A DNA stretch of 64,000 bases from positions 16,249-80,248 of the forward strand of contig JAFLBN010000011.1 of NCBI GenBank assembly GCA_017303395.1, in the 5' to 3' direction. Under the pieces are notes generated by a model, which was not told the origin of the DNA, did no database searches, and worked only from the letters and a program-made list of their open reading frames with translations. The DNA is from Chitinophagales bacterium (lineage in GTDB: Bacteria > Bacteroidota > Bacteroidia > Chitinophagales > Chitinophagaceae). Shown here one piece after another: positions 1 to 64,000 of this stretch. Numbering within the stretch: position 1 is the stretch's first letter; each line of letters starts with the position of its first letter. The translations under genes and the position numbers were made by a program.

Positions 1-357
1 AAACAGCTCAGAAACGCTACCATTTACAATAACATCGGCATCTATAAAAAGCAGTCTGTCTGTTTCATCATTTATTAACTGTGGTGCAAATATTCTATAG
101 TAGGTAGCTACATTAAGATAGGCAGAAGTATAGAAGCCTTTTGTCGCTTCATCATCCATTTTTATCCAGTGTATGTCATTGCCGTAATTAGAGGCAAGGT
201 GCTCTACATCTGTTTTTTGCTTGTCTGATAATGTATTGTAAAGAATATGTGCTTTTACATGTACATCTCTGTTATTTTCAAATAACGAAAATAACATAAC
301 ATACATCGGTATATAATAAACGCTATCGTAGGTGGCTGTGGCTATATGGTATGTCAT
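1..357 (-). CDS. glycosyltransferase family 8-like protein, N-terminal part (gene runs off the left edge)
   Basis: Own translation of the minus strand from ATG at 357: MTYHIATATYDSVYYIPMYVMLFSLFENN...YYRIFAPQLINDETDRLLFIDADVIVNGS, open to position 1. The DxD-type DADVIV motif fits GT8 transferases. The start overlaps the corA stop (TGATG). Confidence 0.55.
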   Translation of the reverse strand, partial: MTYHIATATYDSVYYIPMYVMLFSLFENNRDVHVKAHILYNTLSDKQKTDVEHLASNYGNDIHWIKMDDEATKGFYTSAYLNVATYYRIFAPQLINDETDRLLFIDADVIVNGSVSELF

Positions 358-1466
358 CAGAACCAGCCTTTTCTTTTGAACCATATTACCATTATTAATG
401 GTACTATCAGCATAATGGCTACTGTTATGTAAAAGCCCTGCGTTTGGTGTGCCAGAGGTATCACATCAAAGTTCATCCCGAAAATGCCACCTATTACCGT
501 GGCGGGCGCCATGAGTGTTGCAAGCAGGGTGAAGACTTTCATCACCTCATTCATACGCAGGTTTATCTGGCTCATAGAGAGGTCTTGCAGGTTCATTACC
601 ATCTCCCGATGGTTCTCTACATATTCGTTTGCCTGTGTAATATGGTCCAATACGTCTTTGTAATATTTATCGTGGCGCTCATCCAGCAACGCGTTTTCGC
701 TGAATAGGAAACCGTTTACCAAATCTCGCACAGGACTTATGGAACGACGTATCAGTATAATCTCTCTGCGCAGGATGCTTATTTTCTCGAGTGCACCTCT
801 TTCTTTTTGCAGTATCAGTGTGTCTTCCAGTCTTTCAATACGCTCGTTTATCTTATCTATCACATGGAAGTAGCTATCTACTATAGTATCTATCAGGCTA
901 TAGCATAGATAGTCTGCCTGACGCTGCCTGATTTTTGAAGTCTGGCTCTTGATGCGCTCACGCACGGGGTCAAAAACATCGCGTTTAGCATCTTCCTGAA
1001 AAGAGATGACAAAATTTTTGCCAAGCACTATACTCACCTGCTCTGTTTCCACCTCTCCCGTACCATCATTATAATACAGCATTGGCAGCAGGCAGAAGAT
1101 GACATTGTCTATCTCGTCCATTTTAGCACGCTGGCCTACACTCAATATATCTTCCAGTACCAACGGGTGGATGCCGTAGTGGCTGCAGAGTTTTTCTATC
1201 TCTTTCTTATTCAGTCCGTCTACATTTATCCAGGTTATTTTACCACTATCCAGATACGGATGGCAAGCCTGCTGATCAGGTAGTTTCTTTTCTACATAAG
1301 TACTGGCATCATAATCGTAAACAGTGTAAACAGACTGTACGTTTACATCCCGCCCCTGCGTTTCGCGCGATGGGTTGTAGGATGTCATGGGTTTGCGTTT
1401 GGAGCTATTCCAAGCCCATTCAGGCAATAATTTTGCCAATCCCCGTACGCTGTTTCTTGCAGACAT
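357..1466 (-). CDS. corA: magnesium/cobalt transporter CorA
   Basis: 369-aa ORF. The C-terminal GMNF signature (GGIFGMNF) lies between two TM helices. The cytoplasmic N-domain has a typical length. Confidence 0.9.
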   Translation of the reverse strand: MSARNSVRGLAKLLPEWAWNSSKRKPMTSYNPSRETQGRDVNVQSVYTVYDYDASTYVEKKLPDQQACHPYLDSGKITWINVDGLNKKEIEKLCSHYGIHPLVLEDILSVGQRAKMDEIDNVIFCLLPMLYYNDGTGEVETEQVSIVLGKNFVISFQEDAKRDVFDPVRERIKSQTSKIRQRQADYLCYSLIDTIVDSYFHVIDKINERIERLEDTLILQKERGALEKISILRREIILIRRSISPVRDLVNGFLFSENALLDERHDKYYKDVLDHITQANEYVENHREMVMNLQDLSMSQINLRMNEVMKVFTLLATLMAPATVIGGIFGMNFDVIPLAHQTQGFYITVAIMLIVPLIMVIWFKRKGWF

Positions 1467-1552
1467 CGTGTTGAATAATATGCTAATTTAGTTTTTTGTG
1501 CCTATGTTCGCACCACAAAACAGTTGAAACCGCATATTTATATACTGTAATT

Positions 1553-2224
1553 ATGAAGAAACTATTACTCACCGCCATTGCTTTTGTATCGCTTACATCT
1601 GCAATCGCTCAGAAAATCAACAAAGAAAAAATCGTTATCACTACAGAGTATGGCAAGATAGTACTGGCACTGTACGATAACACTCCTAAACATAGGGACA
1701 ATATGTTTAAGCTGACGAAAGAAAAATTCTTCGACAGTACGTTGTTTCACCGTGTGATACCAAACTTTGTAATACAAGGCGGCGACCCTGAATCTAAGAA
1801 AGCAAATGCAGGCCAGCCATTGGGCGAGGGCGATGTTGGCTACCGTGTACCTGCAGAAATAAATGCAATCAATTTTCACCAACGCGGTGCTATAGGTATG
1901 GCGCGCGATAACAATCCAGAAAAAGCATCGAGCGGATGCCAGTTTTATATTGTGGTAGGTAAGAAATATACAGACGAAGAACTGAATACAATCTCTGAAC
2001 GTACAGGCCGCAAGTTTACACCAAAGCAACGCACTATCTATAAAACACAGGGTGGTACTCCGCATCTGGATGGTAACTATACAGTGTTGGGTATTGTAGA
2101 AGAGGGTATGGATATAGTAGACAAAATAGCTGCTGAGCCACGTAATGCACAAGACAGGCCAAACAAAGACGTCAGGATGCTGAAAGTGCGTTTCAAGAAA
2201 AAGAAATTCCTGGGCATATTTTAA
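1553..2224 (+). CDS. peptidyl-prolyl cis-trans isomerase, cyclophilin type, exported
   Basis: Cyclophilin blocks FHRVIPNFVIQGGDP and GCQFYIV. The signal peptide starts at MKKLLLTAIAFVSLTSAIA, so I moved the start to the internal ATG at 1553. Confidence 0.88.
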   Translation: MKKLLLTAIAFVSLTSAIAQKINKEKIVITTEYGKIVLALYDNTPKHRDNMFKLTKEKFFDSTLFHRVIPNFVIQGGDPESKKANAGQPLGEGDVGYRVPAEINAINFHQRGAIGMARDNNPEKASSGCQFYIVVGKKYTDEELNTISERTGRKFTPKQRTIYKTQGGTPHLDGNYTVLGIVEEGMDIVDKIAAEPRNAQDRPNKDVRMLKVRFKKKKFLGIF

Positions 2225-2233
2225 TAACTGCTG

Positions 2234-3007
2234 ATGCAGGATATAAAAGCACTCAAAAAATTATTGGACGAAAAAGTAAGGCTGTATAATCAGCCTTCTT
2301 TTATTAAGGGCGACCCCATCGTAGTTCCGCACCGCTTCGGCAAGCGGCAGGATATTGAAATAGCAGGACTCTTTGCTGCCGTGCTGGCATGGGGCAACCG
2401 TACCAGCATCATTAACAGCACCAATAAAATAATGCAGTGGATGGATGATGCCCCGCACGATTTTGTGGTGAATCATCAGGATATAGACCTGAAAAAGATG
2501 CTAAGCTTTGCGCATCGTACTTTTAATGCTACAGACCTGCTGTACTTTATCTATTTTCTGCAATTCCACTACCGTCAATGCAACAGTCTTGAAGATGCTT
2601 TTGTGCCAGAGGCAAGCTATAAGTATGAAACAGTAGAACAGACACTCATACATTTTCACAATTACTTCTTCTCTATAGAGCATCCTGAAAGAACAAGAAA
2701 ACATATAGCCACACCAGCGCGCAAATCTGCGTGCAAGCGTATTAATATGTATCTGCGCTGGATGGTAAGAACAGACAACCATGGCGTGGACTTTGGACTA
2801 TGGAAAAAAATAAGTCCACGCCAGTTGGTTTGTCCGCTTGATGTTCATGTTGGCAGGGTGGCGTTTCGTCTGAGACTTATCCGCAACGAAAAATCAGACT
2901 GGCAAAACGCTTTATCTTTAACGCAGAGCCTTCGGGAACTGAATCCCGAAGACCCTGCAGTTTATGACTATGCACTGTTTGGGCTGGGCGCCGAAGAACG
3001 TTTCTAA
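2234..3007 (+). CDS. TIGR02757 (DUF2400) family protein
   Basis: 257-aa ORF. The N-terminal pattern DPIVVPHRF...DIEIAGLFAAVLAWGNRTSII matches my recollection of the TIGR02757 family. Confidence 0.65.
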   Translation: MQDIKALKKLLDEKVRLYNQPSFIKGDPIVVPHRFGKRQDIEIAGLFAAVLAWGNRTSIINSTNKIMQWMDDAPHDFVVNHQDIDLKKMLSFAHRTFNATDLLYFIYFLQFHYRQCNSLEDAFVPEASYKYETVEQTLIHFHNYFFSIEHPERTRKHIATPARKSACKRINMYLRWMVRTDNHGVDFGLWKKISPRQLVCPLDVHVGRVAFRLRLIRNEKSDWQNALSLTQSLRELNPEDPAVYDYALFGLGAEERF

Positions 3008-4257
3008 ACAAATGCCAGCGCGCTTTCTTCTTCATGAATGCGCTCTTCTACATTATTCACAAAAGCATCAGGCCATACTATCAGCGATGTGCCTTTTTTC
3101 TTCCACCAGTTGCTCTCTTTCAGTTTTGAGAAACGGATGATGCCTATTACGTGACAACGCTTTTCGCTGCTGCTCCATTCTTCAATACGTTCAAAACGCT
3201 CGTGCGGCACCTGAAACAATCCTTCAAAACTTACATACACACGCAGGAAGAAATCATTGGTCAGATCGCCCGCTGTTTTATTGTTCAGTTTCTTGTATTC
3301 GTATTTGTAATCATAGCGTAGCGCGCTAAGGTCGCTCAGCACCGCAGATGCCGTAGGGAAGCTGCCCGCACCCTTGCCATAGAAAAACTGCTTGTCAGCC
3401 AGGCCACTCTCTATCACCACACCGTTATATTCATTGCGAACATTGAATAGCTGATTGGTTGCATCTACAAACTGTGGCAATACAAATGCTGCTACATCTC
3501 CATCTTCCAGCTTCTTGGCTTGTGCTACCAATTTTATCTCGTAGCCTTTTTCTTTGGCAAATACCGCATCGTGTAGCTGCAGGTTTTGTATACCGCTGTG
3601 TATTATCTCTGACGGGTGAGACACGATACCATAAGCGTGCGTCAGCAGGATAGACAGTTTATTCACCGCATCTATGCCTTCCACATCCAGCGCAGGGTTG
3701 CTTTCTGCAAAGCCTTCCAGCTGTGCCTGCAGCAGTGCGTCTTCAAAGCTCAGTTTATCCTGAAACACACGTGTAAGGATGTAGTTAGTAGAACCGTTTA
3801 CAATACCATTGAAACCTTGCAGCAGATCGTTATCATAATACTCTTCCAGATTGCGGATGACAGGGATACTTGCACACGCCGCACTCTCATACAGGAAAGG
3901 CACATTGTATTTTTTCTGCAGCACCAGCAGTTCAGGCAAGTGTTCTGCAATCATTTTTTTGTTGGCACTAACTACTGCCTTACCCGATGCCAACGCGCGC
4001 GATACGATGTAGTATGCAGCATCTGCATCATCTATCAGCTCTACTATTACGTTGATGCTATCGTCGCTCAGTAATAATTCTGCATCTATGGTGAAAAGTG
4101 TTTCAGGAGCTTCACGTTTTTTCTCAGGGTGTTTGATGCACACTTTTTTTATTTCCGCATTCAGCGATGGCGTTTGTTGCAACACCTTGTACAAACCTGT
4201 ACCTACTACACCAAAGCCAAACAGGCCGATGTTTAATTTCTTCTGTTGAATAGACAT
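3004..4257 (-). CDS. hom: homoserine dehydrogenase
   Basis: 417 aa. N-terminal Rossmann motif GLFGFGVVGTG, a central homoserine dehydrogenase core, and a C-terminal ACT-like extension. It lies directly downstream of a Met-pathway PLP enzyme and behind a SAM riboswitch. Confidence 0.85.
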   Translation of the reverse strand: MSIQQKKLNIGLFGFGVVGTGLYKVLQQTPSLNAEIKKVCIKHPEKKREAPETLFTIDAELLLSDDSINVIVELIDDADAAYYIVSRALASGKAVVSANKKMIAEHLPELLVLQKKYNVPFLYESAACASIPVIRNLEEYYDNDLLQGFNGIVNGSTNYILTRVFQDKLSFEDALLQAQLEGFAESNPALDVEGIDAVNKLSILLTHAYGIVSHPSEIIHSGIQNLQLHDAVFAKEKGYEIKLVAQAKKLEDGDVAAFVLPQFVDATNQLFNVRNEYNGVVIESGLADKQFFYGKGAGSFPTASAVLSDLSALRYDYKYEYKKLNNKTAGDLTNDFFLRVYVSFEGLFQVPHERFERIEEWSSSEKRCHVIGIIRFSKLKESNWWKKKGTSLIVWPDAFVNNVEERIHEEESALAFV

Positions 4258-4311
4258 TGTTATTCTTTTGTTTTATTGTGTTTAGACATTTACCCAAAGG
4301 GTAATTTTTGA

Positions 4312-5493
4312 TTATTGAAATGCTGCTACTTTTATTTCAGCAACAAAAGTTTGTGCTTTGTTAAGCGCCTGTTCTATATCACGTATCAGGTCGTCCACCT
4401 CTTCAAGGCCTACACTCAGGCGTATCAGGCTATCTACCACACCTGCCGCGCGACGTTTTTCTGCAGGGATAGATTTGTGCGTCATCTGTGCAGGATGGCA
4501 CAGCAGGCTCTTCACGCCGCCAAGGCTTTCTGCCAGTTTAAACAGTTTGGTACTACAGACTACAGCTCTTGCTGCGTCTTCAGTATTGTTCTTCAGTGTG
4601 AAGGATACGATACCACCAAAGCCCAATTGCTGCTTAGCTGCTATGTCGTGATTAGGATGAGACTTCAGGCCCGGATAGTACACTTTGTCAATAGCAGGAT
4701 GTTTTTCCAGATACTGCGCTACTATCAGTGCATTGCGGCTATGTTCTTTTACACGCAGGTGCAGTGTTTCTACACCACGTATCACCAACCAGCTATCGTG
4801 TGGCGCAAGGATGGCTCCGCTTGCATTTTGTATAAATTTGATTTTATCGCCCAGTTCCTGTGTAGCACTTACTACGATGCCTGCAATCAAATCGCTGTGG
4901 CCACCCAGATATTTCGTAGCACTGTGCACTACAAGGTCTGCCCCCAGTTTGATGGGCTGTTGCAGTATAGGCGATGCGAAAGTGTTATCCACACACAGCA
5001 GTATATTGTGCTGCTTTGCAATCGTGGCAATGGTTTCGATGTCGCTGATTTTCAGCGTTGGGTTGGTTGGTGTTTCCAACCATATCAATTTTGTTTTCGG
5101 GGTAATGGCATCTATCACATTCGCTATGTCTGTAGTGTCTGTGTAGTTTACGGTGATACCGAATTTTGCATAGATATGCGTGAAGAGGCGGAAGGCGCCA
5201 CCGTAGATGTCGTCTACAGCCAGTATCTCGTCGCCGCTTTCCAGCAGTTTTACTACTGCGTCTATGGCTGCAAGACCGCTTGCAAATGCCGATGCTCTCT
5301 CGCCACCTTCCAGAAGGGCTACTATTTTTTCCAGTGTTTCGCGGGTTGGATTGTTGCTACGTGCATAGTCGTAGCCTTTGTGTTCGCCCGGTGCATCCTG
5401 CACGAAAGTGGATGTCTGGTAAATAGGCACAGAGATGGAACCTGTCAGCGGATCTACCGGAATGCTGTGGATGAGTTGTGTTGCGTTGCTCAT
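4312..5493 (-). CDS. Cys/Met-metabolism PLP-dependent enzyme (cystathionine gamma-synthase / beta-lyase family)
   Basis: 393 aa. PLP-lysine block VVHSATKYLGGHSD and the YARSNNPTRETLE motif are typical of the trans-sulfuration family. A SAM-I riboswitch lies in the 5' leader. Confidence 0.9.
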   Translation of the reverse strand: MSNATQLIHSIPVDPLTGSISVPIYQTSTFVQDAPGEHKGYDYARSNNPTRETLEKIVALLEGGERASAFASGLAAIDAVVKLLESGDEILAVDDIYGGAFRLFTHIYAKFGITVNYTDTTDIANVIDAITPKTKLIWLETPTNPTLKISDIETIATIAKQHNILLCVDNTFASPILQQPIKLGADLVVHSATKYLGGHSDLIAGIVVSATQELGDKIKFIQNASGAILAPHDSWLVIRGVETLHLRVKEHSRNALIVAQYLEKHPAIDKVYYPGLKSHPNHDIAAKQQLGFGGIVSFTLKNNTEDAARAVVCSTKLFKLAESLGGVKSLLCHPAQMTHKSIPAEKRRAAGVVDSLIRLSVGLEEVDDLIRDIEQALNKAQTFVAEIKVAAFQ

Positions 5494-5593
5494 GTTATCT
5501 TCTTGATTTTAAATTGTTACGAATTTTTTCTCGTTACAATCGTTACCAAGCAAGATGGTTTGCTATCGATGAGAACCCTTTGTGTACGGACAC

Positions 5594-5628
5594 AAAAAAA
5601 GCTCCACCGATAAATCAGAGGAGCTTTT
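5594..5628 (-). terminator. intrinsic terminator forming the expression platform of the SAM riboswitch
   Basis: The minus strand reads AAAAGCTCCTCTGATTTATCGGTGGAGCTTTTTTTGTG: a GC stem plus a T-run, between the riboswitch aptamer and the CDS start at 5493. Confidence 0.75.
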
Positions 5629-5678
5629 GAATATTTGCACAACCTTTCGGCCGATACCTTTCAAGCTTTTGCTTCTGA

Positions 5679-5790
5679 CTTATCTGCCCCACATTGCTGC
5701 AGGATGGAATTAGCACCAGTTCTCAACACAGTGTGTTGAGGAGGTTGCTAAGGTATCATCGGGCCATAACCCTCCACCTTTCTTGATAAG
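5679..5790 (-). promoter_or_regulatory. SAM-I (S-box) riboswitch aptamer
   Basis: The minus strand reads CTTATCAAGAAAGGTGGAGGGTTATGGCCCGATGATACCTTAGCAACC...GGTGCTAATTCCATCCTGCAGCA...GCAGATAAG. This matches the conserved S-box core (CUUAUCAAGAG.GG.GGAGGGA.UGGCCC.AUGA..CC.GCAACC...GUGCUAAUUCC...AGAUAAG). Confidence 0.9.
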
Positions 5791-5949
5791 CGATGTTGTA
5801 AAGAACTGGTGCAAAGATATGAGCGCATTTTTCACAATTCCAAAATTTTTTTTTGAACCCCCATTTTTTAAGCAGGTTTTAATAACCCCCATACTATGGC
5901 GAATTGCTTATTTTACAGTAATTTGCAGCCCCATCCGAGCCAATAATTC

Positions 5950-6708
5950 ATGGATTTACCCGAAGGCAAAAAAATTTATTTCGCATCCGATTTTCATCTC
6001 GGTATACCCGATAGAGAAACGAGTCTTGCTCGTGAAAGACGGTTGTGCCATTGGCTGGACGAGATAAAAAAAGATGCTGCGCACCTATTTCTGGTAGGTG
6101 ATATTTTCGATGCATGGTTTGAGTATAAGAAGGTAGTACCTAAAGGCTATACACGCTTTTTGGGAAAACTTGCAGAGCTTAGCGACAGCGGGCTTCCTAT
6201 CGAAGCATTTACAGGTAATCATGATTTATGGATGCGTGGCTATTTTCAGGAAGAGCTGAATATTCCTGTGCATCACGAACCGATTGAAAGAACCTTCAAC
6301 GGCAAGCGTTTTGTAATAGCGCACGGCGACGGCCTTGGCCCCGGAGACCATGGTTATAAAATACTGAAAAGCGTGCTGCGCAACAGGTTTTCACAATGGC
6401 TCTACAGGCGTATACATCCCGATACCGGTGTGGGTATGGCAGAGTGGTTCAGCAGGTTAGGACCTAAGCACAGTGTAGAAGACGACCCTTTTCTGGGGCC
6501 TGAAAAAGAATGGCTGGTGCAGTATGCATTAGAAAGGCTGAAGCATGAACCGATAGATTATTTCATCTTCGGGCACAGGCATCTGGCTCTGGAATACCCG
6601 CTGCCCAATAACAGCCTGTATGTAAATCTGGGCGACTGGATACACTACAACAGCTATGGGGTATTTGACGGCAATGATTTAAAACTGGAATACTATAAAG
6701 GCAAGTAA
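5950..6708 (+). CDS. lpxH: UDP-2,3-diacylglucosamine diphosphatase
   Basis: 252 aa. Calcineurin-like metallophosphoesterase motifs in LpxH order: SDFHLG, GDIFD, GNHD, HGD. Confidence 0.8.
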   Translation: MDLPEGKKIYFASDFHLGIPDRETSLARERRLCHWLDEIKKDAAHLFLVGDIFDAWFEYKKVVPKGYTRFLGKLAELSDSGLPIEAFTGNHDLWMRGYFQEELNIPVHHEPIERTFNGKRFVIAHGDGLGPGDHGYKILKSVLRNRFSQWLYRRIHPDTGVGMAEWFSRLGPKHSVEDDPFLGPEKEWLVQYALERLKHEPIDYFIFGHRHLALEYPLPNNSLYVNLGDWIHYNSYGVFDGNDLKLEYYKGK

Positions 6709-6715
6709 CAACAAT

Positions 6716-7216
6716 ATGGAACGAACCCTTGTGATGATAAGACACGCGAAGTCGAGCTGGGCAAATCCTTTACAAAGCGATTTTGAAAGACCACTGAACG
6801 ACCGCGGTGAACACGATGCCCCGATGATGGGCGAAAGACTGAAGAAGCAAAATCTGTTACCCGACCTTATCATAGCCAGCACAGCAAAACGTGCCAAACA
6901 AACAGCTAAAAAAATTGCGAAAGCAATCGGGTATGACGAAAGCAACATCGTATGGGACGAAAAGCTGTATCACTGCATCCCGAGCGTTTTTGAAGAAGTA
7001 CTGTATGAAGTGGCAGATGATGTAAAGACTGTGTTTATTGTAGCACACAATCCCGGCATTACAGAGTTTGTTAACGAGCTATCAGATAAATTCTGCACAG
7101 ACAATATGCCAACATGTGGCATGGTAGGTGCAAAGTTTGAGGCCGAGCAATGGAATGAATTCAGCAGAACAAACAAACAAGTATTTTTATTTGACTATCC
7201 TAAGAATGTAATATGA
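6716..7216 (+). CDS. histidine phosphatase family protein (SixA-like)
   Basis: 166 aa. N-terminal catalytic RHAKS motif (MIRHAKSSW). Size and layout match SixA phosphohistidine phosphatase. Confidence 0.75.
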   Translation: MERTLVMIRHAKSSWANPLQSDFERPLNDRGEHDAPMMGERLKKQNLLPDLIIASTAKRAKQTAKKIAKAIGYDESNIVWDEKLYHCIPSVFEEVLYEVADDVKTVFIVAHNPGITEFVNELSDKFCTDNMPTCGMVGAKFEAEQWNEFSRTNKQVFLFDYPKNVI

Positions 7217-8676
7217 CCGCTAACAAGCCATCAACACAGACCATCAGCACACTGGAGAAATTATTTGAAGATCATTTTGGCGTAGCACCCGAACAGATAA
7301 ATCTATTACCTGTATCGGGTTCAGACAGGAGATACTATCGCATATCAGCGGGCAAAATTTCTGCCATAGGTACCTACAATACCAATCTACCCGAAAACAA
7401 TACTTACTACTACTTTACAGAGCTGCTGCGCAAGCACGAGATAAATGTGCCGCAGGTATATTGCATCAGCAAAGACAAAAAATACTACCTGCAACAAGAC
7501 CTTGGTACTACTTCCCTATTCGATATGCTGAACAAGGAAGGACATACAGACAATGTGCGCCAGTATTTTCATAAGGCACTGGAGCAGCTTGCCAAGATGC
7601 AGTGGATAGCCGGCCGCGAGGCAGACTATTATCAGTGCTATGGCACCCGTGCATTTGACGAGAAAGCCATCATGGCCGATTTGCTGTATTTCAAATACTA
7701 CTTTGCAGACCTGCAGAACATACAATATGACCGTGCCCTGCTGATGGATGAGATGGAGCAGATGAGCAAAGAGCTGGGGCGCATACAGCCGCAAATGCTG
7801 ATGTACCGCGACTTTCAGAGCCGCAACATCATGGTGCACGAGGGCAATGTTTATTTCATAGATTTTCAAGGTGCTATGCAGGGGCCGCCGCAGTACGATA
7901 TAGCATCACTGCTGTGGCAGGCAAAAGCACAACTGCCTGATGCTTGGAAGGAAGACCTACTGAACGGTTATATGACCAGCCTTAGCAATCTGCATATAAC
8001 ACGCGTAGATGAAATACACTTCCGCCGTGGTTACCTGCAATTTGTACTGCTGCGTATACTACAGGTATTAGGCGCTTATGGCTTCCGCGGCTTGTTGCAA
8101 CACAAGCCTCATTTTGTAAGCAGCATAGGGCCTGCACTGAAAAATCTGGAAAACTTCCTGGCGGTAAATCCGCACCTGCCTGCATATCCTGAAATACGCA
8201 AGCTGCTGGAACGCCTTTCTAGTGCGGAAATGCAAAGCCGCTACTCACAACCTGAACATACAGAGACTGCAAAATTGCAGGTGCAGATAGTAAGTTTCTC
8301 TTACAAAAACGGTATACCGAAAGATAAAGGCTCTCATGGAGGTGGTTATGTTTTCGATTGCCGTGGACTGCTGAACCCAGGCAGGTATGCAGCCTACAAA
8401 CACCAGACGGGTAAAGACGAAGCAGTAAAACAATTTCTGGAACGCGAAACACGCATGCCTGAATTTCTGGCGCAGGTATATGGCTTAGTATCGCTGAATG
8501 TAGAAGATTATCTGGCGCGTGGTTTTGAAAACCTGAGTGTGGCATTTGGCTGCACAGGTGGGCAACACCGCTCTGTGTATGCAGCAGAGGCATTGGCAAA
8601 ATACCTGCAAAGCAAATACAACATCCCTGTTACGGTTACACACCTCAATCAGGAAAAATGGATGTTGGGAGAATAA
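7213..8676 (+). CDS. fusion protein: AmgK/APH-like sugar kinase domain + RapZ C-terminal-like domain
   Basis: The N-terminal ~330 aa carry the kinase catalytic loop MYRDFQSRNIMV and YFIDFQGA. The C-terminal ~140 aa carry IVSFSYKNGIP, GYVFDCRGLLNPGRY and FGCTGGQHRSV, as in the RapZ C-domain. Confidence 0.7.
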   Translation: MTANKPSTQTISTLEKLFEDHFGVAPEQINLLPVSGSDRRYYRISAGKISAIGTYNTNLPENNTYYYFTELLRKHEINVPQVYCISKDKKYYLQQDLGTTSLFDMLNKEGHTDNVRQYFHKALEQLAKMQWIAGREADYYQCYGTRAFDEKAIMADLLYFKYYFADLQNIQYDRALLMDEMEQMSKELGRIQPQMLMYRDFQSRNIMVHEGNVYFIDFQGAMQGPPQYDIASLLWQAKAQLPDAWKEDLLNGYMTSLSNLHITRVDEIHFRRGYLQFVLLRILQVLGAYGFRGLLQHKPHFVSSIGPALKNLENFLAVNPHLPAYPEIRKLLERLSSAEMQSRYSQPEHTETAKLQVQIVSFSYKNGIPKDKGSHGGGYVFDCRGLLNPGRYAAYKHQTGKDEAVKQFLERETRMPEFLAQVYGLVSLNVEDYLARGFENLSVAFGCTGGQHRSVYAAEALAKYLQSKYNIPVTVTHLNQEKWMLGE

Positions 8677-8697
8677 AATAAATCACTAAAGCACAAT

Positions 8698-8732
8698 AAA
8701 AAAGACCGGAACATATCCGGTCTTTTTCTTTT
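8698..8732. terminator. bidirectional intrinsic terminator between convergent genes
   Basis: AAAAAAGACCGGAACATATCCGGTCTTTTTCTTTT: a perfect 7-bp stem flanked by an A-run and a T-run. Confidence 0.85.
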
Positions 8733-8746
8733 ATAATAAGCTGTTG

Positions 8747-9454
8747 TTATTTAGCTTCAGTATCACCTGCTTTGCGCGGGTTGCGTTCCAGCACTTCGTC
8801 TACCATACCGTAGTCTTTAGCTTCCTGTGCTGTCATCCAGTAATCGCGGTCGCTGTCTTTTTCCACTTTGCTGAATTTCTGTCCACTGTGCGTTGCTATG
8901 ATTTCGTACAGTTCTTTTTTCAGCTTGCCGATTTCACGTGCTGTTATTTCGATATCGCTGGCCTGACCTTCTGCACCACCCAATGGCTGGTGTATCATAA
9001 TGCGGCTGTGCTTCAGCGCTGTGCGTTTACCTTTTGTACCTGCACACATCAGTACCGCAGCCATAGAAGCGCCGATACCTGTACAGATAGTAGATACATC
9101 AGGGTTGATAATTTGCATGGTATCATAGATACCAAGGCCTGCATATACGCTACCGCCCGGGCTATTGATGTACATCTGCACATCGCGGTTGCGGTCTGTG
9201 CTTTCCAGGAACAACAACTGTGCTGTAACGATATTGGCTACATAGTCGTTGATACCTTCGCCCAGGAAAATGATACGGTCCATCATCAGACGAGAGAATA
9301 CGTCCATAGATGCTACGTTCAGCGGACGTTCTTCGATGATATATGGAGTAAGTGCCATCGGATTTTTGTACAAAGCAGAAGTATAGTTGTGCAGTGTTGC
9401 GCTGCTGATGCCATGATGTTTAATGGCATATTTGTTAAACTCGTTTGGATTCAT
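8747..9454 (-). CDS. clpP: ATP-dependent Clp protease proteolytic subunit
   Basis: 235 aa. ClpP blocks DRIIFLGEGI, TICTGIGASMAA (Ser) and IMIHQPLGG (His). Confidence 0.95.
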   Translation of the reverse strand: MNPNEFNKYAIKHHGISSATLHNYTSALYKNPMALTPYIIEERPLNVASMDVFSRLMMDRIIFLGEGINDYVANIVTAQLLFLESTDRNRDVQMYINSPGGSVYAGLGIYDTMQIINPDVSTICTGIGASMAAVLMCAGTKGKRTALKHSRIMIHQPLGGAEGQASDIEITAREIGKLKKELYEIIATHSGQKFSKVEKDSDRDYWMTAQEAKDYGMVDEVLERNPRKAGDTEAK

Positions 9455-9618
9455 AAAATCGTATTTTTGAACTAGAATTAATCTTTGGATTGTCTAAAAC
9501 AATTTTCAATCCATGATTAAATATAAGACATAACGGCACATAACAGCCATCAAAACTATCAATTCGTATATTCGTATAAGGCAAAAAGTCATTTTTGCAT
9601 GATAAAATAGCTATCTAT

Positions 9619-10008
9619 ATGGCAAAACTTACACAGGAAGAGCTGCTGGCCATCTTCGAAGCGGTAAAAAAAGAGGTGAAGCCTTATGAAAAAGGTACTG
9701 TAAAAGCGCGTATAGATATACAAGGCAAGTACGACCTGTGGAGCGAAAAACCTGTTGAGGCTTTTGGAAGAAAATATCCCGCAATGGCATTTGCATCCGT
9801 AATTTTGCAGAGTGGGTATGTTGGTTTTTACTTCATGCCCGTATATGGTAGTGATAAAGTGAAAGAAACAATACCTCCCGAACTTTTGAAAACGTTGAAA
9901 GGGAAAGCCTGTTTTCACATTAAAACAACTGATAAAGAGTTGATGAAACAAATAAAGCAGGCATTAAAAACAGGCTACGATGCCTACAAAAAACAAGGTT
10001 GGGTATAG
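9619..10008 (+). CDS. hypothetical protein, DUF1801/YdhG-like
   Basis: 129 aa from MAKLTQEEL; an alternative ATG at 9595 is possible. The GKACFHIK pattern resembles DUF1801. This is a weak assignment. Confidence 0.4.
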   Translation: MAKLTQEELLAIFEAVKKEVKPYEKGTVKARIDIQGKYDLWSEKPVEAFGRKYPAMAFASVILQSGYVGFYFMPVYGSDKVKETIPPELLKTLKGKACFHIKTTDKELMKQIKQALKTGYDAYKKQGWV

Positions 10009-10011
10009 GTT

Positions 10012-10986
10012 ATGCAATTAACGCTTGAACTGAACGTACCACCTATACAAAAACCCATCAGGTACACAGATAAGATAATGCTGATAGGCTCTTGCTTTAC
10101 AGAAAACATGAGCGAACGCCTTTTGCAGCATAAGTTTTCGGTGCTCAGTAATCCGCACGGTATATTGTTCAATCCGCTGAGTGTGGCAAATAGTATAGAT
10201 AGCTACATAATAAACAAACAATACACCAAGGGCGAGTTATTTCAGCTGAATGAATTGTGGAACAGTTGGGACCACCATACCCGCTTTTCGCATACGGATG
10301 CTGACAGTGCGCTGGCGCTTATCAATCAATCACAGACAGAGGCTGCCACTTTCATCCGCGAGGCAGACCATATCATTATTACACTTGGTTCGGCTTTTCA
10401 GTATTACCTGAAAGAAAATGATAAAGCTGTAGCCAACAACCACCGTGCACCTGCACAGTGGTTTCATAAAGACTTGCTGGAAATTGATCTGATTGTAGCT
10501 GCCCTCGATTTTTCGCTCGACAGGCTCAGGCAGCTGAACCCGAACATACAAATCATATTTACCATCAGCCCGGTGCGCCATATACGCGATGGCGTAGTAG
10601 ATAACAACCGCAGCAAAGCAAGGCTGATAGAAGCAGTACACGAGCTATGTGGCAGATATAGTCACGCCTATTATTTCCCTGCTTACGAGCTCATAATAGA
10701 TATACTGCGCGACTACCGATACTACGATGTAGATTTTGTACACCCCAATTATCTGGCTACATCTTTTGTATGGGAGCAATTTGTGAATGCCTGTATAGAT
10801 GCCGATACCAAAACGTTGATGAAAGATGTACTGGAAATAAGCACAGCACGTGCCCACCGTACCCGCTTCCCCGATACAGAAGCGCATCGCAAATTCAAGG
10901 CATCTTATGTGCAGAAGATAGAAGAGCTGCAAAAAAAATTCCCCTTCCTGAAGTTGGAAGAGGAACTCGCATATTTTAAAAGCTAA
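10012..10986 (+). CDS. GSCFA domain-containing protein
   Basis: 324 aa. The eponymous motif LIGSCFTENM near the N-terminus, followed by an SGNH-like layout. Confidence 0.8.
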   Translation: MQLTLELNVPPIQKPIRYTDKIMLIGSCFTENMSERLLQHKFSVLSNPHGILFNPLSVANSIDSYIINKQYTKGELFQLNELWNSWDHHTRFSHTDADSALALINQSQTEAATFIREADHIIITLGSAFQYYLKENDKAVANNHRAPAQWFHKDLLEIDLIVAALDFSLDRLRQLNPNIQIIFTISPVRHIRDGVVDNNRSKARLIEAVHELCGRYSHAYYFPAYELIIDILRDYRYYDVDFVHPNYLATSFVWEQFVNACIDADTKTLMKDVLEISTARAHRTRFPDTEAHRKFKASYVQKIEELQKKFPFLKLEEELAYFKS

Positions 10987-10992
10987 GTGTTT

Positions 10993-11409
10993 TTAGTTCT
11001 CCTGCATTTCAAGCACAGGTTTCTTTTCAGCCTGTGTGGCAGTGCTGCCTGCGCCTGTCATTTTGCACTGGCCATTAAAGACGGCGTTAGGTTCTATCTG
11101 CAGACGGGCTGTTTGTATATTACCGTTAATGGTAGATTTTGACTTCAGGCATAGCATATCTTTTGCTGCCACATTGCCATTTACCGTACCAAATACATCT
11201 GCATTGGCAGCATGGAGGTCGCCCTGAACAATACCCGATTCGCCAAGTACTACCCTTGCTTTGCAATACACATGGCCAATGATATTGCCATCTATACGCA
11301 TATCAGATTCAGACTCAATATCTCCGTTTACGGTTGTGCCCTGTGCTATCATGGTTACAGTACCGCCAGGATAGTTGTCTTGTCCGTTAGATTTGTTTTT
11401 TGTAAACAT
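10993..11409 (-). CDS. bactofilin-family polymer-forming cytoskeletal protein
   Basis: 138 aa. Repetitive beta-helix pattern (GTTVNGDIESESDMRIDGNIIGHV...GTVNGNV...INGNIQ) typical of DUF583/bactofilin. Confidence 0.8.
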   Translation of the reverse strand: MFTKNKSNGQDNYPGGTVTMIAQGTTVNGDIESESDMRIDGNIIGHVYCKARVVLGESGIVQGDLHAANADVFGTVNGNVAAKDMLCLKSKSTINGNIQTARLQIEPNAVFNGQCKMTGAGSTATQAEKKPVLEMQEN

Positions 11410-11606
11410 ATTTACGGTTTTTTAATAATGAGTAATGCGGTGGCAAGGTATACAGTAAACAGGTGCAGACAGTGGGCTCTGTCTTAAATTCCTGTTATAA
11501 ATAGCCATAAAATATGGCAGGGACGTAAATATATATAATAATAACCGATTATGCCAAGCCCCATGTGCAAGTATTTACTACCTTTGCACCCTCATTTTTC
11601 CCATTC

Positions 11607-13457
11607 ATGGATCGTAATTCAGTCATTGGTTTCGGCCTGTTAGTTGCCCTGCTTATAGGTTATGTAAGCTACAACAACTACTCCCAAAACCAGTTTTTAG
11701 AGAAGAAAAAGGCGGATTCTATTGCATACGCCAAAGCACACCCGCAGCCTAAAGCAAATATAGACAGCATGATAGCAGCAAACAAAGCTGCCAATGCTGC
11801 TGCTGTATCTGCTGCAGATAGTGCGCTCAACGACTCGCTGCGCAGGGCTATGCCGCCTGCTTACAACGGACAGGCTACTAACATAACGCTCGAAAACAAA
11901 AACATTGCCCTGACACTGAGCACCAAAGGTGCACACCCTACAGGTGCTTTGTTGAAGGCGTTTAAGACACACAAACAAGAGCCGCTCTACTTCTTCAACG
12001 GAGAGAACAACCAGTTGAGCACAGTATTGCCGATAGATGGTGGTAAAACATCTACTGCCGACCTGTACTTTACAGCTACACCGGGCAATGCTGCCAATGG
12101 CGATAAAACAGTTGATTTTGTTGCTGACCTTGGAAATGGCAAAGCTGTACAGATAACCTATACACTGCCTGCAGAAGGCTATATGATGGGTTATAAAATG
12201 ACACTTAAAGGCATGCAGGCTGCATCTGTGCCAATGACATGGCAAACAGCTGCCCTGCATACAGAAAACGACATCACTACAGAGCGTACCAACGCGCAGG
12301 TATATTATCGCTATGCAGATGAAGAGCACGATTATTTCAGCTTCATCAACACAGAAAAAGAAACACTTGAAAAAGCTGTACACTGGGTTGGTTTCCGTTC
12401 TCAGTATTTCAGTACGGCACTTGTAAACGCTACCAAAGACGGTTTCAAAAAAGCTACTGTTGGAGGTAATGCAAAGTTGGAAGACAAGGGTACCGTTGCC
12501 ATCAGCAATAATACACTTGAAGCTGCACTGGGCAGTGACCAGAGCGTAAACCTGCAATGGTACATAGGGCCTAACCAATATAGCATCCTGCGTTCTTACA
12601 AGGTAGAGCTTGAAGATATGGTGCCACTGGGTTATGGTGTAATGTCTTTTGTTAAGTATGTAAACAAATGGCTCATCATCCCGATATTCAATGTACTGAG
12701 CGGCTTTATCAGCAACTATGGTGTTATCATTATCCTGATGACGCTTATTATACGCCTGATACTGTCTTTCTTTACCTACAAGAGCTATCTCTCTGCCGCT
12801 AAAATGCGCGTACTGAAGCCTGAACTGGACGAGCTGCGCGCACAATACGGTGACGACCAGCAGAAGTTTGGTATGGAACAAATGAAGCTATACCGCAGTG
12901 CAGGCGTAAACCCGCTTGGAGGGTGCTTACCTACCTTGTTCCAGTTGCCTATCCTGTTTGCGATGTACTACTTCTTCCCAACATCTATAGAACTGAGGCA
13001 GCAGAAATTCCTGTGGGCAAATGACCTTTCTACCTACGATAGCATCATTAGCTGGACAGGTGACATTCCTGTTATTACTTCAATCTTCGGCAATCACATC
13101 AGTTTGTTCACTATCCTGATGACGGCATCAAGCCTGTTCCTGGCGCTATATAACCGTAACATGACAGTGCAGGACCCCAACAACCCGATGTTGAAGTGGA
13201 TGCCTTACATCTTCCCATTCATGCTGTTTGGTGTGTTTAATAAGATGGCGGCGGCGCTTACATTCTACTATTTTGCTTCAAATATGATAAGCATTGCACA
13301 GCAATTTATTATTCAGAAGTACATCATCAACGAAAAAGCAATCCACGCACAGCTGCAGGAAAATAAAAACAAGCCTGTTGCACAAAGCAAATGGCAGCAA
13401 AGGTTGGAGGAAATGCAAAAGGCACAAATGGCAAAAGCCAAGCAGCCTAAAAAGTAA
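11607..13457 (+). CDS. yidC: membrane protein insertase YidC
   Basis: TM1 at MDRNSVIGFGLLVALLIGY, so the start was moved to 11607. There is a large periplasmic domain, then the conserved C-terminal core (GVIIILMTLIIRL, KMRVLKPELDELR, NPLGGCLPTLFQLPILFAMY). Confidence 0.93.
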   Translation: MDRNSVIGFGLLVALLIGYVSYNNYSQNQFLEKKKADSIAYAKAHPQPKANIDSMIAANKAANAAAVSAADSALNDSLRRAMPPAYNGQATNITLENKNIALTLSTKGAHPTGALLKAFKTHKQEPLYFFNGENNQLSTVLPIDGGKTSTADLYFTATPGNAANGDKTVDFVADLGNGKAVQITYTLPAEGYMMGYKMTLKGMQAASVPMTWQTAALHTENDITTERTNAQVYYRYADEEHDYFSFINTEKETLEKAVHWVGFRSQYFSTALVNATKDGFKKATVGGNAKLEDKGTVAISNNTLEAALGSDQSVNLQWYIGPNQYSILRSYKVELEDMVPLGYGVMSFVKYVNKWLIIPIFNVLSGFISNYGVIIILMTLIIRLILSFFTYKSYLSAAKMRVLKPELDELRAQYGDDQQKFGMEQMKLYRSAGVNPLGGCLPTLFQLPILFAMYYFFPTSIELRQQKFLWANDLSTYDSIISWTGDIPVITSIFGNHISLFTILMTASSLFLALYNRNMTVQDPNNPMLKWMPYIFPFMLFGVFNKMAAALTFYYFASNMISIAQQFIIQKYIINEKAIHAQLQENKNKPVAQSKWQQRLEEMQKAQMAKAKQPKK

Positions 13458-13480
13458 AAAAGCTATCATTTTCAGATAAT

Positions 13481-13516
13481 AAAAAGCCACATCTGTTGTT
13501 AGATGTGGCTTTTTTG
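13481..13516 (+). terminator. intrinsic terminator of yidC
   Basis: AAAAAGCCACATCTGTTGTTAGATGTGGCTTTTTTG: a 9-bp stem plus a T-run. Confidence 0.85.
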
Positions 13517-13685
13517 TATTGATTTGACAGATTTAATACTTAAAAAAATTTAAAATTTTATAACTTGCAGGTCATAGACGGATACTATTGCTATTTGTGT
13601 TCTACAAGTAGTTTTCAATAAAAATGCTTTCGTTTCAATAGGGGTAAATAAGTTTCGTGTGCTATCGCGCAGCGGAACAGAAATG

Positions 13686-13722
13686 AAAAACAAAGCCTTA
13701 CATTCCTGTAAGGCTTCTTTTA
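13686..13722 (-). terminator. intrinsic terminator of ychF
   Basis: The minus strand reads AAAAGAAGCCTTACAGGAATGTAAGGCTTTGTTTTT. Confidence 0.8.
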
Positions 13723-13742
13723 TTTCATTAATATGGGGTTCA

Positions 13743-14840
13743 TTACACATTGAACCTGAAGTGCAGTACATCTCCGTCTTTCACTTCATATTCCTTACCT
13801 TCTATACGCAGCTTACCGTTTTCGCGGCAAGAAGCCTCGCTGCCATATTTTACATAGTCTTCATAAGCAATGGTTTCAGCTTTGATGAAGCCCTTTTCGA
13901 AATCTGTATGGATAACGCTTGCTGCTTGTGGCGCTTTCCAACCACGCTGAATAGTCCACGCACGTACTTCCTGCACACCTGCGGTGAAGTAGGTAATCAG
14001 GTTCAGCAAACCATATGCAGCACGTATCAGGCGGTTAAGACCCGGTTCTTTCAAACCATATTCACCCAGAAACAGTTCTTTATCTTCCGCACTTTCCATT
14101 TCAGATATCTGTGCTTCGATAGAGTTGTTCATTACAATCACCTGCGCACCTTCTTCCGTAGCAGCTTTTATCAGTGCTTCAGAGTATTTGTTGCCTGTGT
14201 GTATAGCAGACTCATCAACGTTTGCCACATACAGTACAGGCTTTTGCGTCAACAGAAACAGGTCTGCAATTGCTTCCAGGTCTTCACCTTCCAGTTTCAG
14301 CCCACGTATGTTTTTACCCTGCATCAGGTGTTGTTGGCACTGTACCAGTACATCAAATACACGTTTTGCCTTAGGGTCGTTCTTAGCTATTTTTTCATAG
14401 CGCTGCATTTTCTTCTCTACGCTGTCCAGGTCTTTCAGTTGCAGCTCTGTATCTATGATTTCCTTATCGCTGATGGGGTTGATATCGCCCTCTTCGCGCA
14501 GGATGTTTTCGTCTTCGAAACAACGGATAACGTGCGCTATCGCATCTACCTCGCGGATGTTGGCAAGGAATTTATTTCCCAAACCTTCGCCCTTGCTGGC
14601 ACCCTTTACAAGGCCTGCAATATCCACAAACTCAATAGTTGTAGGCAGTATGCGCTGTGGCTGCACCAGTTCAGCCAGTTTTGCAAGGCGCTCGTCGGGT
14701 ACATCTACCTGACCCACGTTTGGTTCTATAGTACAGAAACGGTAGTTGGAAGCCTGCGCTTTAGCGCTGTTGCTTACCGCGTTGAATAGTGTTGACTTAC
14801 CTACATTCGGAAGGCCCACGATGCCTACTTGCAATGCCAT
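13743..14840 (-). CDS. ychF: redox-regulated ribosome-binding ATPase YchF
   Basis: 365 aa. P-loop GIVGLPNVGKSTLFNA, a TGS-like C-terminus (GFIKAETI...DGDVLHFRFNV), canonical YchF length. Confidence 0.95.
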   Translation of the reverse strand: MALQVGIVGLPNVGKSTLFNAVSNSAKAQASNYRFCTIEPNVGQVDVPDERLAKLAELVQPQRILPTTIEFVDIAGLVKGASKGEGLGNKFLANIREVDAIAHVIRCFEDENILREEGDINPISDKEIIDTELQLKDLDSVEKKMQRYEKIAKNDPKAKRVFDVLVQCQQHLMQGKNIRGLKLEGEDLEAIADLFLLTQKPVLYVANVDESAIHTGNKYSEALIKAATEEGAQVIVMNNSIEAQISEMESAEDKELFLGEYGLKEPGLNRLIRAAYGLLNLITYFTAGVQEVRAWTIQRGWKAPQAASVIHTDFEKGFIKAETIAYEDYVKYGSEASCRENGKLRIEGKEYEVKDGDVLHFRFNV

Positions 14841-14896
14841 ATCGCTTTAAAAAATTTGCGCAAAGGTACGGCTTTTTAGGCGTTAGGTATTAGTAA

Positions 14897-15637
14897 TTAG
14901 GAATTAGCTTCAATCATTGCTTTTTCCATCAGGTCGTACACCTGCTGTTTCAGGGTGGGCAGGTCTGTCAATGTCATGCCGGCCACAGGTACAGGTGGTA
15001 GATAGATGACTCTGTTGCGCCCCGGGCTCAGCATCCACCAATGGCTATAGTGCCAGCGATTTACTGTATCCGGGAATATCATGGGCAGTACGGGTGTTTG
15101 TGTGTTGATGGCCAGACGGAAGGCACCATCGTAAAACTCCTTCAGTGGTTTGTCAGTTTCGTTAAAAGTACCCTCAGGGAAAATGGCAATATTGCATTCC
15201 CGTTTCAGCATACGCCACATCAGGCGCAGGCTCTTGGCACGGCTATGTGCGCTGCTGCGGTCTACCAATATTGCCAGTTGCTTATACACAAAGCCAAAAA
15301 CGGGTATGGAAGCCATTTCTTTCTTTGCCAGTGTGCGGAAGTATTGCGGCACAGCAGCGTATATCAGTACGGTATCCAGATAAGATATGTGGTTGGCAAC
15401 GTATACAAATCGTGCATTTTTTTCGGGCCTCGGGCCGCTTTTCATCACAGGCATACCCATACAAAACAACCATCCGCGAGACCAGTAGTGTACCACCGTC
15501 CATATAACACGCCTTGCCCAGCCCTTATCTATAGAACCGAATATCAGAAATATGGGAAAAGCCAGCAACAGGCAACACAGAAATGTTGCTATTACATACA
15601 CTACATATATAGGGCGCAGCAGCCTGAGGAGCATCAT
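14897..15637 (-). CDS. plsC: 1-acyl-sn-glycerol-3-phosphate acyltransferase
   Basis: 246 aa. N-terminal TM helix, HX4D motif (ANHISYLD) and the FPEGT block. Confidence 0.85.
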   Translation of the reverse strand: MMLLRLLRPIYVVYVIATFLCCLLLAFPIFLIFGSIDKGWARRVIWTVVHYWSRGWLFCMGMPVMKSGPRPEKNARFVYVANHISYLDTVLIYAAVPQYFRTLAKKEMASIPVFGFVYKQLAILVDRSSAHSRAKSLRLMWRMLKRECNIAIFPEGTFNETDKPLKEFYDGAFRLAINTQTPVLPMIFPDTVNRWHYSHWWMLSPGRNRVIYLPPVPVAGMTLTDLPTLKQQVYDLMEKAMIEANS

Positions 15638-15640
15638 ATA

Positions 15641-16111
15641 TTACATGCCGGGAAACAACGGACGTGCAATAGCAGCACGGAATGGCCAAGGTATAGTAGC
15701 CAGTATAATGATGAATGCTACCAGCGACATCCAGAATACTTTCTTGTATTTAGCACCATCTGCAATATCCTTCTTTACAGATGCATAGCCGATGTGTATC
15801 AGTACTATAGCTATAAGCATACCTGTGATGTGCTCTACAGCCCAGAAGCGGCTGAGGCTGTCTTTCATCACGTTGCCCATACCCTGGTTCTGAATATTCT
15901 TAATACCCCATGCACCGGTGAAGTACAGAAACAGGCCTAAGAGCAATTGGATATCGCAAACTATCATCAGCAACATAGCAGGGCGTTTCTCTGCTTTGGT
16001 AAATGGCTTATTGCCACCCAGTCCGCCCATGGTTTTTACGATTGTCCATATAGCGAAGATGATAACGAACCAACGCAGAAAATTGTGCAGGTGCAGCATG
16101 CCTTGTTGCAT
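15641..16111 (-). CDS. hypothetical integral membrane protein (about 4 TM)
   Basis: 156-aa hydrophobic ORF, tightly packed 3 nt upstream of plsC. No motif recognised. Confidence 0.5.
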   Translation of the reverse strand: MQQGMLHLHNFLRWFVIIFAIWTIVKTMGGLGGNKPFTKAEKRPAMLLMIVCDIQLLLGLFLYFTGAWGIKNIQNQGMGNVMKDSLSRFWAVEHITGMLIAIVLIHIGYASVKKDIADGAKYKKVFWMSLVAFIIILATIPWPFRAAIARPLFPGM

Positions 16112-16210
16112 AATGTATCAGTTTTAGATTGCTTAGATAAAAACACCCATTAGGGGGTTCAGGTTCAAATCTACAACCTCAGGCAATAGCACACAAATAA
16201 AAAGAATTGA

Positions 16211-16756
16211 TTACCACCCCATGCGTACCCTTAACTGGCGCACATGCTCCATATGGTGGCGGCTGTGCCATGCATAGAGGGCTGCCATCTCCCACAGTGG
16301 GTAATTCCTTTTATTATCGGGATGGTAATAGGCGCGCTCCCATTGTTCAGTATTCAGACTGCGCAGCAATGCAGTAATGCGCCTGTGCAGTGCATGCAGC
16401 AGGGTGATGGACACATTTACAGGCACAGCCTCTACATCGTGCAGTAGCGCCCATTTGTTTTCGTCATAGGGCATAATGGTGGGGTTATCCTCCGTCAGTG
16501 CAAACTTCAGGCGGATGTACATATTCATATGGCTGTCTGCTATATGGTGCAATACCTGTTGCACCGTCCACCCGCCTGGGCGGTAGGGTGTTTGCAGGTG
16601 TGCTTCGTCCAGGTTTTCAATACATACATCCAACCAACCCGGCAATGCTTCCAGTATGCTTATCCACTCGTTCAGCTTTTTATCATCGTAGCACTCAGGG
16701 CGTTGGTAGGGTCCTATCGGGTATTTCAGCTGTTCTATATCAATGTTATCGCTCAT
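16211..16756 (-). CDS. DinB/YfiT-family metal-dependent hydrolase (bacillithiol-transferase-like)
   Basis: 181 aa. Conserved His triad context (QVLHHIADSHMN ... WHSRHHMEH) typical of YfiT/DinB_2. Confidence 0.7.
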   Translation of the reverse strand: MSDNIDIEQLKYPIGPYQRPECYDDKKLNEWISILEALPGWLDVCIENLDEAHLQTPYRPGGWTVQQVLHHIADSHMNMYIRLKFALTEDNPTIMPYDENKWALLHDVEAVPVNVSITLLHALHRRITALLRSLNTEQWERAYYHPDNKRNYPLWEMAALYAWHSRHHMEHVRQLRVRMGW

Positions 16757-16818
16757 TGCATATGCATTTGTGCCAAATGTAGTATTAATTCAAAAATGAC
16801 GCAGAATGTTGACTGCCA

Positions 16819-17880
16819 TTGAATGGGTTTATTATTTTAGCACCAAATCCACATGCTGTGCCACACGGACGACTGAGAAAAGAAACCAACTGCCTGAATT
16901 GCGATGCGCAGGTAGATGGTCGCTATTGCAAAAACTGCGGACAGGAAAATCTGGAGCCAAAGCAAACACTTTGGCATTTACTGACGCATTTCTTCAATGA
17001 TGTGACACACTTTGACGGCAAGTTTTTCACCACGCTGAAAAACCTGTTGCTGAAACCCGGCTTCCTGACAGAAGAATATGTAAAAGGTCGCAGGATGAAA
17101 TACCTGGACCCTGTACGTATGTATCTGTTTGTGTCTTTTGCTTTCTTTTTATTATATCTATCTCTCGGGAATGATACAGATAAACACAGATATAGTAATG
17201 ATCCTAAGTTGGTACATGGTATAGACTCGGTGATTGCTGCTGATAGAGGGTCTAAGGATTTTAATATGACAGGTGTGAAAATTAATGGCAATAATGTAAT
17301 GGTATTTAATTTCGGAGATAATTATTCTAACGGACTTCACCATTACGATTCTCTCCAAAAAGCATTACCTGATAGCTTGAAAAGTGATGAAATCAGCAGA
17401 TATATAGAAAAAAGCATAGTAGGTGTAGCAAACACATACTATCAAAATCCATATGATTTTATGGGAAATCTGATGGATAAATTTTATCACTCATTCTCAA
17501 AAGTATTCTTCATATCACTCCCCATATTTTCCCTGATACTTGCATTGTTGTATATCCGAAGAAGAAAAGAATTCTTTTATGTATCACATGCAATATTTAC
17601 ACTGCATTGTTACATAGTCGCTTGGTTCTTTCTCGGAATTACGAGAATAATAAATGTTGTTCTGCCCGATTCTAATACTACAAGCCTTATAATGACATTG
17701 TTACTTTATTTTGGAATATCTGTTTACATATTAGTAGCTATGTTTCGCTTCTACAAGCAAAATGTTGTTAAGACAGGTATCAAATGGTTGATACTTGTTG
17801 CAATAATGTCTGTAGTATTATTACTTATCCTGTTTGGTCTTTTGATCAACTCATTCTTTGCAATGGCAGGTGGCCATTAA
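16819..17880 (+). CDS. DUF3667 domain-containing membrane protein
   Basis: N-terminal zinc ribbon CLNCDAQVDGRYCKNCGQEN, a conserved block FFNDVTHFDGKFFTTLKNLLLKPGFLTEEYVKGRRMKYLDPVRMYLFVSF, and C-terminal TM helices. Confidence 0.7.
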   Translation: MNGFIILAPNPHAVPHGRLRKETNCLNCDAQVDGRYCKNCGQENLEPKQTLWHLLTHFFNDVTHFDGKFFTTLKNLLLKPGFLTEEYVKGRRMKYLDPVRMYLFVSFAFFLLYLSLGNDTDKHRYSNDPKLVHGIDSVIAADRGSKDFNMTGVKINGNNVMVFNFGDNYSNGLHHYDSLQKALPDSLKSDEISRYIEKSIVGVANTYYQNPYDFMGNLMDKFYHSFSKVFFISLPIFSLILALLYIRRRKEFFYVSHAIFTLHCYIVAWFFLGITRIINVVLPDSNTTSLIMTLLLYFGISVYILVAMFRFYKQNVVKTGIKWLILVAIMSVVLLLILFGLLINSFFAMAGGH

Positions 17881-17892
17881 TACAAATCAAGC

Positions 17893-18906
17893 ATGTCTCA
17901 TCAACACGAACGTAAGGAGAAAAAATGTCTGAACTGTGGTGCAGATTTGTACGACCGTTTTTGCCATAAATGCGGACAGGAAAACGTGGAGCCTCGACAG
18001 TCTTTCTGGCAACTGACAGTACATTTTTTTGAAGACCTTACACACTTTGATGGTAAGTTTTTCACCACGGTAAAGTACATGTTTACCAAACCGGGATTTC
18101 TGACGAGTGAATATGTAAACGGCAAGCGTGCAGCCTACGTAAACCCCATCAGAATGTACCTGTTTGTGTCTGCTATGTTCTTTATCATAAGCGGTATGTT
18201 GCCTGACGATTCAGGCACACACGACAGTAAAGATACAGCGCCTAAAACAGATACTACCCAAATTGCCGTTAGAGATACAGTTATTAGTAGTAACGATAGT
18301 CTACTTGTAGATTCCATATACTTTAATGCTGACCGCAATACTATATCAGAAGATAAGCTCTTATTGAATGCGCCGACACTCGCTGCTTACGATTCAATTC
18401 AAAACAGTCTGCCACCAGAGAAAAAAGCAGGTTTTTTCAAAAATTACATTGCGCGTAAGCTGGCTGCCTTCAGAGAAAACTCTCATGACGTAGAACATTT
18501 TCAGGAAAAGGCATGGGATAAGTTTTTACATTCTATACCTGCAATGTTGTTTTTCTCAGTACCGCTCATAGCACTGTTACTACAACTGTTGTATGTTAGG
18601 AGGCGTAAAGAGTATTACTATGTAGGGCATATCATATTCCTTACGCACTACTATTGTTTTGCATTTATTGCTATTATTCTACTCAGGCTTACAGCATTCC
18701 CGGGATACATTAGCACCACAGTTCAAGTATTTATCTTAATTGGCATGATGTTGTATCTCTACAAATCAATGCGAGGATACTACAAACAGAAACGCTTTAA
18801 GACATTTATTAAGTTTCTACTCTTGTTATTCTTTGGCTTTTTTACACTGTTTGCATTAGCTGCTATAGCTATTATAAACTCTGTTTTAAATGTAGCGGCT
18901 CACTAA
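17893..18906 (+). CDS. DUF3667 domain-containing membrane protein (tandem paralog)
   Basis: Same architecture as the upstream gene: CLNCGADLYDRFCHKCGQEN, FFEDLTHFDGKFFTTVKYMFTKPGFLTSEYVNGKRAAYVNPIRMYLFVSA. Confidence 0.7.
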   Translation: MSHQHERKEKKCLNCGADLYDRFCHKCGQENVEPRQSFWQLTVHFFEDLTHFDGKFFTTVKYMFTKPGFLTSEYVNGKRAAYVNPIRMYLFVSAMFFIISGMLPDDSGTHDSKDTAPKTDTTQIAVRDTVISSNDSLLVDSIYFNADRNTISEDKLLLNAPTLAAYDSIQNSLPPEKKAGFFKNYIARKLAAFRENSHDVEHFQEKAWDKFLHSIPAMLFFSVPLIALLLQLLYVRRRKEYYYVGHIIFLTHYYCFAFIAIILLRLTAFPGYISTTVQVFILIGMMLYLYKSMRGYYKQKRFKTFIKFLLLLFFGFFTLFALAAIAIINSVLNVAAH

Positions 18907-19742
18907 AATCCCTTCAGGTAGCGTGGTGCAAAGTGAAATGTGAAACCGAAGGTTGCATATACAGGGAAAGTACCACTCACCGTATTGCTGAGGAATGGTG
19001 TTGATGCGCCAACCTGCAGATTGAACTTCACGTATTTGTAACCTACTTCAAAGTTTACAAATGGTTCCAGCAATCCGAAGTTTTGGTCAAGTACATCTGT
19101 ACGCGTATCGTGGTCGCCTGTTATTACATAGCGAAGCGATGTATCTGCTGCATTGAATGTTGTATACCTGTTGATGGCAAAACGTACACCACCTGTCAGC
19201 GACACATTGTCGTAGTTGAAGCCGATGGCCGGTTGTATAAAATAGCGCTGATAGCGGCTGTTAAAATTGAACTGCGGATAGTCATACCCCTGCCTCTTTA
19301 CCTTGCCCTGTCCGTAGCCACCATATATTTCAAATATGCCGCGTTTGCCCATTGTGTTGTAAAAACCTGCACCTACTTCCCATCGGTTGTCGTTATACAA
19401 TCCGCCCATTATATCTGTATCGTACAGTTCGTAATATGGGTACTGGCTGATAGTACCCAACGGGTCTTCATTGATATACCTGTTTAGTACAGAACGGTAA
19501 GAACCTATTATACCCAAGTGTTTTACAGGAGAAAATGCTACATCTGCAGAGGGGCTCAGGTTGCTGCTGTTTACACCTGGTTTATCTGGCGATGACTGTG
19601 GTTTTACAGCAAAGCTTGCTTTTACTTCTCCTGCTTCTTTAAAGCCGGGGCTATTTACCCTGTCAGGAAAATACATGCGTTGATAACATGATGATAATAG
19701 TAATACACAACTAATTGATAACAGGTAAGCATAGTTTTTCAT
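18903..19742 (-). CDS. hypothetical outer-membrane beta-barrel lipoprotein
   Basis: Lipobox LLLSSC after MKNYAYLLSISCV. I prefer the start at 19742 because the upstream terminator abuts the longer start at 19784. The sequence has alternating beta-strand character and a C-terminal aromatic residue (F). Confidence 0.55.
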   Translation of the reverse strand: MKNYAYLLSISCVLLLSSCYQRMYFPDRVNSPGFKEAGEVKASFAVKPQSSPDKPGVNSSNLSPSADVAFSPVKHLGIIGSYRSVLNRYINEDPLGTISQYPYYELYDTDIMGGLYNDNRWEVGAGFYNTMGKRGIFEIYGGYGQGKVKRQGYDYPQFNFNSRYQRYFIQPAIGFNYDNVSLTGGVRFAINRYTTFNAADTSLRYVITGDHDTRTDVLDQNFGLLEPFVNFEVGYKYVKFNLQVGASTPFLSNTVSGTFPVYATFGFTFHFAPRYLKGF

Positions 19743-19784
19743 AAGCAAAAATGATTGCACACATCTATACAAACCTTGTGCCAT

Positions 19785-19813
19785 AAAAAAAGACCGGCTC
19801 TTATGAGCCGGCC
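19785..19813 (-). terminator. intrinsic terminator of the DUF4394 gene
   Basis: The minus strand reads GGCCGGCTCATAAGAGCCGGTCTTTTTTTATGG. Confidence 0.8.
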
Positions 19814-19834
19814 ACCATTAACCAATACAACCAC

Positions 19835-21757
19835 CTACTCTTTTATTAGTTGTTGTGCTTTATACACTTCACCATCCGATGTCAGTTTGATGAAATACAC
19901 ACCTTTATTTAAATCTCCTATGTACAGATAATTGTTGGAGAGTATTTGTTTTTTTACTTCTCTTCCTGCTACATCGTAAACCTGTATTATATTGTCTTTG
20001 CCTTTTGCTTTGATATAGATTTCGTTTTGTGTAGGATTCGGATACATTTCAAAAGCTTGTGCTGCACTCACTGATGCAATACCCGTACCACTGTTTTTGT
20101 ATTGCGGCTCTACTGCAATGTCTGATATCGGCAAGCCCAGGCCTATATCTGCTATCAACGTCATAGCACCGGTTGCGCTGATACTGTAAAACTTATCATT
20201 AACCGCACCCATCATATTAGCTGCTACAAAACCTTTGTTCGATACGCTTGTAGAATCGTAAAAGAAATCGATGTCTGTTGTCATATCACTAAGGTTCACA
20301 GTATATGCACCATTCATTACAGTGCTGAGTGTACCACCGTTCGGAGCGTTTATTTTTATGTAAGCCCCCAGCGAATCATCCAATCCAAACAGCTCTGTAG
20401 TTTTTGCGTTCACATAACTATTGGTATATGCTACTGCACCTATGCGTGGCATTTTGCCAACATTTACATCACCTGCTATATATGCTACTGTAGTATCTGT
20501 AACCGCTATTGCACCGTTGTCAGGATTCAGTCTGTAGTTCATACCATTTGCGCGGCTGATAACACGTATCCTATCTGCTACAGGGTTGAAGTCGAACGCT
20601 ACCATCCCTGTAGATCCCAGATTGATGGCAGTTGCCGTTGCGTTAACAGCTGTTGCTGCAGCAGTGTTTGTGCTGAGGGTGTACAACTGATATTCCATCG
20701 TAGCCATGTTGTAGCCCAATGCATAAAGCACACCATTCTTAGGACGGAAATCTATACCCACAATGCTCTGCCCTGCGCTAATGCCTGTTATGGCCATAGA
20801 GCTGCGGATGAATTTAGGATTATCACTATCGAAAGAAATAAGTGAACTGCCTTGCAATGCATACACCATTTTGCCCGTTACCGCAGGCATGGTTCTGTCT
20901 ATTACTACTGCAATGTTTTTTACATCCAGGCCACCACCTATCATGCCAACACTTGTTACCATACCTGTTGTCAGATTGATAGTGTACAGATTGTCATTGA
21001 TGTTAGCACCGGTATTGGCTGCCAGATATGCCATGTTAGTTACCGTAACAGGATCCATATAGATATCCATATCAATAGACTTTGTTACATTATTCACAAC
21101 TATACCACTAATGCCAACAGTGTTCAACGTACCGTTGTTAGGCGGTATTTGCGTTGTAAGTATATTCAGGCTCATATCATAGTTATACAATGTTGTAACT
21201 GTAGAACCTATGTAACTGTTAGTATATGCACATGCACCTATTGCGGCACTTGCTGCCGCGTTCACATCGCCTACTGCATAAGCGAGGTCCATATCTGTTG
21301 CTGCAATAGCACCTGTAACAGGGTGCAGGCGATAGTTCTTTTTATTAGCACCCACTACACGTATTCTGTCTACTGTGGGGTTGAAGTCGAAACTGATGGC
21401 ACTGTTGCTGCCCAACATCAGCATGATGGGCGTACTGTTGATAACAGTAGCTGCACCTGTCGTTGCATTGATTGTATATAATTGAGCCTCAGTGGTTGAT
21501 GAATTGTAACCCAATGCATATAGCTCGCCCGTGGCAGGCCTATAGTCTATACCCGCAACAGTTTGCCCTGCCGTCATACCCGTTATAGCAATTGGTGTGG
21601 TGGCAGTACCCGGTGCTGATGTGCTTGCCATTGTAAAGATTTTGTCGTCTTGCGTTATACCGACTATTTTTTGTGCTGATGCCTGTTGTGCATGTAGCAA
21701 AGATGCGAATGCCACAATGTTGAGTATCGTATTCTTCATAATGGTTGTTTTGAGCAT
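19835..21757 (-). CDS. secreted protein with two DUF4394-like repeats and a T9SS C-terminal sorting domain
   Basis: 640 aa with a signal peptide (an alternative start at 21739 gives MKNTILNIVAFASLL). Two internal halves share GIDYRPATGELYALGY / GIDFRPKNGVLYALGY and FDFNPTVDRIRVV / FDFNPVADRIRVI. The C-terminus YPNPTQNEIYIK...GVYFIKL matches a T9SS tail. Confidence 0.7.
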   Translation of the reverse strand: MLKTTIMKNTILNIVAFASLLHAQQASAQKIVGITQDDKIFTMASTSAPGTATTPIAITGMTAGQTVAGIDYRPATGELYALGYNSSTTEAQLYTINATTGAATVINSTPIMLMLGSNSAISFDFNPTVDRIRVVGANKKNYRLHPVTGAIAATDMDLAYAVGDVNAAASAAIGACAYTNSYIGSTVTTLYNYDMSLNILTTQIPPNNGTLNTVGISGIVVNNVTKSIDMDIYMDPVTVTNMAYLAANTGANINDNLYTINLTTGMVTSVGMIGGGLDVKNIAVVIDRTMPAVTGKMVYALQGSSLISFDSDNPKFIRSSMAITGISAGQSIVGIDFRPKNGVLYALGYNMATMEYQLYTLSTNTAAATAVNATATAINLGSTGMVAFDFNPVADRIRVISRANGMNYRLNPDNGAIAVTDTTVAYIAGDVNVGKMPRIGAVAYTNSYVNAKTTELFGLDDSLGAYIKINAPNGGTLSTVMNGAYTVNLSDMTTDIDFFYDSTSVSNKGFVAANMMGAVNDKFYSISATGAMTLIADIGLGLPISDIAVEPQYKNSGTGIASVSAAQAFEMYPNPTQNEIYIKAKGKDNIIQVYDVAGREVKKQILSNNYLYIGDLNKGVYFIKLTSDGEVYKAQQLIKE

Positions 21758-21846
21758 GTACGAAGCACAGGCCTGTTTGGTTTTATTTGTCTATAGCCAT
21801 ATTGATGTGGGGATGTACATTATCCCTAAATTTGCATTCTGAGGCA

Positions 21847-22710
21847 ATGAAAAAGAGCAGCACTATTTCTGTTATACAAACGCAAGAGGCACCCATAGAA
21901 CGTATTCTGGGGCAGCAGGCGCATGTTATCAGCCGCAGTTTGCTGCTGGAGAATAGAGATATTCATGCCGAACAAATCATTGTAACATTTGATGAGCACA
22001 ACTGGCCCGAAGAACATGCAAGGCTCAATCTTTTCCCTATAGCAGACGGACAGTTTTGCCTGCAACTCCTTTATCTTCAATACACTAGCAAGCCCGGAGA
22101 GGCCGAAGTGATGTGGATAGAATTCAAGCCTACTTATTTTGAACAATATCCTATATCACTGCTGGAAACAGAACAGCCCTTCCGTTTCGACCAGGTAACA
22201 GAGCAGCAGTTTTCTATTTGCAGCCAGTCTACGGCTATGCTGCAACAGATGAAAGAACCTACTGCACCTACCGCATTCACACAGGCATTACAGCAGAAAG
22301 AAACCATTATTGCACTACTGCGCCGCGCGTTGGAGTGCATCACGATGCCTTTTACCGTGTGTCCCGTGCCTGCCTGTCGCTTCCTGGCATATGATAGCGA
22401 ACGCGAAAAAGTAATGGAAGCACGCCGTGTGGTAGAGCTGCATTTCGATAATCCGCTGACGATAAAAGAACTATCGCGCAAAGTAGCGATGAACGAATGC
22501 TACCTGAAAAAAGGCTTTAAAGCACTGACAGGAAAAACAATACACGAATACACGCAAGACCTGCGCATCAGCAAAGCAAAAGAAATGCTGCAACAGCAGG
22601 GGCTCTCTGTATCAGACGTTGCCAATACACTTGGCTTCAGCAGTATATCGCACTTCAGCACGGCTTTCAAAAAAGCTACGGGTATGAAGCCTTGCGAACT
22701 GCTTTCTTAA
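21847..22710 (+). CDS. AraC family transcriptional regulator
   Basis: C-terminal AraC HTH (IKELSRKVAMNECYLKKGFKALTGKTIHEY...LGFSSISHFSTAFKKATGMKP). The start was moved to MKKSS at 21847. Confidence 0.85.
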   Translation: MKKSSTISVIQTQEAPIERILGQQAHVISRSLLLENRDIHAEQIIVTFDEHNWPEEHARLNLFPIADGQFCLQLLYLQYTSKPGEAEVMWIEFKPTYFEQYPISLLETEQPFRFDQVTEQQFSICSQSTAMLQQMKEPTAPTAFTQALQQKETIIALLRRALECITMPFTVCPVPACRFLAYDSEREKVMEARRVVELHFDNPLTIKELSRKVAMNECYLKKGFKALTGKTIHEYTQDLRISKAKEMLQQQGLSVSDVANTLGFSSISHFSTAFKKATGMKPCELLS

Positions 22711-24209
22711 CGAACGTATTTACCGATAAAAGGAAATGATTTCAGTTCTTTCTGCTCTTGTTTGAAGATGTAGAACATATAACCTGCAAACAGTACTGTA
22801 CCACTTGCTATGCGTATAGCGGCTACATCTACGTACCTGCTAATGAGCGCTTGCACACCATAGAGCAATAACATCACACCGAGGTATTTTGCCATCTTGC
22901 CTACTTCGTATGGTATAGGATAGTATTTCTGCCCCCACATAAAAGAGAGGTACATCATGCTACCATTGCACAAGAGCAAGCCCCAGGCACAGGCAGTGTA
23001 TCCCCAGAACGGAATAAATATCCAGTTGAAGATGACCGTAACAGATGCACCTACCAACATGATGTATGCCCCGAAGTTGGTCTTATCTGTCAGCTTGTAC
23101 CAGACGGTAAGGTTGTAGTAGATGCCAATAAAGATATTTGCCAGCAATAGTATAGGTACAAGGTTGAATTGACTGCGGTATTCAGGGCCTACAAAATATT
23201 TCCATATATCGAGGAACAGCATCACATTCAGGAACATCAACGCTAGTATCACTACAAACCACTTCATCACGCGTGCATAGGTAGGCTTGGCATCCTTATC
23301 CCCTGCTATGGAAAAGAAGAATGGTTCTGCCGCCATCTTAAATGCCTGCACCCCCAATTGTATAAATACAGATAACCTTATAGCTGCGCCGTAGAAACCT
23401 GTAATTCGCATCGCTTCTTTTGTATCTCCTTTATACAGGTGCATGTACATAGAGCGATTGATATTATCGTTTATCTGTCCTGCAAAACCAGAGATGAGTA
23501 TCGGCCAGCTATATAGCAATATTCTTTTCAGCAGTTTCGGGTCCAGCTCAAAACGGTAAGTAAGTAGTTCTTTCAACAACAAAGACAACGTAACAGCTGC
23601 CTGCAGCAAATTGGCAAACAGTATAAAGCCTATACCCCAGTGTTTATGATACCATGTAGCAAAAAAACTATCAGGCATTGATGCTGCAATCTCATCGCCG
23701 AAAGTGAATAAGAATACGATAGTTACTACATAGGCTATGATGCCCATTACTTTGGTAGCAGCATATTTGCGCGGCCTGTTCTCTCTCCTCAATTTTGCGT
23801 ATGGCAATGCAGACATTGCATCCAGTGCAATGATGGATGCAAACCAACCAAGGTAGGTTGTGTTATCCAGTTGCATCAGTTCACTTATCTGTCCGCTGAA
23901 TAAAAAGAAGATAGAAGAAAAGAAAAGTGTGGTAATCAGCATAGACGTCATCTGCGTACGATACAGCTTTTCTTCATTCTCTGAAGTACTGAAACGGAAA
24001 TAAGCCGTTTCCATACCGTAGGTATAGAGTACGTTTAGTATGGGGAAGATGGTATAGATGTATGTATTCTGCCCAAACACATATTGCCCTGCACTACCTT
24101 TAAGCGTATAGGTAAGATATGGTGTGAGCAGAAACGTGAGCATACGTGCGGCTATGGTGCTGACACCATACCACATTGTTTGCCCTGCCAGTTTTTTTAG
24201 TGAAGCCAA
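22707..24209 (-). CDS. oligosaccharide/polysaccharide flippase (MOP/Wzx family)
   Basis: 500 aa with about 14 predicted TM helices. The N-terminus SLKKLAGQTMWYGVSTIAARML is typical of Bacteroidota polysaccharide biosynthesis proteins. It has a TTG start. Confidence 0.7.
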   Translation of the reverse strand: MASLKKLAGQTMWYGVSTIAARMLTFLLTPYLTYTLKGSAGQYVFGQNTYIYTIFPILNVLYTYGMETAYFRFSTSENEEKLYRTQMTSMLITTLFFSSIFFLFSGQISELMQLDNTTYLGWFASIIALDAMSALPYAKLRRENRPRKYAATKVMGIIAYVVTIVFLFTFGDEIAASMPDSFFATWYHKHWGIGFILFANLLQAAVTLSLLLKELLTYRFELDPKLLKRILLYSWPILISGFAGQINDNINRSMYMHLYKGDTKEAMRITGFYGAAIRLSVFIQLGVQAFKMAAEPFFFSIAGDKDAKPTYARVMKWFVVILALMFLNVMLFLDIWKYFVGPEYRSQFNLVPILLLANIFIGIYYNLTVWYKLTDKTNFGAYIMLVGASVTVIFNWIFIPFWGYTACAWGLLLCNGSMMYLSFMWGQKYYPIPYEVGKMAKYLGVMLLLYGVQALISRYVDVAAIRIASGTVLFAGYMFYIFKQEQKELKSFPFIGKYVR

Positions 24210-24323
24210 TTTGTTTGGTTGTTGATTAGTTGATTGGTTGATTAGTTTACTTGTGACTGGATAACCTGTATGTATACATTTTCACTAATCAACTAATAAA
24301 CAAGTCAACCAATCAACAAAGCA

Positions 24324-25379
24324 CTAATCAATAACCCATGTTTCTCTTCCTTCCAGCAGCTTGTCAAGATTGCCCTTGCCTTTTGTTGCAATGGCATCTT
24401 CCAGTTGCAGCTTCATCGCATCCTCGTACGTAGGACGTTCTGCCTGATAGAACACACCAAACGGACGCGGATAGTGCCCTGCTGTTGCCGGATTATCGAA
24501 GAAACGGGTAAGTATCTGTGCTTTGAAGAAGTCTTTTTCGTCATGTATCCACAGGTCGTCTGCACTGTGGCCGTCTGCCATATCCACGAGCTGTGGCTTG
24601 TAGCCATCCAGCTTGATGCCCTTGTCTTTGTTGGCACCAAACAACAATGGCTGACCTTGCTCTAGGAACAGACATTCTTCCATCTTGCTGCCTTTCTCTG
24701 TAAATATCTCGAAAGCACCATCGTTAAAGATGTTGCAGTTCTGGTATATCTCCAGGAAAGAAGCACCGTGGTGCGCGTTGCTGCGCAGCAGCATCTGCTG
24801 CAGGTGTTTCGGGTCGCGGTCCATAGTGCGCGCTATAAAGCTCGCATCTGCACCCATGGCCAGTGCCAGTGGGTTGAACGGATGATCTATAGACCCGAAC
24901 GGTGTAGACTTGGTTACTTTATTTTCTTCAGACGTTGGCGAATACTGCCCTTTTGTAAGGCCGTATATCTGGTTGTTGAAGAGGAGGATGTTTACATCAA
25001 AATTCCTGCGTAGCAGGTGGATGGTGTGGTTGCCGCCAATGCTCAGGCCATCGCCATCGCCGGTTACAATCCATACGCTTAGCTCGGGGCGGGTAGCCTT
25101 CAGGCCGCTCGCTATGGCTGTGGCACGTCCGTGTATGCTGTGCATACCAAACGTATTCATATAATACGGGAAACGGCTGCTGCAGCCTATGCCCGATATA
25201 ATTACAATATTCTCTCGCGGGATGCCCGTTTGAGGAAGTATGGTTTGTACCTGTTTCAGTATCGAATAATCTCCGCAGCCGGGGCACCAGCGCACTTCCT
25301 GGTCTGTCGCAAAATCTTTTGCCGTAAGTGCAGGAGGCGGTGTTGTTACAACGTCACTCATAAGTAAAATATCATACAA
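24324..25379 (-). CDS. korB: 2-oxoacid:ferredoxin oxidoreductase, beta subunit
   Basis: 351 aa. WCPGCGDY cysteine motif and the TPP-binding block VTGDGDGLSIGGNH. Confidence 0.85.
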   Translation of the reverse strand: MYDILLMSDVVTTPPPALTAKDFATDQEVRWCPGCGDYSILKQVQTILPQTGIPRENIVIISGIGCSSRFPYYMNTFGMHSIHGRATAIASGLKATRPELSVWIVTGDGDGLSIGGNHTIHLLRRNFDVNILLFNNQIYGLTKGQYSPTSEENKVTKSTPFGSIDHPFNPLALAMGADASFIARTMDRDPKHLQQMLLRSNAHHGASFLEIYQNCNIFNDGAFEIFTEKGSKMEECLFLEQGQPLLFGANKDKGIKLDGYKPQLVDMADGHSADDLWIHDEKDFFKAQILTRFFDNPATAGHYPRPFGVFYQAERPTYEDAMKLQLEDAIATKGKGNLDKLLEGRETWVID

Positions 25380-25523
25380 ATTTACTGTATAAATAGCACT
25401 TATTGCAAATCTTGTCCTGCTATGACAAGCATTTATGAAAACCTTAATAGGTTTGTACTGATATTTCGATAAAGATAAAAACCGCAGGGCCCGTATTTAC
25501 GGGCTCTTTTTATCTTTACATCT

Positions 25524-26342
25524 ATGAAATCTCCCATTGGTATATTCGATAGTGGTTATGGCGGGCTGACGGTCTTCAAATCTATTGCTGCACACCTGCC
25601 GCAGTACGACTATATATATCTGGGCGATAACGGCCGTGCACCCTACGGAAACCGCAGCTACGAAACGGTGCATGAATACACGCTGCAATGCGTACAATGG
25701 TTTTTTGAGCAGGGCTGCGAGCTGGTGATACTTGCCTGCAATACTGCCAGTGCCAAAGCGCTCCGCACCATTCAGCAAGAAGACCTGCCGAAAATAGATG
25801 GTGGCAAACGTGTACTGGGTGTGATACGACCAACGGCCGAGGTAATAGGCAACTACACCAAAACAAAACACATAGCCGTACTAGGTACCCGCGGCACTGT
25901 CAATTCAGGTTCTTACGAAATAGAAATAGGCAAATTCTTCCCCGATGTGCAGGTGCACCAGATGGCATGCCCTATGTGGGTGCCTATTGTGGAGTATGGT
26001 GAATACAACAGTGATGGTGCAGACTTCTTTGTAAAAAAATACCTGGACCAATTGATGCAGGATGCACCGCAAACAGATACGGTACTGCTAGCCTGTACAC
26101 ACTATCCGCTGCTGATGGATAAAATAAAAAAACATCTGCCTGCAGGCATCAATGTAATAGCACAGGGCGATATTGTAGCCAACAGCCTTGCAGATTATCT
26201 GCAACGCCACCCTGAAATGGAAAGCAGGCTTAGCACAGGCAGCAAAATGAAATTTTATACAACGGACGATGTAAAGGATTTTGATGCACACGCTTCTGTA
26301 TTCTTTGGCAGGGCTGTTAGTTCAGCACATTTGCATTTGTAA
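25524..26342 (+). CDS. murI: glutamate racemase
   Basis: 272 aa. IGIFDSGYGGLTV, the catalytic Cys blocks LACNTAS and LACTHYP. Confidence 0.93.
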   Translation: MKSPIGIFDSGYGGLTVFKSIAAHLPQYDYIYLGDNGRAPYGNRSYETVHEYTLQCVQWFFEQGCELVILACNTASAKALRTIQQEDLPKIDGGKRVLGVIRPTAEVIGNYTKTKHIAVLGTRGTVNSGSYEIEIGKFFPDVQVHQMACPMWVPIVEYGEYNSDGADFFVKKYLDQLMQDAPQTDTVLLACTHYPLLMDKIKKHLPAGINVIAQGDIVANSLADYLQRHPEMESRLSTGSKMKFYTTDDVKDFDAHASVFFGRAVSSAHLHL

Positions 26343-26398
26343 TTTTAGCGTACCGTTATGGTTTAAAGTATTTATTTCGCTGCGTATAATATTCACTC

Positions 26399-27124
26399 AT
26401 GCGCCGCATATTCGCGTTTATAGTATTGCTGATGCCATCTGTCAGCTTCGGGCAGCAAAATCTTTTCAATGTTCCCAGTTCGGATATAACGAGGAAAAAC
26501 GGGCTTTTCTTTCAACAACAGGCTAATCTCTATAAAGGAGGTTTTCAGTTAAACACAACACTCTCTTATGGCTTGGGAAAACAATGGGAGATTGGTGTAA
26601 ATACGCTTGGCGTTACCTACGACAATGGTATCAACCAATTTGTATTTGATGATACTATTACCCCATATGCACCCATATTCGCTTTTAACGCACAAAAGAA
26701 GTTTGTCGTGAATAAAAACTTTTCCATTGGTGCAGGATTTCAGTTGGGACTCAACACTATTGATAAAGGAGGAGCTTATTGCTATGTGAACGGCGTATAT
26801 AATGTAGAAAAAACTGGCACTAAGCTTATAGGTGGTATTTACAGTAGCACAGACGGTATGTTTGGCAGCGAAACCAGAAACTGGATTACATCTGGTATGC
26901 TGCAATATGTGGGTATACAAGCAGGTGTAGAACAAAACATCTGGAAAGAGAAACTTCTTTTTCAGGCAGATTTTATAAGCGGCAAACACAATATAGGAGA
27001 GGTGGTAGTTGGTGGCGCATATTGTGTTACCCAAAAATGGGTAGTATCTGCGGGTTATCAGATACCTACATTCAATAGTAAGTCTGTTGATGCATTGGTG
27101 TTCGAGCTGACCTATGTACCATAA
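26399..27124 (+). CDS. hypothetical outer-membrane beta-barrel protein
   Basis: 241 aa. Signal peptide MRRIFAFIVLLMPSVSFGQ, alternating beta-strand pattern, C-terminal ...FELTYVP. Confidence 0.5.
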   Translation: MRRIFAFIVLLMPSVSFGQQNLFNVPSSDITRKNGLFFQQQANLYKGGFQLNTTLSYGLGKQWEIGVNTLGVTYDNGINQFVFDDTITPYAPIFAFNAQKKFVVNKNFSIGAGFQLGLNTIDKGGAYCYVNGVYNVEKTGTKLIGGIYSSTDGMFGSETRNWITSGMLQYVGIQAGVEQNIWKEKLLFQADFISGKHNIGEVVVGGAYCVTQKWVVSAGYQIPTFNSKSVDALVFELTYVP

Positions 27125-27129
27125 AACAA

Positions 27130-27151
27130 AAAGCGGCAACAAGTGCCGCTT
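27130..27151. terminator. bidirectional terminator hairpin; left copy of an exact 22-nt repeat
   Basis: AAAGCGGCAACAAGTGCCGCTT (stem GCGGCA/TGCCGC) with A/T runs on both sides. The identical 22-mer recurs at 31726-31747. Confidence 0.75.
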
Positions 27152-27172
27152 TATATATTTCATACTTTACTC

Positions 27173-29800
27173 CTAGGCTGTTACTTCCACACCGTCTTCT
27201 ATGTCTTTGTAGCGTTTCACCTGGTCGAGTGCATCAGGTACTACATCGCTTATCACAACAATAAAAGAATCTTTCTGTGCAGTGGCTATGGCGTGGTCTA
27301 TTGCTTCGCTCTCTTTGCGGAAGAGTGTTATCTTTTTCAGCGGGTCTATGTTTTTAATACCGCGCGTCATCAGTTCTATCATTTCTTCCTCAGTACGGCC
27401 ACGCAGGTTTTTATCCTGCCTGATGATGATTTCGTCAAATATCTTAGCCGATTCTTCGCCCAGCGATATAATGTCTTCATCTCTTCTATCGCCCACACCT
27501 GCTACTATACCTACTTTCAGCGGTGCATCTACAGACTGTACGTATTTACCTATTGCCTGTATACCATGCGTGTTGTGCGCATAGTCCAGCATCACTGTAA
27601 AGTTTTTGAAGTTGAACATATTCATACGTCCCGGTGTCATTGCCGGCGATGGTACGAATGTTTGCAACGCTAGGCGTATGTCTTCTGTTTTGAAATCGCG
27701 CACATAGGCAGCCAGTGTAGCACCCAGCACGTTCGATATATTGAACTCGGCCTTGCCCGAAAAAGTGATAGGTATGTTCGTCACTTTCTCTACGCGTATC
27801 TTCCAGCCACCTTTCAGTATGGTAACATAGCCATGCTCGTATACAGCTGCCAGTCCACCTTTTGAGCAATGCTCCTTTATGCGTGGATTATCTTCGTGCA
27901 GCGAGAAGAGTGCTACTTTACAATCCAGTCCTTCGCGCATAGCATATACCAGATCATCATCTGCATTCAGTATCGCATAGCCTTCGGGGAATACCGTTTG
28001 TGGTACTACACCTTTTACCCTTGCCAGTTTTTCAATTGTGTCTATGCCTTGCAATCCTAAGTGGTCAGCCGCTACATTGGTTACTACAGCCACATCGCAA
28101 TTGTGGAAGCCGAGGCCCGCACGCAGCAATCCGCCACGCGCACATTCCAGTACTGCAAAATCTACGGTAGGGTCTTTCAATACAAACTCCGCAGATACAG
28201 GGCCAGTACAGTCACCCTTTACCATTAGTTGATTTTGTATATACACACCATCGGTGGTAGTGTAGCCTACTTTGTGGCCCATCTGTTTTACAATGTGTGC
28301 TATCAGGCGTGTAGTAGTTGTTTTACCATTGGTACCCGATATGGCAATGATAGGAATCCTTGCACTTGTACCCGGTGGATACAGCATATCTATCACAGGT
28401 TCTGCAACGTTGCGTGGCAGGCCCTCTGTAGGGTCCAGATGCATACGGAAACCCGGCGCTGCATTTACTTCCAATATCGCACCACCGTTTTCTGTTATAG
28501 GTACACTCAGGTCTGGCGCCATGATGTCTATACCGCAAATATCAAGGCCTATGATGCGCGCTATACGCTCTGCCATAAATATATTGGTAGGATGCACAAA
28601 GTCTGTAACATCCGTTGCCGTACCACCCGTACTCAGGTTGGCTGTAGGCTTCAGCCATAGTTCTTCTTTATCTGCCAGTACAGTATCAAGCGTGTATTCT
28701 TTCTTGTTCAGCATGTCCATTGTAAAGTCATCTATTTTGATAGATGTCAATACTTTTTCGTGTCCATAACCACGGCGCGGATCCTGATTTACAATATCTA
28801 TCAGCTCTTGTATGGTGTGTTTGCCATCGCCAATTACTGCAGCAGGTGTACGCAATGCTGCTGCTACAAATTTGTAATTGATAACCAGTAGCCTGAAATC
28901 ACGACCTGTAATAAACTTCTCGCAAATAACGGCGCGTCCGTATTTCTTGGCTGCTGCCAATGCCACAACAGCATCATCCCACGTGCGGATGTTGGTAGTG
29001 GCTCCCTTGCCATGATTACCATTTACAGGCTTCAACACTATCGGGTAGCCTATCTTATCGATAGCTGCCTGCATATCATCTTCATCGTAAATGATGCGCC
29101 CGCGCGGAACAGGTATCTCTGCTGCTTCCAGCAGGTTTTTTGTTTCTTCTTTATCACAAGCTATTTCTACTGCTATGCTGCTGGTAGTGCTTGCAACTGT
29201 AGCCTGTACACGCTTCTGGTTTTTACCATAACCCAGCTGCACCAGCGAGTGCCTGTTCAGCCTGATGTAGGGTATCTTCCTTTTGATGGCTTCATCAACA
29301 ATAGAGCCTGTACTTGGCCCCAGGCGCTCGTCTTCACGTATTTCGCGCAGGTCTTGTATATCTTTTTCAAGGTCGTAAGGCTCACCTGCTATCAATGCCT
29401 CGGCAATACGCACAGCCGCTTTGGCTGTATATATACCTGCTTTCGCTTCGTAGTAAGAAAAGACTACATGATAAACACCACGCTTATCGCTTTCGCGCGT
29501 GCGGCCAAAGCCCGTATCCATACCGGCAAGTGTTTGCAGTTCTAATGCAATGTGTTCTATTACATGGCCCATCCACGTGCCATCTTTTACACGGCTAAAG
29601 AAACCACCAGGCGCACCTTCAGAGCAGCGATGCTCATACAGGCTGGGCATTAATGCCTGCAATCTTTCCAGAAACCCGTCTATTAGATTCGTAGGACGAT
29701 CTTCCAGCTCCTCCAGATCCAGCAGCATTACAATCAACTTATGTCGCTTCACAGACCAGTAGTTAGGGCCGTTCATCACTTTAATATCTAATATCTTCAT
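27173..29800 (-). CDS. cphA: cyanophycin synthetase
   Basis: 875 aa. An N-terminal domain, an ATP-grasp domain (YPIVLKPVNGNHGKG) and a Mur-ligase-like domain with P-loop ISGTNGKTTTTRL. This is the canonical CphA architecture and length. Confidence 0.92.
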   Translation of the reverse strand: MKILDIKVMNGPNYWSVKRHKLIVMLLDLEELEDRPTNLIDGFLERLQALMPSLYEHRCSEGAPGGFFSRVKDGTWMGHVIEHIALELQTLAGMDTGFGRTRESDKRGVYHVVFSYYEAKAGIYTAKAAVRIAEALIAGEPYDLEKDIQDLREIREDERLGPSTGSIVDEAIKRKIPYIRLNRHSLVQLGYGKNQKRVQATVASTTSSIAVEIACDKEETKNLLEAAEIPVPRGRIIYDEDDMQAAIDKIGYPIVLKPVNGNHGKGATTNIRTWDDAVVALAAAKKYGRAVICEKFITGRDFRLLVINYKFVAAALRTPAAVIGDGKHTIQELIDIVNQDPRRGYGHEKVLTSIKIDDFTMDMLNKKEYTLDTVLADKEELWLKPTANLSTGGTATDVTDFVHPTNIFMAERIARIIGLDICGIDIMAPDLSVPITENGGAILEVNAAPGFRMHLDPTEGLPRNVAEPVIDMLYPPGTSARIPIIAISGTNGKTTTTRLIAHIVKQMGHKVGYTTTDGVYIQNQLMVKGDCTGPVSAEFVLKDPTVDFAVLECARGGLLRAGLGFHNCDVAVVTNVAADHLGLQGIDTIEKLARVKGVVPQTVFPEGYAILNADDDLVYAMREGLDCKVALFSLHEDNPRIKEHCSKGGLAAVYEHGYVTILKGGWKIRVEKVTNIPITFSGKAEFNISNVLGATLAAYVRDFKTEDIRLALQTFVPSPAMTPGRMNMFNFKNFTVMLDYAHNTHGIQAIGKYVQSVDAPLKVGIVAGVGDRRDEDIISLGEESAKIFDEIIIRQDKNLRGRTEEEMIELMTRGIKNIDPLKKITLFRKESEAIDHAIATAQKDSFIVVISDVVPDALDQVKRYKDIEDGVEVTA

Positions 29801-29899
29801 ACTTCACAATATTTTGAGCTAATCAAGTTAATAAATATTAATGCGTAAGTCAAATGATTAAAAAGAATAAATTTGTAGAATTAATTTATTGTTATCATA

Positions 29900-30781
29900 G
29901 TGGCTCAGTCATATCCCAAAGGAATCTTGGTGTCGGTAGGTGGCGCGGAAGATAAAGGAACAGATTTAGAAAAAGGCATTGTAGAACGTAACAGGCTTAA
30001 TTTCTTTGAAATAGGTATTCTTAAAAACGTTGTAAGCCTTACCGGTGTTAAAGACCCGATTGTAGAGGTTGTTACAACAGCATCTTCTATACCCGACGAA
30101 GTTGCAGAAAATTATGTCGATGCCTTCAGCAAACTGGGATGTAATAAAATAGGCCACCTGCGCATACGCGACAGGGAAGATGCTACCAAATCAGAATATA
30201 TAGAACGCCTGAAAGTTTGTGATTGCATCATGTTTTCCGGTGGCAACCAACTGAGGTTGTCTTCTATATTTGGTGGTACACAGTTTCTGGATATACTGAA
30301 ACAACGCCTGCACGACGAGCATTTTGTTGTTGGTGGTACAAGTGCCGGCGCTATGGCCATGAGCAACACTATGATATACGAAGGCAGTGCCGACAAAGCA
30401 CACCTGAAGGGTGAAGTAAAAATCACTACAGGTTTAGGCTTTCTTCAAAATGTAATCATCGATTCTCACTTCGATAAGCGTGGCAGGTTCAATCGTCTGG
30501 CGCAAGCAGTAGCAGCCAATCCCGGCGCTATAGGCATAGGTCTTGGCGAAGACACAGGTGTTGTTGTAACAGAAGGACATACCCTGAAAGCAATAGGCAG
30601 TGGTAGTGTTGTAATTATTGACGGTAAGAATATTGAGTACAACAATATTGCAGACATCCGTACGGGCGAGCCGATAAGTGTTGAAAACATCATGGTGCAC
30701 ATTATGAGCAGCGGCGATATTTACAATCTGCAAACACGCACTTTTGAAGGAAAGGAGATAGTGATTGATGATGAGGGTTAG
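29900..30781 (+). CDS. cphB: cyanophycinase (S51 peptidase)
   Basis: 293 aa with a GTG start. Nucleophile block GGTSAGAMAMS and FSGGNQ, typical of CphB/CphE. Confidence 0.85.
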   Translation: MAQSYPKGILVSVGGAEDKGTDLEKGIVERNRLNFFEIGILKNVVSLTGVKDPIVEVVTTASSIPDEVAENYVDAFSKLGCNKIGHLRIRDREDATKSEYIERLKVCDCIMFSGGNQLRLSSIFGGTQFLDILKQRLHDEHFVVGGTSAGAMAMSNTMIYEGSADKAHLKGEVKITTGLGFLQNVIIDSHFDKRGRFNRLAQAVAANPGAIGIGLGEDTGVVVTEGHTLKAIGSGSVVIIDGKNIEYNNIADIRTGEPISVENIMVHIMSSGDIYNLQTRTFEGKEIVIDDEG

Positions 30782-31692
30782 TCCTTATATATCATCACTT
30801 TTCTTTCATTCTCTGTAGCATAGCCGCGATACATGCCTTCGCTGTTAAAGGGTAGTTCTATATTGCCATGTTTATCCAATGCGACAAGGCCACCTTCACC
30901 TTGTATTTTTACAAGCTTGTCGTGTACTACCACATCGCATGCTTCTTTCAGTGATAGTCCTTTGTATTCCATCAGGCAACTGATATCGTATGCAACTACA
31001 GCGCGTATAAACAACTCTCCGTGTCCTGTACATGATATAGCGCATGTATTGTTGTTGGCATAGGTACCTGCACCTATTATGGGGCTATCACCCATACGTC
31101 CGAATTTCTTATTAGTCATACCACCTGTACTGGTAGCTGCTGCAAGATTGCCGTTAGCATCCAGTGCTACTGCACCTACCGTCCCGAATTTTTTATCGTT
31201 ATGATCCAGGCTGATGCTATCTTCTTTCAATGCCTGCTGCCATTGCTCGTAGCGGTGCTGAACGTAGAAATAGGCATCATCAGCAAACTCCAATCCCTGT
31301 TGTTTGGCAAACTGCTCTGCACCCTGCCCGCAAAGCAATACATGCTCACTTTTATCCATGACGGTTCGTGCCAATAATACAGGATTTTTAATGTGACTGA
31401 TACCCGACACTGCACCTGCCATCAAGTTGCTGCCATCCATTATACTGGCATCCATTTCGTGCCTGCCAACATTATTGAATACCGAACCCCTGCCTGCATT
31501 AAACAACGGAAAATCTTCCAGCGATACTACAGCTGCCTGTACAGCATCTACCGCACTGCCGCCACTCTGCAATACGCTATAACCCGCCTGTAGCGCATCT
31601 TGCAGCCCTTGCTCGTATTGTTGTTGCAATTCGGCTGTCATGCTGCTGCGCAGAATAGTGCCTGCTCCTCCGTGTATGGCTAATCGTATCAT
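30778..31692 (-). CDS. iaaA: isoaspartyl peptidase / L-asparaginase (Ntn hydrolase)
   Basis: 304 aa. HGGAG N-terminus and the autoprocessing site KFGTVGAVALD. Confidence 0.85.
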   Translation of the reverse strand: MIRLAIHGGAGTILRSSMTAELQQQYEQGLQDALQAGYSVLQSGGSAVDAVQAAVVSLEDFPLFNAGRGSVFNNVGRHEMDASIMDGSNLMAGAVSGISHIKNPVLLARTVMDKSEHVLLCGQGAEQFAKQQGLEFADDAYFYVQHRYEQWQQALKEDSISLDHNDKKFGTVGAVALDANGNLAAATSTGGMTNKKFGRMGDSPIIGAGTYANNNTCAISCTGHGELFIRAVVAYDISCLMEYKGLSLKEACDVVVHDKLVKIQGEGGLVALDKHGNIELPFNSEGMYRGYATENERKVMIYKD

Positions 31693-31725
31693 TGGTATAT
31701 GTGATGTACCTGTAAATCTAAAAAG

Positions 31726-31747
31726 AAAGCGGCAACAAGTGCCGCTT
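31726..31747. terminator. terminator hairpin downstream of gyrB; right copy of the exact 22-nt repeat
   Basis: AAAGCGGCAACAAGTGCCGCTT, identical to 27130-27151. On the minus strand it is followed by TCTTTTT. Confidence 0.7.
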
Positions 31748-31794
31748 AAATGTATTTGAATATTAACTGGTCAACAAATCAACCGGTCAACTAA

Positions 31795-34098
<2,304 letters not shown>

Positions 34099-34294
34099 CT
34101 ATAAGAGCAGTAGGAGTATATACTACTTCTACTCTACTGTTTTCTTTTCTTCTCTGCTACAAAAATGGGTGCTTGTGCTTAAGCTCAAGTAACCAATATG
34201 GGTGGCTCAGCCACCGTTTAGCTAGCCTTTAGCAACTTGTGCTTGACTTATTGTTGGTTTAATACTTCTTCTCTACTCTTTTCTTTTCTGCTTC

Positions 34295-34326
34295 CAAAAA
34301 GCAAAGCCCCCCTGAAGGGAGGCTTA
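34295..34326 (-). terminator. intrinsic terminator of the mreBCD operon
   Basis: The minus strand reads AAGCCTCCCTTCAGGGGGGCTTTGCTTTTTGG. Confidence 0.75.
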
Positions 34327-34360
34327 AGTATTTTGTAGCCTAAGGCTTGTAAGACGTATT

Positions 34361-34906
34361 TTAATTCCTCGCATTCACCTGCCTTGTAAATAGCAGCAGG
34401 TATGCCAGTATAAAGAGGATAGACGTGGCTGTAGATGCCAATATCTTCAGCAGCAGGTAGCCTATATTGGTAACGCTCCACAATTCTATACCAAAGTAAA
34501 CGCTGTGATGTATCAGTACCAGGAAGGAGCTGTAAACAAGGAAAGGCATCCAGCCCATGTTCTTTACATTCGGGCTCTGGTTAGGGTACTCGCTCAGGTT
34601 CTTTGGCATCAGTGCATTCAGCACATTGGTACGCAGGTACGCTATCAGCACGCATACAAAAGCATGTATGCCTGCCGTGTTGGCAAATGAGTCCATCGTA
34701 ATGCCCGTTACAAAGCCCAGCACAAGCAGCAGCCACACGGGTGTTTCAAACGGCAACAAAAGCAGAAACAACGGATACACATAAGGTATAAACACAGGGA
34801 AACCTTGTGGCTGGCTCCACCAACGCAGGGTAATCTTGTTGAGCACCAGCACCTGCAAAGCCATAATCAGGCAGAAGCGTAATATGTTTCTTACGTACAC
34901 ACTCAT
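34361..34906 (-). CDS. mreD: rod shape-determining protein MreD
   Basis: 181-aa polytopic membrane ORF that overlaps the mreC stop by 4 nt. The position in an mreB-mreC-mreD order supports the call. Confidence 0.7.
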   Translation of the reverse strand: MSVYVRNILRFCLIMALQVLVLNKITLRWWSQPQGFPVFIPYVYPLFLLLLPFETPVWLLLVLGFVTGITMDSFANTAGIHAFVCVLIAYLRTNVLNALMPKNLSEYPNQSPNVKNMGWMPFLVYSSFLVLIHHSVYFGIELWSVTNIGYLLLKILASTATSILFILAYLLLFTRQVNARN

Positions 34907-35769
34907 GGCTTGGTTTTTATGTTTACACTATCTTCTACCATCAGGCGTTCGGCCATCATTTTATTTTCTACCACATACACATATTGCAGGTTGCGGAAGT
35001 TGCTACCAGACTGCAGATACAACAGCAGCAGGTTGTTTTTCTTTATACGCATCACTTTCTGCACTCGGCCAATCAGCACATCGGGCGGAAAGAATGAATA
35101 ACTGGTTGTGAATACACTATCGCCCTTGCGCACAGTTACCTGTTGTGGCACATCCTTCATCACCAATACATCCGGGCGATAACCTTCCCATTCTACATAA
35201 CCTGTAGTGCCATCTTTCAGTTTTGCACTTACTTTCTGTTTCACACTCAGCACACTCAACACACTTGCAAAGTGGCTCGAAACATGCACCACTTTACCAA
35301 CCACACCTGTACCCGATATTACCGCCATATTCTTAGCAATGCCATCGGCTGTACCGCGATTGATAGTAATGTAGTTGTTTGCTGCGCTTACAGAATTGTT
35401 TACCACTTTGGCAGTACGATATACATAGTCTGCATACTGTATCTTCTTCTGATTGGTATCTGTAATGGGTAATGCGCGGTGTACGTTGCTGTCACTTATA
35501 TAGTCGAATGTATTCTTTTGCAGCGCTACCTGTGTACGCAGTTTTGCGTTCTCATTCAGCAGGCTGTCGTTCATACGTTTTAGCCCGAAATAATATACTA
35601 CATCATTCTGCTTTTTGTAAGAGAGGCCCACTACCGTGTTGGCAGAGCTCATGATGTCATTGCCCTGCATACTGTTAGTACGCGCAATAAGCACCACGCA
35701 TACTATCTCTAATACCAGAAACAGTATGAGGTTAAAAAAACGACGAATGAATAATATAAAATTGCGCAC
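34903..35769 (-). CDS. mreC: rod shape-determining protein MreC
   Basis: 288 aa with a GTG start. N-terminal TM helix, a coiled-coil and beta-barrel domains (GTGVVGKVVHVS..., GDSVFTTSYS..FPPDVLIGRV). Confidence 0.85.
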   Translation of the reverse strand: MRNFILFIRRFFNLILFLVLEIVCVVLIARTNSMQGNDIMSSANTVVGLSYKKQNDVVYYFGLKRMNDSLLNENAKLRTQVALQKNTFDYISDSNVHRALPITDTNQKKIQYADYVYRTAKVVNNSVSAANNYITINRGTADGIAKNMAVISGTGVVGKVVHVSSHFASVLSVLSVKQKVSAKLKDGTTGYVEWEGYRPDVLVMKDVPQQVTVRKGDSVFTTSYSFFPPDVLIGRVQKVMRIKKNNLLLLYLQSGSNFRNLQYVYVVENKMMAERLMVEDSVNIKTKP

Positions 35770-35860
35770 TTGCCTCTTTCAGGAATTAGTAATTGGGGAT
35801 CGGGAATTCGTTTGTCTGTTACAAATTACAAATTCCTAATCCCCAATTCCAACAAAAAAA

Positions 35861-36883
35861 TTACTTCATCAAAAACGGCATCTTGGCAATGTTCTTCAGT
35901 GCCATGCCTGTACCACGAACCACTGCACGCAGCGGGTCGTCTGCTACATGAACAGGTAGTTTTATTTTGTGCGATATGCGCTTATCCAACCCGCGCAGCA
36001 ACGCACCACCACCCGTCAGGTACAAGCCACGACGGTAAATGTCGGCTGCCAGTTCAGGCGGTGTGCTTTCCAGTGCTTTCAATATTGCTTCTTCTATTTT
36101 GAAGATTGATTTATCCAGCGCTTCTGCTACTTCCTGATAAGATACCATGATTTGTTTCGGAATACCGGTTACAAGGTCACGACCGTTTACAGCGATATCA
36201 TCAGGTGGGTTGTCCAGTTCTTTCAATGCAGAACCTACTTGTATTTTGATTTGCTCTGCTGTACGCTCACCAATCATCAGGCTGTGGTAGCGGCGCATAG
36301 CTTCCATAATATCACCTGTGAATTCGTCACCCGCAATACGGATAGACTGATCGCACACGATGCCTGCCAGCGCAATAACAGATATACCGGTAGTACCACC
36401 ACCTATATCTATTATCATATTACCTGTAGGCTCTTCTACATCTATACCTATACCCAGTGCCGCAGCCATAGGCTCGTGTATCATGTACACTTCTTTTGCA
36501 CCTGCACGCTCTGCACTATCGCGCACCGCACGTTTTTCTACTTCTGTAATGCTAGAAGGGATACATATTACCATACGGTAGCTTGGTGGAAACAATGGTT
36601 TCTTTGGATGCACCATTTTAATCATTTCGCGAAGCATACCTTCAGCAGCATTAAAGTCTGCAATCACACCATCTTTCAACGGGCGGATTGTCTTCAGATT
36701 CTCATGGGTTTTTTCGTGCATCATCATAGCCTTTTTGCCAACGGCTACAATTTTACTGCTGATGCGATCTATGGCAACAATAGATGGTTCATCTATTACA
36801 ACCTGGTCGTTATGTATAATGAGGGTATTGGCCGTACCCAAGTCAATTGCAATCTCTTGCGTCAAAAAGCTAAACAAACCCAT
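35861..36883 (-). CDS. mreB: rod shape-determining protein MreB
   Basis: 340 aa. Actin-fold motifs IAIDLGTANT and DIGGGTT, with high similarity throughout. Confidence 0.96.
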   Translation of the reverse strand: MGLFSFLTQEIAIDLGTANTLIIHNDQVVIDEPSIVAIDRISSKIVAVGKKAMMMHEKTHENLKTIRPLKDGVIADFNAAEGMLREMIKMVHPKKPLFPPSYRMVICIPSSITEVEKRAVRDSAERAGAKEVYMIHEPMAAALGIGIDVEEPTGNMIIDIGGGTTGISVIALAGIVCDQSIRIAGDEFTGDIMEAMRRYHSLMIGERTAEQIKIQVGSALKELDNPPDDIAVNGRDLVTGIPKQIMVSYQEVAEALDKSIFKIEEAILKALESTPPELAADIYRRGLYLTGGGALLRGLDKRISHKIKLPVHVADDPLRAVVRGTGMALKNIAKMPFLMK

Positions 36884-37160
36884 AAAGTATCTTTTCTGCC
36901 CCTTTTTATATAAAATATTGGCAAAGTTGCGGAAAATTACCCTGATTTATGCGAAAACTGCAATATTTTGCCCGATTTAATACATATTAATTATTTATAA
37001 CTGAAAGTTTATAATCTGTTGTTTTGTCATTTTTTATATATAAGGAATTGGTATTATTTTTTCCATTTCACAAAAGTTTAGCACAGATTTTGTTTAAGTG
37101 AATCTGACCCGGCACAAGGGTTGGCTGAAACACGCATTAAACACCTTATATAATATGTAT

Positions 37161-37712
37161 ATGAAACGTACACCCCGTATAGCATGGCTGATGCCTGTGC
37201 TTGCATTATCGTTGGCTGCATGCTACCCCAAAGAGCCTGTAGAGCCAAGAGAAACATGGCCTACCGAAATAGATGGCTGGGCACCTGTATATAATACTAC
37301 AGGCGATTATACCACCGTAAAATCTATGGCTCCGCAAAACATTGTGAACGGCGGCAAGATTTATGTGAAAGGCGATACGCTTTATCAGGTAGAAGCAGGT
37401 AAGGGTATACACGTTATCCTCATCAAGCAACCTGCCAATCCGCAAAAGGTAGCCTTCATCAGTGTGACGGGTGCACAGGAACTGGCTGTGAAAAACAGCA
37501 TGCTCTATACCAACAACCTGAACGATCTGGTAGTACTCGATATATCACAGACAGATAGCATTAAAGTGGTTGACCGCATCAGCAATGTGTTTAATATGGT
37601 CGATTCTACACGCCCTCCCGGCACAGGCTACTACGAATGTGTTGACTATAGGAAAGGAAAGGTAGTAGGATGGGAACAAAAATTGTTGAAATATCCTAAA
37701 TGCAGAAATTAA
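37161..37712 (+). CDS. hypothetical lipoprotein
   Basis: Lipobox LALSLAAC after MKRTPRIAWLMPV, so the start was moved to 37161. An LVIVD-like segment is present (NDLVVLDISQTD). Confidence 0.5.
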   Translation: MKRTPRIAWLMPVLALSLAACYPKEPVEPRETWPTEIDGWAPVYNTTGDYTTVKSMAPQNIVNGGKIYVKGDTLYQVEAGKGIHVILIKQPANPQKVAFISVTGAQELAVKNSMLYTNNLNDLVVLDISQTDSIKVVDRISNVFNMVDSTRPPGTGYYECVDYRKGKVVGWEQKLLKYPKCRN

Positions 37713-37736
37713 TTAAACCCGCAAAAATTACAACTA

Positions 37737-38489
37737 ATGAAAAAGATATTATTCTTCATATTATCGGGCGCGTTTTTTATTACTTCCTGCGATAAAGCAG
37801 CAGACAGTGCAGCACCCAAAACAACATCTTCAAGCTCTACAGGGCAAGGTGGCTCGCTGGCGCGCTTTACTACTGCCAACGACCACATGTATATTGTAGA
37901 TAACCAAAAACTATATACCTACAGCCTTTTGGATGAAAAACATCCGCAGTTTAAAGGTACTAATGATGTGGGCTTCAGTATCGAAACCATCTACGCTTAC
38001 AAAGACAAATTGTTTATAGGCAGCAGCAGTGCTATGTATATCTATTCTATCAGCAACCCCGCAATGCCAACAAAGCTGGGACAGGCAACACACGTACGTG
38101 CATGCGATCCTGTAATTGCTAACGACTCAATAGCATACGTTACCGTACGCGGTGGCACACGTTGTGGTGGTACACAAAACGCACTGATGGTGTATGATGT
38201 GAAATACATAACACAACCACTGCTACGCAAAACGGTAAACATGGAAAGCCCATACGGACTGGGTATGAAGGGCAATCGCCTGTATGTATGCAACGGCAGC
38301 AACGGGCTGAATGTGTATGACATTACAGACCCGATAAATCCCGTGCTGAAAAAACAACTGGCAGGTGGTACGTTTTATGATGTGATAATTATAGACGACC
38401 TGATGATAGCCATGATAGAAGGTGGCACTGCACTATACGAATTGAAAGCAAATGACGAGATAAATCTTGCTGCTAAGATTACTAACTAG
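37737..38489 (+). CDS. LVIVD-repeat beta-propeller-like lipoprotein
   Basis: Lipobox FFITSC. Repeats of the type LYVCNGSNGLNVYDITDPINP and ALMVYDVKYITQP. Confidence 0.55.
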   Translation: MKKILFFILSGAFFITSCDKAADSAAPKTTSSSSTGQGGSLARFTTANDHMYIVDNQKLYTYSLLDEKHPQFKGTNDVGFSIETIYAYKDKLFIGSSSAMYIYSISNPAMPTKLGQATHVRACDPVIANDSIAYVTVRGGTRCGGTQNALMVYDVKYITQPLLRKTVNMESPYGLGMKGNRLYVCNGSNGLNVYDITDPINPVLKKQLAGGTFYDVIIIDDLMIAMIEGGTALYELKANDEINLAAKITN

Positions 38490-38510
38490 TCATTGTTATT
38501 TTGAGATGTT

Positions 38511-38541
38511 TTAAGCCCTGCAATTTGCAGGGCTTTTATTT
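38511..38541. terminator. bidirectional intrinsic terminator
   Basis: TTAAGCCCTGCAATTTGCAGGGCTTTTATTTT lies between convergent genes. Confidence 0.8.
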
Positions 38542-39008
38542 TATGGTTCAATCAATATTTCTGCACGACTTACAGGTACGTTTCCGTTGCTGTAAACACC
38601 GCCTTGCAGATGTTTTTCTTCACCATTCACAGTATAGTATAAATCACGGGTACAGCGTGTATCGTCATTACTAAACCAGCTGTTGCTTTTTACTTTTACG
38701 TTTCCATCATAGTGGATATTACTTACTTTATATTGTTTATTCCATCCTACTACTTCTATTATATAATCACATCCTGCCCGCAATGTATTTAGTTTCTTAG
38801 ATGTGAATTGTCCGCCATCAAAACTTACTGCGTCTGTATCAGATATCAATAGGTTTGTGTAGTTACTACCTTTTTCATAAGTGTTTACTGCAAACCGCAG
38901 ATACAGCATTTGTGCATTGAATTTCAGCGATATGGCGGGCTCGCTGCACATAGAATAATGGCAAGAACTTAAACCAATAACGAAAAAAGCAACTACTAAA
39001 TATTTCAT
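38541..39008 (-). CDS. hypothetical small lipoprotein (paralog pair, member 1)
   Basis: Lipobox IGLSSC after MKYLVVAFFV. It shares CSEP..LKF, YEKGSNYTNLL.SDTD, YKVSNI.YDG and CTRDLYYTVNG blocks with the neighbouring gene. Confidence 0.5.
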   Translation of the reverse strand: MKYLVVAFFVIGLSSCHYSMCSEPAISLKFNAQMLYLRFAVNTYEKGSNYTNLLISDTDAVSFDGGQFTSKKLNTLRAGCDYIIEVVGWNKQYKVSNIHYDGNVKVKSNSWFSNDDTRCTRDLYYTVNGEEKHLQGGVYSNGNVPVSRAEILIEP

Positions 39009-39060
39009 ACAGTTATATAGGTTTGGTTGAAACTGACACAAATTTAGTTTGTGCAGCTAA

Positions 39061-39522
39061 CTACTTGGTAATTTCTACGTCAATATCTCTTCTGGAAGAA
39101 GTACCTGAAAATATTGCACCATCTACTTTATAGTCTATACCATTCAGCTTGTAATGAATATTGCGGGTGCAATCTGTACTACGGCTCATTTCAGCTATTG
39201 TGCCATCGCTTGTTTTTCTTTTGCCACTGTAGCTAATATCAGAAAATTTGTACTCTTTTCCTGTAGCCAGAATGGTTATATTGTAATCAGAGCTTCCATC
39301 GAGTTGTGAATTTTTTGGGAAATTATTTCCATATCGTGCTGTGTCTGTTTCACTGAAAAGCAATTTTGTATAGCCACTGCCTTTTTCATAACGTTCAAAC
39401 TTGTAAACGATATAGCCTGAATAGTCGTACTTGAATTTGAGTATCAGGTATGGCTCAGTACACGTAACATTGCGGCAAGAGTACAGAAAACTGAGAATCA
39501 GGAGGGTAGAAAGGTATCTCAC
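39061..39522 (-). CDS. hypothetical small lipoprotein (paralog pair, member 2)
   Basis: Lipobox SFLYSC. Blocks CTEP..LKF, YEKGSGYTKLLFSETD, YKFSDISYSG and CTRNIHYKLNG parallel 38541-39008. Confidence 0.5.
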   Translation of the reverse strand: MRYLSTLLILSFLYSCRNVTCTEPYLILKFKYDYSGYIVYKFERYEKGSGYTKLLFSETDTARYGNNFPKNSQLDGSSDYNITILATGKEYKFSDISYSGKRKTSDGTIAEMSRSTDCTRNIHYKLNGIDYKVDGAIFSGTSSRRDIDVEITK

Positions 39523-39661
39523 AGGTATGTTTTTAGGTCATCAATACATTTACCATGCCAAACAAAATATTTCCCTTTTTTGCATTACTTTTGCACCTCG
39601 GGCGTTGAGCCCGATTTTTGTATCGGCCTATTGCTCTCACTTTACATATATTTTCAATAAG

Positions 39662-41305
39662 ATGCCATTAGATACTTCCATAAAGACAGTCCTCATCATC
39701 GGTTCGGGTCCAATTATTATAGGCCAGGCTTGCGAGTTTGACTATTCAGGCTCTCAGGCAGCACGCAGCCTTCGCGAAGAGGGTATTAAGGTGGTGCTTA
39801 TCAATAGCAACCCCGCTACCGTAATGACAGATACCATTGTTGCTGACAAGGTATACCTGCAGCCACTGACGGTTGAAAGCATTGAAAAAATACTGCAGGA
39901 AAACAAAATAGATGCCGTATTGCCAACCATGGGCGGACAAACAGCCTTGAACCTGGCAATGGAAGCTGAAGAAATAGGCCTGTGGGAACAGTATGGTGTC
40001 CGCATGATAGGTGTAGATACCAAAGCCATTGACAAAGCAGAAGACCGTGAAAAATTCCGCCTGTGGATGATTGAAATGGGCATACCTGTAGCACCGGCAA
40101 AAATTGCCAACTCGCTGCTGGAGGGTAAAGAATTTGCACAGGAAATAGGTATTCCGCTGGTTATCCGCCCTTCGTTTACGTTGGGTGGTACAGGTGGCGG
40201 CCTTGTTTTTCATAAAGACGATTTGGATGCGGCACTGGAAAAAGGTCTTACCGCATCGCCAATACACGAGGTACTGGTAGAAAAAGCAGTAATGGGTTGG
40301 AAAGAGTTTGAGTTGGAACTGCTGCGCGACTCTGCTGACAACGTAGCCATCATCTGTACGGTAGAAAACTTTGACCCGATGGGCATCCACACAGGCGATA
40401 GCATTACCGTGGCACCTGCCATGACACTGAGCGATACTGCCTTCCAGCTGATGCGCAACACGGCCATCCGTATGATGCGCGCACTGGGCAATTTTGCTGG
40501 TGGTTGTAACGTACAGTTTGCACTGAACCCTGAAACAGAAGAAATCATCGTAGTAGAGATCAACCCGCGTGTAAGCCGCTCTTCGGCACTGGCTTCAAAA
40601 GCTACGGGTTATCCTATCGCTAAGATTGCCGCTAAGCTGGCAGTTGGCTACAACCTCGATGAACTGAAAAACCAGATTACACAAACTACATCTGCATACT
40701 TCGAGCCTGCGCTTGATTACGTTATCGTAAAGATGCCACGCTGGAACTTTGATAAGTTTAAAGGTGCAGACGATACGCTGGGCTTCCAGATGAAGTCTGT
40801 AGGCGAGGTGATGGCTATCGGCCGCACATTCCCCGAGGCACTGCAAAAAGCTTGTCAGAGTCTGGAGAACAATGCAACAGGTCTTTCTTTCATCAGCGCA
40901 CAACGCATGAAGCCTGAAGAACTGCTGGAATCTATCAAGCGCCCTACATGGGATAGGATTTTCAAAATAAAAGAAGCCATCGCAGCGGGTATATCTATCA
41001 AAACCCTGCGCGAGATAACGCATATAGACCGTTGGTTCCTGTACCAGATACAAGACATTGTAACACTGGAAAACAAACTGAAAGAAATAAAACACCTGGA
41101 AAGCATACCTGCAGACATGCTGCGCGATGCAAAGCAAATGGGCTTCAGCGACGACCAGATAGCAGAATTTGTAAAAGACTGCACGGCCGAAGAGGTGTAC
41201 GAATACCGCAAGAAACTGGGTATCACCCGTGTTTACAAAATGGTAGATACTTGTAGTGCCGAGTTCGAAGCGAAAACACCATACTTCTACAGCACATTCC
41301 TGTAA
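39662..41305 (+). CDS. carB: carbamoyl-phosphate synthase large subunit, N-terminal half only (carboxyphosphate ATP-grasp + oligomerisation domain)
   Basis: From ATG 39662: MPLDTSIKTVLIIGSGPIIIGQACEFDYSGSQA...EINPRVSRSSALASKATGYPIAK...VDTCSAEFEAKTPYFYSTFL, then a stop. The protein ends at the inter-domain linker. The ORF-track 5' extension overlaps the neighbouring lipoprotein gene and is non-homologous. Confidence 0.9.
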   Translation: MPLDTSIKTVLIIGSGPIIIGQACEFDYSGSQAARSLREEGIKVVLINSNPATVMTDTIVADKVYLQPLTVESIEKILQENKIDAVLPTMGGQTALNLAMEAEEIGLWEQYGVRMIGVDTKAIDKAEDREKFRLWMIEMGIPVAPAKIANSLLEGKEFAQEIGIPLVIRPSFTLGGTGGGLVFHKDDLDAALEKGLTASPIHEVLVEKAVMGWKEFELELLRDSADNVAIICTVENFDPMGIHTGDSITVAPAMTLSDTAFQLMRNTAIRMMRALGNFAGGCNVQFALNPETEEIIVVEINPRVSRSSALASKATGYPIAKIAAKLAVGYNLDELKNQITQTTSAYFEPALDYVIVKMPRWNFDKFKGADDTLGFQMKSVGEVMAIGRTFPEALQKACQSLENNATGLSFISAQRMKPEELLESIKRPTWDRIFKIKEAIAAGISIKTLREITHIDRWFLYQIQDIVTLENKLKEIKHLESIPADMLRDAKQMGFSDDQIAEFVKDCTAEEVYEYRKKLGITRVYKMVDTCSAEFEAKTPYFYSTFL

Positions 41306-41330
41306 TAGCTTTTTAGCTGTACGATAATAT

Positions 41331-41358
41331 AAAAGCCCCGATGTTCGGGGCTTTTGTT
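41331..41358 (+). terminator. intrinsic terminator of the carB N-half gene
   Basis: AAAAGCCCCGATGTTCGGGGCTTTTGTT. Confidence 0.85.
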
Positions 41359-41380
41359 ATGTAATACTCTTTAGTATTTC

Positions 41381-41640
41381 GTGAGATTGCTTTGTGCCTC
41401 CTCACTCCAAAGTATCAGGATGTACCACATTGACGTGAGAGAATAGAATTGTTCAGCTTGGCAGCACAGTAGTAATGAAGTAGCATCAAGGTAGCAACCG
41501 ACTTAAAGGGAGTTTTTTAAGTCGGCGGCTTTTCTTTGTTACTTTCTTTTTCCGCAAAAAGAAAGTAAATACTCGCAAAGGGAGATACACAATTGGCAGA
41601 TAGAATGCTTCATCATTTTTCTGCATGCATTATGTGATAG
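41381..41640 (-). repeat. diverged, inverted copy of the ~215-bp intergenic repeat family (copy C)
   Basis: The reverse complement contains GCGAGTATTTACTTTCTTTTTGCGGAAAAAGAAAGTAACAAAGAAAAG followed by the hairpin CCGACTTAAAAAACTCCCTTTAAGTCGG, collinear with 57051-57262 and 63391-63605. Confidence 0.6.
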
Positions 41641-41717
41641 CAAAACAAAAAGCCGTTCATCTATAAGACAAACGGCTTACATTAATAGCCTTTATACTTT
41701 CTACTAACTACTTAATA

Positions 41718-42242
41718 CTACTTCGTATCCGGTTCAAAATCCAGCACAGCAGAGTTCATACAAAAACGCTTGTAGGTAGGTGCAGGGCCGTCATCAAAAA
41801 TATGCCCCAGGTGAGAGTCGCAGCGCCAGCAGTTTACCTCTGTGCGCACCATACCGTGAGAGTTATCTTCTTTATACGTCACACTCTTATCTCCCAACGA
41901 TTCGTAGAAGCTTGGCCATCCGCAGCTGCTTGCAAATTTATTGTCTGACCTGAACAGCGGGTTACCGCAAACAGCACAGTAATACGTGCCTTTAGAATCA
42001 GTATTCCAGTACTTGCCTGTAAAAGCCCATTCAGTTTCCGCTTCGCGGCCAATGGCATATACTTCTTTTGATAGTATTTTTTTCCATTCGGCATTGCTTA
42101 CATTCAGCTTGTTGGTAGCTGTGCGGGAGTAGTAAGGATTGTTTTTATGTTCTTCGCTCATAGCATTGTTTTTTTGTGCGTTGGTGCAACTGCTGCCCAG
42201 CAACAGTGTGCAAAATGTCAGTATCAGATGTAAATATCGCAT
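41718..42242 (-). CDS. msrB: peptide-methionine (R)-S-oxide reductase MsrB with lipoprotein signal peptide
   Basis: SelR core with both CxxC pairs (YYCAVCGNPLF, NCWRCDSHLGHIFDDGP) and CGWPSF. The N-terminus MRYLHLILTFCTLLLGSSC is a lipobox. Confidence 0.88.
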   Translation of the reverse strand: MRYLHLILTFCTLLLGSSCTNAQKNNAMSEEHKNNPYYSRTATNKLNVSNAEWKKILSKEVYAIGREAETEWAFTGKYWNTDSKGTYYCAVCGNPLFRSDNKFASSCGWPSFYESLGDKSVTYKEDNSHGMVRTEVNCWRCDSHLGHIFDDGPAPTYKRFCMNSAVLDFEPDTK

Positions 42243-42420
42243 AGTAATTGATGTGTTAATTCCTGTTTATTAACGATACATGCATACTTGTAGTTTTCTG
42301 GTAAACAGTTAATGTTTTGTAAAGTTCGCACTATTGCAGAATATGGAACCAAATCCGTCATAGACAAAGCTGATAATAATCAGTCTGCACAACATGGGCT
42401 TATCCTACTTTTGTGTTCTT

Positions 42421-43698
42421 ATGCACTTACACTACACCACTGCAGACTATGCAGTAAAACACATACAAAGCAACAGCAGGGTTTTTATACATGGCAGCGC
42501 CGCTACACCACTCACACTTGTTAATGCCATGCTGGCAAGGGCAGGAGAGCTGAATGGCGTAGAGCTGGTAGCCATCAGCACCTTTGGCGATATCCATTGG
42601 AAGCGCCAAGGCGTCAGCGATAGCTTCTATCTCAATTCGCTCTTCGTATCGGCCAACGTACGCGATTGGGTAAACAGTCCCTTCGGCGATTATGTGCCTG
42701 TATTCCTCAGTGAGATACCGCGCCTTTTTAAATCGGGTGTATTACCCATAGATGTGGCACTGATACACGTATCGCCGCCCGATAGCCACGGCTATTGCAC
42801 ACTGGGCACATCTGTAGATGCTGCACTAACCGCTACTAAAACAGCCAAAAAAATCATTGCGCAGGTAAACCCCAACATGCCACGCACACATGGCGAGGGG
42901 CATATACACATCTCAAAGTTCACCGCAGCTATTTGGGATGAATCTCCACTGCCCGAGGTTGACTATGGCAGCAAGGTAGATGATGTTTCTTTGCAGATAG
43001 GCAGAAACGTAGCAGCGCTCATAGAAGATGGCGCTACACTGCAAATGGGTATCGGTACTATTCCCGATGCGGTGCTGCAATCGCTCACCAACCACAAAGA
43101 ACTGGGTGTGCATACAGAGATGTTTTCTGACGGGTTGATACCATTGATAGAAAAAGGCATCATCACGAACGAGCATAAAAAAGTAAGGCGCGGCAATATT
43201 GTAACCACATTCACCATGGGCACACGCAAGGTTTACGACTTTGTGAATGATAACCCCAATGTGGTGTTCATGGATGTTGCATTTGTAAACGATACTGCCG
43301 TCATCCGCAAGAACCCTAAAGTAGCAGCTATCAATAGTGCATTGGAAATAGACCTGACGGGGCAGGTATGCGCAGACTCCATAGGTACGTATCAATATTC
43401 AGGTATTGGCGGGCAAATGGATTTTATGCGTGGTGCTTCCCTTTCTGATGGTGGTAAGCCTATCATTGCACTGCCATCAGTTACAAGTAAGGGTATATCG
43501 CGCATTACCCCATTCCTGAAGGAAGGTGCAGGTGTGGTAACAACACGCGGGCATGTACACTATGTTGTTACAGAATATGGTACGGTAAATCTCTATGGCA
43601 AAAACATGGAGCAACGAGCCAAGCTACTCATCAGTATAGCGCACCCCAACCACAGAGAAGCATTGGAAAAAGCCTTCTACGAAAGGTTTAGAAAATAA
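42421..43698 (+). CDS. acetyl-CoA hydrolase/transferase family protein (4-hydroxybutyrate CoA-transferase-like)
   Basis: About 425 aa. Family blocks TADYAVKHIQSNSRVFIHGSAATP, LQMGIGTIPDAV and GIGGQMDFMRGA. Confidence 0.85.
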   Translation: MHLHYTTADYAVKHIQSNSRVFIHGSAATPLTLVNAMLARAGELNGVELVAISTFGDIHWKRQGVSDSFYLNSLFVSANVRDWVNSPFGDYVPVFLSEIPRLFKSGVLPIDVALIHVSPPDSHGYCTLGTSVDAALTATKTAKKIIAQVNPNMPRTHGEGHIHISKFTAAIWDESPLPEVDYGSKVDDVSLQIGRNVAALIEDGATLQMGIGTIPDAVLQSLTNHKELGVHTEMFSDGLIPLIEKGIITNEHKKVRRGNIVTTFTMGTRKVYDFVNDNPNVVFMDVAFVNDTAVIRKNPKVAAINSALEIDLTGQVCADSIGTYQYSGIGGQMDFMRGASLSDGGKPIIALPSVTSKGISRITPFLKEGAGVVTTRGHVHYVVTEYGTVNLYGKNMEQRAKLLISIAHPNHREALEKAFYERFRK

Positions 43699-43713
43699 AA
43701 AATCAGGAATAAA

Positions 43714-43748
43714 CAAAAGGGCTGCATTTGCAGCCCTTTCTTATTTCT
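43714..43748. terminator. bidirectional intrinsic terminator
   Basis: CAAAAGGGCTGCATTTGCAGCCCTTTCTTATTTC lies between convergent genes. Confidence 0.8.
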
Positions 43749-44489
43749 TTAGTGGTTGAAGTAGAAAACTAGGTTTTCGCCGCATATCTCCATATGGTAA
43801 TCATATCCTTCTAATGCTTTGAAGACAGATTTGGTACAACCTGCTTTCATACGGTCGTGCAACTCTACTAGTAGTACTTTCACTCTTGGCAGCCATTTAG
43901 ATACATCCCCTTCAAACACTTCTTTTTCCGAACCTTCGATATCTATTTTCAGTATATCAATCGTGTCCATACCATGCCTGTTGGCAATCTCATCTATCGA
44001 TATAGCTTTTATGGTATTTTCATTTTCGTAGTTCACCTCTTTGATGGTAAATGCCCATTCGTCAGCACTTACGTTTTCTATCTCAAGGTTCACATTCTTA
44101 TTCCACACACCGTTTTGCTGGCGTTGTATGGTAGGATAGTTTTCTGTGTTCTTTGTAAGCATCGCAAAATTGGCCGAAGATGGTTCAATAGATACAATCT
44201 TCGCATCCGGAAAACGATTTGAAAACCATACTGCAAACATACCTATGTTAGCCCCGCAGTCTATAATAGTTTTCGGCTGAAAATGCAGGTCGAAACTATA
44301 TTCCTTCCAGTAAAAAATCTGGTTGAATACTTTTACATCAGTACTGTCTTTGCGAAAAAACAAAGGTGCTTTGTATCCCTGCAACTGAATACTGAAGATA
44401 CCATCTGCATGGGTCTTCTTCATCAGGTAGCGCGTATCAAGTGGTATAGGCCTTATATAAGGCTTCAGGTATTCTCTAAAAGGTTTCAT
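43749..44489 (-). CDS. FkbM family methyltransferase
   Basis: 246 aa. SAM-binding block IIDCGANIGMF and the overall FkbM-like layout. Confidence 0.65.
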   Translation of the reverse strand: MKPFREYLKPYIRPIPLDTRYLMKKTHADGIFSIQLQGYKAPLFFRKDSTDVKVFNQIFYWKEYSFDLHFQPKTIIDCGANIGMFAVWFSNRFPDAKIVSIEPSSANFAMLTKNTENYPTIQRQQNGVWNKNVNLEIENVSADEWAFTIKEVNYENENTIKAISIDEIANRHGMDTIDILKIDIEGSEKEVFEGDVSKWLPRVKVLLVELHDRMKAGCTKSVFKALEGYDYHMEICGENLVFYFNH

Positions 44490-44512
44490 TCAGCGTAGAT
44501 ATATATCGGCAA

Positions 44513-45796
44513 TCAGATAACCACAATTTCGTGATAATCTTTTGCATCCAGATACTTCTGTGCTAATGTTTGCAATTCTTTAGATGTTATGTTTTTATAA
44601 ATGCCTATGTTGCGATTAAAGTTCTCTATCGTCATACCATTCAGTATCAGCGTACGCCAGCGTTGCAGTATAGAGAACGGGCCATCGAGGTCGCCCAGCA
44701 GATTGCCTAACAGATAGTTTTTTACCAGTAGCAGTTCTTCGTCATCTGCCGGCTCATTGCATATCACATTCATCTCGTGATATATCTCTTTGATGGCAGG
44801 CTCAATCACATCACGCCCTACTTCTGTCTGTATGGTTATTTCGCCACTGTGTGTGTAGGAAGAGAGGCCGCTGTATATACCATAGGTATAGCCTTTCTCT
44901 TCGCGTATATTACTCATCAGCCTCGAGCCGAAGTAACCACCGAATAGCGTGTTCAGCACTACCATCGGTGCAAAGTCTTCGTGGTGACGATTAGGGAACA
45001 AACGCCCTATACGTATAGCGCCCTGTACACCATCCGCATCGTTGGTTATGTGTTGTTTCTTTTCTGCAGACTGTATGATGTCGTATATTTTAACATCATG
45101 GTTAGTAACCGTAACGGCTATTTTGCCAAATACATCATCTACATTCTTCAGCACATCATTACCAAACTTACCTGCCATAAAGATGCGCACACCACCCAGG
45201 TCGAAGTGCTTTTTGTAAAACGCTATAAGGTCTTCACGTGTCAGCCCTTCAATGGTTTCCTTCTTTGTAAATCGTCCGTATGGATGTGTGTCTCCAAACA
45301 GTGCTGCATCTATGCGTTGGTTGGCCACAAAGTCGCAATGACGTAGGCTCACCATCAGGCGTTGCAGGCTGTTTTGTTTGTATATGTCCAGTTCTGTTTG
45401 CGGAAAAATGGCATCTGTCAGTATCTCATACACAATAGGCAGCAGGTTGGGTACATGCTTGGTAAGTGTATGCAGTGTAACCGTGCTGTGGTCATTGCCG
45501 GGGCCTATCTTCAGGCTGGCACCGTAAAACTCCAGTGCTTCATTTATCTGTTGCGATGTGCGTTTGCTTGTGCCGTTTTTCAGCAGCCCTGCCACCGCTT
45601 GCGATGTAGCCTGTTTCTCTTCATACCATATACCTGCGGGGAACACCCAGCTTATCTCTACCACATCCTGCACACCTGCATTCAGCCAATAGAAAGGTAT
45701 GCCATTGCTCAGCTTCTCTTCGTTGATGGCAGGCAATACATAATCAAATTCTACAGCATCGTGTATGGCAGGTGGTGTTGTTCTGTCTAAAGTCAT
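44513..45796 (-). CDS. M16 (pitrilysin/insulinase) family protein, probably the non-catalytic type
   Basis: 427 aa with the M16 two-domain layout. I could not find an HxxEH zinc motif. Confidence 0.65.
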   Translation of the reverse strand: MTLDRTTPPAIHDAVEFDYVLPAINEEKLSNGIPFYWLNAGVQDVVEISWVFPAGIWYEEKQATSQAVAGLLKNGTSKRTSQQINEALEFYGASLKIGPGNDHSTVTLHTLTKHVPNLLPIVYEILTDAIFPQTELDIYKQNSLQRLMVSLRHCDFVANQRIDAALFGDTHPYGRFTKKETIEGLTREDLIAFYKKHFDLGGVRIFMAGKFGNDVLKNVDDVFGKIAVTVTNHDVKIYDIIQSAEKKQHITNDADGVQGAIRIGRLFPNRHHEDFAPMVVLNTLFGGYFGSRLMSNIREEKGYTYGIYSGLSSYTHSGEITIQTEVGRDVIEPAIKEIYHEMNVICNEPADDEELLLVKNYLLGNLLGDLDGPFSILQRWRTLILNGMTIENFNRNIGIYKNITSKELQTLAQKYLDAKDYHEIVVI

Positions 45797-45805
45797 CTTC
45801 AGTAA

Positions 45806-46324
45806 TTAGTCTTTAATAAATAAAGCACGCAGCTCATCAGCATCCTGTGCTTTCATCCTGCCACCCAGTACAAGGCGCAGCTGGCGGCGGCGCAGCGCAC
45901 CGTCATACATTTTTTGTTCTTCTTCTGTTTGCGGCAGTATCTCAGGTACTTTGCGCGGGCGCCCGTTCGGGTCCAGTGCTACGAAGGTAAGGTAGGCCTC
46001 GTTGGTCAGGTACTTGTACTGTGCCGCAAGGTCTTCGCCCCATACTTTCAGGTATACTTCCATCGATGTATTGAAGGCGCGCGTCAGCTTAGCTTCAATC
46101 GTCAGCAGGTTGCCCAGCTTTATCGGGTTGTTGAATGATACATTATCTACCGATGCCGTAACTACCGGACAGTTACAATGCTTTTGTGCTGCAATGGCAG
46201 CAGCAATATCCATCCAGTGCATCAGGCGGCCACCCATCAGGTTGCCCAGTGTATTGGTATCATTTGGCAGTACCAGTTCCGACATGATAACGTGCGTATC
46301 CTGTGGATGTCTTTCCTTTAACAT
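45806..46324 (-). CDS. acyl-CoA thioesterase (hotdog fold, YciA-like)
   Basis: MSELVLPNDTNTLGNLMGGRLMHWMD... is typical of 4HBT/acyl-CoA hydrolases. I chose the start at 46324 because a terminator occupies 46394-46421. Confidence 0.8.
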   Translation of the reverse strand: MLKERHPQDTHVIMSELVLPNDTNTLGNLMGGRLMHWMDIAAAIAAQKHCNCPVVTASVDNVSFNNPIKLGNLLTIEAKLTRAFNTSMEVYLKVWGEDLAAQYKYLTNEAYLTFVALDPNGRPRKVPEILPQTEEEQKMYDGALRRRQLRLVLGGRMKAQDADELRALFIKD

Positions 46325-46393
46325 AAATAGGAATGATTTTAAAAACGGGGTAAAGTTAGCGTAAATGCCGCTGGCATACCCTATATACATATA

Positions 46394-46421
46394 AGAAAAA
46401 AGAGAGGCATTGGCCTCTCTT
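46394..46421 (-). terminator. intrinsic terminator of the YHS-domain gene
   Basis: The minus strand reads AAAGAGAGGCCAATGCCTCTCTTTTTTCTTAT. Confidence 0.8.
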
Positions 46422-46427
46422 TACTTA

Positions 46428-46709
46428 TTACTGTGCTTTTGCAACATATTTCTCAGGGTTCTTATCAAACACACCTTTACAAACATCGCTGCAGAACCAT
46501 GTGGTATCGCCATTGTGTACAAAGTATTCTGTCCACGTGCTGTCTTTCGTCATTTCGCATACAGGGTCCATAGGGCCTGTAGGTGCAGCCGCTTCGGCAC
46601 CTGCAGCGGGTTGTTCTTTCGGCATCTCTATTGTAGTGGTACCTTCCGGTGCATTGCCGCAAGATGCCAGCATCATACCTGCTATTATAATAGAAGCAAA
46701 ACGTTTCAT
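46428..46709 (-). CDS. YHS-domain lipoprotein (putative metal binding)
   Basis: Lipobox MMLASC, and DPVCEMT...WFCSDVCKGVFDKNPEKY resembles a YHS/TRASH metal-binding domain. Confidence 0.6.
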   Translation of the reverse strand: MKRFASIIIAGMMLASCGNAPEGTTTIEMPKEQPAAGAEAAAPTGPMDPVCEMTKDSTWTEYFVHNGDTTWFCSDVCKGVFDKNPEKYVAKAQ

Positions 46710-46732
46710 CTTAAAGAATTTTTGCAAAGGTA

Positions 46733-46942
46733 CTATTTGTTTTTCAGAGCCCTTGCAGGTTTCAGTCTTTGTGTGTTCAGCAAAATACTTACGGTAAGTG
46801 TCAGCACGCCTGCTGCATACAAAACCAATATTGCGCCTCTTGATAGTTCTGTACTTACTGCCTCGCTAAACATGGCAGGAACAAACAATGAAAAGATGGC
46901 CAGCAGTACGCCCAATCCTAAAAACTTAAATGGCTTATCCAT
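46733..46942 (-). CDS. hypothetical small membrane protein (2 TM)
   Basis: 69-aa hydrophobic ORF, 23 nt upstream of the YHS gene on the same strand. Confidence 0.4.
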   Translation of the reverse strand: MDKPFKFLGLGVLLAIFSLFVPAMFSEAVSTELSRGAILVLYAAGVLTLTVSILLNTQRLKPARALKNK

Positions 46943-47035
46943 ATATCTGTATTGAAGAATTAATTTTTATTGAAGTTGAGATATTTCGGCTTACGAAACT
47001 ATCAGTTTTAATTATAGCGATTATAGTATCTGTAA

Positions 47036-47068
47036 TAAAAACGTCGGCTATGTGCCGACGTTTTGAAG
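47036..47068. terminator. bidirectional-looking intrinsic terminator downstream of the TonB-dependent receptor
   Basis: AAAAACGTCGGCTATGTGCCGACGTTTTGAAG. Confidence 0.8.
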
Positions 47069-47070
47069 TA

Positions 47071-48930
47071 TTAATAAGTAGTGTTGAATTGTACACCCAC
47101 TGTGTACCATCTCCCTGGCAGTTGTATAACACTTGCCTCGCGGTATTTGGTATCCAGTATATTGTTTACATCTGCATAGATGTTAAACTGTTTGATGCGG
47201 TATGCCACACGTGCATCTACTAGTGTATAGTCGTTTGCATTGATGCGGTACAGGTAGCGAACGTTTGCATTTATCTGTAGCTTATTCCACAACATACTGC
47301 GCACAGATGCTATTGCCTGATGGCGCAGCGCTTCTACAGCGTATTTAGAAATAGCATTGTTAGGTGTTTCAATTACAGGGCTTAAGTAGGTATAGTTGCC
47401 CTGCAGGTTGATGACATACTTATCGCTCAATGCAAGATGCTTGCTCAGTTTGTATGTCACCTGTCCGCTGATGCCGTTTGTATTTACAGACTGGAAGTTT
47501 TGTGGCTGCCACGGAGCCAGTGTATTGGTACGAACCCAATCTATAAAGTCTGTATTGTTTTTGTAGAAGTAAGCGGCTCTTGCAAACAACAGATTGCCGT
47601 TGTATTGCAAACCGCCTTCTGCATAATGTGCTAATTCAGGTTGCAGGTTGGGGTTGCCTGTATTAGTTGGGCCATTATAATAAAGGTCTGTATAAGTAGG
47701 TAGGCGTTGCCCCATACTTGCATTGGCAAATACTTTCCATTTTGGTAGGAAGCGATAGCCTGCGTCAAGACCCGGGAATGCTTGCCAGCCATAGTCGCTG
47801 TTGTAGTTGGCATATACACCCAGCCCTGTATTCAGCTTATCGTTGAAGTAGTGTTTGTACTCTGCGTAGATGCCTGTGTTATTACGATTGCGCTTGCCGA
47901 GGTTGGTACTGTTGATGTCTTCGTTACGGTATTCAACACCTATACCAACAGTGCCTTTGCGCATAGTATAGCTGCTCTGTACCTCGCCCGTTACCACATT
48001 TGTTTCGTGTATGTTGTGGTACAAAGATGGATTCTGACGAACGAAAATATAGTCGTCATTGTTGTAACGATAGCTAACACGCGGGCGTATCATCAGTTTG
48101 CCGGTTGGCTTCAGCGTGTAGGCAATACTTCCCATTGCTGTCTGTACAGTTTCTGTAGAATTGGCATCAACCGGTGCGGCATAATATCCGTTTGCACCAA
48201 AGTCGTTGTGGATGTACGCACCCATCGCATCGATGCTGTTCTTACCGTTCAGCACTATCCTGTTCTGGTAAAATAGGCGCGTTGCTTTGTATGCAGTATT
48301 GTATCTGTAACCATTGCCTTCATCGTGCGCTACAGAAAGGATATGACTTTGTTGCTTTCCGGCGAAAGAAGCAGATGCCTGTGCGCCCCAACCGTAGTAG
48401 GTATCGCCGCTGGCAGTGTCTGTTTGTAGATTGCTGCCTGCATATACCTGTGCGCTTATTTCGTTTTGCTGTGGTATGCGGGTAACGATGTTGATGGCAC
48501 CCGCCAGTGCGTTAACACCATAAACCATGGCAGCAGGCCCGCGCAATACTTCAATCTGTTCTATAGCCGAGATAGGAATGGGCAGGTTCATCATGTGGTG
48601 GCCTGTTTGCGGGTCGCTCATCTTCACACCGTTTACCAGTACCAGTACCTGATCGAATGTACTTCCGTCGATGCTGATGTCTGCCTGCGTGCCGTTAGGA
48701 CCGCGCTGGCGAAAGTCTGCACCTGCAACATAGGCAAGTAGTTCTGCGGTAGATTTTACAGGCAGTGTCGCAATTTGTTTGCGGTCCATTACCTGCATGT
48801 TTCTGTTTTGCTTACCGAAGCTTGCCTGTATTCTGTTTTCGTGAATGATGACGGTGTCGAGTGCTTGCTGTGCAAAGGAAGAAAGGCTGCTGCCCACCAG
48901 TCCTAAGCCGATAATCAAGTGTTTTTGCAT
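47071..48930 (-). CDS. TonB-dependent receptor
   Basis: 619 aa. Signal peptide, a plug domain (DTVIIHENR..., IEVLRGPAAMVYGVNALAGAINIVT) and a C-terminal beta-barrel ending in ...GVQFNTTY. Confidence 0.85.
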   Translation of the reverse strand: MQKHLIIGLGLVGSSLSSFAQQALDTVIIHENRIQASFGKQNRNMQVMDRKQIATLPVKSTAELLAYVAGADFRQRGPNGTQADISIDGSTFDQVLVLVNGVKMSDPQTGHHMMNLPIPISAIEQIEVLRGPAAMVYGVNALAGAINIVTRIPQQNEISAQVYAGSNLQTDTASGDTYYGWGAQASASFAGKQQSHILSVAHDEGNGYRYNTAYKATRLFYQNRIVLNGKNSIDAMGAYIHNDFGANGYYAAPVDANSTETVQTAMGSIAYTLKPTGKLMIRPRVSYRYNNDDYIFVRQNPSLYHNIHETNVVTGEVQSSYTMRKGTVGIGVEYRNEDINSTNLGKRNRNNTGIYAEYKHYFNDKLNTGLGVYANYNSDYGWQAFPGLDAGYRFLPKWKVFANASMGQRLPTYTDLYYNGPTNTGNPNLQPELAHYAEGGLQYNGNLLFARAAYFYKNNTDFIDWVRTNTLAPWQPQNFQSVNTNGISGQVTYKLSKHLALSDKYVINLQGNYTYLSPVIETPNNAISKYAVEALRHQAIASVRSMLWNKLQINANVRYLYRINANDYTLVDARVAYRIKQFNIYADVNNILDTKYREASVIQLPGRWYTVGVQFNTTY

Positions 48931-48997
48931 ATGGTTTGTTTTAGCGCCGCAAAGGTATAGGCGTTAAAACCGTTGATTATCAAACTTTAAAGCATAT

Positions 48998-49444
48998 TTA
49001 TAAACGCAACATCTCAATGTGTGGTATTCCGTCTTCTATATATTCTGCACTATTTATATTAAAACCAAAACGCTCGTAAAAAGCCTTCAAATATAATTGT
49101 GCACCTATACGTATTGGGCCCGTGCCGTAAGATTCTATTGCCTTTTCTACAGATAGCTCCATCAGTTCCATCCCCATGCCCTTTGCACGATAGTCGGGGT
49201 CTGTAACAACACGCCCTATAGACATCTCTTTGTAAGACACACCCGCAGGTACCAGACGGCTGTATGCAACCAGTGCACTATCTGCAAAGCCCATCAGGTG
49301 CAGGCATTTGGTGTCTTTATCATCCATATCCAGAAACACACAGTTTTGTTCTACCACAAACACCTTGCTGCGTAGTTTCAGCACTTCATATAGTTCGTAA
49401 TTGCTTAGTTCACCGAAAGCCTTCAGTCGCCAGTTCAGTTGCAT
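48998..49444 (-). CDS. GNAT family N-acetyltransferase (ElaA-like)
   Basis: 148 aa from MQLNWRLKAF. ELYEVLKLRSKVFVVEQNC plus the acetyl-CoA loop RAKGMGMELM. Confidence 0.75.
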   Translation of the reverse strand: MQLNWRLKAFGELSNYELYEVLKLRSKVFVVEQNCVFLDMDDKDTKCLHLMGFADSALVAYSRLVPAGVSYKEMSIGRVVTDPDYRAKGMGMELMELSVEKAIESYGTGPIRIGAQLYLKAFYERFGFNINSAEYIEDGIPHIEMLRL

Positions 49445-49454
49445 AATATATTCG

Positions 49455-50714
49455 TTAAGGGGTTGTTTCTCTGTTGCGCGATAACATGATAGCACCGCAA
49501 AGCATAGCACTTACAGATAGTGTAAGGATATGATAGTATTTATACAACAGCGGAGAGAACATGTAGAATATCATGATGAATACAAACAGCATCAGCAATG
49601 TATAGAAGCTGTAATCTACACGAGTTTTATTGCGTTGGTAATACACAATGCCGATAATATTCAGCAGTATCATCAGCGATCCTTGTATTACACGCATGAT
49701 GTATATCTGCTCAGGGGTGTTGCCGGGTAATAAGTTTTTGAAATAAGAGGCGAAGTAGATACCCGGTACAAATGTGTAGGATATTGGTGGTTCGCCATAT
49801 CCGTCCCATTCTTCTACAGCACAGTTGTTATGATACAGAATACCTTCTTTCAGTATTGTAGGGTCCTTCATGTAGAATGGTATGATGTATAATACTACAA
49901 CAGCAAGTAATACAGCACCCCACATCATTATATTGGTTTTGCGTGGAATGTTTTGCCAGTATACAATTGCAAACAAAGGCAGCCAGAAAACAAATGTATA
50001 TCTTGATAACAGGCACAGAATAAGCCCGATTGTAATCATGTAGATATTCTTCTGCAACAGGCCAATGGCCAGTATCATATAATAGGCAGCTATCAATGTT
50101 TCCATAGAAACCCCGACATCCATACGTGCATAGCTGATGTAGAAGATGAGTATAAATAATGGCAGTGATATCGCAAGCAATTTCACGATAACATTCACCT
50201 TGTTGCGCCATACATAGATACCCCATATACCGTTTGCAACTATCATAGCCAGTGCGCCTACCCACCTGTTGTCGAAATGGAAGATATGCGATAGTGCCAG
50301 TGGCAGCCAGTTGAGCGGCATATATACCGGGTATGGATGCCAGCTGTAGTCTTCAATAGGGTAGTACGGGAATTTGCCCGCAGCATACCGCTCATAGAGT
50401 GCATTCAGCTGTGTCATTACATCAGACAGTTTGCCAGGGTCGTTATACTCGGCAAACAATTTATCCAGCGAAGGGATAGTGCAAGCCAAAGCAGCCAGAC
50501 CCAATATACCACCTGTCAATACATTACTGACAGAGGGCTTTACCGGCATTGGTGCTTCACCTTTCTTTAATACCGACAGGTAATAAAGCGGTACTAGCAG
50601 AAACAGTATGAATAATACAGCAGGATTGCCATCAAGCCCCAGCCATTCGCGGCCATATACTACTACGTAGCATTGAAGCAGCAAAAGGATGACAGGTATG
50701 ACTACTTTCTTCAT
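49455..50714 (-). CDS. hypothetical polytopic membrane protein (possibly a GT-C-like glycosyltransferase)
   Basis: 419 aa with roughly a dozen hydrophobic segments and one larger loop. No diagnostic motif recognised, so the GT-C guess rests on topology only. Confidence 0.4.
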   Translation of the reverse strand: MKKVVIPVILLLLQCYVVVYGREWLGLDGNPAVLFILFLLVPLYYLSVLKKGEAPMPVKPSVSNVLTGGILGLAALACTIPSLDKLFAEYNDPGKLSDVMTQLNALYERYAAGKFPYYPIEDYSWHPYPVYMPLNWLPLALSHIFHFDNRWVGALAMIVANGIWGIYVWRNKVNVIVKLLAISLPLFILIFYISYARMDVGVSMETLIAAYYMILAIGLLQKNIYMITIGLILCLLSRYTFVFWLPLFAIVYWQNIPRKTNIMMWGAVLLAVVVLYIIPFYMKDPTILKEGILYHNNCAVEEWDGYGEPPISYTFVPGIYFASYFKNLLPGNTPEQIYIMRVIQGSLMILLNIIGIVYYQRNKTRVDYSFYTLLMLFVFIMIFYMFSPLLYKYYHILTLSVSAMLCGAIMLSRNRETTP

Positions 50715-50761
50715 GAATGCATTTTAGCAATAAATAACTATATAACCGAGGTTATAGTATG

Positions 50762-51955
50762 TTATTTACTCAGGTGCATACTCCTTTCTTTATAAAGCTG
50801 GCGGAACCATGGGTCGCGCAGGTCTTTGATAAAGCGGATAGCCTCGCCGGTGCTCTTCATTTCAGGGCCCAGCTCTTTGTTTACATTCGGGAATTTGTTG
50901 AAGCTGAATATCGGCTCTTTCACTGCAAAACCTTCAAGTTTCTTTTCCATCTTGAAGTCTTTCAGTTTCTTTTCGCCCAGCATCACTTTGGTTGCTATAT
51001 TCAGGTATGGGATACCGTATGCTTTTGCAATGAATGGGGTAGTACGGCTGGCACGCGGGTTAGCTTCTATCACATATACTTTACCATCTTTGATGGCAAA
51101 CTGTATGTTGATGAGGCCTTTCACATTCAGTTTCAGTGCTATGCGCTTAGCTATATCAGCCATTTCGTCCACAATCAACTGGCCCAGGTTGAAGCATGGC
51201 AGCAGGGCGTGGCTATCGCCACTATGAATACCTGCAGGCTCTATATGCTCCATAATGCCCATGATGTGTACTTCTTCGCCATCGCAGATAGCGTCTACCT
51301 CTGCTTCCTGACAACGGTCCAGGAAGTGGTCGATGAGTATTTTATTGCCCGGAAGGTGCTTCAGCAGGCTCAGTACGCTTTTTTCCAGTTCGTCATCATT
51401 GATAACGATACGCATCCTTTGTCCACCCAATACATAAGATGGGCGCACCAGTACCGGATAACCTACTTCGTTGGCTACTTCTATAGCCTCGTCTGTAGTA
51501 TATGCCGTACCGTAGCGTGGGTAAGGGATGTTGAGCTCTTTCAGCAAATCGCTGAAGCGGCCGCGGTCTTCGGCAATGTCCATATCATCGAAAGATGTAC
51601 CGATGATGCGAACGCCTTTTTCGTGCAGTCGCTTTGCCAGTTTCAACGCTGTTTGTCCGCCCAATTGCACTATCACACCGTATGGTTGCTCATGCTCAAT
51701 GATTTCCCACAGGTGCTCCCAGTATACGGGTTCGAAATACAGCTTGTCTGCAATATCAAAGTCTGTAGATACTGTTTCAGGGTTGCAGTTTACCATAATG
51801 GCTTCAAAACCACTTTCCTTAACAGCCAGCAGGCCGTGCGTGCAGCAATAATCAAATTCTATACCCTGGCCGATACGATTCGGGCCAGACCCCAATACAA
51901 TGACTTTTTTCTTTTCTCCGGGGATTGATTCGTTGAAAACGATAGAAGAACTCAT
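50762..51955 (-). CDS. carB: carbamoyl-phosphate synthase large subunit, C-terminal half only (carbamoyl-phosphate-forming ATP-grasp domain)
   Basis: MSSSIVFNESIPGEKKKVIVLGSGPNRIGQGIEFDYCCTHG...ANPRASRTTPFIAKAYGIPY...STGEA. An alternative TTG start lies at 51979. The protein ends after the ATP-grasp domain, with no MGS-like allosteric domain. Confidence 0.9.
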   Translation of the reverse strand: MSSSIVFNESIPGEKKKVIVLGSGPNRIGQGIEFDYCCTHGLLAVKESGFEAIMVNCNPETVSTDFDIADKLYFEPVYWEHLWEIIEHEQPYGVIVQLGGQTALKLAKRLHEKGVRIIGTSFDDMDIAEDRGRFSDLLKELNIPYPRYGTAYTTDEAIEVANEVGYPVLVRPSYVLGGQRMRIVINDDELEKSVLSLLKHLPGNKILIDHFLDRCQEAEVDAICDGEEVHIMGIMEHIEPAGIHSGDSHALLPCFNLGQLIVDEMADIAKRIALKLNVKGLINIQFAIKDGKVYVIEANPRASRTTPFIAKAYGIPYLNIATKVMLGEKKLKDFKMEKKLEGFAVKEPIFSFNKFPNVNKELGPEMKSTGEAIRFIKDLRDPWFRQLYKERSMHLSK

Positions 51956-51999
51956 GAGCGGCAAAGTTAGCACATTCAATCAAATCCGTAAAATACAAG

Positions 52000-52938
52000 T
52001 TATATAACAGATTTTATCCATTCAATGCATTCCCCCTCATCTACAATAGACCATGAATGGGGGTGTCGCATACCGTTGGCACGCATCCCCTTGCGGGCAG
52101 ACTGAATAAACTGAGCTTTTTTGTTGCCCAGCATCATCAGCTTTTTTATCAGCTCTGCAGAAAACTCATAGTTGGCATTGTGAACAGATTGCATTCTGTT
52201 TATCAGGCGCCAGTTGACATCTATTTCGTGATAGGTCCTTACGGCTGTTTCCTTAAGGTATATTTCATTATTGCAATACGAGGCATTCATGCAAAAAGGT
52301 GTTACCTCGGCATACTTTGCAACATTGTCTTTAGGGATGCCTCTGTCTTTTTGCATCATCTGCAGGGCGCTATTTGCTTCAGCCACTGCCATGTCAGAAT
52401 AGTTTTCTTTAACTATCTGCTCCAGCAGTTCCCAAGTGCCGAAGACATCTATCGGAGAGTCGACCGTAAAAACAGCCTTCGGGTGTACAGGGTATTTATC
52501 GGGAAACTGGTTGCAGAGTTCTACATAACGCAAGGCAATAGTACCACCTGCCGAAAAGCCGCCCAATACAAACTTTGAAGGGTCTGCGTGATAACGCTTG
52601 ATAACATCTTGCAGTACAGCATTGAGATTATTAACTACGTTTTGCCTGGCATATACTTCATACCCCGCAGCGAATGACACCGTGAGTATATTATTGTGGT
52701 AGGCAAAACTGTCGAGCTTGGTTTCGGGCAATGTGTTTTCGGGTTGCTGGCTATAGCCTGCTAACAGAACCAGTACTGCATCTATTTTGCCTGCCGGCTC
52801 TGTAACCATGTAATAACCACTGATAGGTTCATTCTTATTAATGTCGATGCGTTTTACCTGTGGTTCGGTTTGTGCAGTGCAGTATATGCCAATGCATAAA
52901 AAGGATGCAACGATGAGGTATGATAATTTCTTCAACAT
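52000..52938 (-). CDS. exported alpha/beta hydrolase (esterase-like)
   Basis: 312 aa. Signal peptide MLKKLSYLIVASFLCIGIYCTAQ and the nucleophile elbow GGFSAGG. Confidence 0.65.
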   Translation of the reverse strand: MLKKLSYLIVASFLCIGIYCTAQTEPQVKRIDINKNEPISGYYMVTEPAGKIDAVLVLLAGYSQQPENTLPETKLDSFAYHNNILTVSFAAGYEVYARQNVVNNLNAVLQDVIKRYHADPSKFVLGGFSAGGTIALRYVELCNQFPDKYPVHPKAVFTVDSPIDVFGTWELLEQIVKENYSDMAVAEANSALQMMQKDRGIPKDNVAKYAEVTPFCMNASYCNNEIYLKETAVRTYHEIDVNWRLINRMQSVHNANYEFSAELIKKLMMLGNKKAQFIQSARKGMRANGMRHPHSWSIVDEGECIEWIKSVI

Positions 52939-52941
52939 AAA

Positions 52942-53304
52942 CTACCAGGGGTTTTTGAGATCGTTTTTTGTAAAGAGATGTTGCCTGTCTTTGAAATTGC
53001 TGTCAGTTGGCTTTTTCAATACCACACCCGTATTGTCGAAGAGCCTCCTGATAGTGGCAATGGGTGTAAGCACTAGCCAGTATATGATGCTTAATAGTAT
53101 TGCGTTGTTGATACGGCCGATGAAACCTGTCAGCAGACCAAACCATTTATGGACAAAAGCAGCAAACCCACTAGATGCCAGCCCCAATATGCCAATGGCA
53201 AAAGCTGTGTATAATATCTCTATACGATGAAACAGGAAATAGAGAAATACTCCCATAAGCACAATGGCGAGTAGCGACTCTTTTATTTTTACTGCTTCCT
53301 TCAT
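52942..53304 (-). CDS. SxtJ-like small membrane protein
   Basis: 120 aa with 3 hydrophobic segments. It sits immediately after a carbamoyltransferase, as in SxtI-SxtJ-type modules. The family call is from recollection. Confidence 0.55.
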   Translation of the reverse strand: MKEAVKIKESLLAIVLMGVFLYFLFHRIEILYTAFAIGILGLASSGFAAFVHKWFGLLTGFIGRINNAILLSIIYWLVLTPIATIRRLFDNTGVVLKKPTDSNFKDRQHLFTKNDLKNPW

Positions 53305-53451
53305 TTAGAACAATGTATATATAAACGGTGCCAACCCTGTATTGGCTGCAATTATCAGTACGGCTATCAGCAGCAGTGCGATGATGATGGGTGTGAGCCA
53401 CCATTTTTTGCGCTCTTTCATAAATAGCCACAAGTCTTTTAAAAATTCCAT
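53305..53451 (-). CDS. DUF5989-like single-TM peptide
   Basis: MEFLKDLWLFMKERKKWWLTPIIIALLLIAVLIIAANTGLAPFIYTLF is a characteristic companion of SxtJ and carbamoyltransferase genes. Confidence 0.55.
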   Translation of the reverse strand: MEFLKDLWLFMKERKKWWLTPIIIALLLIAVLIIAANTGLAPFIYTLF

Positions 53452-53476
53452 TGCTACCAAATTACAGCTTCTGTTA

Positions 53477-55327
53477 CTAATCTTTAGCAAAGCTTTGTTT
53501 ATAAACTACCACGTCCGCCTGCTCTTCTTTATACAATATAAAATTGCCCATCACCAGTACATCCATATCTGTAGTCATAAAACAAGTGAATGCATCATCG
53601 GGTGTACACACAATCGGTTCACCCCGCACATTGAAAGATGTATTGATAAGCACACCATAATCAGCAATACATTTAAAGTCTGTGAGTAGTTGATGCATCA
53701 ACGGATTATCATTTGCTGATACCGTTTGTATGCGTGCGCTGTAGTCTATATGCGTAATGGCCGGCAATACACTGCGCTGTACATATAGCTTATCCATCAG
53801 CGATAGATTGTGATAACCATCAGGCAGTGCTTTGCGATACGTTTCATTTACAAGATGTACAAACAACATGTATGGCGATGGCTGTTTTACATTGAACAAT
53901 CGCACAGCTTCTTCCTGCAACATGATAGGTGCAAACGGACGGAAACCCTCGCGCTGTTTTATCTTGATATTGAGGCGCTTTTGCATGTCGGGATTACGAG
54001 CATCGGCCAGTATGCTGCGGTTGCCTAATGCACGCGGGCCAAACTCCATCCTGCCCTGAAACCATCCTACTACTTTCCCAATTGCTATGTCTTTTGCAAC
54101 GGTCGTTGTGAGCAATGCACTGTCTTCTATATGTGTAGCAACAGCACCATATTTATTGATAGTGCGGATGATGTCTTTATCACTGTACGACGGGCCGAGG
54201 TATGCACCATGCATCGCATCTGTACCCGCATTGCTGCGTGGTTGGTCTTGATGAATATGGTATGCTGCGAGTGCAGCACCTATTGCACCACCTGCATCTC
54301 CTGCTGCGGGTTGTATATATATATTGTCGAAAATGCCTGCAGCCTGCAGCTTGCCATTGGCCACACAGTTGAGTGCTACACCGCCTGCCATGCAGAGTGT
54401 GTTGCTGCCTGTCAGTTGCTTAGCTGTACGTGCCAGCTTCAATACAATATCTTCTGTAACCTGTTGTATTGCCAGTGCAAGATTGCAGTGATGTTGCGCT
54501 ATTGCTTCATCTTCGCCCCTGCGTTTGAAGCCGAATAGTTTCTCCCAACCTGCATCGCTGACCATGCGCATACCTGTTGCATAGGTAAAGTATTGCTGAT
54601 GCAGAAAGATAGAGCCATCATCGTACACCGTGCAGAGCTTATCGAGTATCAATTGTTTGTATGCTGACACTTGTACATCCTGCGGGTTGCCATAGGGTGC
54701 AAGCCCCATCAACTTATATTCGCCCGAGTTGACTTTGAAGCCCAGAAAGTAGGTGAAGGCAGAGTAGAGCAAACCGACCGAATGCGGAAAGTGCAGCTCC
54801 TTCAGTACTTCTATGTTGTTACCACTTCCTTTAGCTATAGACGTAGTACACCATTCGCCGACGCCATCTATTGTTAGTATGGCAGCATCTGTATATGGAG
54901 ACGGATAGAATGCACTGGCAGCATGGCTGAGGTGATGCTCGGGGAAGAGCAGTAGTTGCCTGCCGTTGCAGTTTTCATCTGCTTCTTTCAGCCCCTTGCG
55001 TACATTGTCTTTCAGAAATAGTTTTTCCTTTATCCATACAGGCATAGAACGCATGAAGGATAGCCAGCCCTTTGGCGAATAGGCATAGTAGGTTTCCAGC
55101 AATCGTTCGAACTTGAGGAAGGGCTTATCGTAGAAGGCTACATAATCTACATTGTTGATGCTGATGCCGCCCTCTTGCAGACAATAACGAATGGCGTGAA
55201 TAGGAAAGGCTGCATCGTGTTTGATGCGGGTAAACCTTTCTTCCTGCGCAGCGGCAACTATGCGGCCGTCAATTATTAGTGCCGCCGCCGCATCGTGATA
55301 ATAACAGGAAATGCCAAGTATCGTCAT
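53477..55327 (-). CDS. carbamoyltransferase (NodU/CmcH/SxtI family)
   Basis: About 616 aa from MTILGISCYYHDAAAALI. Family blocks EERFTRIKHDAAFP, GGVALNCVANG and NTSFNVRGEPIVCTPDDA. Confidence 0.9.
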   Translation of the reverse strand: MTILGISCYYHDAAAALIIDGRIVAAAQEERFTRIKHDAAFPIHAIRYCLQEGGISINNVDYVAFYDKPFLKFERLLETYYAYSPKGWLSFMRSMPVWIKEKLFLKDNVRKGLKEADENCNGRQLLLFPEHHLSHAASAFYPSPYTDAAILTIDGVGEWCTTSIAKGSGNNIEVLKELHFPHSVGLLYSAFTYFLGFKVNSGEYKLMGLAPYGNPQDVQVSAYKQLILDKLCTVYDDGSIFLHQQYFTYATGMRMVSDAGWEKLFGFKRRGEDEAIAQHHCNLALAIQQVTEDIVLKLARTAKQLTGSNTLCMAGGVALNCVANGKLQAAGIFDNIYIQPAAGDAGGAIGAALAAYHIHQDQPRSNAGTDAMHGAYLGPSYSDKDIIRTINKYGAVATHIEDSALLTTTVAKDIAIGKVVGWFQGRMEFGPRALGNRSILADARNPDMQKRLNIKIKQREGFRPFAPIMLQEEAVRLFNVKQPSPYMLFVHLVNETYRKALPDGYHNLSLMDKLYVQRSVLPAITHIDYSARIQTVSANDNPLMHQLLTDFKCIADYGVLINTSFNVRGEPIVCTPDDAFTCFMTTDMDVLVMGNFILYKEEQADVVVYKQSFAKD

Positions 55328-55409
55328 TGTGTGGGCGTAAAAGTAGAAATACAAGCGCAAATGGCAGCATGAATTTGTTGCAGATTGTTGCAATTATTCC
55401 CTGCACATT

Positions 55410-56345
55410 TTATTTCAGATATATATACTTATGAAAAAGCCACTTATCACAATATGTGGGCACTAAACTTCCATCAACTAATAGGTTATTGTGCCAATCT
55501 CTTATCTTATGTTTCTCACTATCTGAAAATGTTCTTTTTTCATTATAATAATCAATATTATAAACATCAGATTTACCTGTCTTATCTACCAAAAGAAATA
55601 TGTGCATCACTAACATTGCATCCTCGTATTTGTTAGTAACCTTCATCCCTAAAAAATTTGATAATTCCTCCTCATAAGACTTTCCATTTTTTAGTTTTTC
55701 TATATCATCAGTGTGACTATATCCCATTTTTTCTACATCCCAATTATAGAATTCATTCGTGTCGGGTATGTGTATAGTTCTAGGTAGCACTATTTTACCG
55801 TTATATCTGTCTAAGATATTTTTATTACGCTCTTTTTTAAGAATGTTACCTGTATTAAAATTGAAAGCTATTGTAGTATCAGCCCTAGTAATTACAAAAA
55901 CAGTATCATTGTTTACAAACGTCCTAGTGTACCAAGCAGCATAATTTTTTATTGAATTGAAGAAATCAGAATCCCGCACCAATTCACTAACACGATATGT
56001 TTTAGCTACATTGCCTTGTTTATATATAGTTAAGACAGGTGTACTGTCATTCATGTTTGTAACATATGGTTGATATGAAAACAATACTGAACCGGCATCG
56101 TTGATATGGCTATCGTAATGTAAATACTCATTAATAGTATAAAGTTCTGTAGAGTCCGGAGTGAAAATGATTGTTTTGCCTATTGATGCAAAATGCCTTG
56201 AAAATGGAATTGTTTTAAAAAATGCCTTGTTATTTTGTGAATACTGTATGTATCTATACATAACTTCTGGCTGCAACGCAAATGCAGAAGAGAAATGCAT
56301 TGTGATAATTATTAAAAATGCTACGATAGATTTTGGTAAGTGCAT
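55410..56345 (-). CDS. hypothetical exported protein in a low-GC segment
   Basis: 311 aa from MHLPKSIVAFLIIITMHFSSAFA (signal peptide). The protein is Asn/Lys/Tyr-rich and the DNA is visibly more AT-rich than its flanks. No family recognised. Confidence 0.5.
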   Translation of the reverse strand: MHLPKSIVAFLIIITMHFSSAFALQPEVMYRYIQYSQNNKAFFKTIPFSRHFASIGKTIIFTPDSTELYTINEYLHYDSHINDAGSVLFSYQPYVTNMNDSTPVLTIYKQGNVAKTYRVSELVRDSDFFNSIKNYAAWYTRTFVNNDTVFVITRADTTIAFNFNTGNILKKERNKNILDRYNGKIVLPRTIHIPDTNEFYNWDVEKMGYSHTDDIEKLKNGKSYEEELSNFLGMKVTNKYEDAMLVMHIFLLVDKTGKSDVYNIDYYNEKRTFSDSEKHKIRDWHNNLLVDGSLVPTYCDKWLFHKYIYLK

Positions 56346-56415
56346 ATAATTTTGCAGTATTACAAGTGGTGCAATATATAAGATTGATTTTTGTTGTCTT
56401 GTTAAGAAATAATAA

Positions 56416-56994
56416 TTATTCCCGCAATATTTCTTTTTGCCTGCCGATTGGTTTTGATAAAAGTTTGCGCAGGCCTGCATGCGTTATGTGTTGGCTTGGT
56501 GTATTGCTGACAGTGCTTGTTTCCGCTTCCTGTTTTTCGGGTTTGTTGGCAGATGGCTGTACGGTGTGTACTACGGTCATTTGTTTGGGGGTGGGGTAGT
56601 CGCCCGCAAGGCGGCTATCGAGGTCGATGGCTTTTAGCATCTGGTTGATGGATGGCTTTACCATCTGTGTACAGGTTTTGCAGTCCTTGCCTTTGTATTG
56701 CTGTTCTATATACACATTGCCCTCGGCTATGCGTGCCAGTATTTCGCGCTTGCGCTGCACAGTGAGTAGCTCTGCGGTGATGCGTTGTTTCACTTCCTGT
56801 TCGGCCTCGCTGCGCAGGCGTGCTTCTGCCTCTTCTATAGCGGTGGCTATTTCGGGATTTTTGAGCAGGCGGTTGGCAGCGCTTTCCATAGAGCGGTAAT
56901 TATTGCTCTTGCAATTGTATGCCAGTTTGTAGGCATGGGCGGGGTCGCCCCATTTCAGATACTCGGTTACGAACCGGTATTGTTTCAGGTTCAT
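56416..56994 (-). CDS. phage terminase small subunit-like protein (orphan)
   Basis: The N-terminus MNLKQYRFVTEYLKWGDPAHAYKLAYNCKSNNYRSMESAANRLLKNPEIATAIEE follows the Terminase_2 HTH pattern (KQ.RF..EYL.....AY..AGY.......A.RLL.NP.I...I). A coiled-coil middle follows. Confidence 0.6.
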   Translation of the reverse strand: MNLKQYRFVTEYLKWGDPAHAYKLAYNCKSNNYRSMESAANRLLKNPEIATAIEEAEARLRSEAEQEVKQRITAELLTVQRKREILARIAEGNVYIEQQYKGKDCKTCTQMVKPSINQMLKAIDLDSRLAGDYPTPKQMTVVHTVQPSANKPEKQEAETSTVSNTPSQHITHAGLRKLLSKPIGRQKEILRE

Positions 56995-57050
56995 TTGGAT
57001 AGGGTTTATTATTGCAAAAATACAATAATTATTTCATTTTTGTATAATCC

Positions 57051-57262
57051 GTCATTGCGAGGAACGAAGCAATCTTGTCATAACACAATTTCTCTGCGCG
57101 AGCACTTACTTTCTTTTGCTTGCCCAAAAGAAAGTAACAAAGAAAAGGGCCCCCTAAAACCAATGCTCCGCATGTTTTAGGGCTAGCTCTACGCTGTTAT
57201 TGTGGGGAATACGCATTGAGCGTGGTCAGTGCTGCGCACATGACGGCGCTATTGGGCTGCTG
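57051..57262 (+). repeat. ~215-bp intergenic repeat, copy A
   Basis: Near-identical to 63391-63605. Shared exact runs include TTACTTTCTTTTGCTTG, CCAAAAGAAAGTAACAAAGAAAA, CCCCCTAAAACCAATGCTCCGCATGTTTTAGGG and GGTCAGTGCTGCGCACATGACGG. Confidence 0.85.
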
Positions 57263-57300
57263 TATGTTTTTCTTGTGTTATTGAGATACTGCTTATCTGT

Positions 57301-57735
57301 TTAACCTGCAAGGTTGCTGAAGAAGTTAAAGCTATTGCCTTCTTCATACTCAGGTTTGTATGAAACTTTATCTTTTGTTATTGTGTACGGAACATAAACA
57401 TTGGTGCTGCCACCATCTATCATATCGAGGCGTATTTCTATGCAGTCGGTGTTCTCATTCGTATCATCGTCTGTTACTATTACATCCTGGCAGATACATA
57501 CTGCAATAAAATCGTATTCGGGGTGTAGTTCTTCAAACGTTTCTTCCAGCTCTTTCACTATTTCTTCATTCGTAACATCGTCATCTCCTTCATCATCGGG
57601 CATTACATCTACAAAGGTTTCATCTTCTCTGATAACGCCCACCGCAAACGGGAAGAACTCACCGTAGTCTTCCATTAGTTTGGCTGCAATTGTTTTACAG
57701 TCTTTAATCAGTTTGTTTTTGATGTATTCGCTCAT
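57301..57735 (-). CDS. hypothetical highly acidic protein
   Basis: 144 aa. By my count 37 Asp/Glu against 11 Lys/Arg (runs DDEGDDDVTNEE and TDDDTNENTD). No signal peptide and no recognised family. Confidence 0.5.
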   Translation of the reverse strand: MSEYIKNKLIKDCKTIAAKLMEDYGEFFPFAVGVIREDETFVDVMPDDEGDDDVTNEEIVKELEETFEELHPEYDFIAVCICQDVIVTDDDTNENTDCIEIRLDMIDGGSTNVYVPYTITKDKVSYKPEYEEGNSFNFFSNLAG

Positions 57736-57883
57736 GCTACGATTTGATGGTTAAAGGTACGATACTGTGTTTGAAGATAAACGATAGCGATATCAAGGAT
57801 GTCATTCCGACGAAAGGAGGAATCTCCTGAGAGTTAGTCGAACAGTAAGTACATTATACCTATCTCTAGTTAACAAATATAAC

Positions 57884-57910
57884 AAAAGGGGCTCATCGCC
57901 CCTTTTTTAT
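57884..57910. terminator. intrinsic terminator downstream of gpmI
   Basis: AAAAGGGGCTCATCGCCCCTTTTTTAT. Confidence 0.8.
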
Positions 57911-57913
57911 TCT

Positions 57914-59440
57914 TTAGTCTATCAGCACATTGCCGGTCATTTCATTTGGTATGGGTATGCCCATATAGTGTAGTATGGTTGGGGCTATATCGCCCAGCTT
58001 GCCGGGGCGCACTATGCCTTTGTAATCGTTGCTGATAACGAACAGCGGTACGGGGTTCAGCGTGTGGGCTGTGTTTACAGTGCCGTCTTCGTTTATCATA
58101 TAGTCGCTGTTGCCGTGGTCTGCCGTCAGGAATACGCAATAGCCATTTGCCAGTGCAGCAGGTACTATTTTCGATACACAGTTGTTTACTGTCTCCACCG
58201 CTTTTATGGCTGCTTCCCACACACCTGTATGGCCCACCATATCGGCATTGGCAAAGTTGAGGCAAATGAAATCTGCTGTTTGGTTTTCTATCTCGGGCAG
58301 TATAGCATCTGTCAGGTCTATGGCGCTCATCTGTGGTTTCAGATCATAGGTTGCCACGTCCTTTGGCGATGGTTTCAGTATTCTGCTTTCACCTTCAAAA
58401 GGATGCTCTCGCCCGCCGCTGAAGAAGAATGTAACGTGCGGATATTTTTCTGTTTCGGCAATGCGTATCTGTTTTTTACCATTGTAGGCCAGTACTTCGC
58501 CCAGTGTATTATTCAGGTTGTCGTTATAGAATATTACATCTACGTTTTGGTAGGTCTTGTCATATTCCGTCATGGTAACATAGTGCAATTGCAGCGGGTG
58601 CATATCCAGTTCGGGGAAATCCTGCTGTGTAAGCACCTGTGTTATTTCGCGGCAGCGGTCTGTGCGGAAGTTGAAGCATATCACCACATCGCCATCCTGT
58701 ATGGTGGCCAGCGGATTGCCGTCATTGTCTGTAGCAATGATGGGTTTGATAAACTCATCGGTAGTGCCTGCATTGTAAGATGCCTCTATGCTGCCCAGTA
58801 CGTCCTGCGTTTTTTCGCCAACGCCGTGTACCAATGCATCGTATGCCAGTTTCACACGCTCCCAACGGTGGTCGCGGTCCATAGCATAATATCTGCCGGT
58901 AACGGATGCGATGAAACCACCTGAGATAACCAGGTGTTGCTGCAGGTCCTTCAGATAGTCGTAGCCGCCTTTAGGGTCTGTATCGCGGCCATCGGTAAAT
59001 GCATGGATGGCAACGCGCTGCACATTGTGCTTGCTAGCCAGTGTGCATATTGCCTTCAGATGGTTGATGTGCGAGTGTACACCACCATCGCTCACCAGGC
59101 CTATCAGGTGCAGTGTCTTATTATTATACTTGGCACTGTCCAGTGCTTTCTGGAAAATCAGGTTGTTGGCAAGCTCGCCATCGCGAATGGCAACATTGAT
59201 ACGTTGCAGTTCCTGATACACAATACGGCCCGCACCCAGGTTCAGGTGGCCTACTTCGCTATTACCCATTTGTCCATCGGGCAGGCCAACGGCTTCGCCG
59301 CAGGTAATCAGCTCTGTATTAGGGTATTGGCTGTATAAAGACTTAACGAACGGAACGTTTGCGTTGGCTATGGCATCGGCAGCGGGTACCTGACCATGGC
59401 CCCAGCCGTCCATAATAATAAGCATTGCTTTCTTTGACAT
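57914..59440 (-). CDS. gpmI: 2,3-bisphosphoglycerate-independent phosphoglycerate mutase
   Basis: 508 aa. MLIIMDGWG, GNSEVGHLNLGAGR and LTADHGN are canonical iPGM blocks. Confidence 0.95.
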   Translation of the reverse strand: MSKKAMLIIMDGWGHGQVPAADAIANANVPFVKSLYSQYPNTELITCGEAVGLPDGQMGNSEVGHLNLGAGRIVYQELQRINVAIRDGELANNLIFQKALDSAKYNNKTLHLIGLVSDGGVHSHINHLKAICTLASKHNVQRVAIHAFTDGRDTDPKGGYDYLKDLQQHLVISGGFIASVTGRYYAMDRDHRWERVKLAYDALVHGVGEKTQDVLGSIEASYNAGTTDEFIKPIIATDNDGNPLATIQDGDVVICFNFRTDRCREITQVLTQQDFPELDMHPLQLHYVTMTEYDKTYQNVDVIFYNDNLNNTLGEVLAYNGKKQIRIAETEKYPHVTFFFSGGREHPFEGESRILKPSPKDVATYDLKPQMSAIDLTDAILPEIENQTADFICLNFANADMVGHTGVWEAAIKAVETVNNCVSKIVPAALANGYCVFLTADHGNSDYMINEDGTVNTAHTLNPVPLFVISNDYKGIVRPGKLGDIAPTILHYMGIPIPNEMTGNVLID

Positions 59441-59711
59441 GGGCGCAAAATTACTGAAAATCCACAGGCGGTTATTTCCCGTATTATGATATGTATCAGC
59501 TTTATTAGCTAATAATTACAACAAGTGATGATCTTTTACATTTGTGATTATATACAAAAATTAATTGCTATGACGATAAAATAATTGTTGACATTTAATA
59601 GCGTTTTACCTAACTTTAAAGACTTTTTAACCCAAAGGTTAAAATTTTAACAAGTTTGGCAGGTTTTTTGATGTGGATAACTTGTTATACAGGACTTGAA
59701 GCAGTTTGCCG

Positions 59712-60104
59712 ATGAAGAAATTTTACAAACGAACGATACTTACCATACTGTCCTCTTTCATAATGCTTGCTGTAGCCAATGCGCAGGCGCTTGAGGACGT
59801 GACTAATGGTATCCGCAGTGGAAACATCACTACGGTGGCTAAGTATTTAGATAATACGGTTTCCATTACAATCAGCAATAATCAATCTATCTACAGCAAG
59901 GCACAGGCAGAAATTGTACTGAAAGATTTCTTTGCTAAAAACCAGGTGAAAGATTTTATTGTGAAACAGGGTGGCCCATCGGGGCAGAATGCAAAATATG
60001 CTGTAGGAACTTTACAGACATCTAATGGTACCTACCAGATATACCTGGTACTGAAACAAAAAGACGATAGTTACGTGCTGCGCGAAATGCGGTTTGAAAA
60101 ATAA
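59712..60104 (+). CDS. DUF4783 domain-containing protein
   Basis: 130 aa from MKKFYKRTILTILSSFIMLAVANA (signal peptide). The SnoaL-like small-protein pattern resembles DUF4783. Confidence 0.55.
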   Translation: MKKFYKRTILTILSSFIMLAVANAQALEDVTNGIRSGNITTVAKYLDNTVSITISNNQSIYSKAQAEIVLKDFFAKNQVKDFIVKQGGPSGQNAKYAVGTLQTSNGTYQIYLVLKQKDDSYVLREMRFEK

Positions 60105-60112
60105 AGAAATTG

Positions 60113-60145
60113 AAAGCGCCCCTGTAAAGGGGCGCTTTTGTTTTG
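60113..60145 (+). terminator. intrinsic terminator
   Basis: AAAGCGCCCCTGTAAAGGGGCGCTTTTGTTTT. Confidence 0.85.
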
Positions 60146-60155
60146 AGCACTACCT

Positions 60156-60184
60156 GAAAAAACACCCACCATTACAGTGGGCGT
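60156..60184 (-). terminator. probable intrinsic terminator of the FN3/T9SS gene
   Basis: The minus strand reads CGCCCACTGTAATGGTGGGTGTTTTTTC. Confidence 0.6.
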
Positions 60185-60206
60185 TTTCTTGCACCTATGA
60201 TTACCC

Positions 60207-61868
60207 CTATTGCTTTATAAATCTGCTGCTAAATACTTGATCGGTATTGATTGCTTTTATGATATAGTGACCCGGTTGCAGGTCGGCAACATCAATGCTG
60301 CGTGTGTTGCTGTTCAGTTCAAAGCTTTTTACGTCTCTGCCCGTAAGGTCTGTTACAACTACTCTGTAGCTGCCTGTAGCATTAGCTATGTTCAGGTATA
60401 GTATGTCTTTTACAGGATTCGGGTGCAGGGAGATTGCCCCCTGTGTGGTTTCTATACTATTAACACTAAGCGTAGTTGTGCTGAATGCAATATCTGCCCA
60501 CGGAGACATAGTTGGTATGTTATCATCCATACAATAGCTTCTGCAATGCAGGAAATATTGCGTGGCAGGTTGCAGTGTAGTAAGTTGTACACTGCTTGAT
60601 TTTACCGGCGTTCCGAAATTAGGTACATCTGAGCTGAGTGAATATGCATACTCATACTTCTGCCCGGTCATTACGGTATCCCAATGTATGATGGCTGTAT
60701 TTTTGTTGATGATTTGTGCACCCAATGCAGGCGATTTGCACGCATATATTGTTCTGAAAGAATCCAATGACCATGTTGAGCTATCGTTGCCGGGGCATAA
60801 AGACCTGATGTGTACATAGTATTTTGTATTCTCTCTCAGCCCCGTAATGTTTGCAAAAGTATCTGTGGTGTTTGTAGCGAGCGATATCTCTGAAGATAGC
60901 GGTGTGGCACGCGTCTGGTCTATCAGGTATTGATATCTTGTGGCATTGGCAAGCCTGTTCCAACGGATGTCTGCAGTGTTGGAGTCGATACGAGTTACTT
61001 TAATGTTTTTAGGAATGATACATGCAGGCAGCGTGCGGAAAGACAATGTATCCCAGAAAGAGAATGTGGTAGCAGAACATCTGGTACGCACCAGCAGGAA
61101 ATATCTGGTATCGGGAGTGAGGCCTGTAACTGTAGCGCTTGTATTGTTTGTATTCAGCCAGCCGCTGGTAGGCCAGTTGGGCGATGTAGATACTGCATAG
61201 TCGTAGCTGGCAGCACCTGTTACAGCACCCCAGCGTACTGTGGCGATGGTTGAATTGATAAATGATGGCGTTTGTGGAACTGTTCTTGCACATGCGTGTA
61301 TAGGGTAAGCATCCATACCAAAGTCTGCAATACCAGCGCCGGCAGAACCAGAAGTTGCTACTACGGTGCCAAACAGCCTGCGGTTACCACCAGAGTTATT
61401 TTGCCTCACGGTAAAGCCACCTGTATAACCTGTTTGCGAAACCTCTACTATAATGTTTTGCGTACCGTTGTAGGTAAATGGATTTTGCAGGGTAAACTCT
61501 ACCCACCCGCCCGAAACGATTGATGTGATGGTGTGTGATGTAGCAGAGAATACGGTTGTAAGCCCTGTTACAAATGGCCCACTGGTAAAAGTATTGAGTG
61601 TAGTATGCCCCATGCGTATGGTGAGGTTTGTGTAGGTAGCACTACCAATATTTGTACCGCTACGTAAGTAGATTTTTGATATCAGCTGGCTGCCTGTTGG
61701 CAGGCCTGCAAAATCTGACCGGTAGTACACCCACTGTACCCTGTTTGTAGCACTCATCAATGGAATGGTATTGGAAGATGTACCTCCTGATAAGAAAAAC
61801 TGAGGGGTTTGAGCGTTGGTAGTATTGGCAAACAATACTAAGAGCAATAAGAGGACAAATCTGTTCAT
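60207..61868 (-). CDS. secreted protein with three fibronectin type III-like repeats and a T9SS C-terminal sorting domain
   Basis: 553 aa with a signal peptide. Three repeats each begin at a Cys and carry W..V.GA..Y.Y and T..GL.P.T.Y motifs. The C-terminus is HPNPVKDILYLNI...PGHYIIKA. Confidence 0.7.
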   Translation of the reverse strand: MNRFVLLLLLVLFANTTNAQTPQFFLSGGTSSNTIPLMSATNRVQWVYYRSDFAGLPTGSQLISKIYLRSGTNIGSATYTNLTIRMGHTTLNTFTSGPFVTGLTTVFSATSHTITSIVSGGWVEFTLQNPFTYNGTQNIIVEVSQTGYTGGFTVRQNNSGGNRRLFGTVVATSGSAGAGIADFGMDAYPIHACARTVPQTPSFINSTIATVRWGAVTGAASYDYAVSTSPNWPTSGWLNTNNTSATVTGLTPDTRYFLLVRTRCSATTFSFWDTLSFRTLPACIIPKNIKVTRIDSNTADIRWNRLANATRYQYLIDQTRATPLSSEISLATNTTDTFANITGLRENTKYYVHIRSLCPGNDSSTWSLDSFRTIYACKSPALGAQIINKNTAIIHWDTVMTGQKYEYAYSLSSDVPNFGTPVKSSSVQLTTLQPATQYFLHCRSYCMDDNIPTMSPWADIAFSTTTLSVNSIETTQGAISLHPNPVKDILYLNIANATGSYRVVVTDLTGRDVKSFELNSNTRSIDVADLQPGHYIIKAINTDQVFSSRFIKQ

Positions 61869-62032
61869 AATAATTAGTTTTACAACTTCATATAATAGTA
61901 ATACTATCTTCTATAAACGCAATATTACTATGAGTGTTATTGAAAACGAATTAAATAAGCATTAAAAAATAGCAACAGGTGTTGTATAAGGTTTTTTTCA
62001 ATTAGAAAAAACTATGAATAGGTAGCAGGCTC

Positions 62033-62062
62033 AAAGCAAAACGCTCCTGTTTACAGGAGCAT
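62033..62062 (-). terminator. intrinsic terminator
   Basis: The minus strand reads AAATGCTCCTGTAAACAGGAGCGTTTTGCTTTG. Confidence 0.7.
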
Positions 62063-62087
62063 TTATTAATAGTTATATATCGGGTTT

Positions 62088-62306
62088 TTATTGTTGATAA
62101 TGCCTGAAACGAAATAAGAGATAGAGTATCACCCCGAACTGAAACAGAATAAAAGCAGTAAGCAAAAACAGGTGTTGGTAACATAGTACTGTTATCCTGC
62201 TGTTTGCAACATCGGCTATCTCGTACTTCACATCTGCAAACATGGCGGGTATCAGGAAAAAGAACACTAGCAACAGTGAGCCATTTGCAATCAGTAGTTT
62301 TTTCAT
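62088..62306 (-). CDS. hypothetical small membrane protein (2 TM)
   Basis: 72-aa hydrophobic ORF, 11 nt downstream of the XRE/pentapeptide gene on the same strand. Confidence 0.45.
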   Translation of the reverse strand: MKKLLIANGSLLLVFFFLIPAMFADVKYEIADVANSRITVLCYQHLFLLTAFILFQFGVILYLLFRFRHYQQ

Positions 62307-62317
62307 GGTTTGCAGAG

Positions 62318-63229
62318 TTATAAGATGGCTACGTTCGATAGGTCTGCACCCAAACCTTTGAGGGAGGCATAAGTAAGCTTATCCATCATTGCACCATCGA
62401 AGCTGATGGTTTTGAGAGCGCGGTAGTATCTGTTGGTAATGGCATAGGTAGAACGGAATGATACATTTTTGAGTGTTGCACCCTTGAACGTGGCATCGTT
62501 GAGCGCACCGTTGTGAAACTTGACACCGATGAATGTTTGCCCGTCGAAGCAAACACCTCGTAGATCGGAGTAATTGAAATCTACGCCTTCAAACACACAG
62601 TTTTCAAATCGTGTTTTGGTAAGGTCGCTTTTCGTCAGTTTCACATCTACCAGTTTTGTATTGGCAAACTTTGCATTGTACAAACCCAGCTTGCTGAACT
62701 CTGTACGCACAAGTATGGTTTTATTGAAGCTGGCACCTGTCAGGTCCATAGCCGATAGCACACAGTCTGTAAGGTTTGCGCCATCAAAATTGGCATCGCT
62801 CACATCGCTGCCTTTGAAGGAACTGCCCGTAAGGTCTGCACCGGAAAAGTCGGAGCCACGCAGTGCACTGCCATTAAACTTTCTTTTTTGTGCAACGACA
62901 CCTGCAAAATCGCTATCTACCAGATTGCTGCCATTGAAGTTATTAATCAGTGGTTGTTCGGCAGTAGCGGAACTTCCAGTTTCTTCTCTTTGTATTTGTT
63001 CATTATCCGATGTACCGACAGACGGGAAATTTTCGGAGAAGTAATTAAGGTCTACCCCCAGTATCTCTGCCAGACGGTTGATGGTAATAATATCCGGAAT
63101 AGATTCTCCACGTTCCCATTTGCCGACTGCCTGCGGACTGATGAACATAAGCTGTGCCAGTTGCGCCTGCGACATGTTTATCTCTTTTCTTGCTTTGGCA
63201 ATTTTGCTGCCTATCATATTCGTATCCAT
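62318..63229 (-). CDS. XRE-family HTH domain fused to a pentapeptide-repeat domain
   Basis: N-terminus IGSKIAKARKEINMSQAQLAQLMFISPQAVGKWERGESIP (HTH_3). After an acidic linker there are about 200 aa of A(D/N)LXX-type repeats (SDFSGADLTGSSFKGSDVSDANFDGANLTDCVL...). Confidence 0.75.
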   Translation of the reverse strand: MDTNMIGSKIAKARKEINMSQAQLAQLMFISPQAVGKWERGESIPDIITINRLAEILGVDLNYFSENFPSVGTSDNEQIQREETGSSATAEQPLINNFNGSNLVDSDFAGVVAQKRKFNGSALRGSDFSGADLTGSSFKGSDVSDANFDGANLTDCVLSAMDLTGASFNKTILVRTEFSKLGLYNAKFANTKLVDVKLTKSDLTKTRFENCVFEGVDFNYSDLRGVCFDGQTFIGVKFHNGALNDATFKGATLKNVSFRSTYAITNRYYRALKTISFDGAMMDKLTYASLKGLGADLSNVAIL

Positions 63230-63390
63230 AAAAACGTCTTTATTTTTTCGACAAGGCAAAGGTATTACGGCCTGCAGGCGGATACTGCAAAATAACGACT
63301 CCCCTTAGTTGTATACGTACTACTTGCAGTTGTTTTTTGACAACTGTGGGTTGTAATGGCGGGATTTGTGATTTGGAGTGTGTTCTTCCA

Positions 63391-63605
63391 GTGTTATTAC
63401 GAGGAACGAAGCAATCTAATCATAACGCAATTTCTCTCTTCGCGAGTATTACTTTCTTTTGCTTGTCCAAAAGAAAGTAACAAAGAAAAAGACCCCCTAA
63501 AACCAATGCTCCGCATGTTTTAGGGTTAGCTATACGCTGTTATTTTGGGGAATACACATTAGGCGAGGTCAGTGCTGCGCACATGACGGTGCTATGAAGC
63601 TGTTG
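63391..63605 (+). repeat. ~215-bp intergenic repeat, copy B
   Basis: Collinear and near-identical to 57051-57262 in the same orientation. Confidence 0.85.
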
Positions 63606-63751
63606 AGGTTTTGTCATCATTCCAAATTAAGGATCTATTAAACAACGGTACTACTAATTATACAAATCCTTCCTCTTCGCGCCATATTACGTTCTGACTG
63701 ACTAGATAGTAAATGAATATTTGTGAATAATACTAATGATACGCATTTATA

Positions 63752-64000
63752 TCACTTCTGATATACAAGCCTGAAATTGTAAATAATATTACCCACTGTG
63801 ATAAAACGAGCAACATATACACCTGCGTATAGCTTATCAGGTAAGCTAATGCTATTCTTACCTTTTTCTATTATAAAATCACCTACAAGTCTGGCATCTG
63901 TACTATAGATGAGAAGTTTTCCCTCTGTTTCACTGTTGACAGTGATTTGTCCATAAGTAGGATTAGGGTATATCTGCAAAGCTTCTTGTTGTTTTGGTAA
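63752..64000 (-). CDS. C-terminal end of a T9SS-sorted secreted protein (gene runs off the right edge)
   Basis: The frame stays open to position 64000. The tail YPNPTYGQITVNSETEGKLLIYSTDARLV...GVYVARF is a T9SS C-terminal domain. Confidence 0.65.
   Translation of the reverse strand, partial: LPKQQEALQIYPNPTYGQITVNSETEGKLLIYSTDARLVGDFIIEKGKNSISLPDKLYAGVYVARFITVGNIIYNFRLVYQK

Follow-up and report, generated by a model that had tools for sequence, protein, structure and literature searches.

O-carbamoyltransferases of the TobZ/GdmN family convert carbamoyl phosphate and ATP to carbamoyl-AMP and then carry out O-carbamoylation. In cyanobacterial saxitoxin clusters, sxtI-sxtJ-sxtK-sxtL form a module of the same type as the cassette described below (PMC2679770, PMC2885083), with sxtK measuring 165 bp (PMC2679770). 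For CPSase, 2001 work cited in PMC6022934 describes the split Aquifex enzyme as active and glutamine-dependent in a CPS.A-CPS.B-GLN complex. We analyzed a 64,000-nt stretch of DNA, called the window as a whole, in which a transferase cassette is found beside the back half of a CPSase large-subunit gene (carB-C). The account that we consider likely is that a housekeeping carB was split at its linker, that the cassette is nested between the two halves in relatives, and that the window's run of genes is a derived mosaic.

The initial annotation had described eight minus-strand genes, and all eight co-directional ORFs were found between 55327 and 47071. Measured from ATG starts, the intergenic gaps are 25, 0, 3, 44, 47, 10, and 67 nt, in agreement with the spacing of 0 to about 67 nt given before. 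A consensus scan of the run's intergenic gaps returned no terminator-like site, as had been reported, and the strong hairpin beyond the last gene proved to be real, with an 11-bp stem followed by UUUUUAUUA. Profile searches also bore out the gene identities, with SxtJ below cut-off, weak matches for the hydrolase, and no family for the 419-aa protein.

Table 1. Position, strand, and basis of assignment of the features discussed in the text
Feature	Coordinates	Strand	Basis or remark
carB-N, carboxyphosphate and oligomerisation half of CPSase large subunit, 547 aa	39662..41305	+	NF003671
Short repeat copy	41529..41586	+	window-specific junction between carB-N and msrB
Intrinsic-terminator-like hairpin	47036..47068	-	closes run; -17 kcal/mol, z = -7.7
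TonB-dependent receptor, Plug plus barrel, BtuB-like (below model cut-off)	47071..48930	-	backbone gene, own -7 box
GNAT acetyltransferase, PRK10314-like	48998..49444	-	backbone gene
Polytopic membrane protein, 419 aa, probable GT-C-fold glycosyltransferase	49455..50714	-	structure prediction
carB-C, carbamoyl-phosphate-forming half of CPSase large subunit, 397 aa	50762..51955	-	NF003671
TAACTTTG, Bacteroidetes-type -7 promoter-like box	51962..51969	-	6 nt from carB-C ATG
Exported alpha/beta hydrolase, 312 aa, GFSAG motif	52000..52938	-	between SxtJ and carB-C
SxtJ-like small polytopic membrane protein, 120 aa	52942..53304	-	PF19588, weak
DUF5989 (SxtK-sized) small membrane protein, 48 aa	53305..53451	-	PF19451
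O-carbamoyltransferase, SxtI/NodU/TobZ/GdmN type, 616 aa	53477..55327	-	first cassette gene
356-aa protein	55410..56480	-	no family match
Lone terminase-small-subunit-like gene	56416..56994	-	Terminase_2 at 7e-11

The transferase matches Carbam_trans_N (2.9e-92) and Carbam_trans_C (1e-69), and its closest solved relatives are GdmN (1.5e-92), NovN, and TobZ. Since the motifs HHxxH, DGxGE, AGDAG, FGPRALGxRS, REGFRPFAP, and NTSFN are aligned and conserved, the enzyme is, judged by its alignment, a bona fide GdmN/TobZ relative with intact motifs. The DUF5989 peptide scores 78 bits against a cut-off of 27, and a homologue adjoins the transferase in 70 of 80 metagenome cassette loci sampled. One of these, L083, belongs to the window's species and was left out of the set of 79 used below. 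The SxtJ family cluster occurs at 58 of 79 cassette loci. The window's SxtJ-like protein falls below the PF19588 cut-off (E = 4e-4, 21.5 bits versus 24.4), while its orthologues in L165-L167 hold the same position at 60-78% identity. In these three loci carB-C directly follows SxtJ. The alpha/beta hydrolase that lies between them in the window has weak Abhydrolase_3 and BD-FAE matches and a signal-like N-terminus; confined to the window and UBA1935 (L003/L083), it is a lineage-specific addition.

On the CarB model NF003671 (1058 positions), carB-C covers positions 541-923 (566 bits; CPSase_L_D1 plus D2), and it is exactly complemented by carB-N, which had escaped the initial annotation, is found 10 kb off within the window with its ATG at 39662, and covers positions 1-541 (851 bits). 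carB-N shares 82-86% identity with the N-terminal portions of fused orthologues and follows mreB and two LVIVD-like genes, which is the ancestral carB position (mreB / LVIVD / LVIVD / carB). Among 80 related carB loci, kept so that no assembly appears twice, about 60 genomes have a fused carB, one ORF of about 940-950 aa, and stand-alone carB-C genes of 393-400 aa with 85-100% identity occur in many assemblies. Every split falls in a variable linker between ...YSTFE and NES..KKKIIVLGSG, which carries clean start and stop codons in 20 species. The split is recent and patchy, being spread over at least seven separate clades of the carB-C tree and about a quarter of the sampled Chitinophagaceae species. 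Both halves are under very strong purifying selection, with dN/dS among split genomes of 0.017-0.037 for carB-C and 0.02-0.08 for carB-N. It was also correctly observed at the outset that the CarB piece stops right after the ATP-grasp region and lacks an MGS domain, yet this is normal for the family, whose fused orthologues reach only about 940 aa. No carA was found within the window. Together, the two halves make up the whole enzyme as present in the family without the MGS domain, and carB-C is, on this orthology, the back half of the cell's ordinary carB, in a search that reached down to about 76% identity.

Bacteroidetes-type -7 boxes (TANNTTTG), likewise overlooked at first, occur in the gaps before carB-C (51969-51962) and the receptor gene (48957-48950), and a carB-N box, TACTTTTG, at 39586-39593. 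These boxes are motif matches, and a distance of 6-7 nt from box to ATG would imply a nearly leaderless mRNA. A TANNTTTG box recurs in 15 of 20 split loci and in L164-L168 and L172, at a distance of 14-25 nt upstream of the carB-C ATG; all cassette-linked loci except L078 have it at 14-15 nt. carB-C has its own conserved promoter-like box, and in most split loci it probably keeps a promoter of its own.

Comparison with relatives showed that the cassette is flanked by both carB halves on one strand in six genomes: L013, L078, L166, L167, L168 (Lacibacter cauensis), and L172. The nested order is an optional GDSL/SGNH hydrolase, the O-carbamoyltransferase, DUF5989 (SxtK-like), and SxtJ, and in L078, L166, and L167 the carB-N stop lies 0-3 nt from the next cassette gene. 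These six genomes indicate that the cassette lies inside carB and not that a CPSase fragment was recruited to the cassette. In the window, L003/L083, L165, and L012, carB-N is displaced and the cassette stands directly upstream of carB-C. The adjacency is no peculiarity of one strain: the linkage recurs across several genera, in nine or more genomes. The supply role drawn from it is not supported. On the other hand, a neighborhood survey of SxtJ/DUF5989 modules spoke against general linkage to CPSase: 78 of the 79 metagenome loci from other organisms have no carB nearby, the unrelated cassette L111 being the exception, and elsewhere in Bacteroidota a carB hardly ever adjoins the cassette. Stand-alone carB-C genes without a nearby transferase occur in about 16 other split loci. 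The close relative L164 (carB-C 98.7% identical) lacks the cassette and keeps carB-C with its downstream genes; its order is terminase-like gene, 96-nt gap, carB-C. Since the gap ends match the window's cassette flanks, the cassette behaves as a clean indel of about 3.4 kb.

The terminase-like gene occupies the same position in L003, L164, and L165 and is conserved directly upstream of the cassette (or carB-C) in the window's sub-lineage, in which carB-N has been detached and this gene now precedes the cassette. L003/L083 lack the 356-aa gene, the terminase-like gene being followed after about 70 nt by the transferase, and the 356-aa gene is, by this comparison, an insertion relative to UBA1935. 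The short repeat of the carB-N/msrB junction has an inverted copy at 57088-57147 and another near 63393-63604. Downstream of carB-C, the 419-aa protein has no Pfam or NCBIfam match, and only 39 homologues, all named hypothetical, were found, with S97-D98 invariant. Its AF2 model (pLDDT 90.9) gave Foldseek best matches that are mostly GT-C (PIGU, ArnT, STT3, and PIG-M at TM 0.50) at E values of only 0.02-0.3, and the GT-C suspicion voiced earlier accordingly becomes a probable GT-C-like fold. The gene is lineage-restricted and fast evolving, an addition downstream of carB-C. The GNAT and TonB-dependent receptor genes are old carB neighbors: a GNAT homologue follows the fused carB in L005 and carB-C in L164-L166, and a receptor homologue (62%) directly follows the fused carB in L006. 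The run is a mosaic around a split housekeeping gene, its parts being the cassette (here transferase, DUF5989, SxtJ-like protein, and hydrolase), carB-C, the lineage-specific membrane protein, and the backbone GNAT and receptor genes.

The initial annotation had instead seen carB-C as a stand-alone, carbamate-phosphorylating or ammonia-dependent CPSase recruited for the transferase, with the eight genes as one unit modifying an exported molecule. [quoted passage not shown] However, it is very improbable given that the same window holds a complementary, conserved carB-N at the ancestral position, that sister genomes have a single fused carB whose C half is the orthologue of carB-C, that carB-C has kept the downstream neighbors found there and has its own promoter-like box, and that carB-C and cassette each occur without the other, as in L164. 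The hydrolase and the 419-aa protein are, moreover, additions of this lineage, and sister genomes have GNAT and the receptor beside their fused carB. That the two carB pieces are what is left of a broken gene, another enzyme supplying carbamoyl phosphate, would agree with the interruption of an essential gene and with the absence of carA from the window, but is extremely unlikely in view of dN/dS values of 0.02-0.08 in both halves, the clean linker codons, the conserved promoter box, and the precedent of an active split CPSase in Aquifex, as cited in PMC6022934.

Two further explanations concern how cassette and carB came together. Cassettes of different origin may have entered the carB linker, or an already split carB, two or three times independently, the linker being a permissive or favored landing site, possibly via recombination through conserved carB flanks. 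The transferase tree gives joint monophyly of the carB-linked cassettes 1.5% bootstrap, with three linked lineages and the unlinked L170 grouping with the Lacibacter-like set at 80%, so that a single origin rests on shared gene order; in L078 no GDSL gene precedes the transferase and an unrelated SGNH gene follows, carB splits are scattered among clades, and comEC lies just downstream in several loci. We nevertheless find repeated capture doubtful. In two of the three lineages, the Flavipsychrobacter-like and Lacibacter-like groups, the transferase is preceded by GDSL genes that match across the groups at 295-315 bits (other GDSL genes, at most 92) and are by these scores orthologous; the NJ tree is star-like at depth, which leaves non-monophyly undemonstrated as well; the junctions showed no integrase, repeats, or target-site signature; and sliding-window identity along carB-C gave no clear mosaic signal. 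Alternatively, selection may have kept the cassette in or next to carB because it pays to express it along with CPSase or to pass labile carbamoyl phosphate straight to the transferase, and the linkage would then be functional and not a neutral relic. A consumer of carbamoyl phosphate does sit inside the gene of its producer, with abutting start and stop codons at three of the nested loci; the arrangement persists across genera differing by about 37% in transferase and 15% in carB-C; in at least two lineages (the window group and L012) rearrangement left the cassette beside carB-C; and L111 also lies beside a carB. Against this, which we judge unlikely, stand the cassettes without carB linkage in most Bacteroidota, the clean loss in L164, and the expectation that chance breakpoints favor the longer carB-N-to-transferase stretch over the 18-120 nt SxtJ-carB-C gap.

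Under our preferred reading of a split housekeeping carB, carB-N and carB-C would assemble with CarA into a normal CPSase, by analogy with Aquifex CPS.A/CPS.B, that supplies carbamoyl phosphate for arginine and pyrimidines. In nested loci carB-N and the cassette most likely share a transcript, and the cassette's adjacency to carB-C in the window would be inherited from that arrangement. The cytoplasmic transferase may draw on carbamoyl phosphate and ATP for the O-carbamoylation of an acceptor at the membrane, presumably with the esterase and the two small membrane proteins as partners. A sugar belonging to an envelope glycan or a lipid-linked precursor is the probable acceptor, as suggested by the membrane partners, the GT-C neighbor, and one context in Algoriphagus, where the cassette lies within a NeuB / CMP-sugar / epimerase polysaccharide cluster.

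The break in the window's carB separates the oligomerisation domain from the second ATP-grasp half, reportedly the same boundary as in the Aquifex CPSase. As far as PMC6022934 describes that enzyme, its large subunit is likewise encoded as two polypeptides, whereas the C half here lacks the MGS-like allosteric domain, as does the family's fused enzyme, and several genomes place a carbamoyl-phosphate-consuming cassette between the halves. Like sxtI-J-K-L, the cassette joins an O-carbamoyltransferase to two small ORFs (about 120-135 aa and about 50 aa), and a GDSL/SGNH hydrolase is often present; in contrast, the window has no other saxitoxin genes, the acceptor is not saxitoxin, the order is transferase-DUF5989-SxtJ, the cassette is embedded in carB, and an alpha/beta hydrolase replaces the GDSL partner in the window. 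The transferase shares its two-domain structure (Kae1-like plus YrdC-like) and conserved motifs with TobZ, GdmN, NovN, NodU, and CmcH, but while those belong to antibiotic or Nod-factor clusters with known acceptors, it is part of a cassette that is widespread in Bacteroidota and has membrane partners, the Algoriphagus example of which lies in a nonulosonic-acid / polysaccharide locus. Lastly, as in the sigK skin element and the nifD and hupL elements, inserted DNA parts a gene in two; in contrast to these, the carB insert has no recombinase, excision is neither needed nor indicated, and each carB half, with a stop or start codon of its own, is predicted to yield a separate functional polypeptide.

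All eight minus-strand ORFs of the run described in the initial annotation are present, and family scans confirmed their identities. Consecutive genes are spaced by 25, 0, 3, 44, 47, 10, and 67 nt, and a consensus scan found no terminator-like site in any intergenic gap, while the strong hairpin placed after the receptor gene was borne out as the close of the run. What failed was the attractive idea that the CarB fragment is half a carbamoyl-phosphate synthase (CPSase) serving as a dedicated supply of carbamoyl phosphate. When we searched the window with this fragment (carB-C, the back half of the large-subunit gene) by tblastn, we recovered a paralogous region of 33% identity (39.7-40.8 kb), where an ORF encodes the front half, carB-N. 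Together, carB-N and carB-C cover both ATP-grasp halves and the oligomerization domain without overlap or gap. Since their matches to the same model are exactly complementary, the window encodes both halves of one CarB, on opposite strands and about 9.5 kb apart, and carB-C is half of the housekeeping carB. The locus is thus a carbamoyl-transfer cassette (O-carbamoyltransferase, DUF5989, and SxtJ-like genes) nested in, and now beside, a split housekeeping carB.

Features of the window, with coordinates and supporting matches
Feature	Position (nt)	Strand	Evidence or remark
Two-domain O-carbamoyltransferase	55327-53477	-	Carbam_trans_N (Kae1-like) 2.9e-92; Carbam_trans_C (YrdC-like) 1e-69
DUF5989 protein, 48 aa	53451-53305	-	PF19451, 78 bits vs cut-off 27
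SxtJ-like protein	53304-52942	-	weak PF19588 match, 21.5 bits vs gathering score 24.4
Alpha/beta hydrolase	52938-52000	-	GFSAG motif, signal-like N-terminus
Box before carB-C	51969-51962		TANNTTTG type
CarB fragment (carB-C)	51955-50762	-	NF003671 positions 541-923 of 1058
419-aa membrane protein	50714-49455	-	no family matched
GNAT	49444-48998	-	family scan
Box before receptor gene	48957-48950		TANNTTTG type
TonB-dependent receptor	48930-47071	-	family scan
Hairpin closing the run	47068-47036	-	-17 kcal/mol, z = -7.7
carB-N	ATG at 39662		NF003671 positions 1-541, 851 bits
Terminase-small-subunit-like gene	56416-56994	-	Terminase_2
356-aa protein gene	55410-56480	-	absent from UBA1935
FkbM-family methyltransferase gene	43749-44489	-	absent from UBA1935
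Short repeat, copy 1	41529-41586	+	carB-N/msrB junction
Short repeat, copy 2	57088-57259	-	between terminase-like and 144-aa genes
Short repeat, copy 3	63393-63604	-	near 63.5 kb
Cyanophycin synthetase gene	27173-29800	-	875 aa
SAM riboswitch	5677-5792	-	RF00162, 76 bits
Cys/Met-metabolism PLP enzyme gene	4312-5493		downstream of riboswitch
Homoserine dehydrogenase gene	3004-4257		downstream of riboswitch

The initial annotation was right that the CarB piece has no MGS-like domain, as carB-C ends about 25 residues past its STGE motif, but this is nothing special to the fragment. We surveyed carB in 80 species-level genome loci, counting each kept assembly once, and about 60 carry a single fused ORF of ~940-950 aa that contains the N and C halves and likewise lacks the MGS domain, which makes the truncation a family norm. 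The other 20 have a split carB, and every split falls within a short variable linker (...YSTFE | NES..KKKIIVLGSG). In a carB-C tree, the split genomes are spread over no fewer than seven clades, whose sisters are fused, and stand-alone carB-C proteins of 393-400 aa, at 85-100% identity, are encoded in numerous assemblies of Chitinophagaceae, Flavipsychrobacter and Taibaiella among them. Both halves are functional genes, since dN/dS among the split genomes is low (0.017-0.037 for carB-C and 0.02-0.08 for carB-N); the split halves are 82-99% identical to their orthologues. Between them, the two halves preserve the old neighborhood: carB-N in the window still follows mreB and two LVIVD-like genes, the ancestral place of carB, and carB-C retains the ancestral downstream neighbors (GNAT, receptor, YHS, 4HBT thioesterase, M16 peptidase, CoA-transferase, and MsrB). 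No carA was seen among the ORFs scanned in the 64-kb window. It is unusual for an essential housekeeping gene to be split at a domain linker repeatedly inside one bacterial family, and since some sister species have the fused allele and others the split one, the family provides a clean natural system in which to study gene fission. The literature searched held nothing relevant on carB fission in Bacteroidetes. Annotation calls for caution here, as databases at present name the halves either "ATP-grasp domain-containing protein" or "carbamoyl-phosphate synthase large chain."

Several features of the split site were also recorded. The N-termini of split carB-C proteins from various clades (L001-L078; L numbers denote comparison loci) tend to NES[IV]PS..KK where fused alleles have NESK.SD.KK, reflecting either a common origin or convergence at a new N-terminus. 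We considered a mosaic or recombinant origin of the carB-C 5' end, and sliding-window nucleotide identity gave no clear answer. In two split loci, the halves are adjacent, separated by a 1.06-kb insert with two small ORFs matching no family (L022:7763-8807) or by a spacer of only 59 nt (L026:9941-10001); the spacers may be what is left of a lost insert, or the fissions may have been independent events.

The link between cassette and carB that the initial annotation proposed is not random and recurs in several genomes, although in the opposite sense: it is the cassette that sits in or beside a split carB. Six genomes have the nested order, with the cassette between carB-N and carB-C on one strand. 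Two of them are L167 (CarBN, GDSL hydrolase, transferase, DUF5989, SxtJ, CarBC) and L078 (CarBN, transferase, SGNH hydrolase, DUF5989, SxtJ, CarBC). L166 differs from L167 in two opposite-strand genes between the GDSL and transferase genes, and L013 has further genes interspersed, one of them on the opposite strand. In Lacibacter cauensis (L168), the order is CarBN, GDSL, transferase, a 383-aa protein, DUF5989, SxtJ, CarBC, DinB, ComEC, and PurH, and L172 matches it. In four further genomes, namely the window, UBA1935 (L003 and L083, the latter of the window's species), L165, and Lacibacter MH-610 (L012), the cassette lies directly upstream of carB-C while carB-N is elsewhere. The literature searched contained no description of a carB-nested cassette.

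Whether this arrangement arose once or repeatedly was addressed by comparing the cassette genes themselves. The GDSL gene ahead of the transferase in the Flavipsychrobacter-like group is an orthologue of the one in the Lacibacter-like group, which speaks for a shared origin of the nested order in both. In the transferase tree, each group is well supported, yet joint monophyly of the carB-linked transferases receives only 1.5% bootstrap, and an unlinked cassette (L170) joins the Lacibacter-like set at 80%. A first neighbor-joining tree had placed the carB-linked transferases in one clade, which failed once closer sequences were added and bootstrapped. As it stands, the tree would be compatible with either a single origin or repeated capture. 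The cassette is itself a recurrent unit: among metagenome loci, DUF5989 is adjacent to the transferase in 70 of 80, and, once the locus of the window's own species is set aside, an SxtJ-like gene adjoins it in 58 of 79. Among the 80, carB is nearby in just two (L083 and the unrelated contig L111), and cassettes in Algoriphagus, a Chitinophagales genome, and an 8.9-Mb genome are unlinked to it. Since cassettes elsewhere are almost never near carB, the linkage is peculiar to some Chitinophagaceae and not a cassette-wide property. In L111, the sole other carB neighbor among the 79 loci, an SxtJ-DUF5989-transferase cassette (683-2287, minus strand) lies ~1.3 kb from a divergently transcribed carB-like gene (3597-5995, plus strand) with 44% identity to carB-N.

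The window's own lineage shows how the cassette and the halves have moved. Its nearest nested relatives are L166 and L167. The window itself groups with UBA1935, L164, and L165; in all four, carB-N has become separated, and the cassette (in L164, carB-C) is preceded by a terminase-like gene. The carB-C of L164 is 98.7% identical to that of the window, but the cassette is absent, leaving the terminase-like gene, a 96-nt gap, and carB-C. This gap begins with 25 nt and ends with 14 nt that correspond to the sequence on either side of the cassette in the window, so the cassette is a clean indel of about 3.4 kb; loss in L164 is more parsimonious, as the more distant L165 has it. A simple inversion between inverted repeat copies (41529-41586 and 57088-57147) was considered for the separation of carB-N and rejected: after msrB, the window has a repeat copy and then carB-N, while UBA1935, L164, and L165 have HhH-GPD. 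UBA1935 shares the repeat-to-terminase junction of the window. The window therefore carries an extra rearrangement of its own, and the 9.5-kb spacing of the halves is secondary.

Other elements of this region are worth recording. The repeats form a short family of ~60-200 nt with a hairpin (ACTTTCTTTT..AAAAGAAAGT); the copy at the carB-N/msrB junction is at a window-specific site, and a variant lies upstream of the terminase-like gene in L164. The terminase-like gene is a lone one kept directly upstream of the cassette or carB-C in four genomes (window, L003, L164, and L165), and the flanks examined showed no further phage genes. The 356-aa protein and FkbM genes, absent from the otherwise collinear UBA1935 (~92% nucleotide identity), represent indels at the strain level, one on each side of the run. 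Farther away, the cyanophycin synthetase gene lies in an otherwise housekeeping stretch (gyrB, mreB, yidC, and ychF).

The eight-gene run itself is a mosaic. Among the loci compared, the alpha/beta hydrolase is confined to the window and UBA1935, and SxtJ abuts carB-C in L165-L167 with no hydrolase between; no remnant of a GDSL gene was found in the window. In sister genomes with a fused carB, GNAT and the receptor come after it. The family of the 419-aa protein is small, with 39 members, every one named hypothetical, and the protein is just 53-84% identical in genomes whose neighboring genes are at 87-99%. Its AF2 model is confident (pLDDT 90.9), and the top structure matches are mostly GT-C glycosyltransferases, a weak likeness (E 0.02-0.3, TM 0.4-0.5; best TM 0.50, PIG-M); D98 is invariant, and GT-C enzymes are expected to carry an acidic residue in their first outer loop. 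Homology to the 360-aa protein after Taibaiella carB-C was considered and rejected, as none was found. Homologues of the 419-aa protein also adjoin carB-C in other Flavipsychrobacter-like genomes (L164:8001-9263; L167:10708-12963, minus strand), in L167 as a tandem pair of paralogues encoded on the opposite strand, while an unrelated 472-aa protein occupies the slot in L165. The slot after carB-C is a variable position for membrane proteins.

We next consider whether the run is one operon and why the cassette stays with carB. A sigma-70 consensus scan was uninformative (32 sites vs 30 expected), and the Bacteroidetes -7 motif TANNTTTG was used in its place; across the window, this motif is concentrated just upstream of gene starts. 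Rfam gave no riboswitch or other known RNA within the run, its sole match in the window being the SAM riboswitch at 5.7 kb. Terminator-like sites are absent from the gaps of the run, but TANNTTTG boxes precede carB-C and the receptor gene, as well as the terminase-like gene and carB-N. The box before carB-C is conserved across genera, 14-25 nt ahead of the ATG in 15 of the 20 loci with a split carB, as well as in L164-L168 and L172. All members of the Flavipsychrobacter-like group have TAACTTTG at -14, and the Lacibacter-like group has TAC[AC]TTTG at -15. At the level of motifs, then, carB-C appears to have its own promoter, an outcome that the initial annotation itself counted against its reading. 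The carB-N stop lies 0-3 nt from the next cassette gene in L078, L166, and L167, so the cassette there is probably read from the carB promoter. The linkage may be either selected, through co-expression or channeling, or a neutral relic. In several genera, the cassette in the gap holds an enzyme that consumes the product of the split enzyme, and it is conceivable, though we regard it as unlikely, that the cassette stays within the CPSase gene because the source and the user of labile carbamoyl phosphate form one unit, with insertion of the cassette also causing the unusually frequent carB fissions in Chitinophagaceae. Cassette and CPSase would then be co-transcribed from the carB promoter, and at the membrane the split CPSase might pass carbamoyl phosphate directly to the transferase. 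In that case, the nested loci, that of the cultured Lacibacter cauensis among them, would offer a direct experimental handle on the uncharacterized SxtJ/SxtK proteins.

The transferase is a close relative of the structurally characterized GdmN, NovN, and TobZ, and the motifs HHLSH, DGVGE, AGDAGG, FGPRALGNRS, REGFRPFAP, and NTSFN are intact, aligning with those of GdmN and invariant in four cassette transferases. Residues of these motifs serve the metal, nucleotide, and carbamoyl-phosphate sites in this family, whose substrates are carbamoyl phosphate and ATP. The neighboring SxtJ-like assignment has a sub-threshold score and is favored by position and by orthologues that do score as SxtJ (L168 and L171); DUF5989 was not mentioned in the literature searched. 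In Algoriphagus alkaliphilus (L169, 7349-19429), a transferase-GDSL-DUF5989-SxtJ-like cassette lies amid sugar-nucleotide, NeuB, CMP-sugar synthetase, and epimerase genes, a context that hints at a surface sugar as acceptor. From this context, the membrane partner proteins, and the GT-C-like neighbor, we infer that the acceptor is most likely an envelope glycan or lipid-linked sugar.

The same combination of a transferase, a ~120-aa protein, a ~50-aa protein, and a GDSL lipase makes up the sxtI-J-K-L block of saxitoxin clusters, where the small proteins lack an assigned function and SxtL is a proposed decarbamoylase (PMC2679770, PMC2885083). The loci described here may help with the function of these widespread SxtJ/SxtK-type proteins. 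For the split enzyme, the counterpart is Aquifex aeolicus, in which CPS.A, CPS.B, and a glutaminase assemble into an active enzyme (PMC6022934). The carB of the window is a split gene of this kind and would bear on how CPSase is assembled from separate halves in mesophiles.
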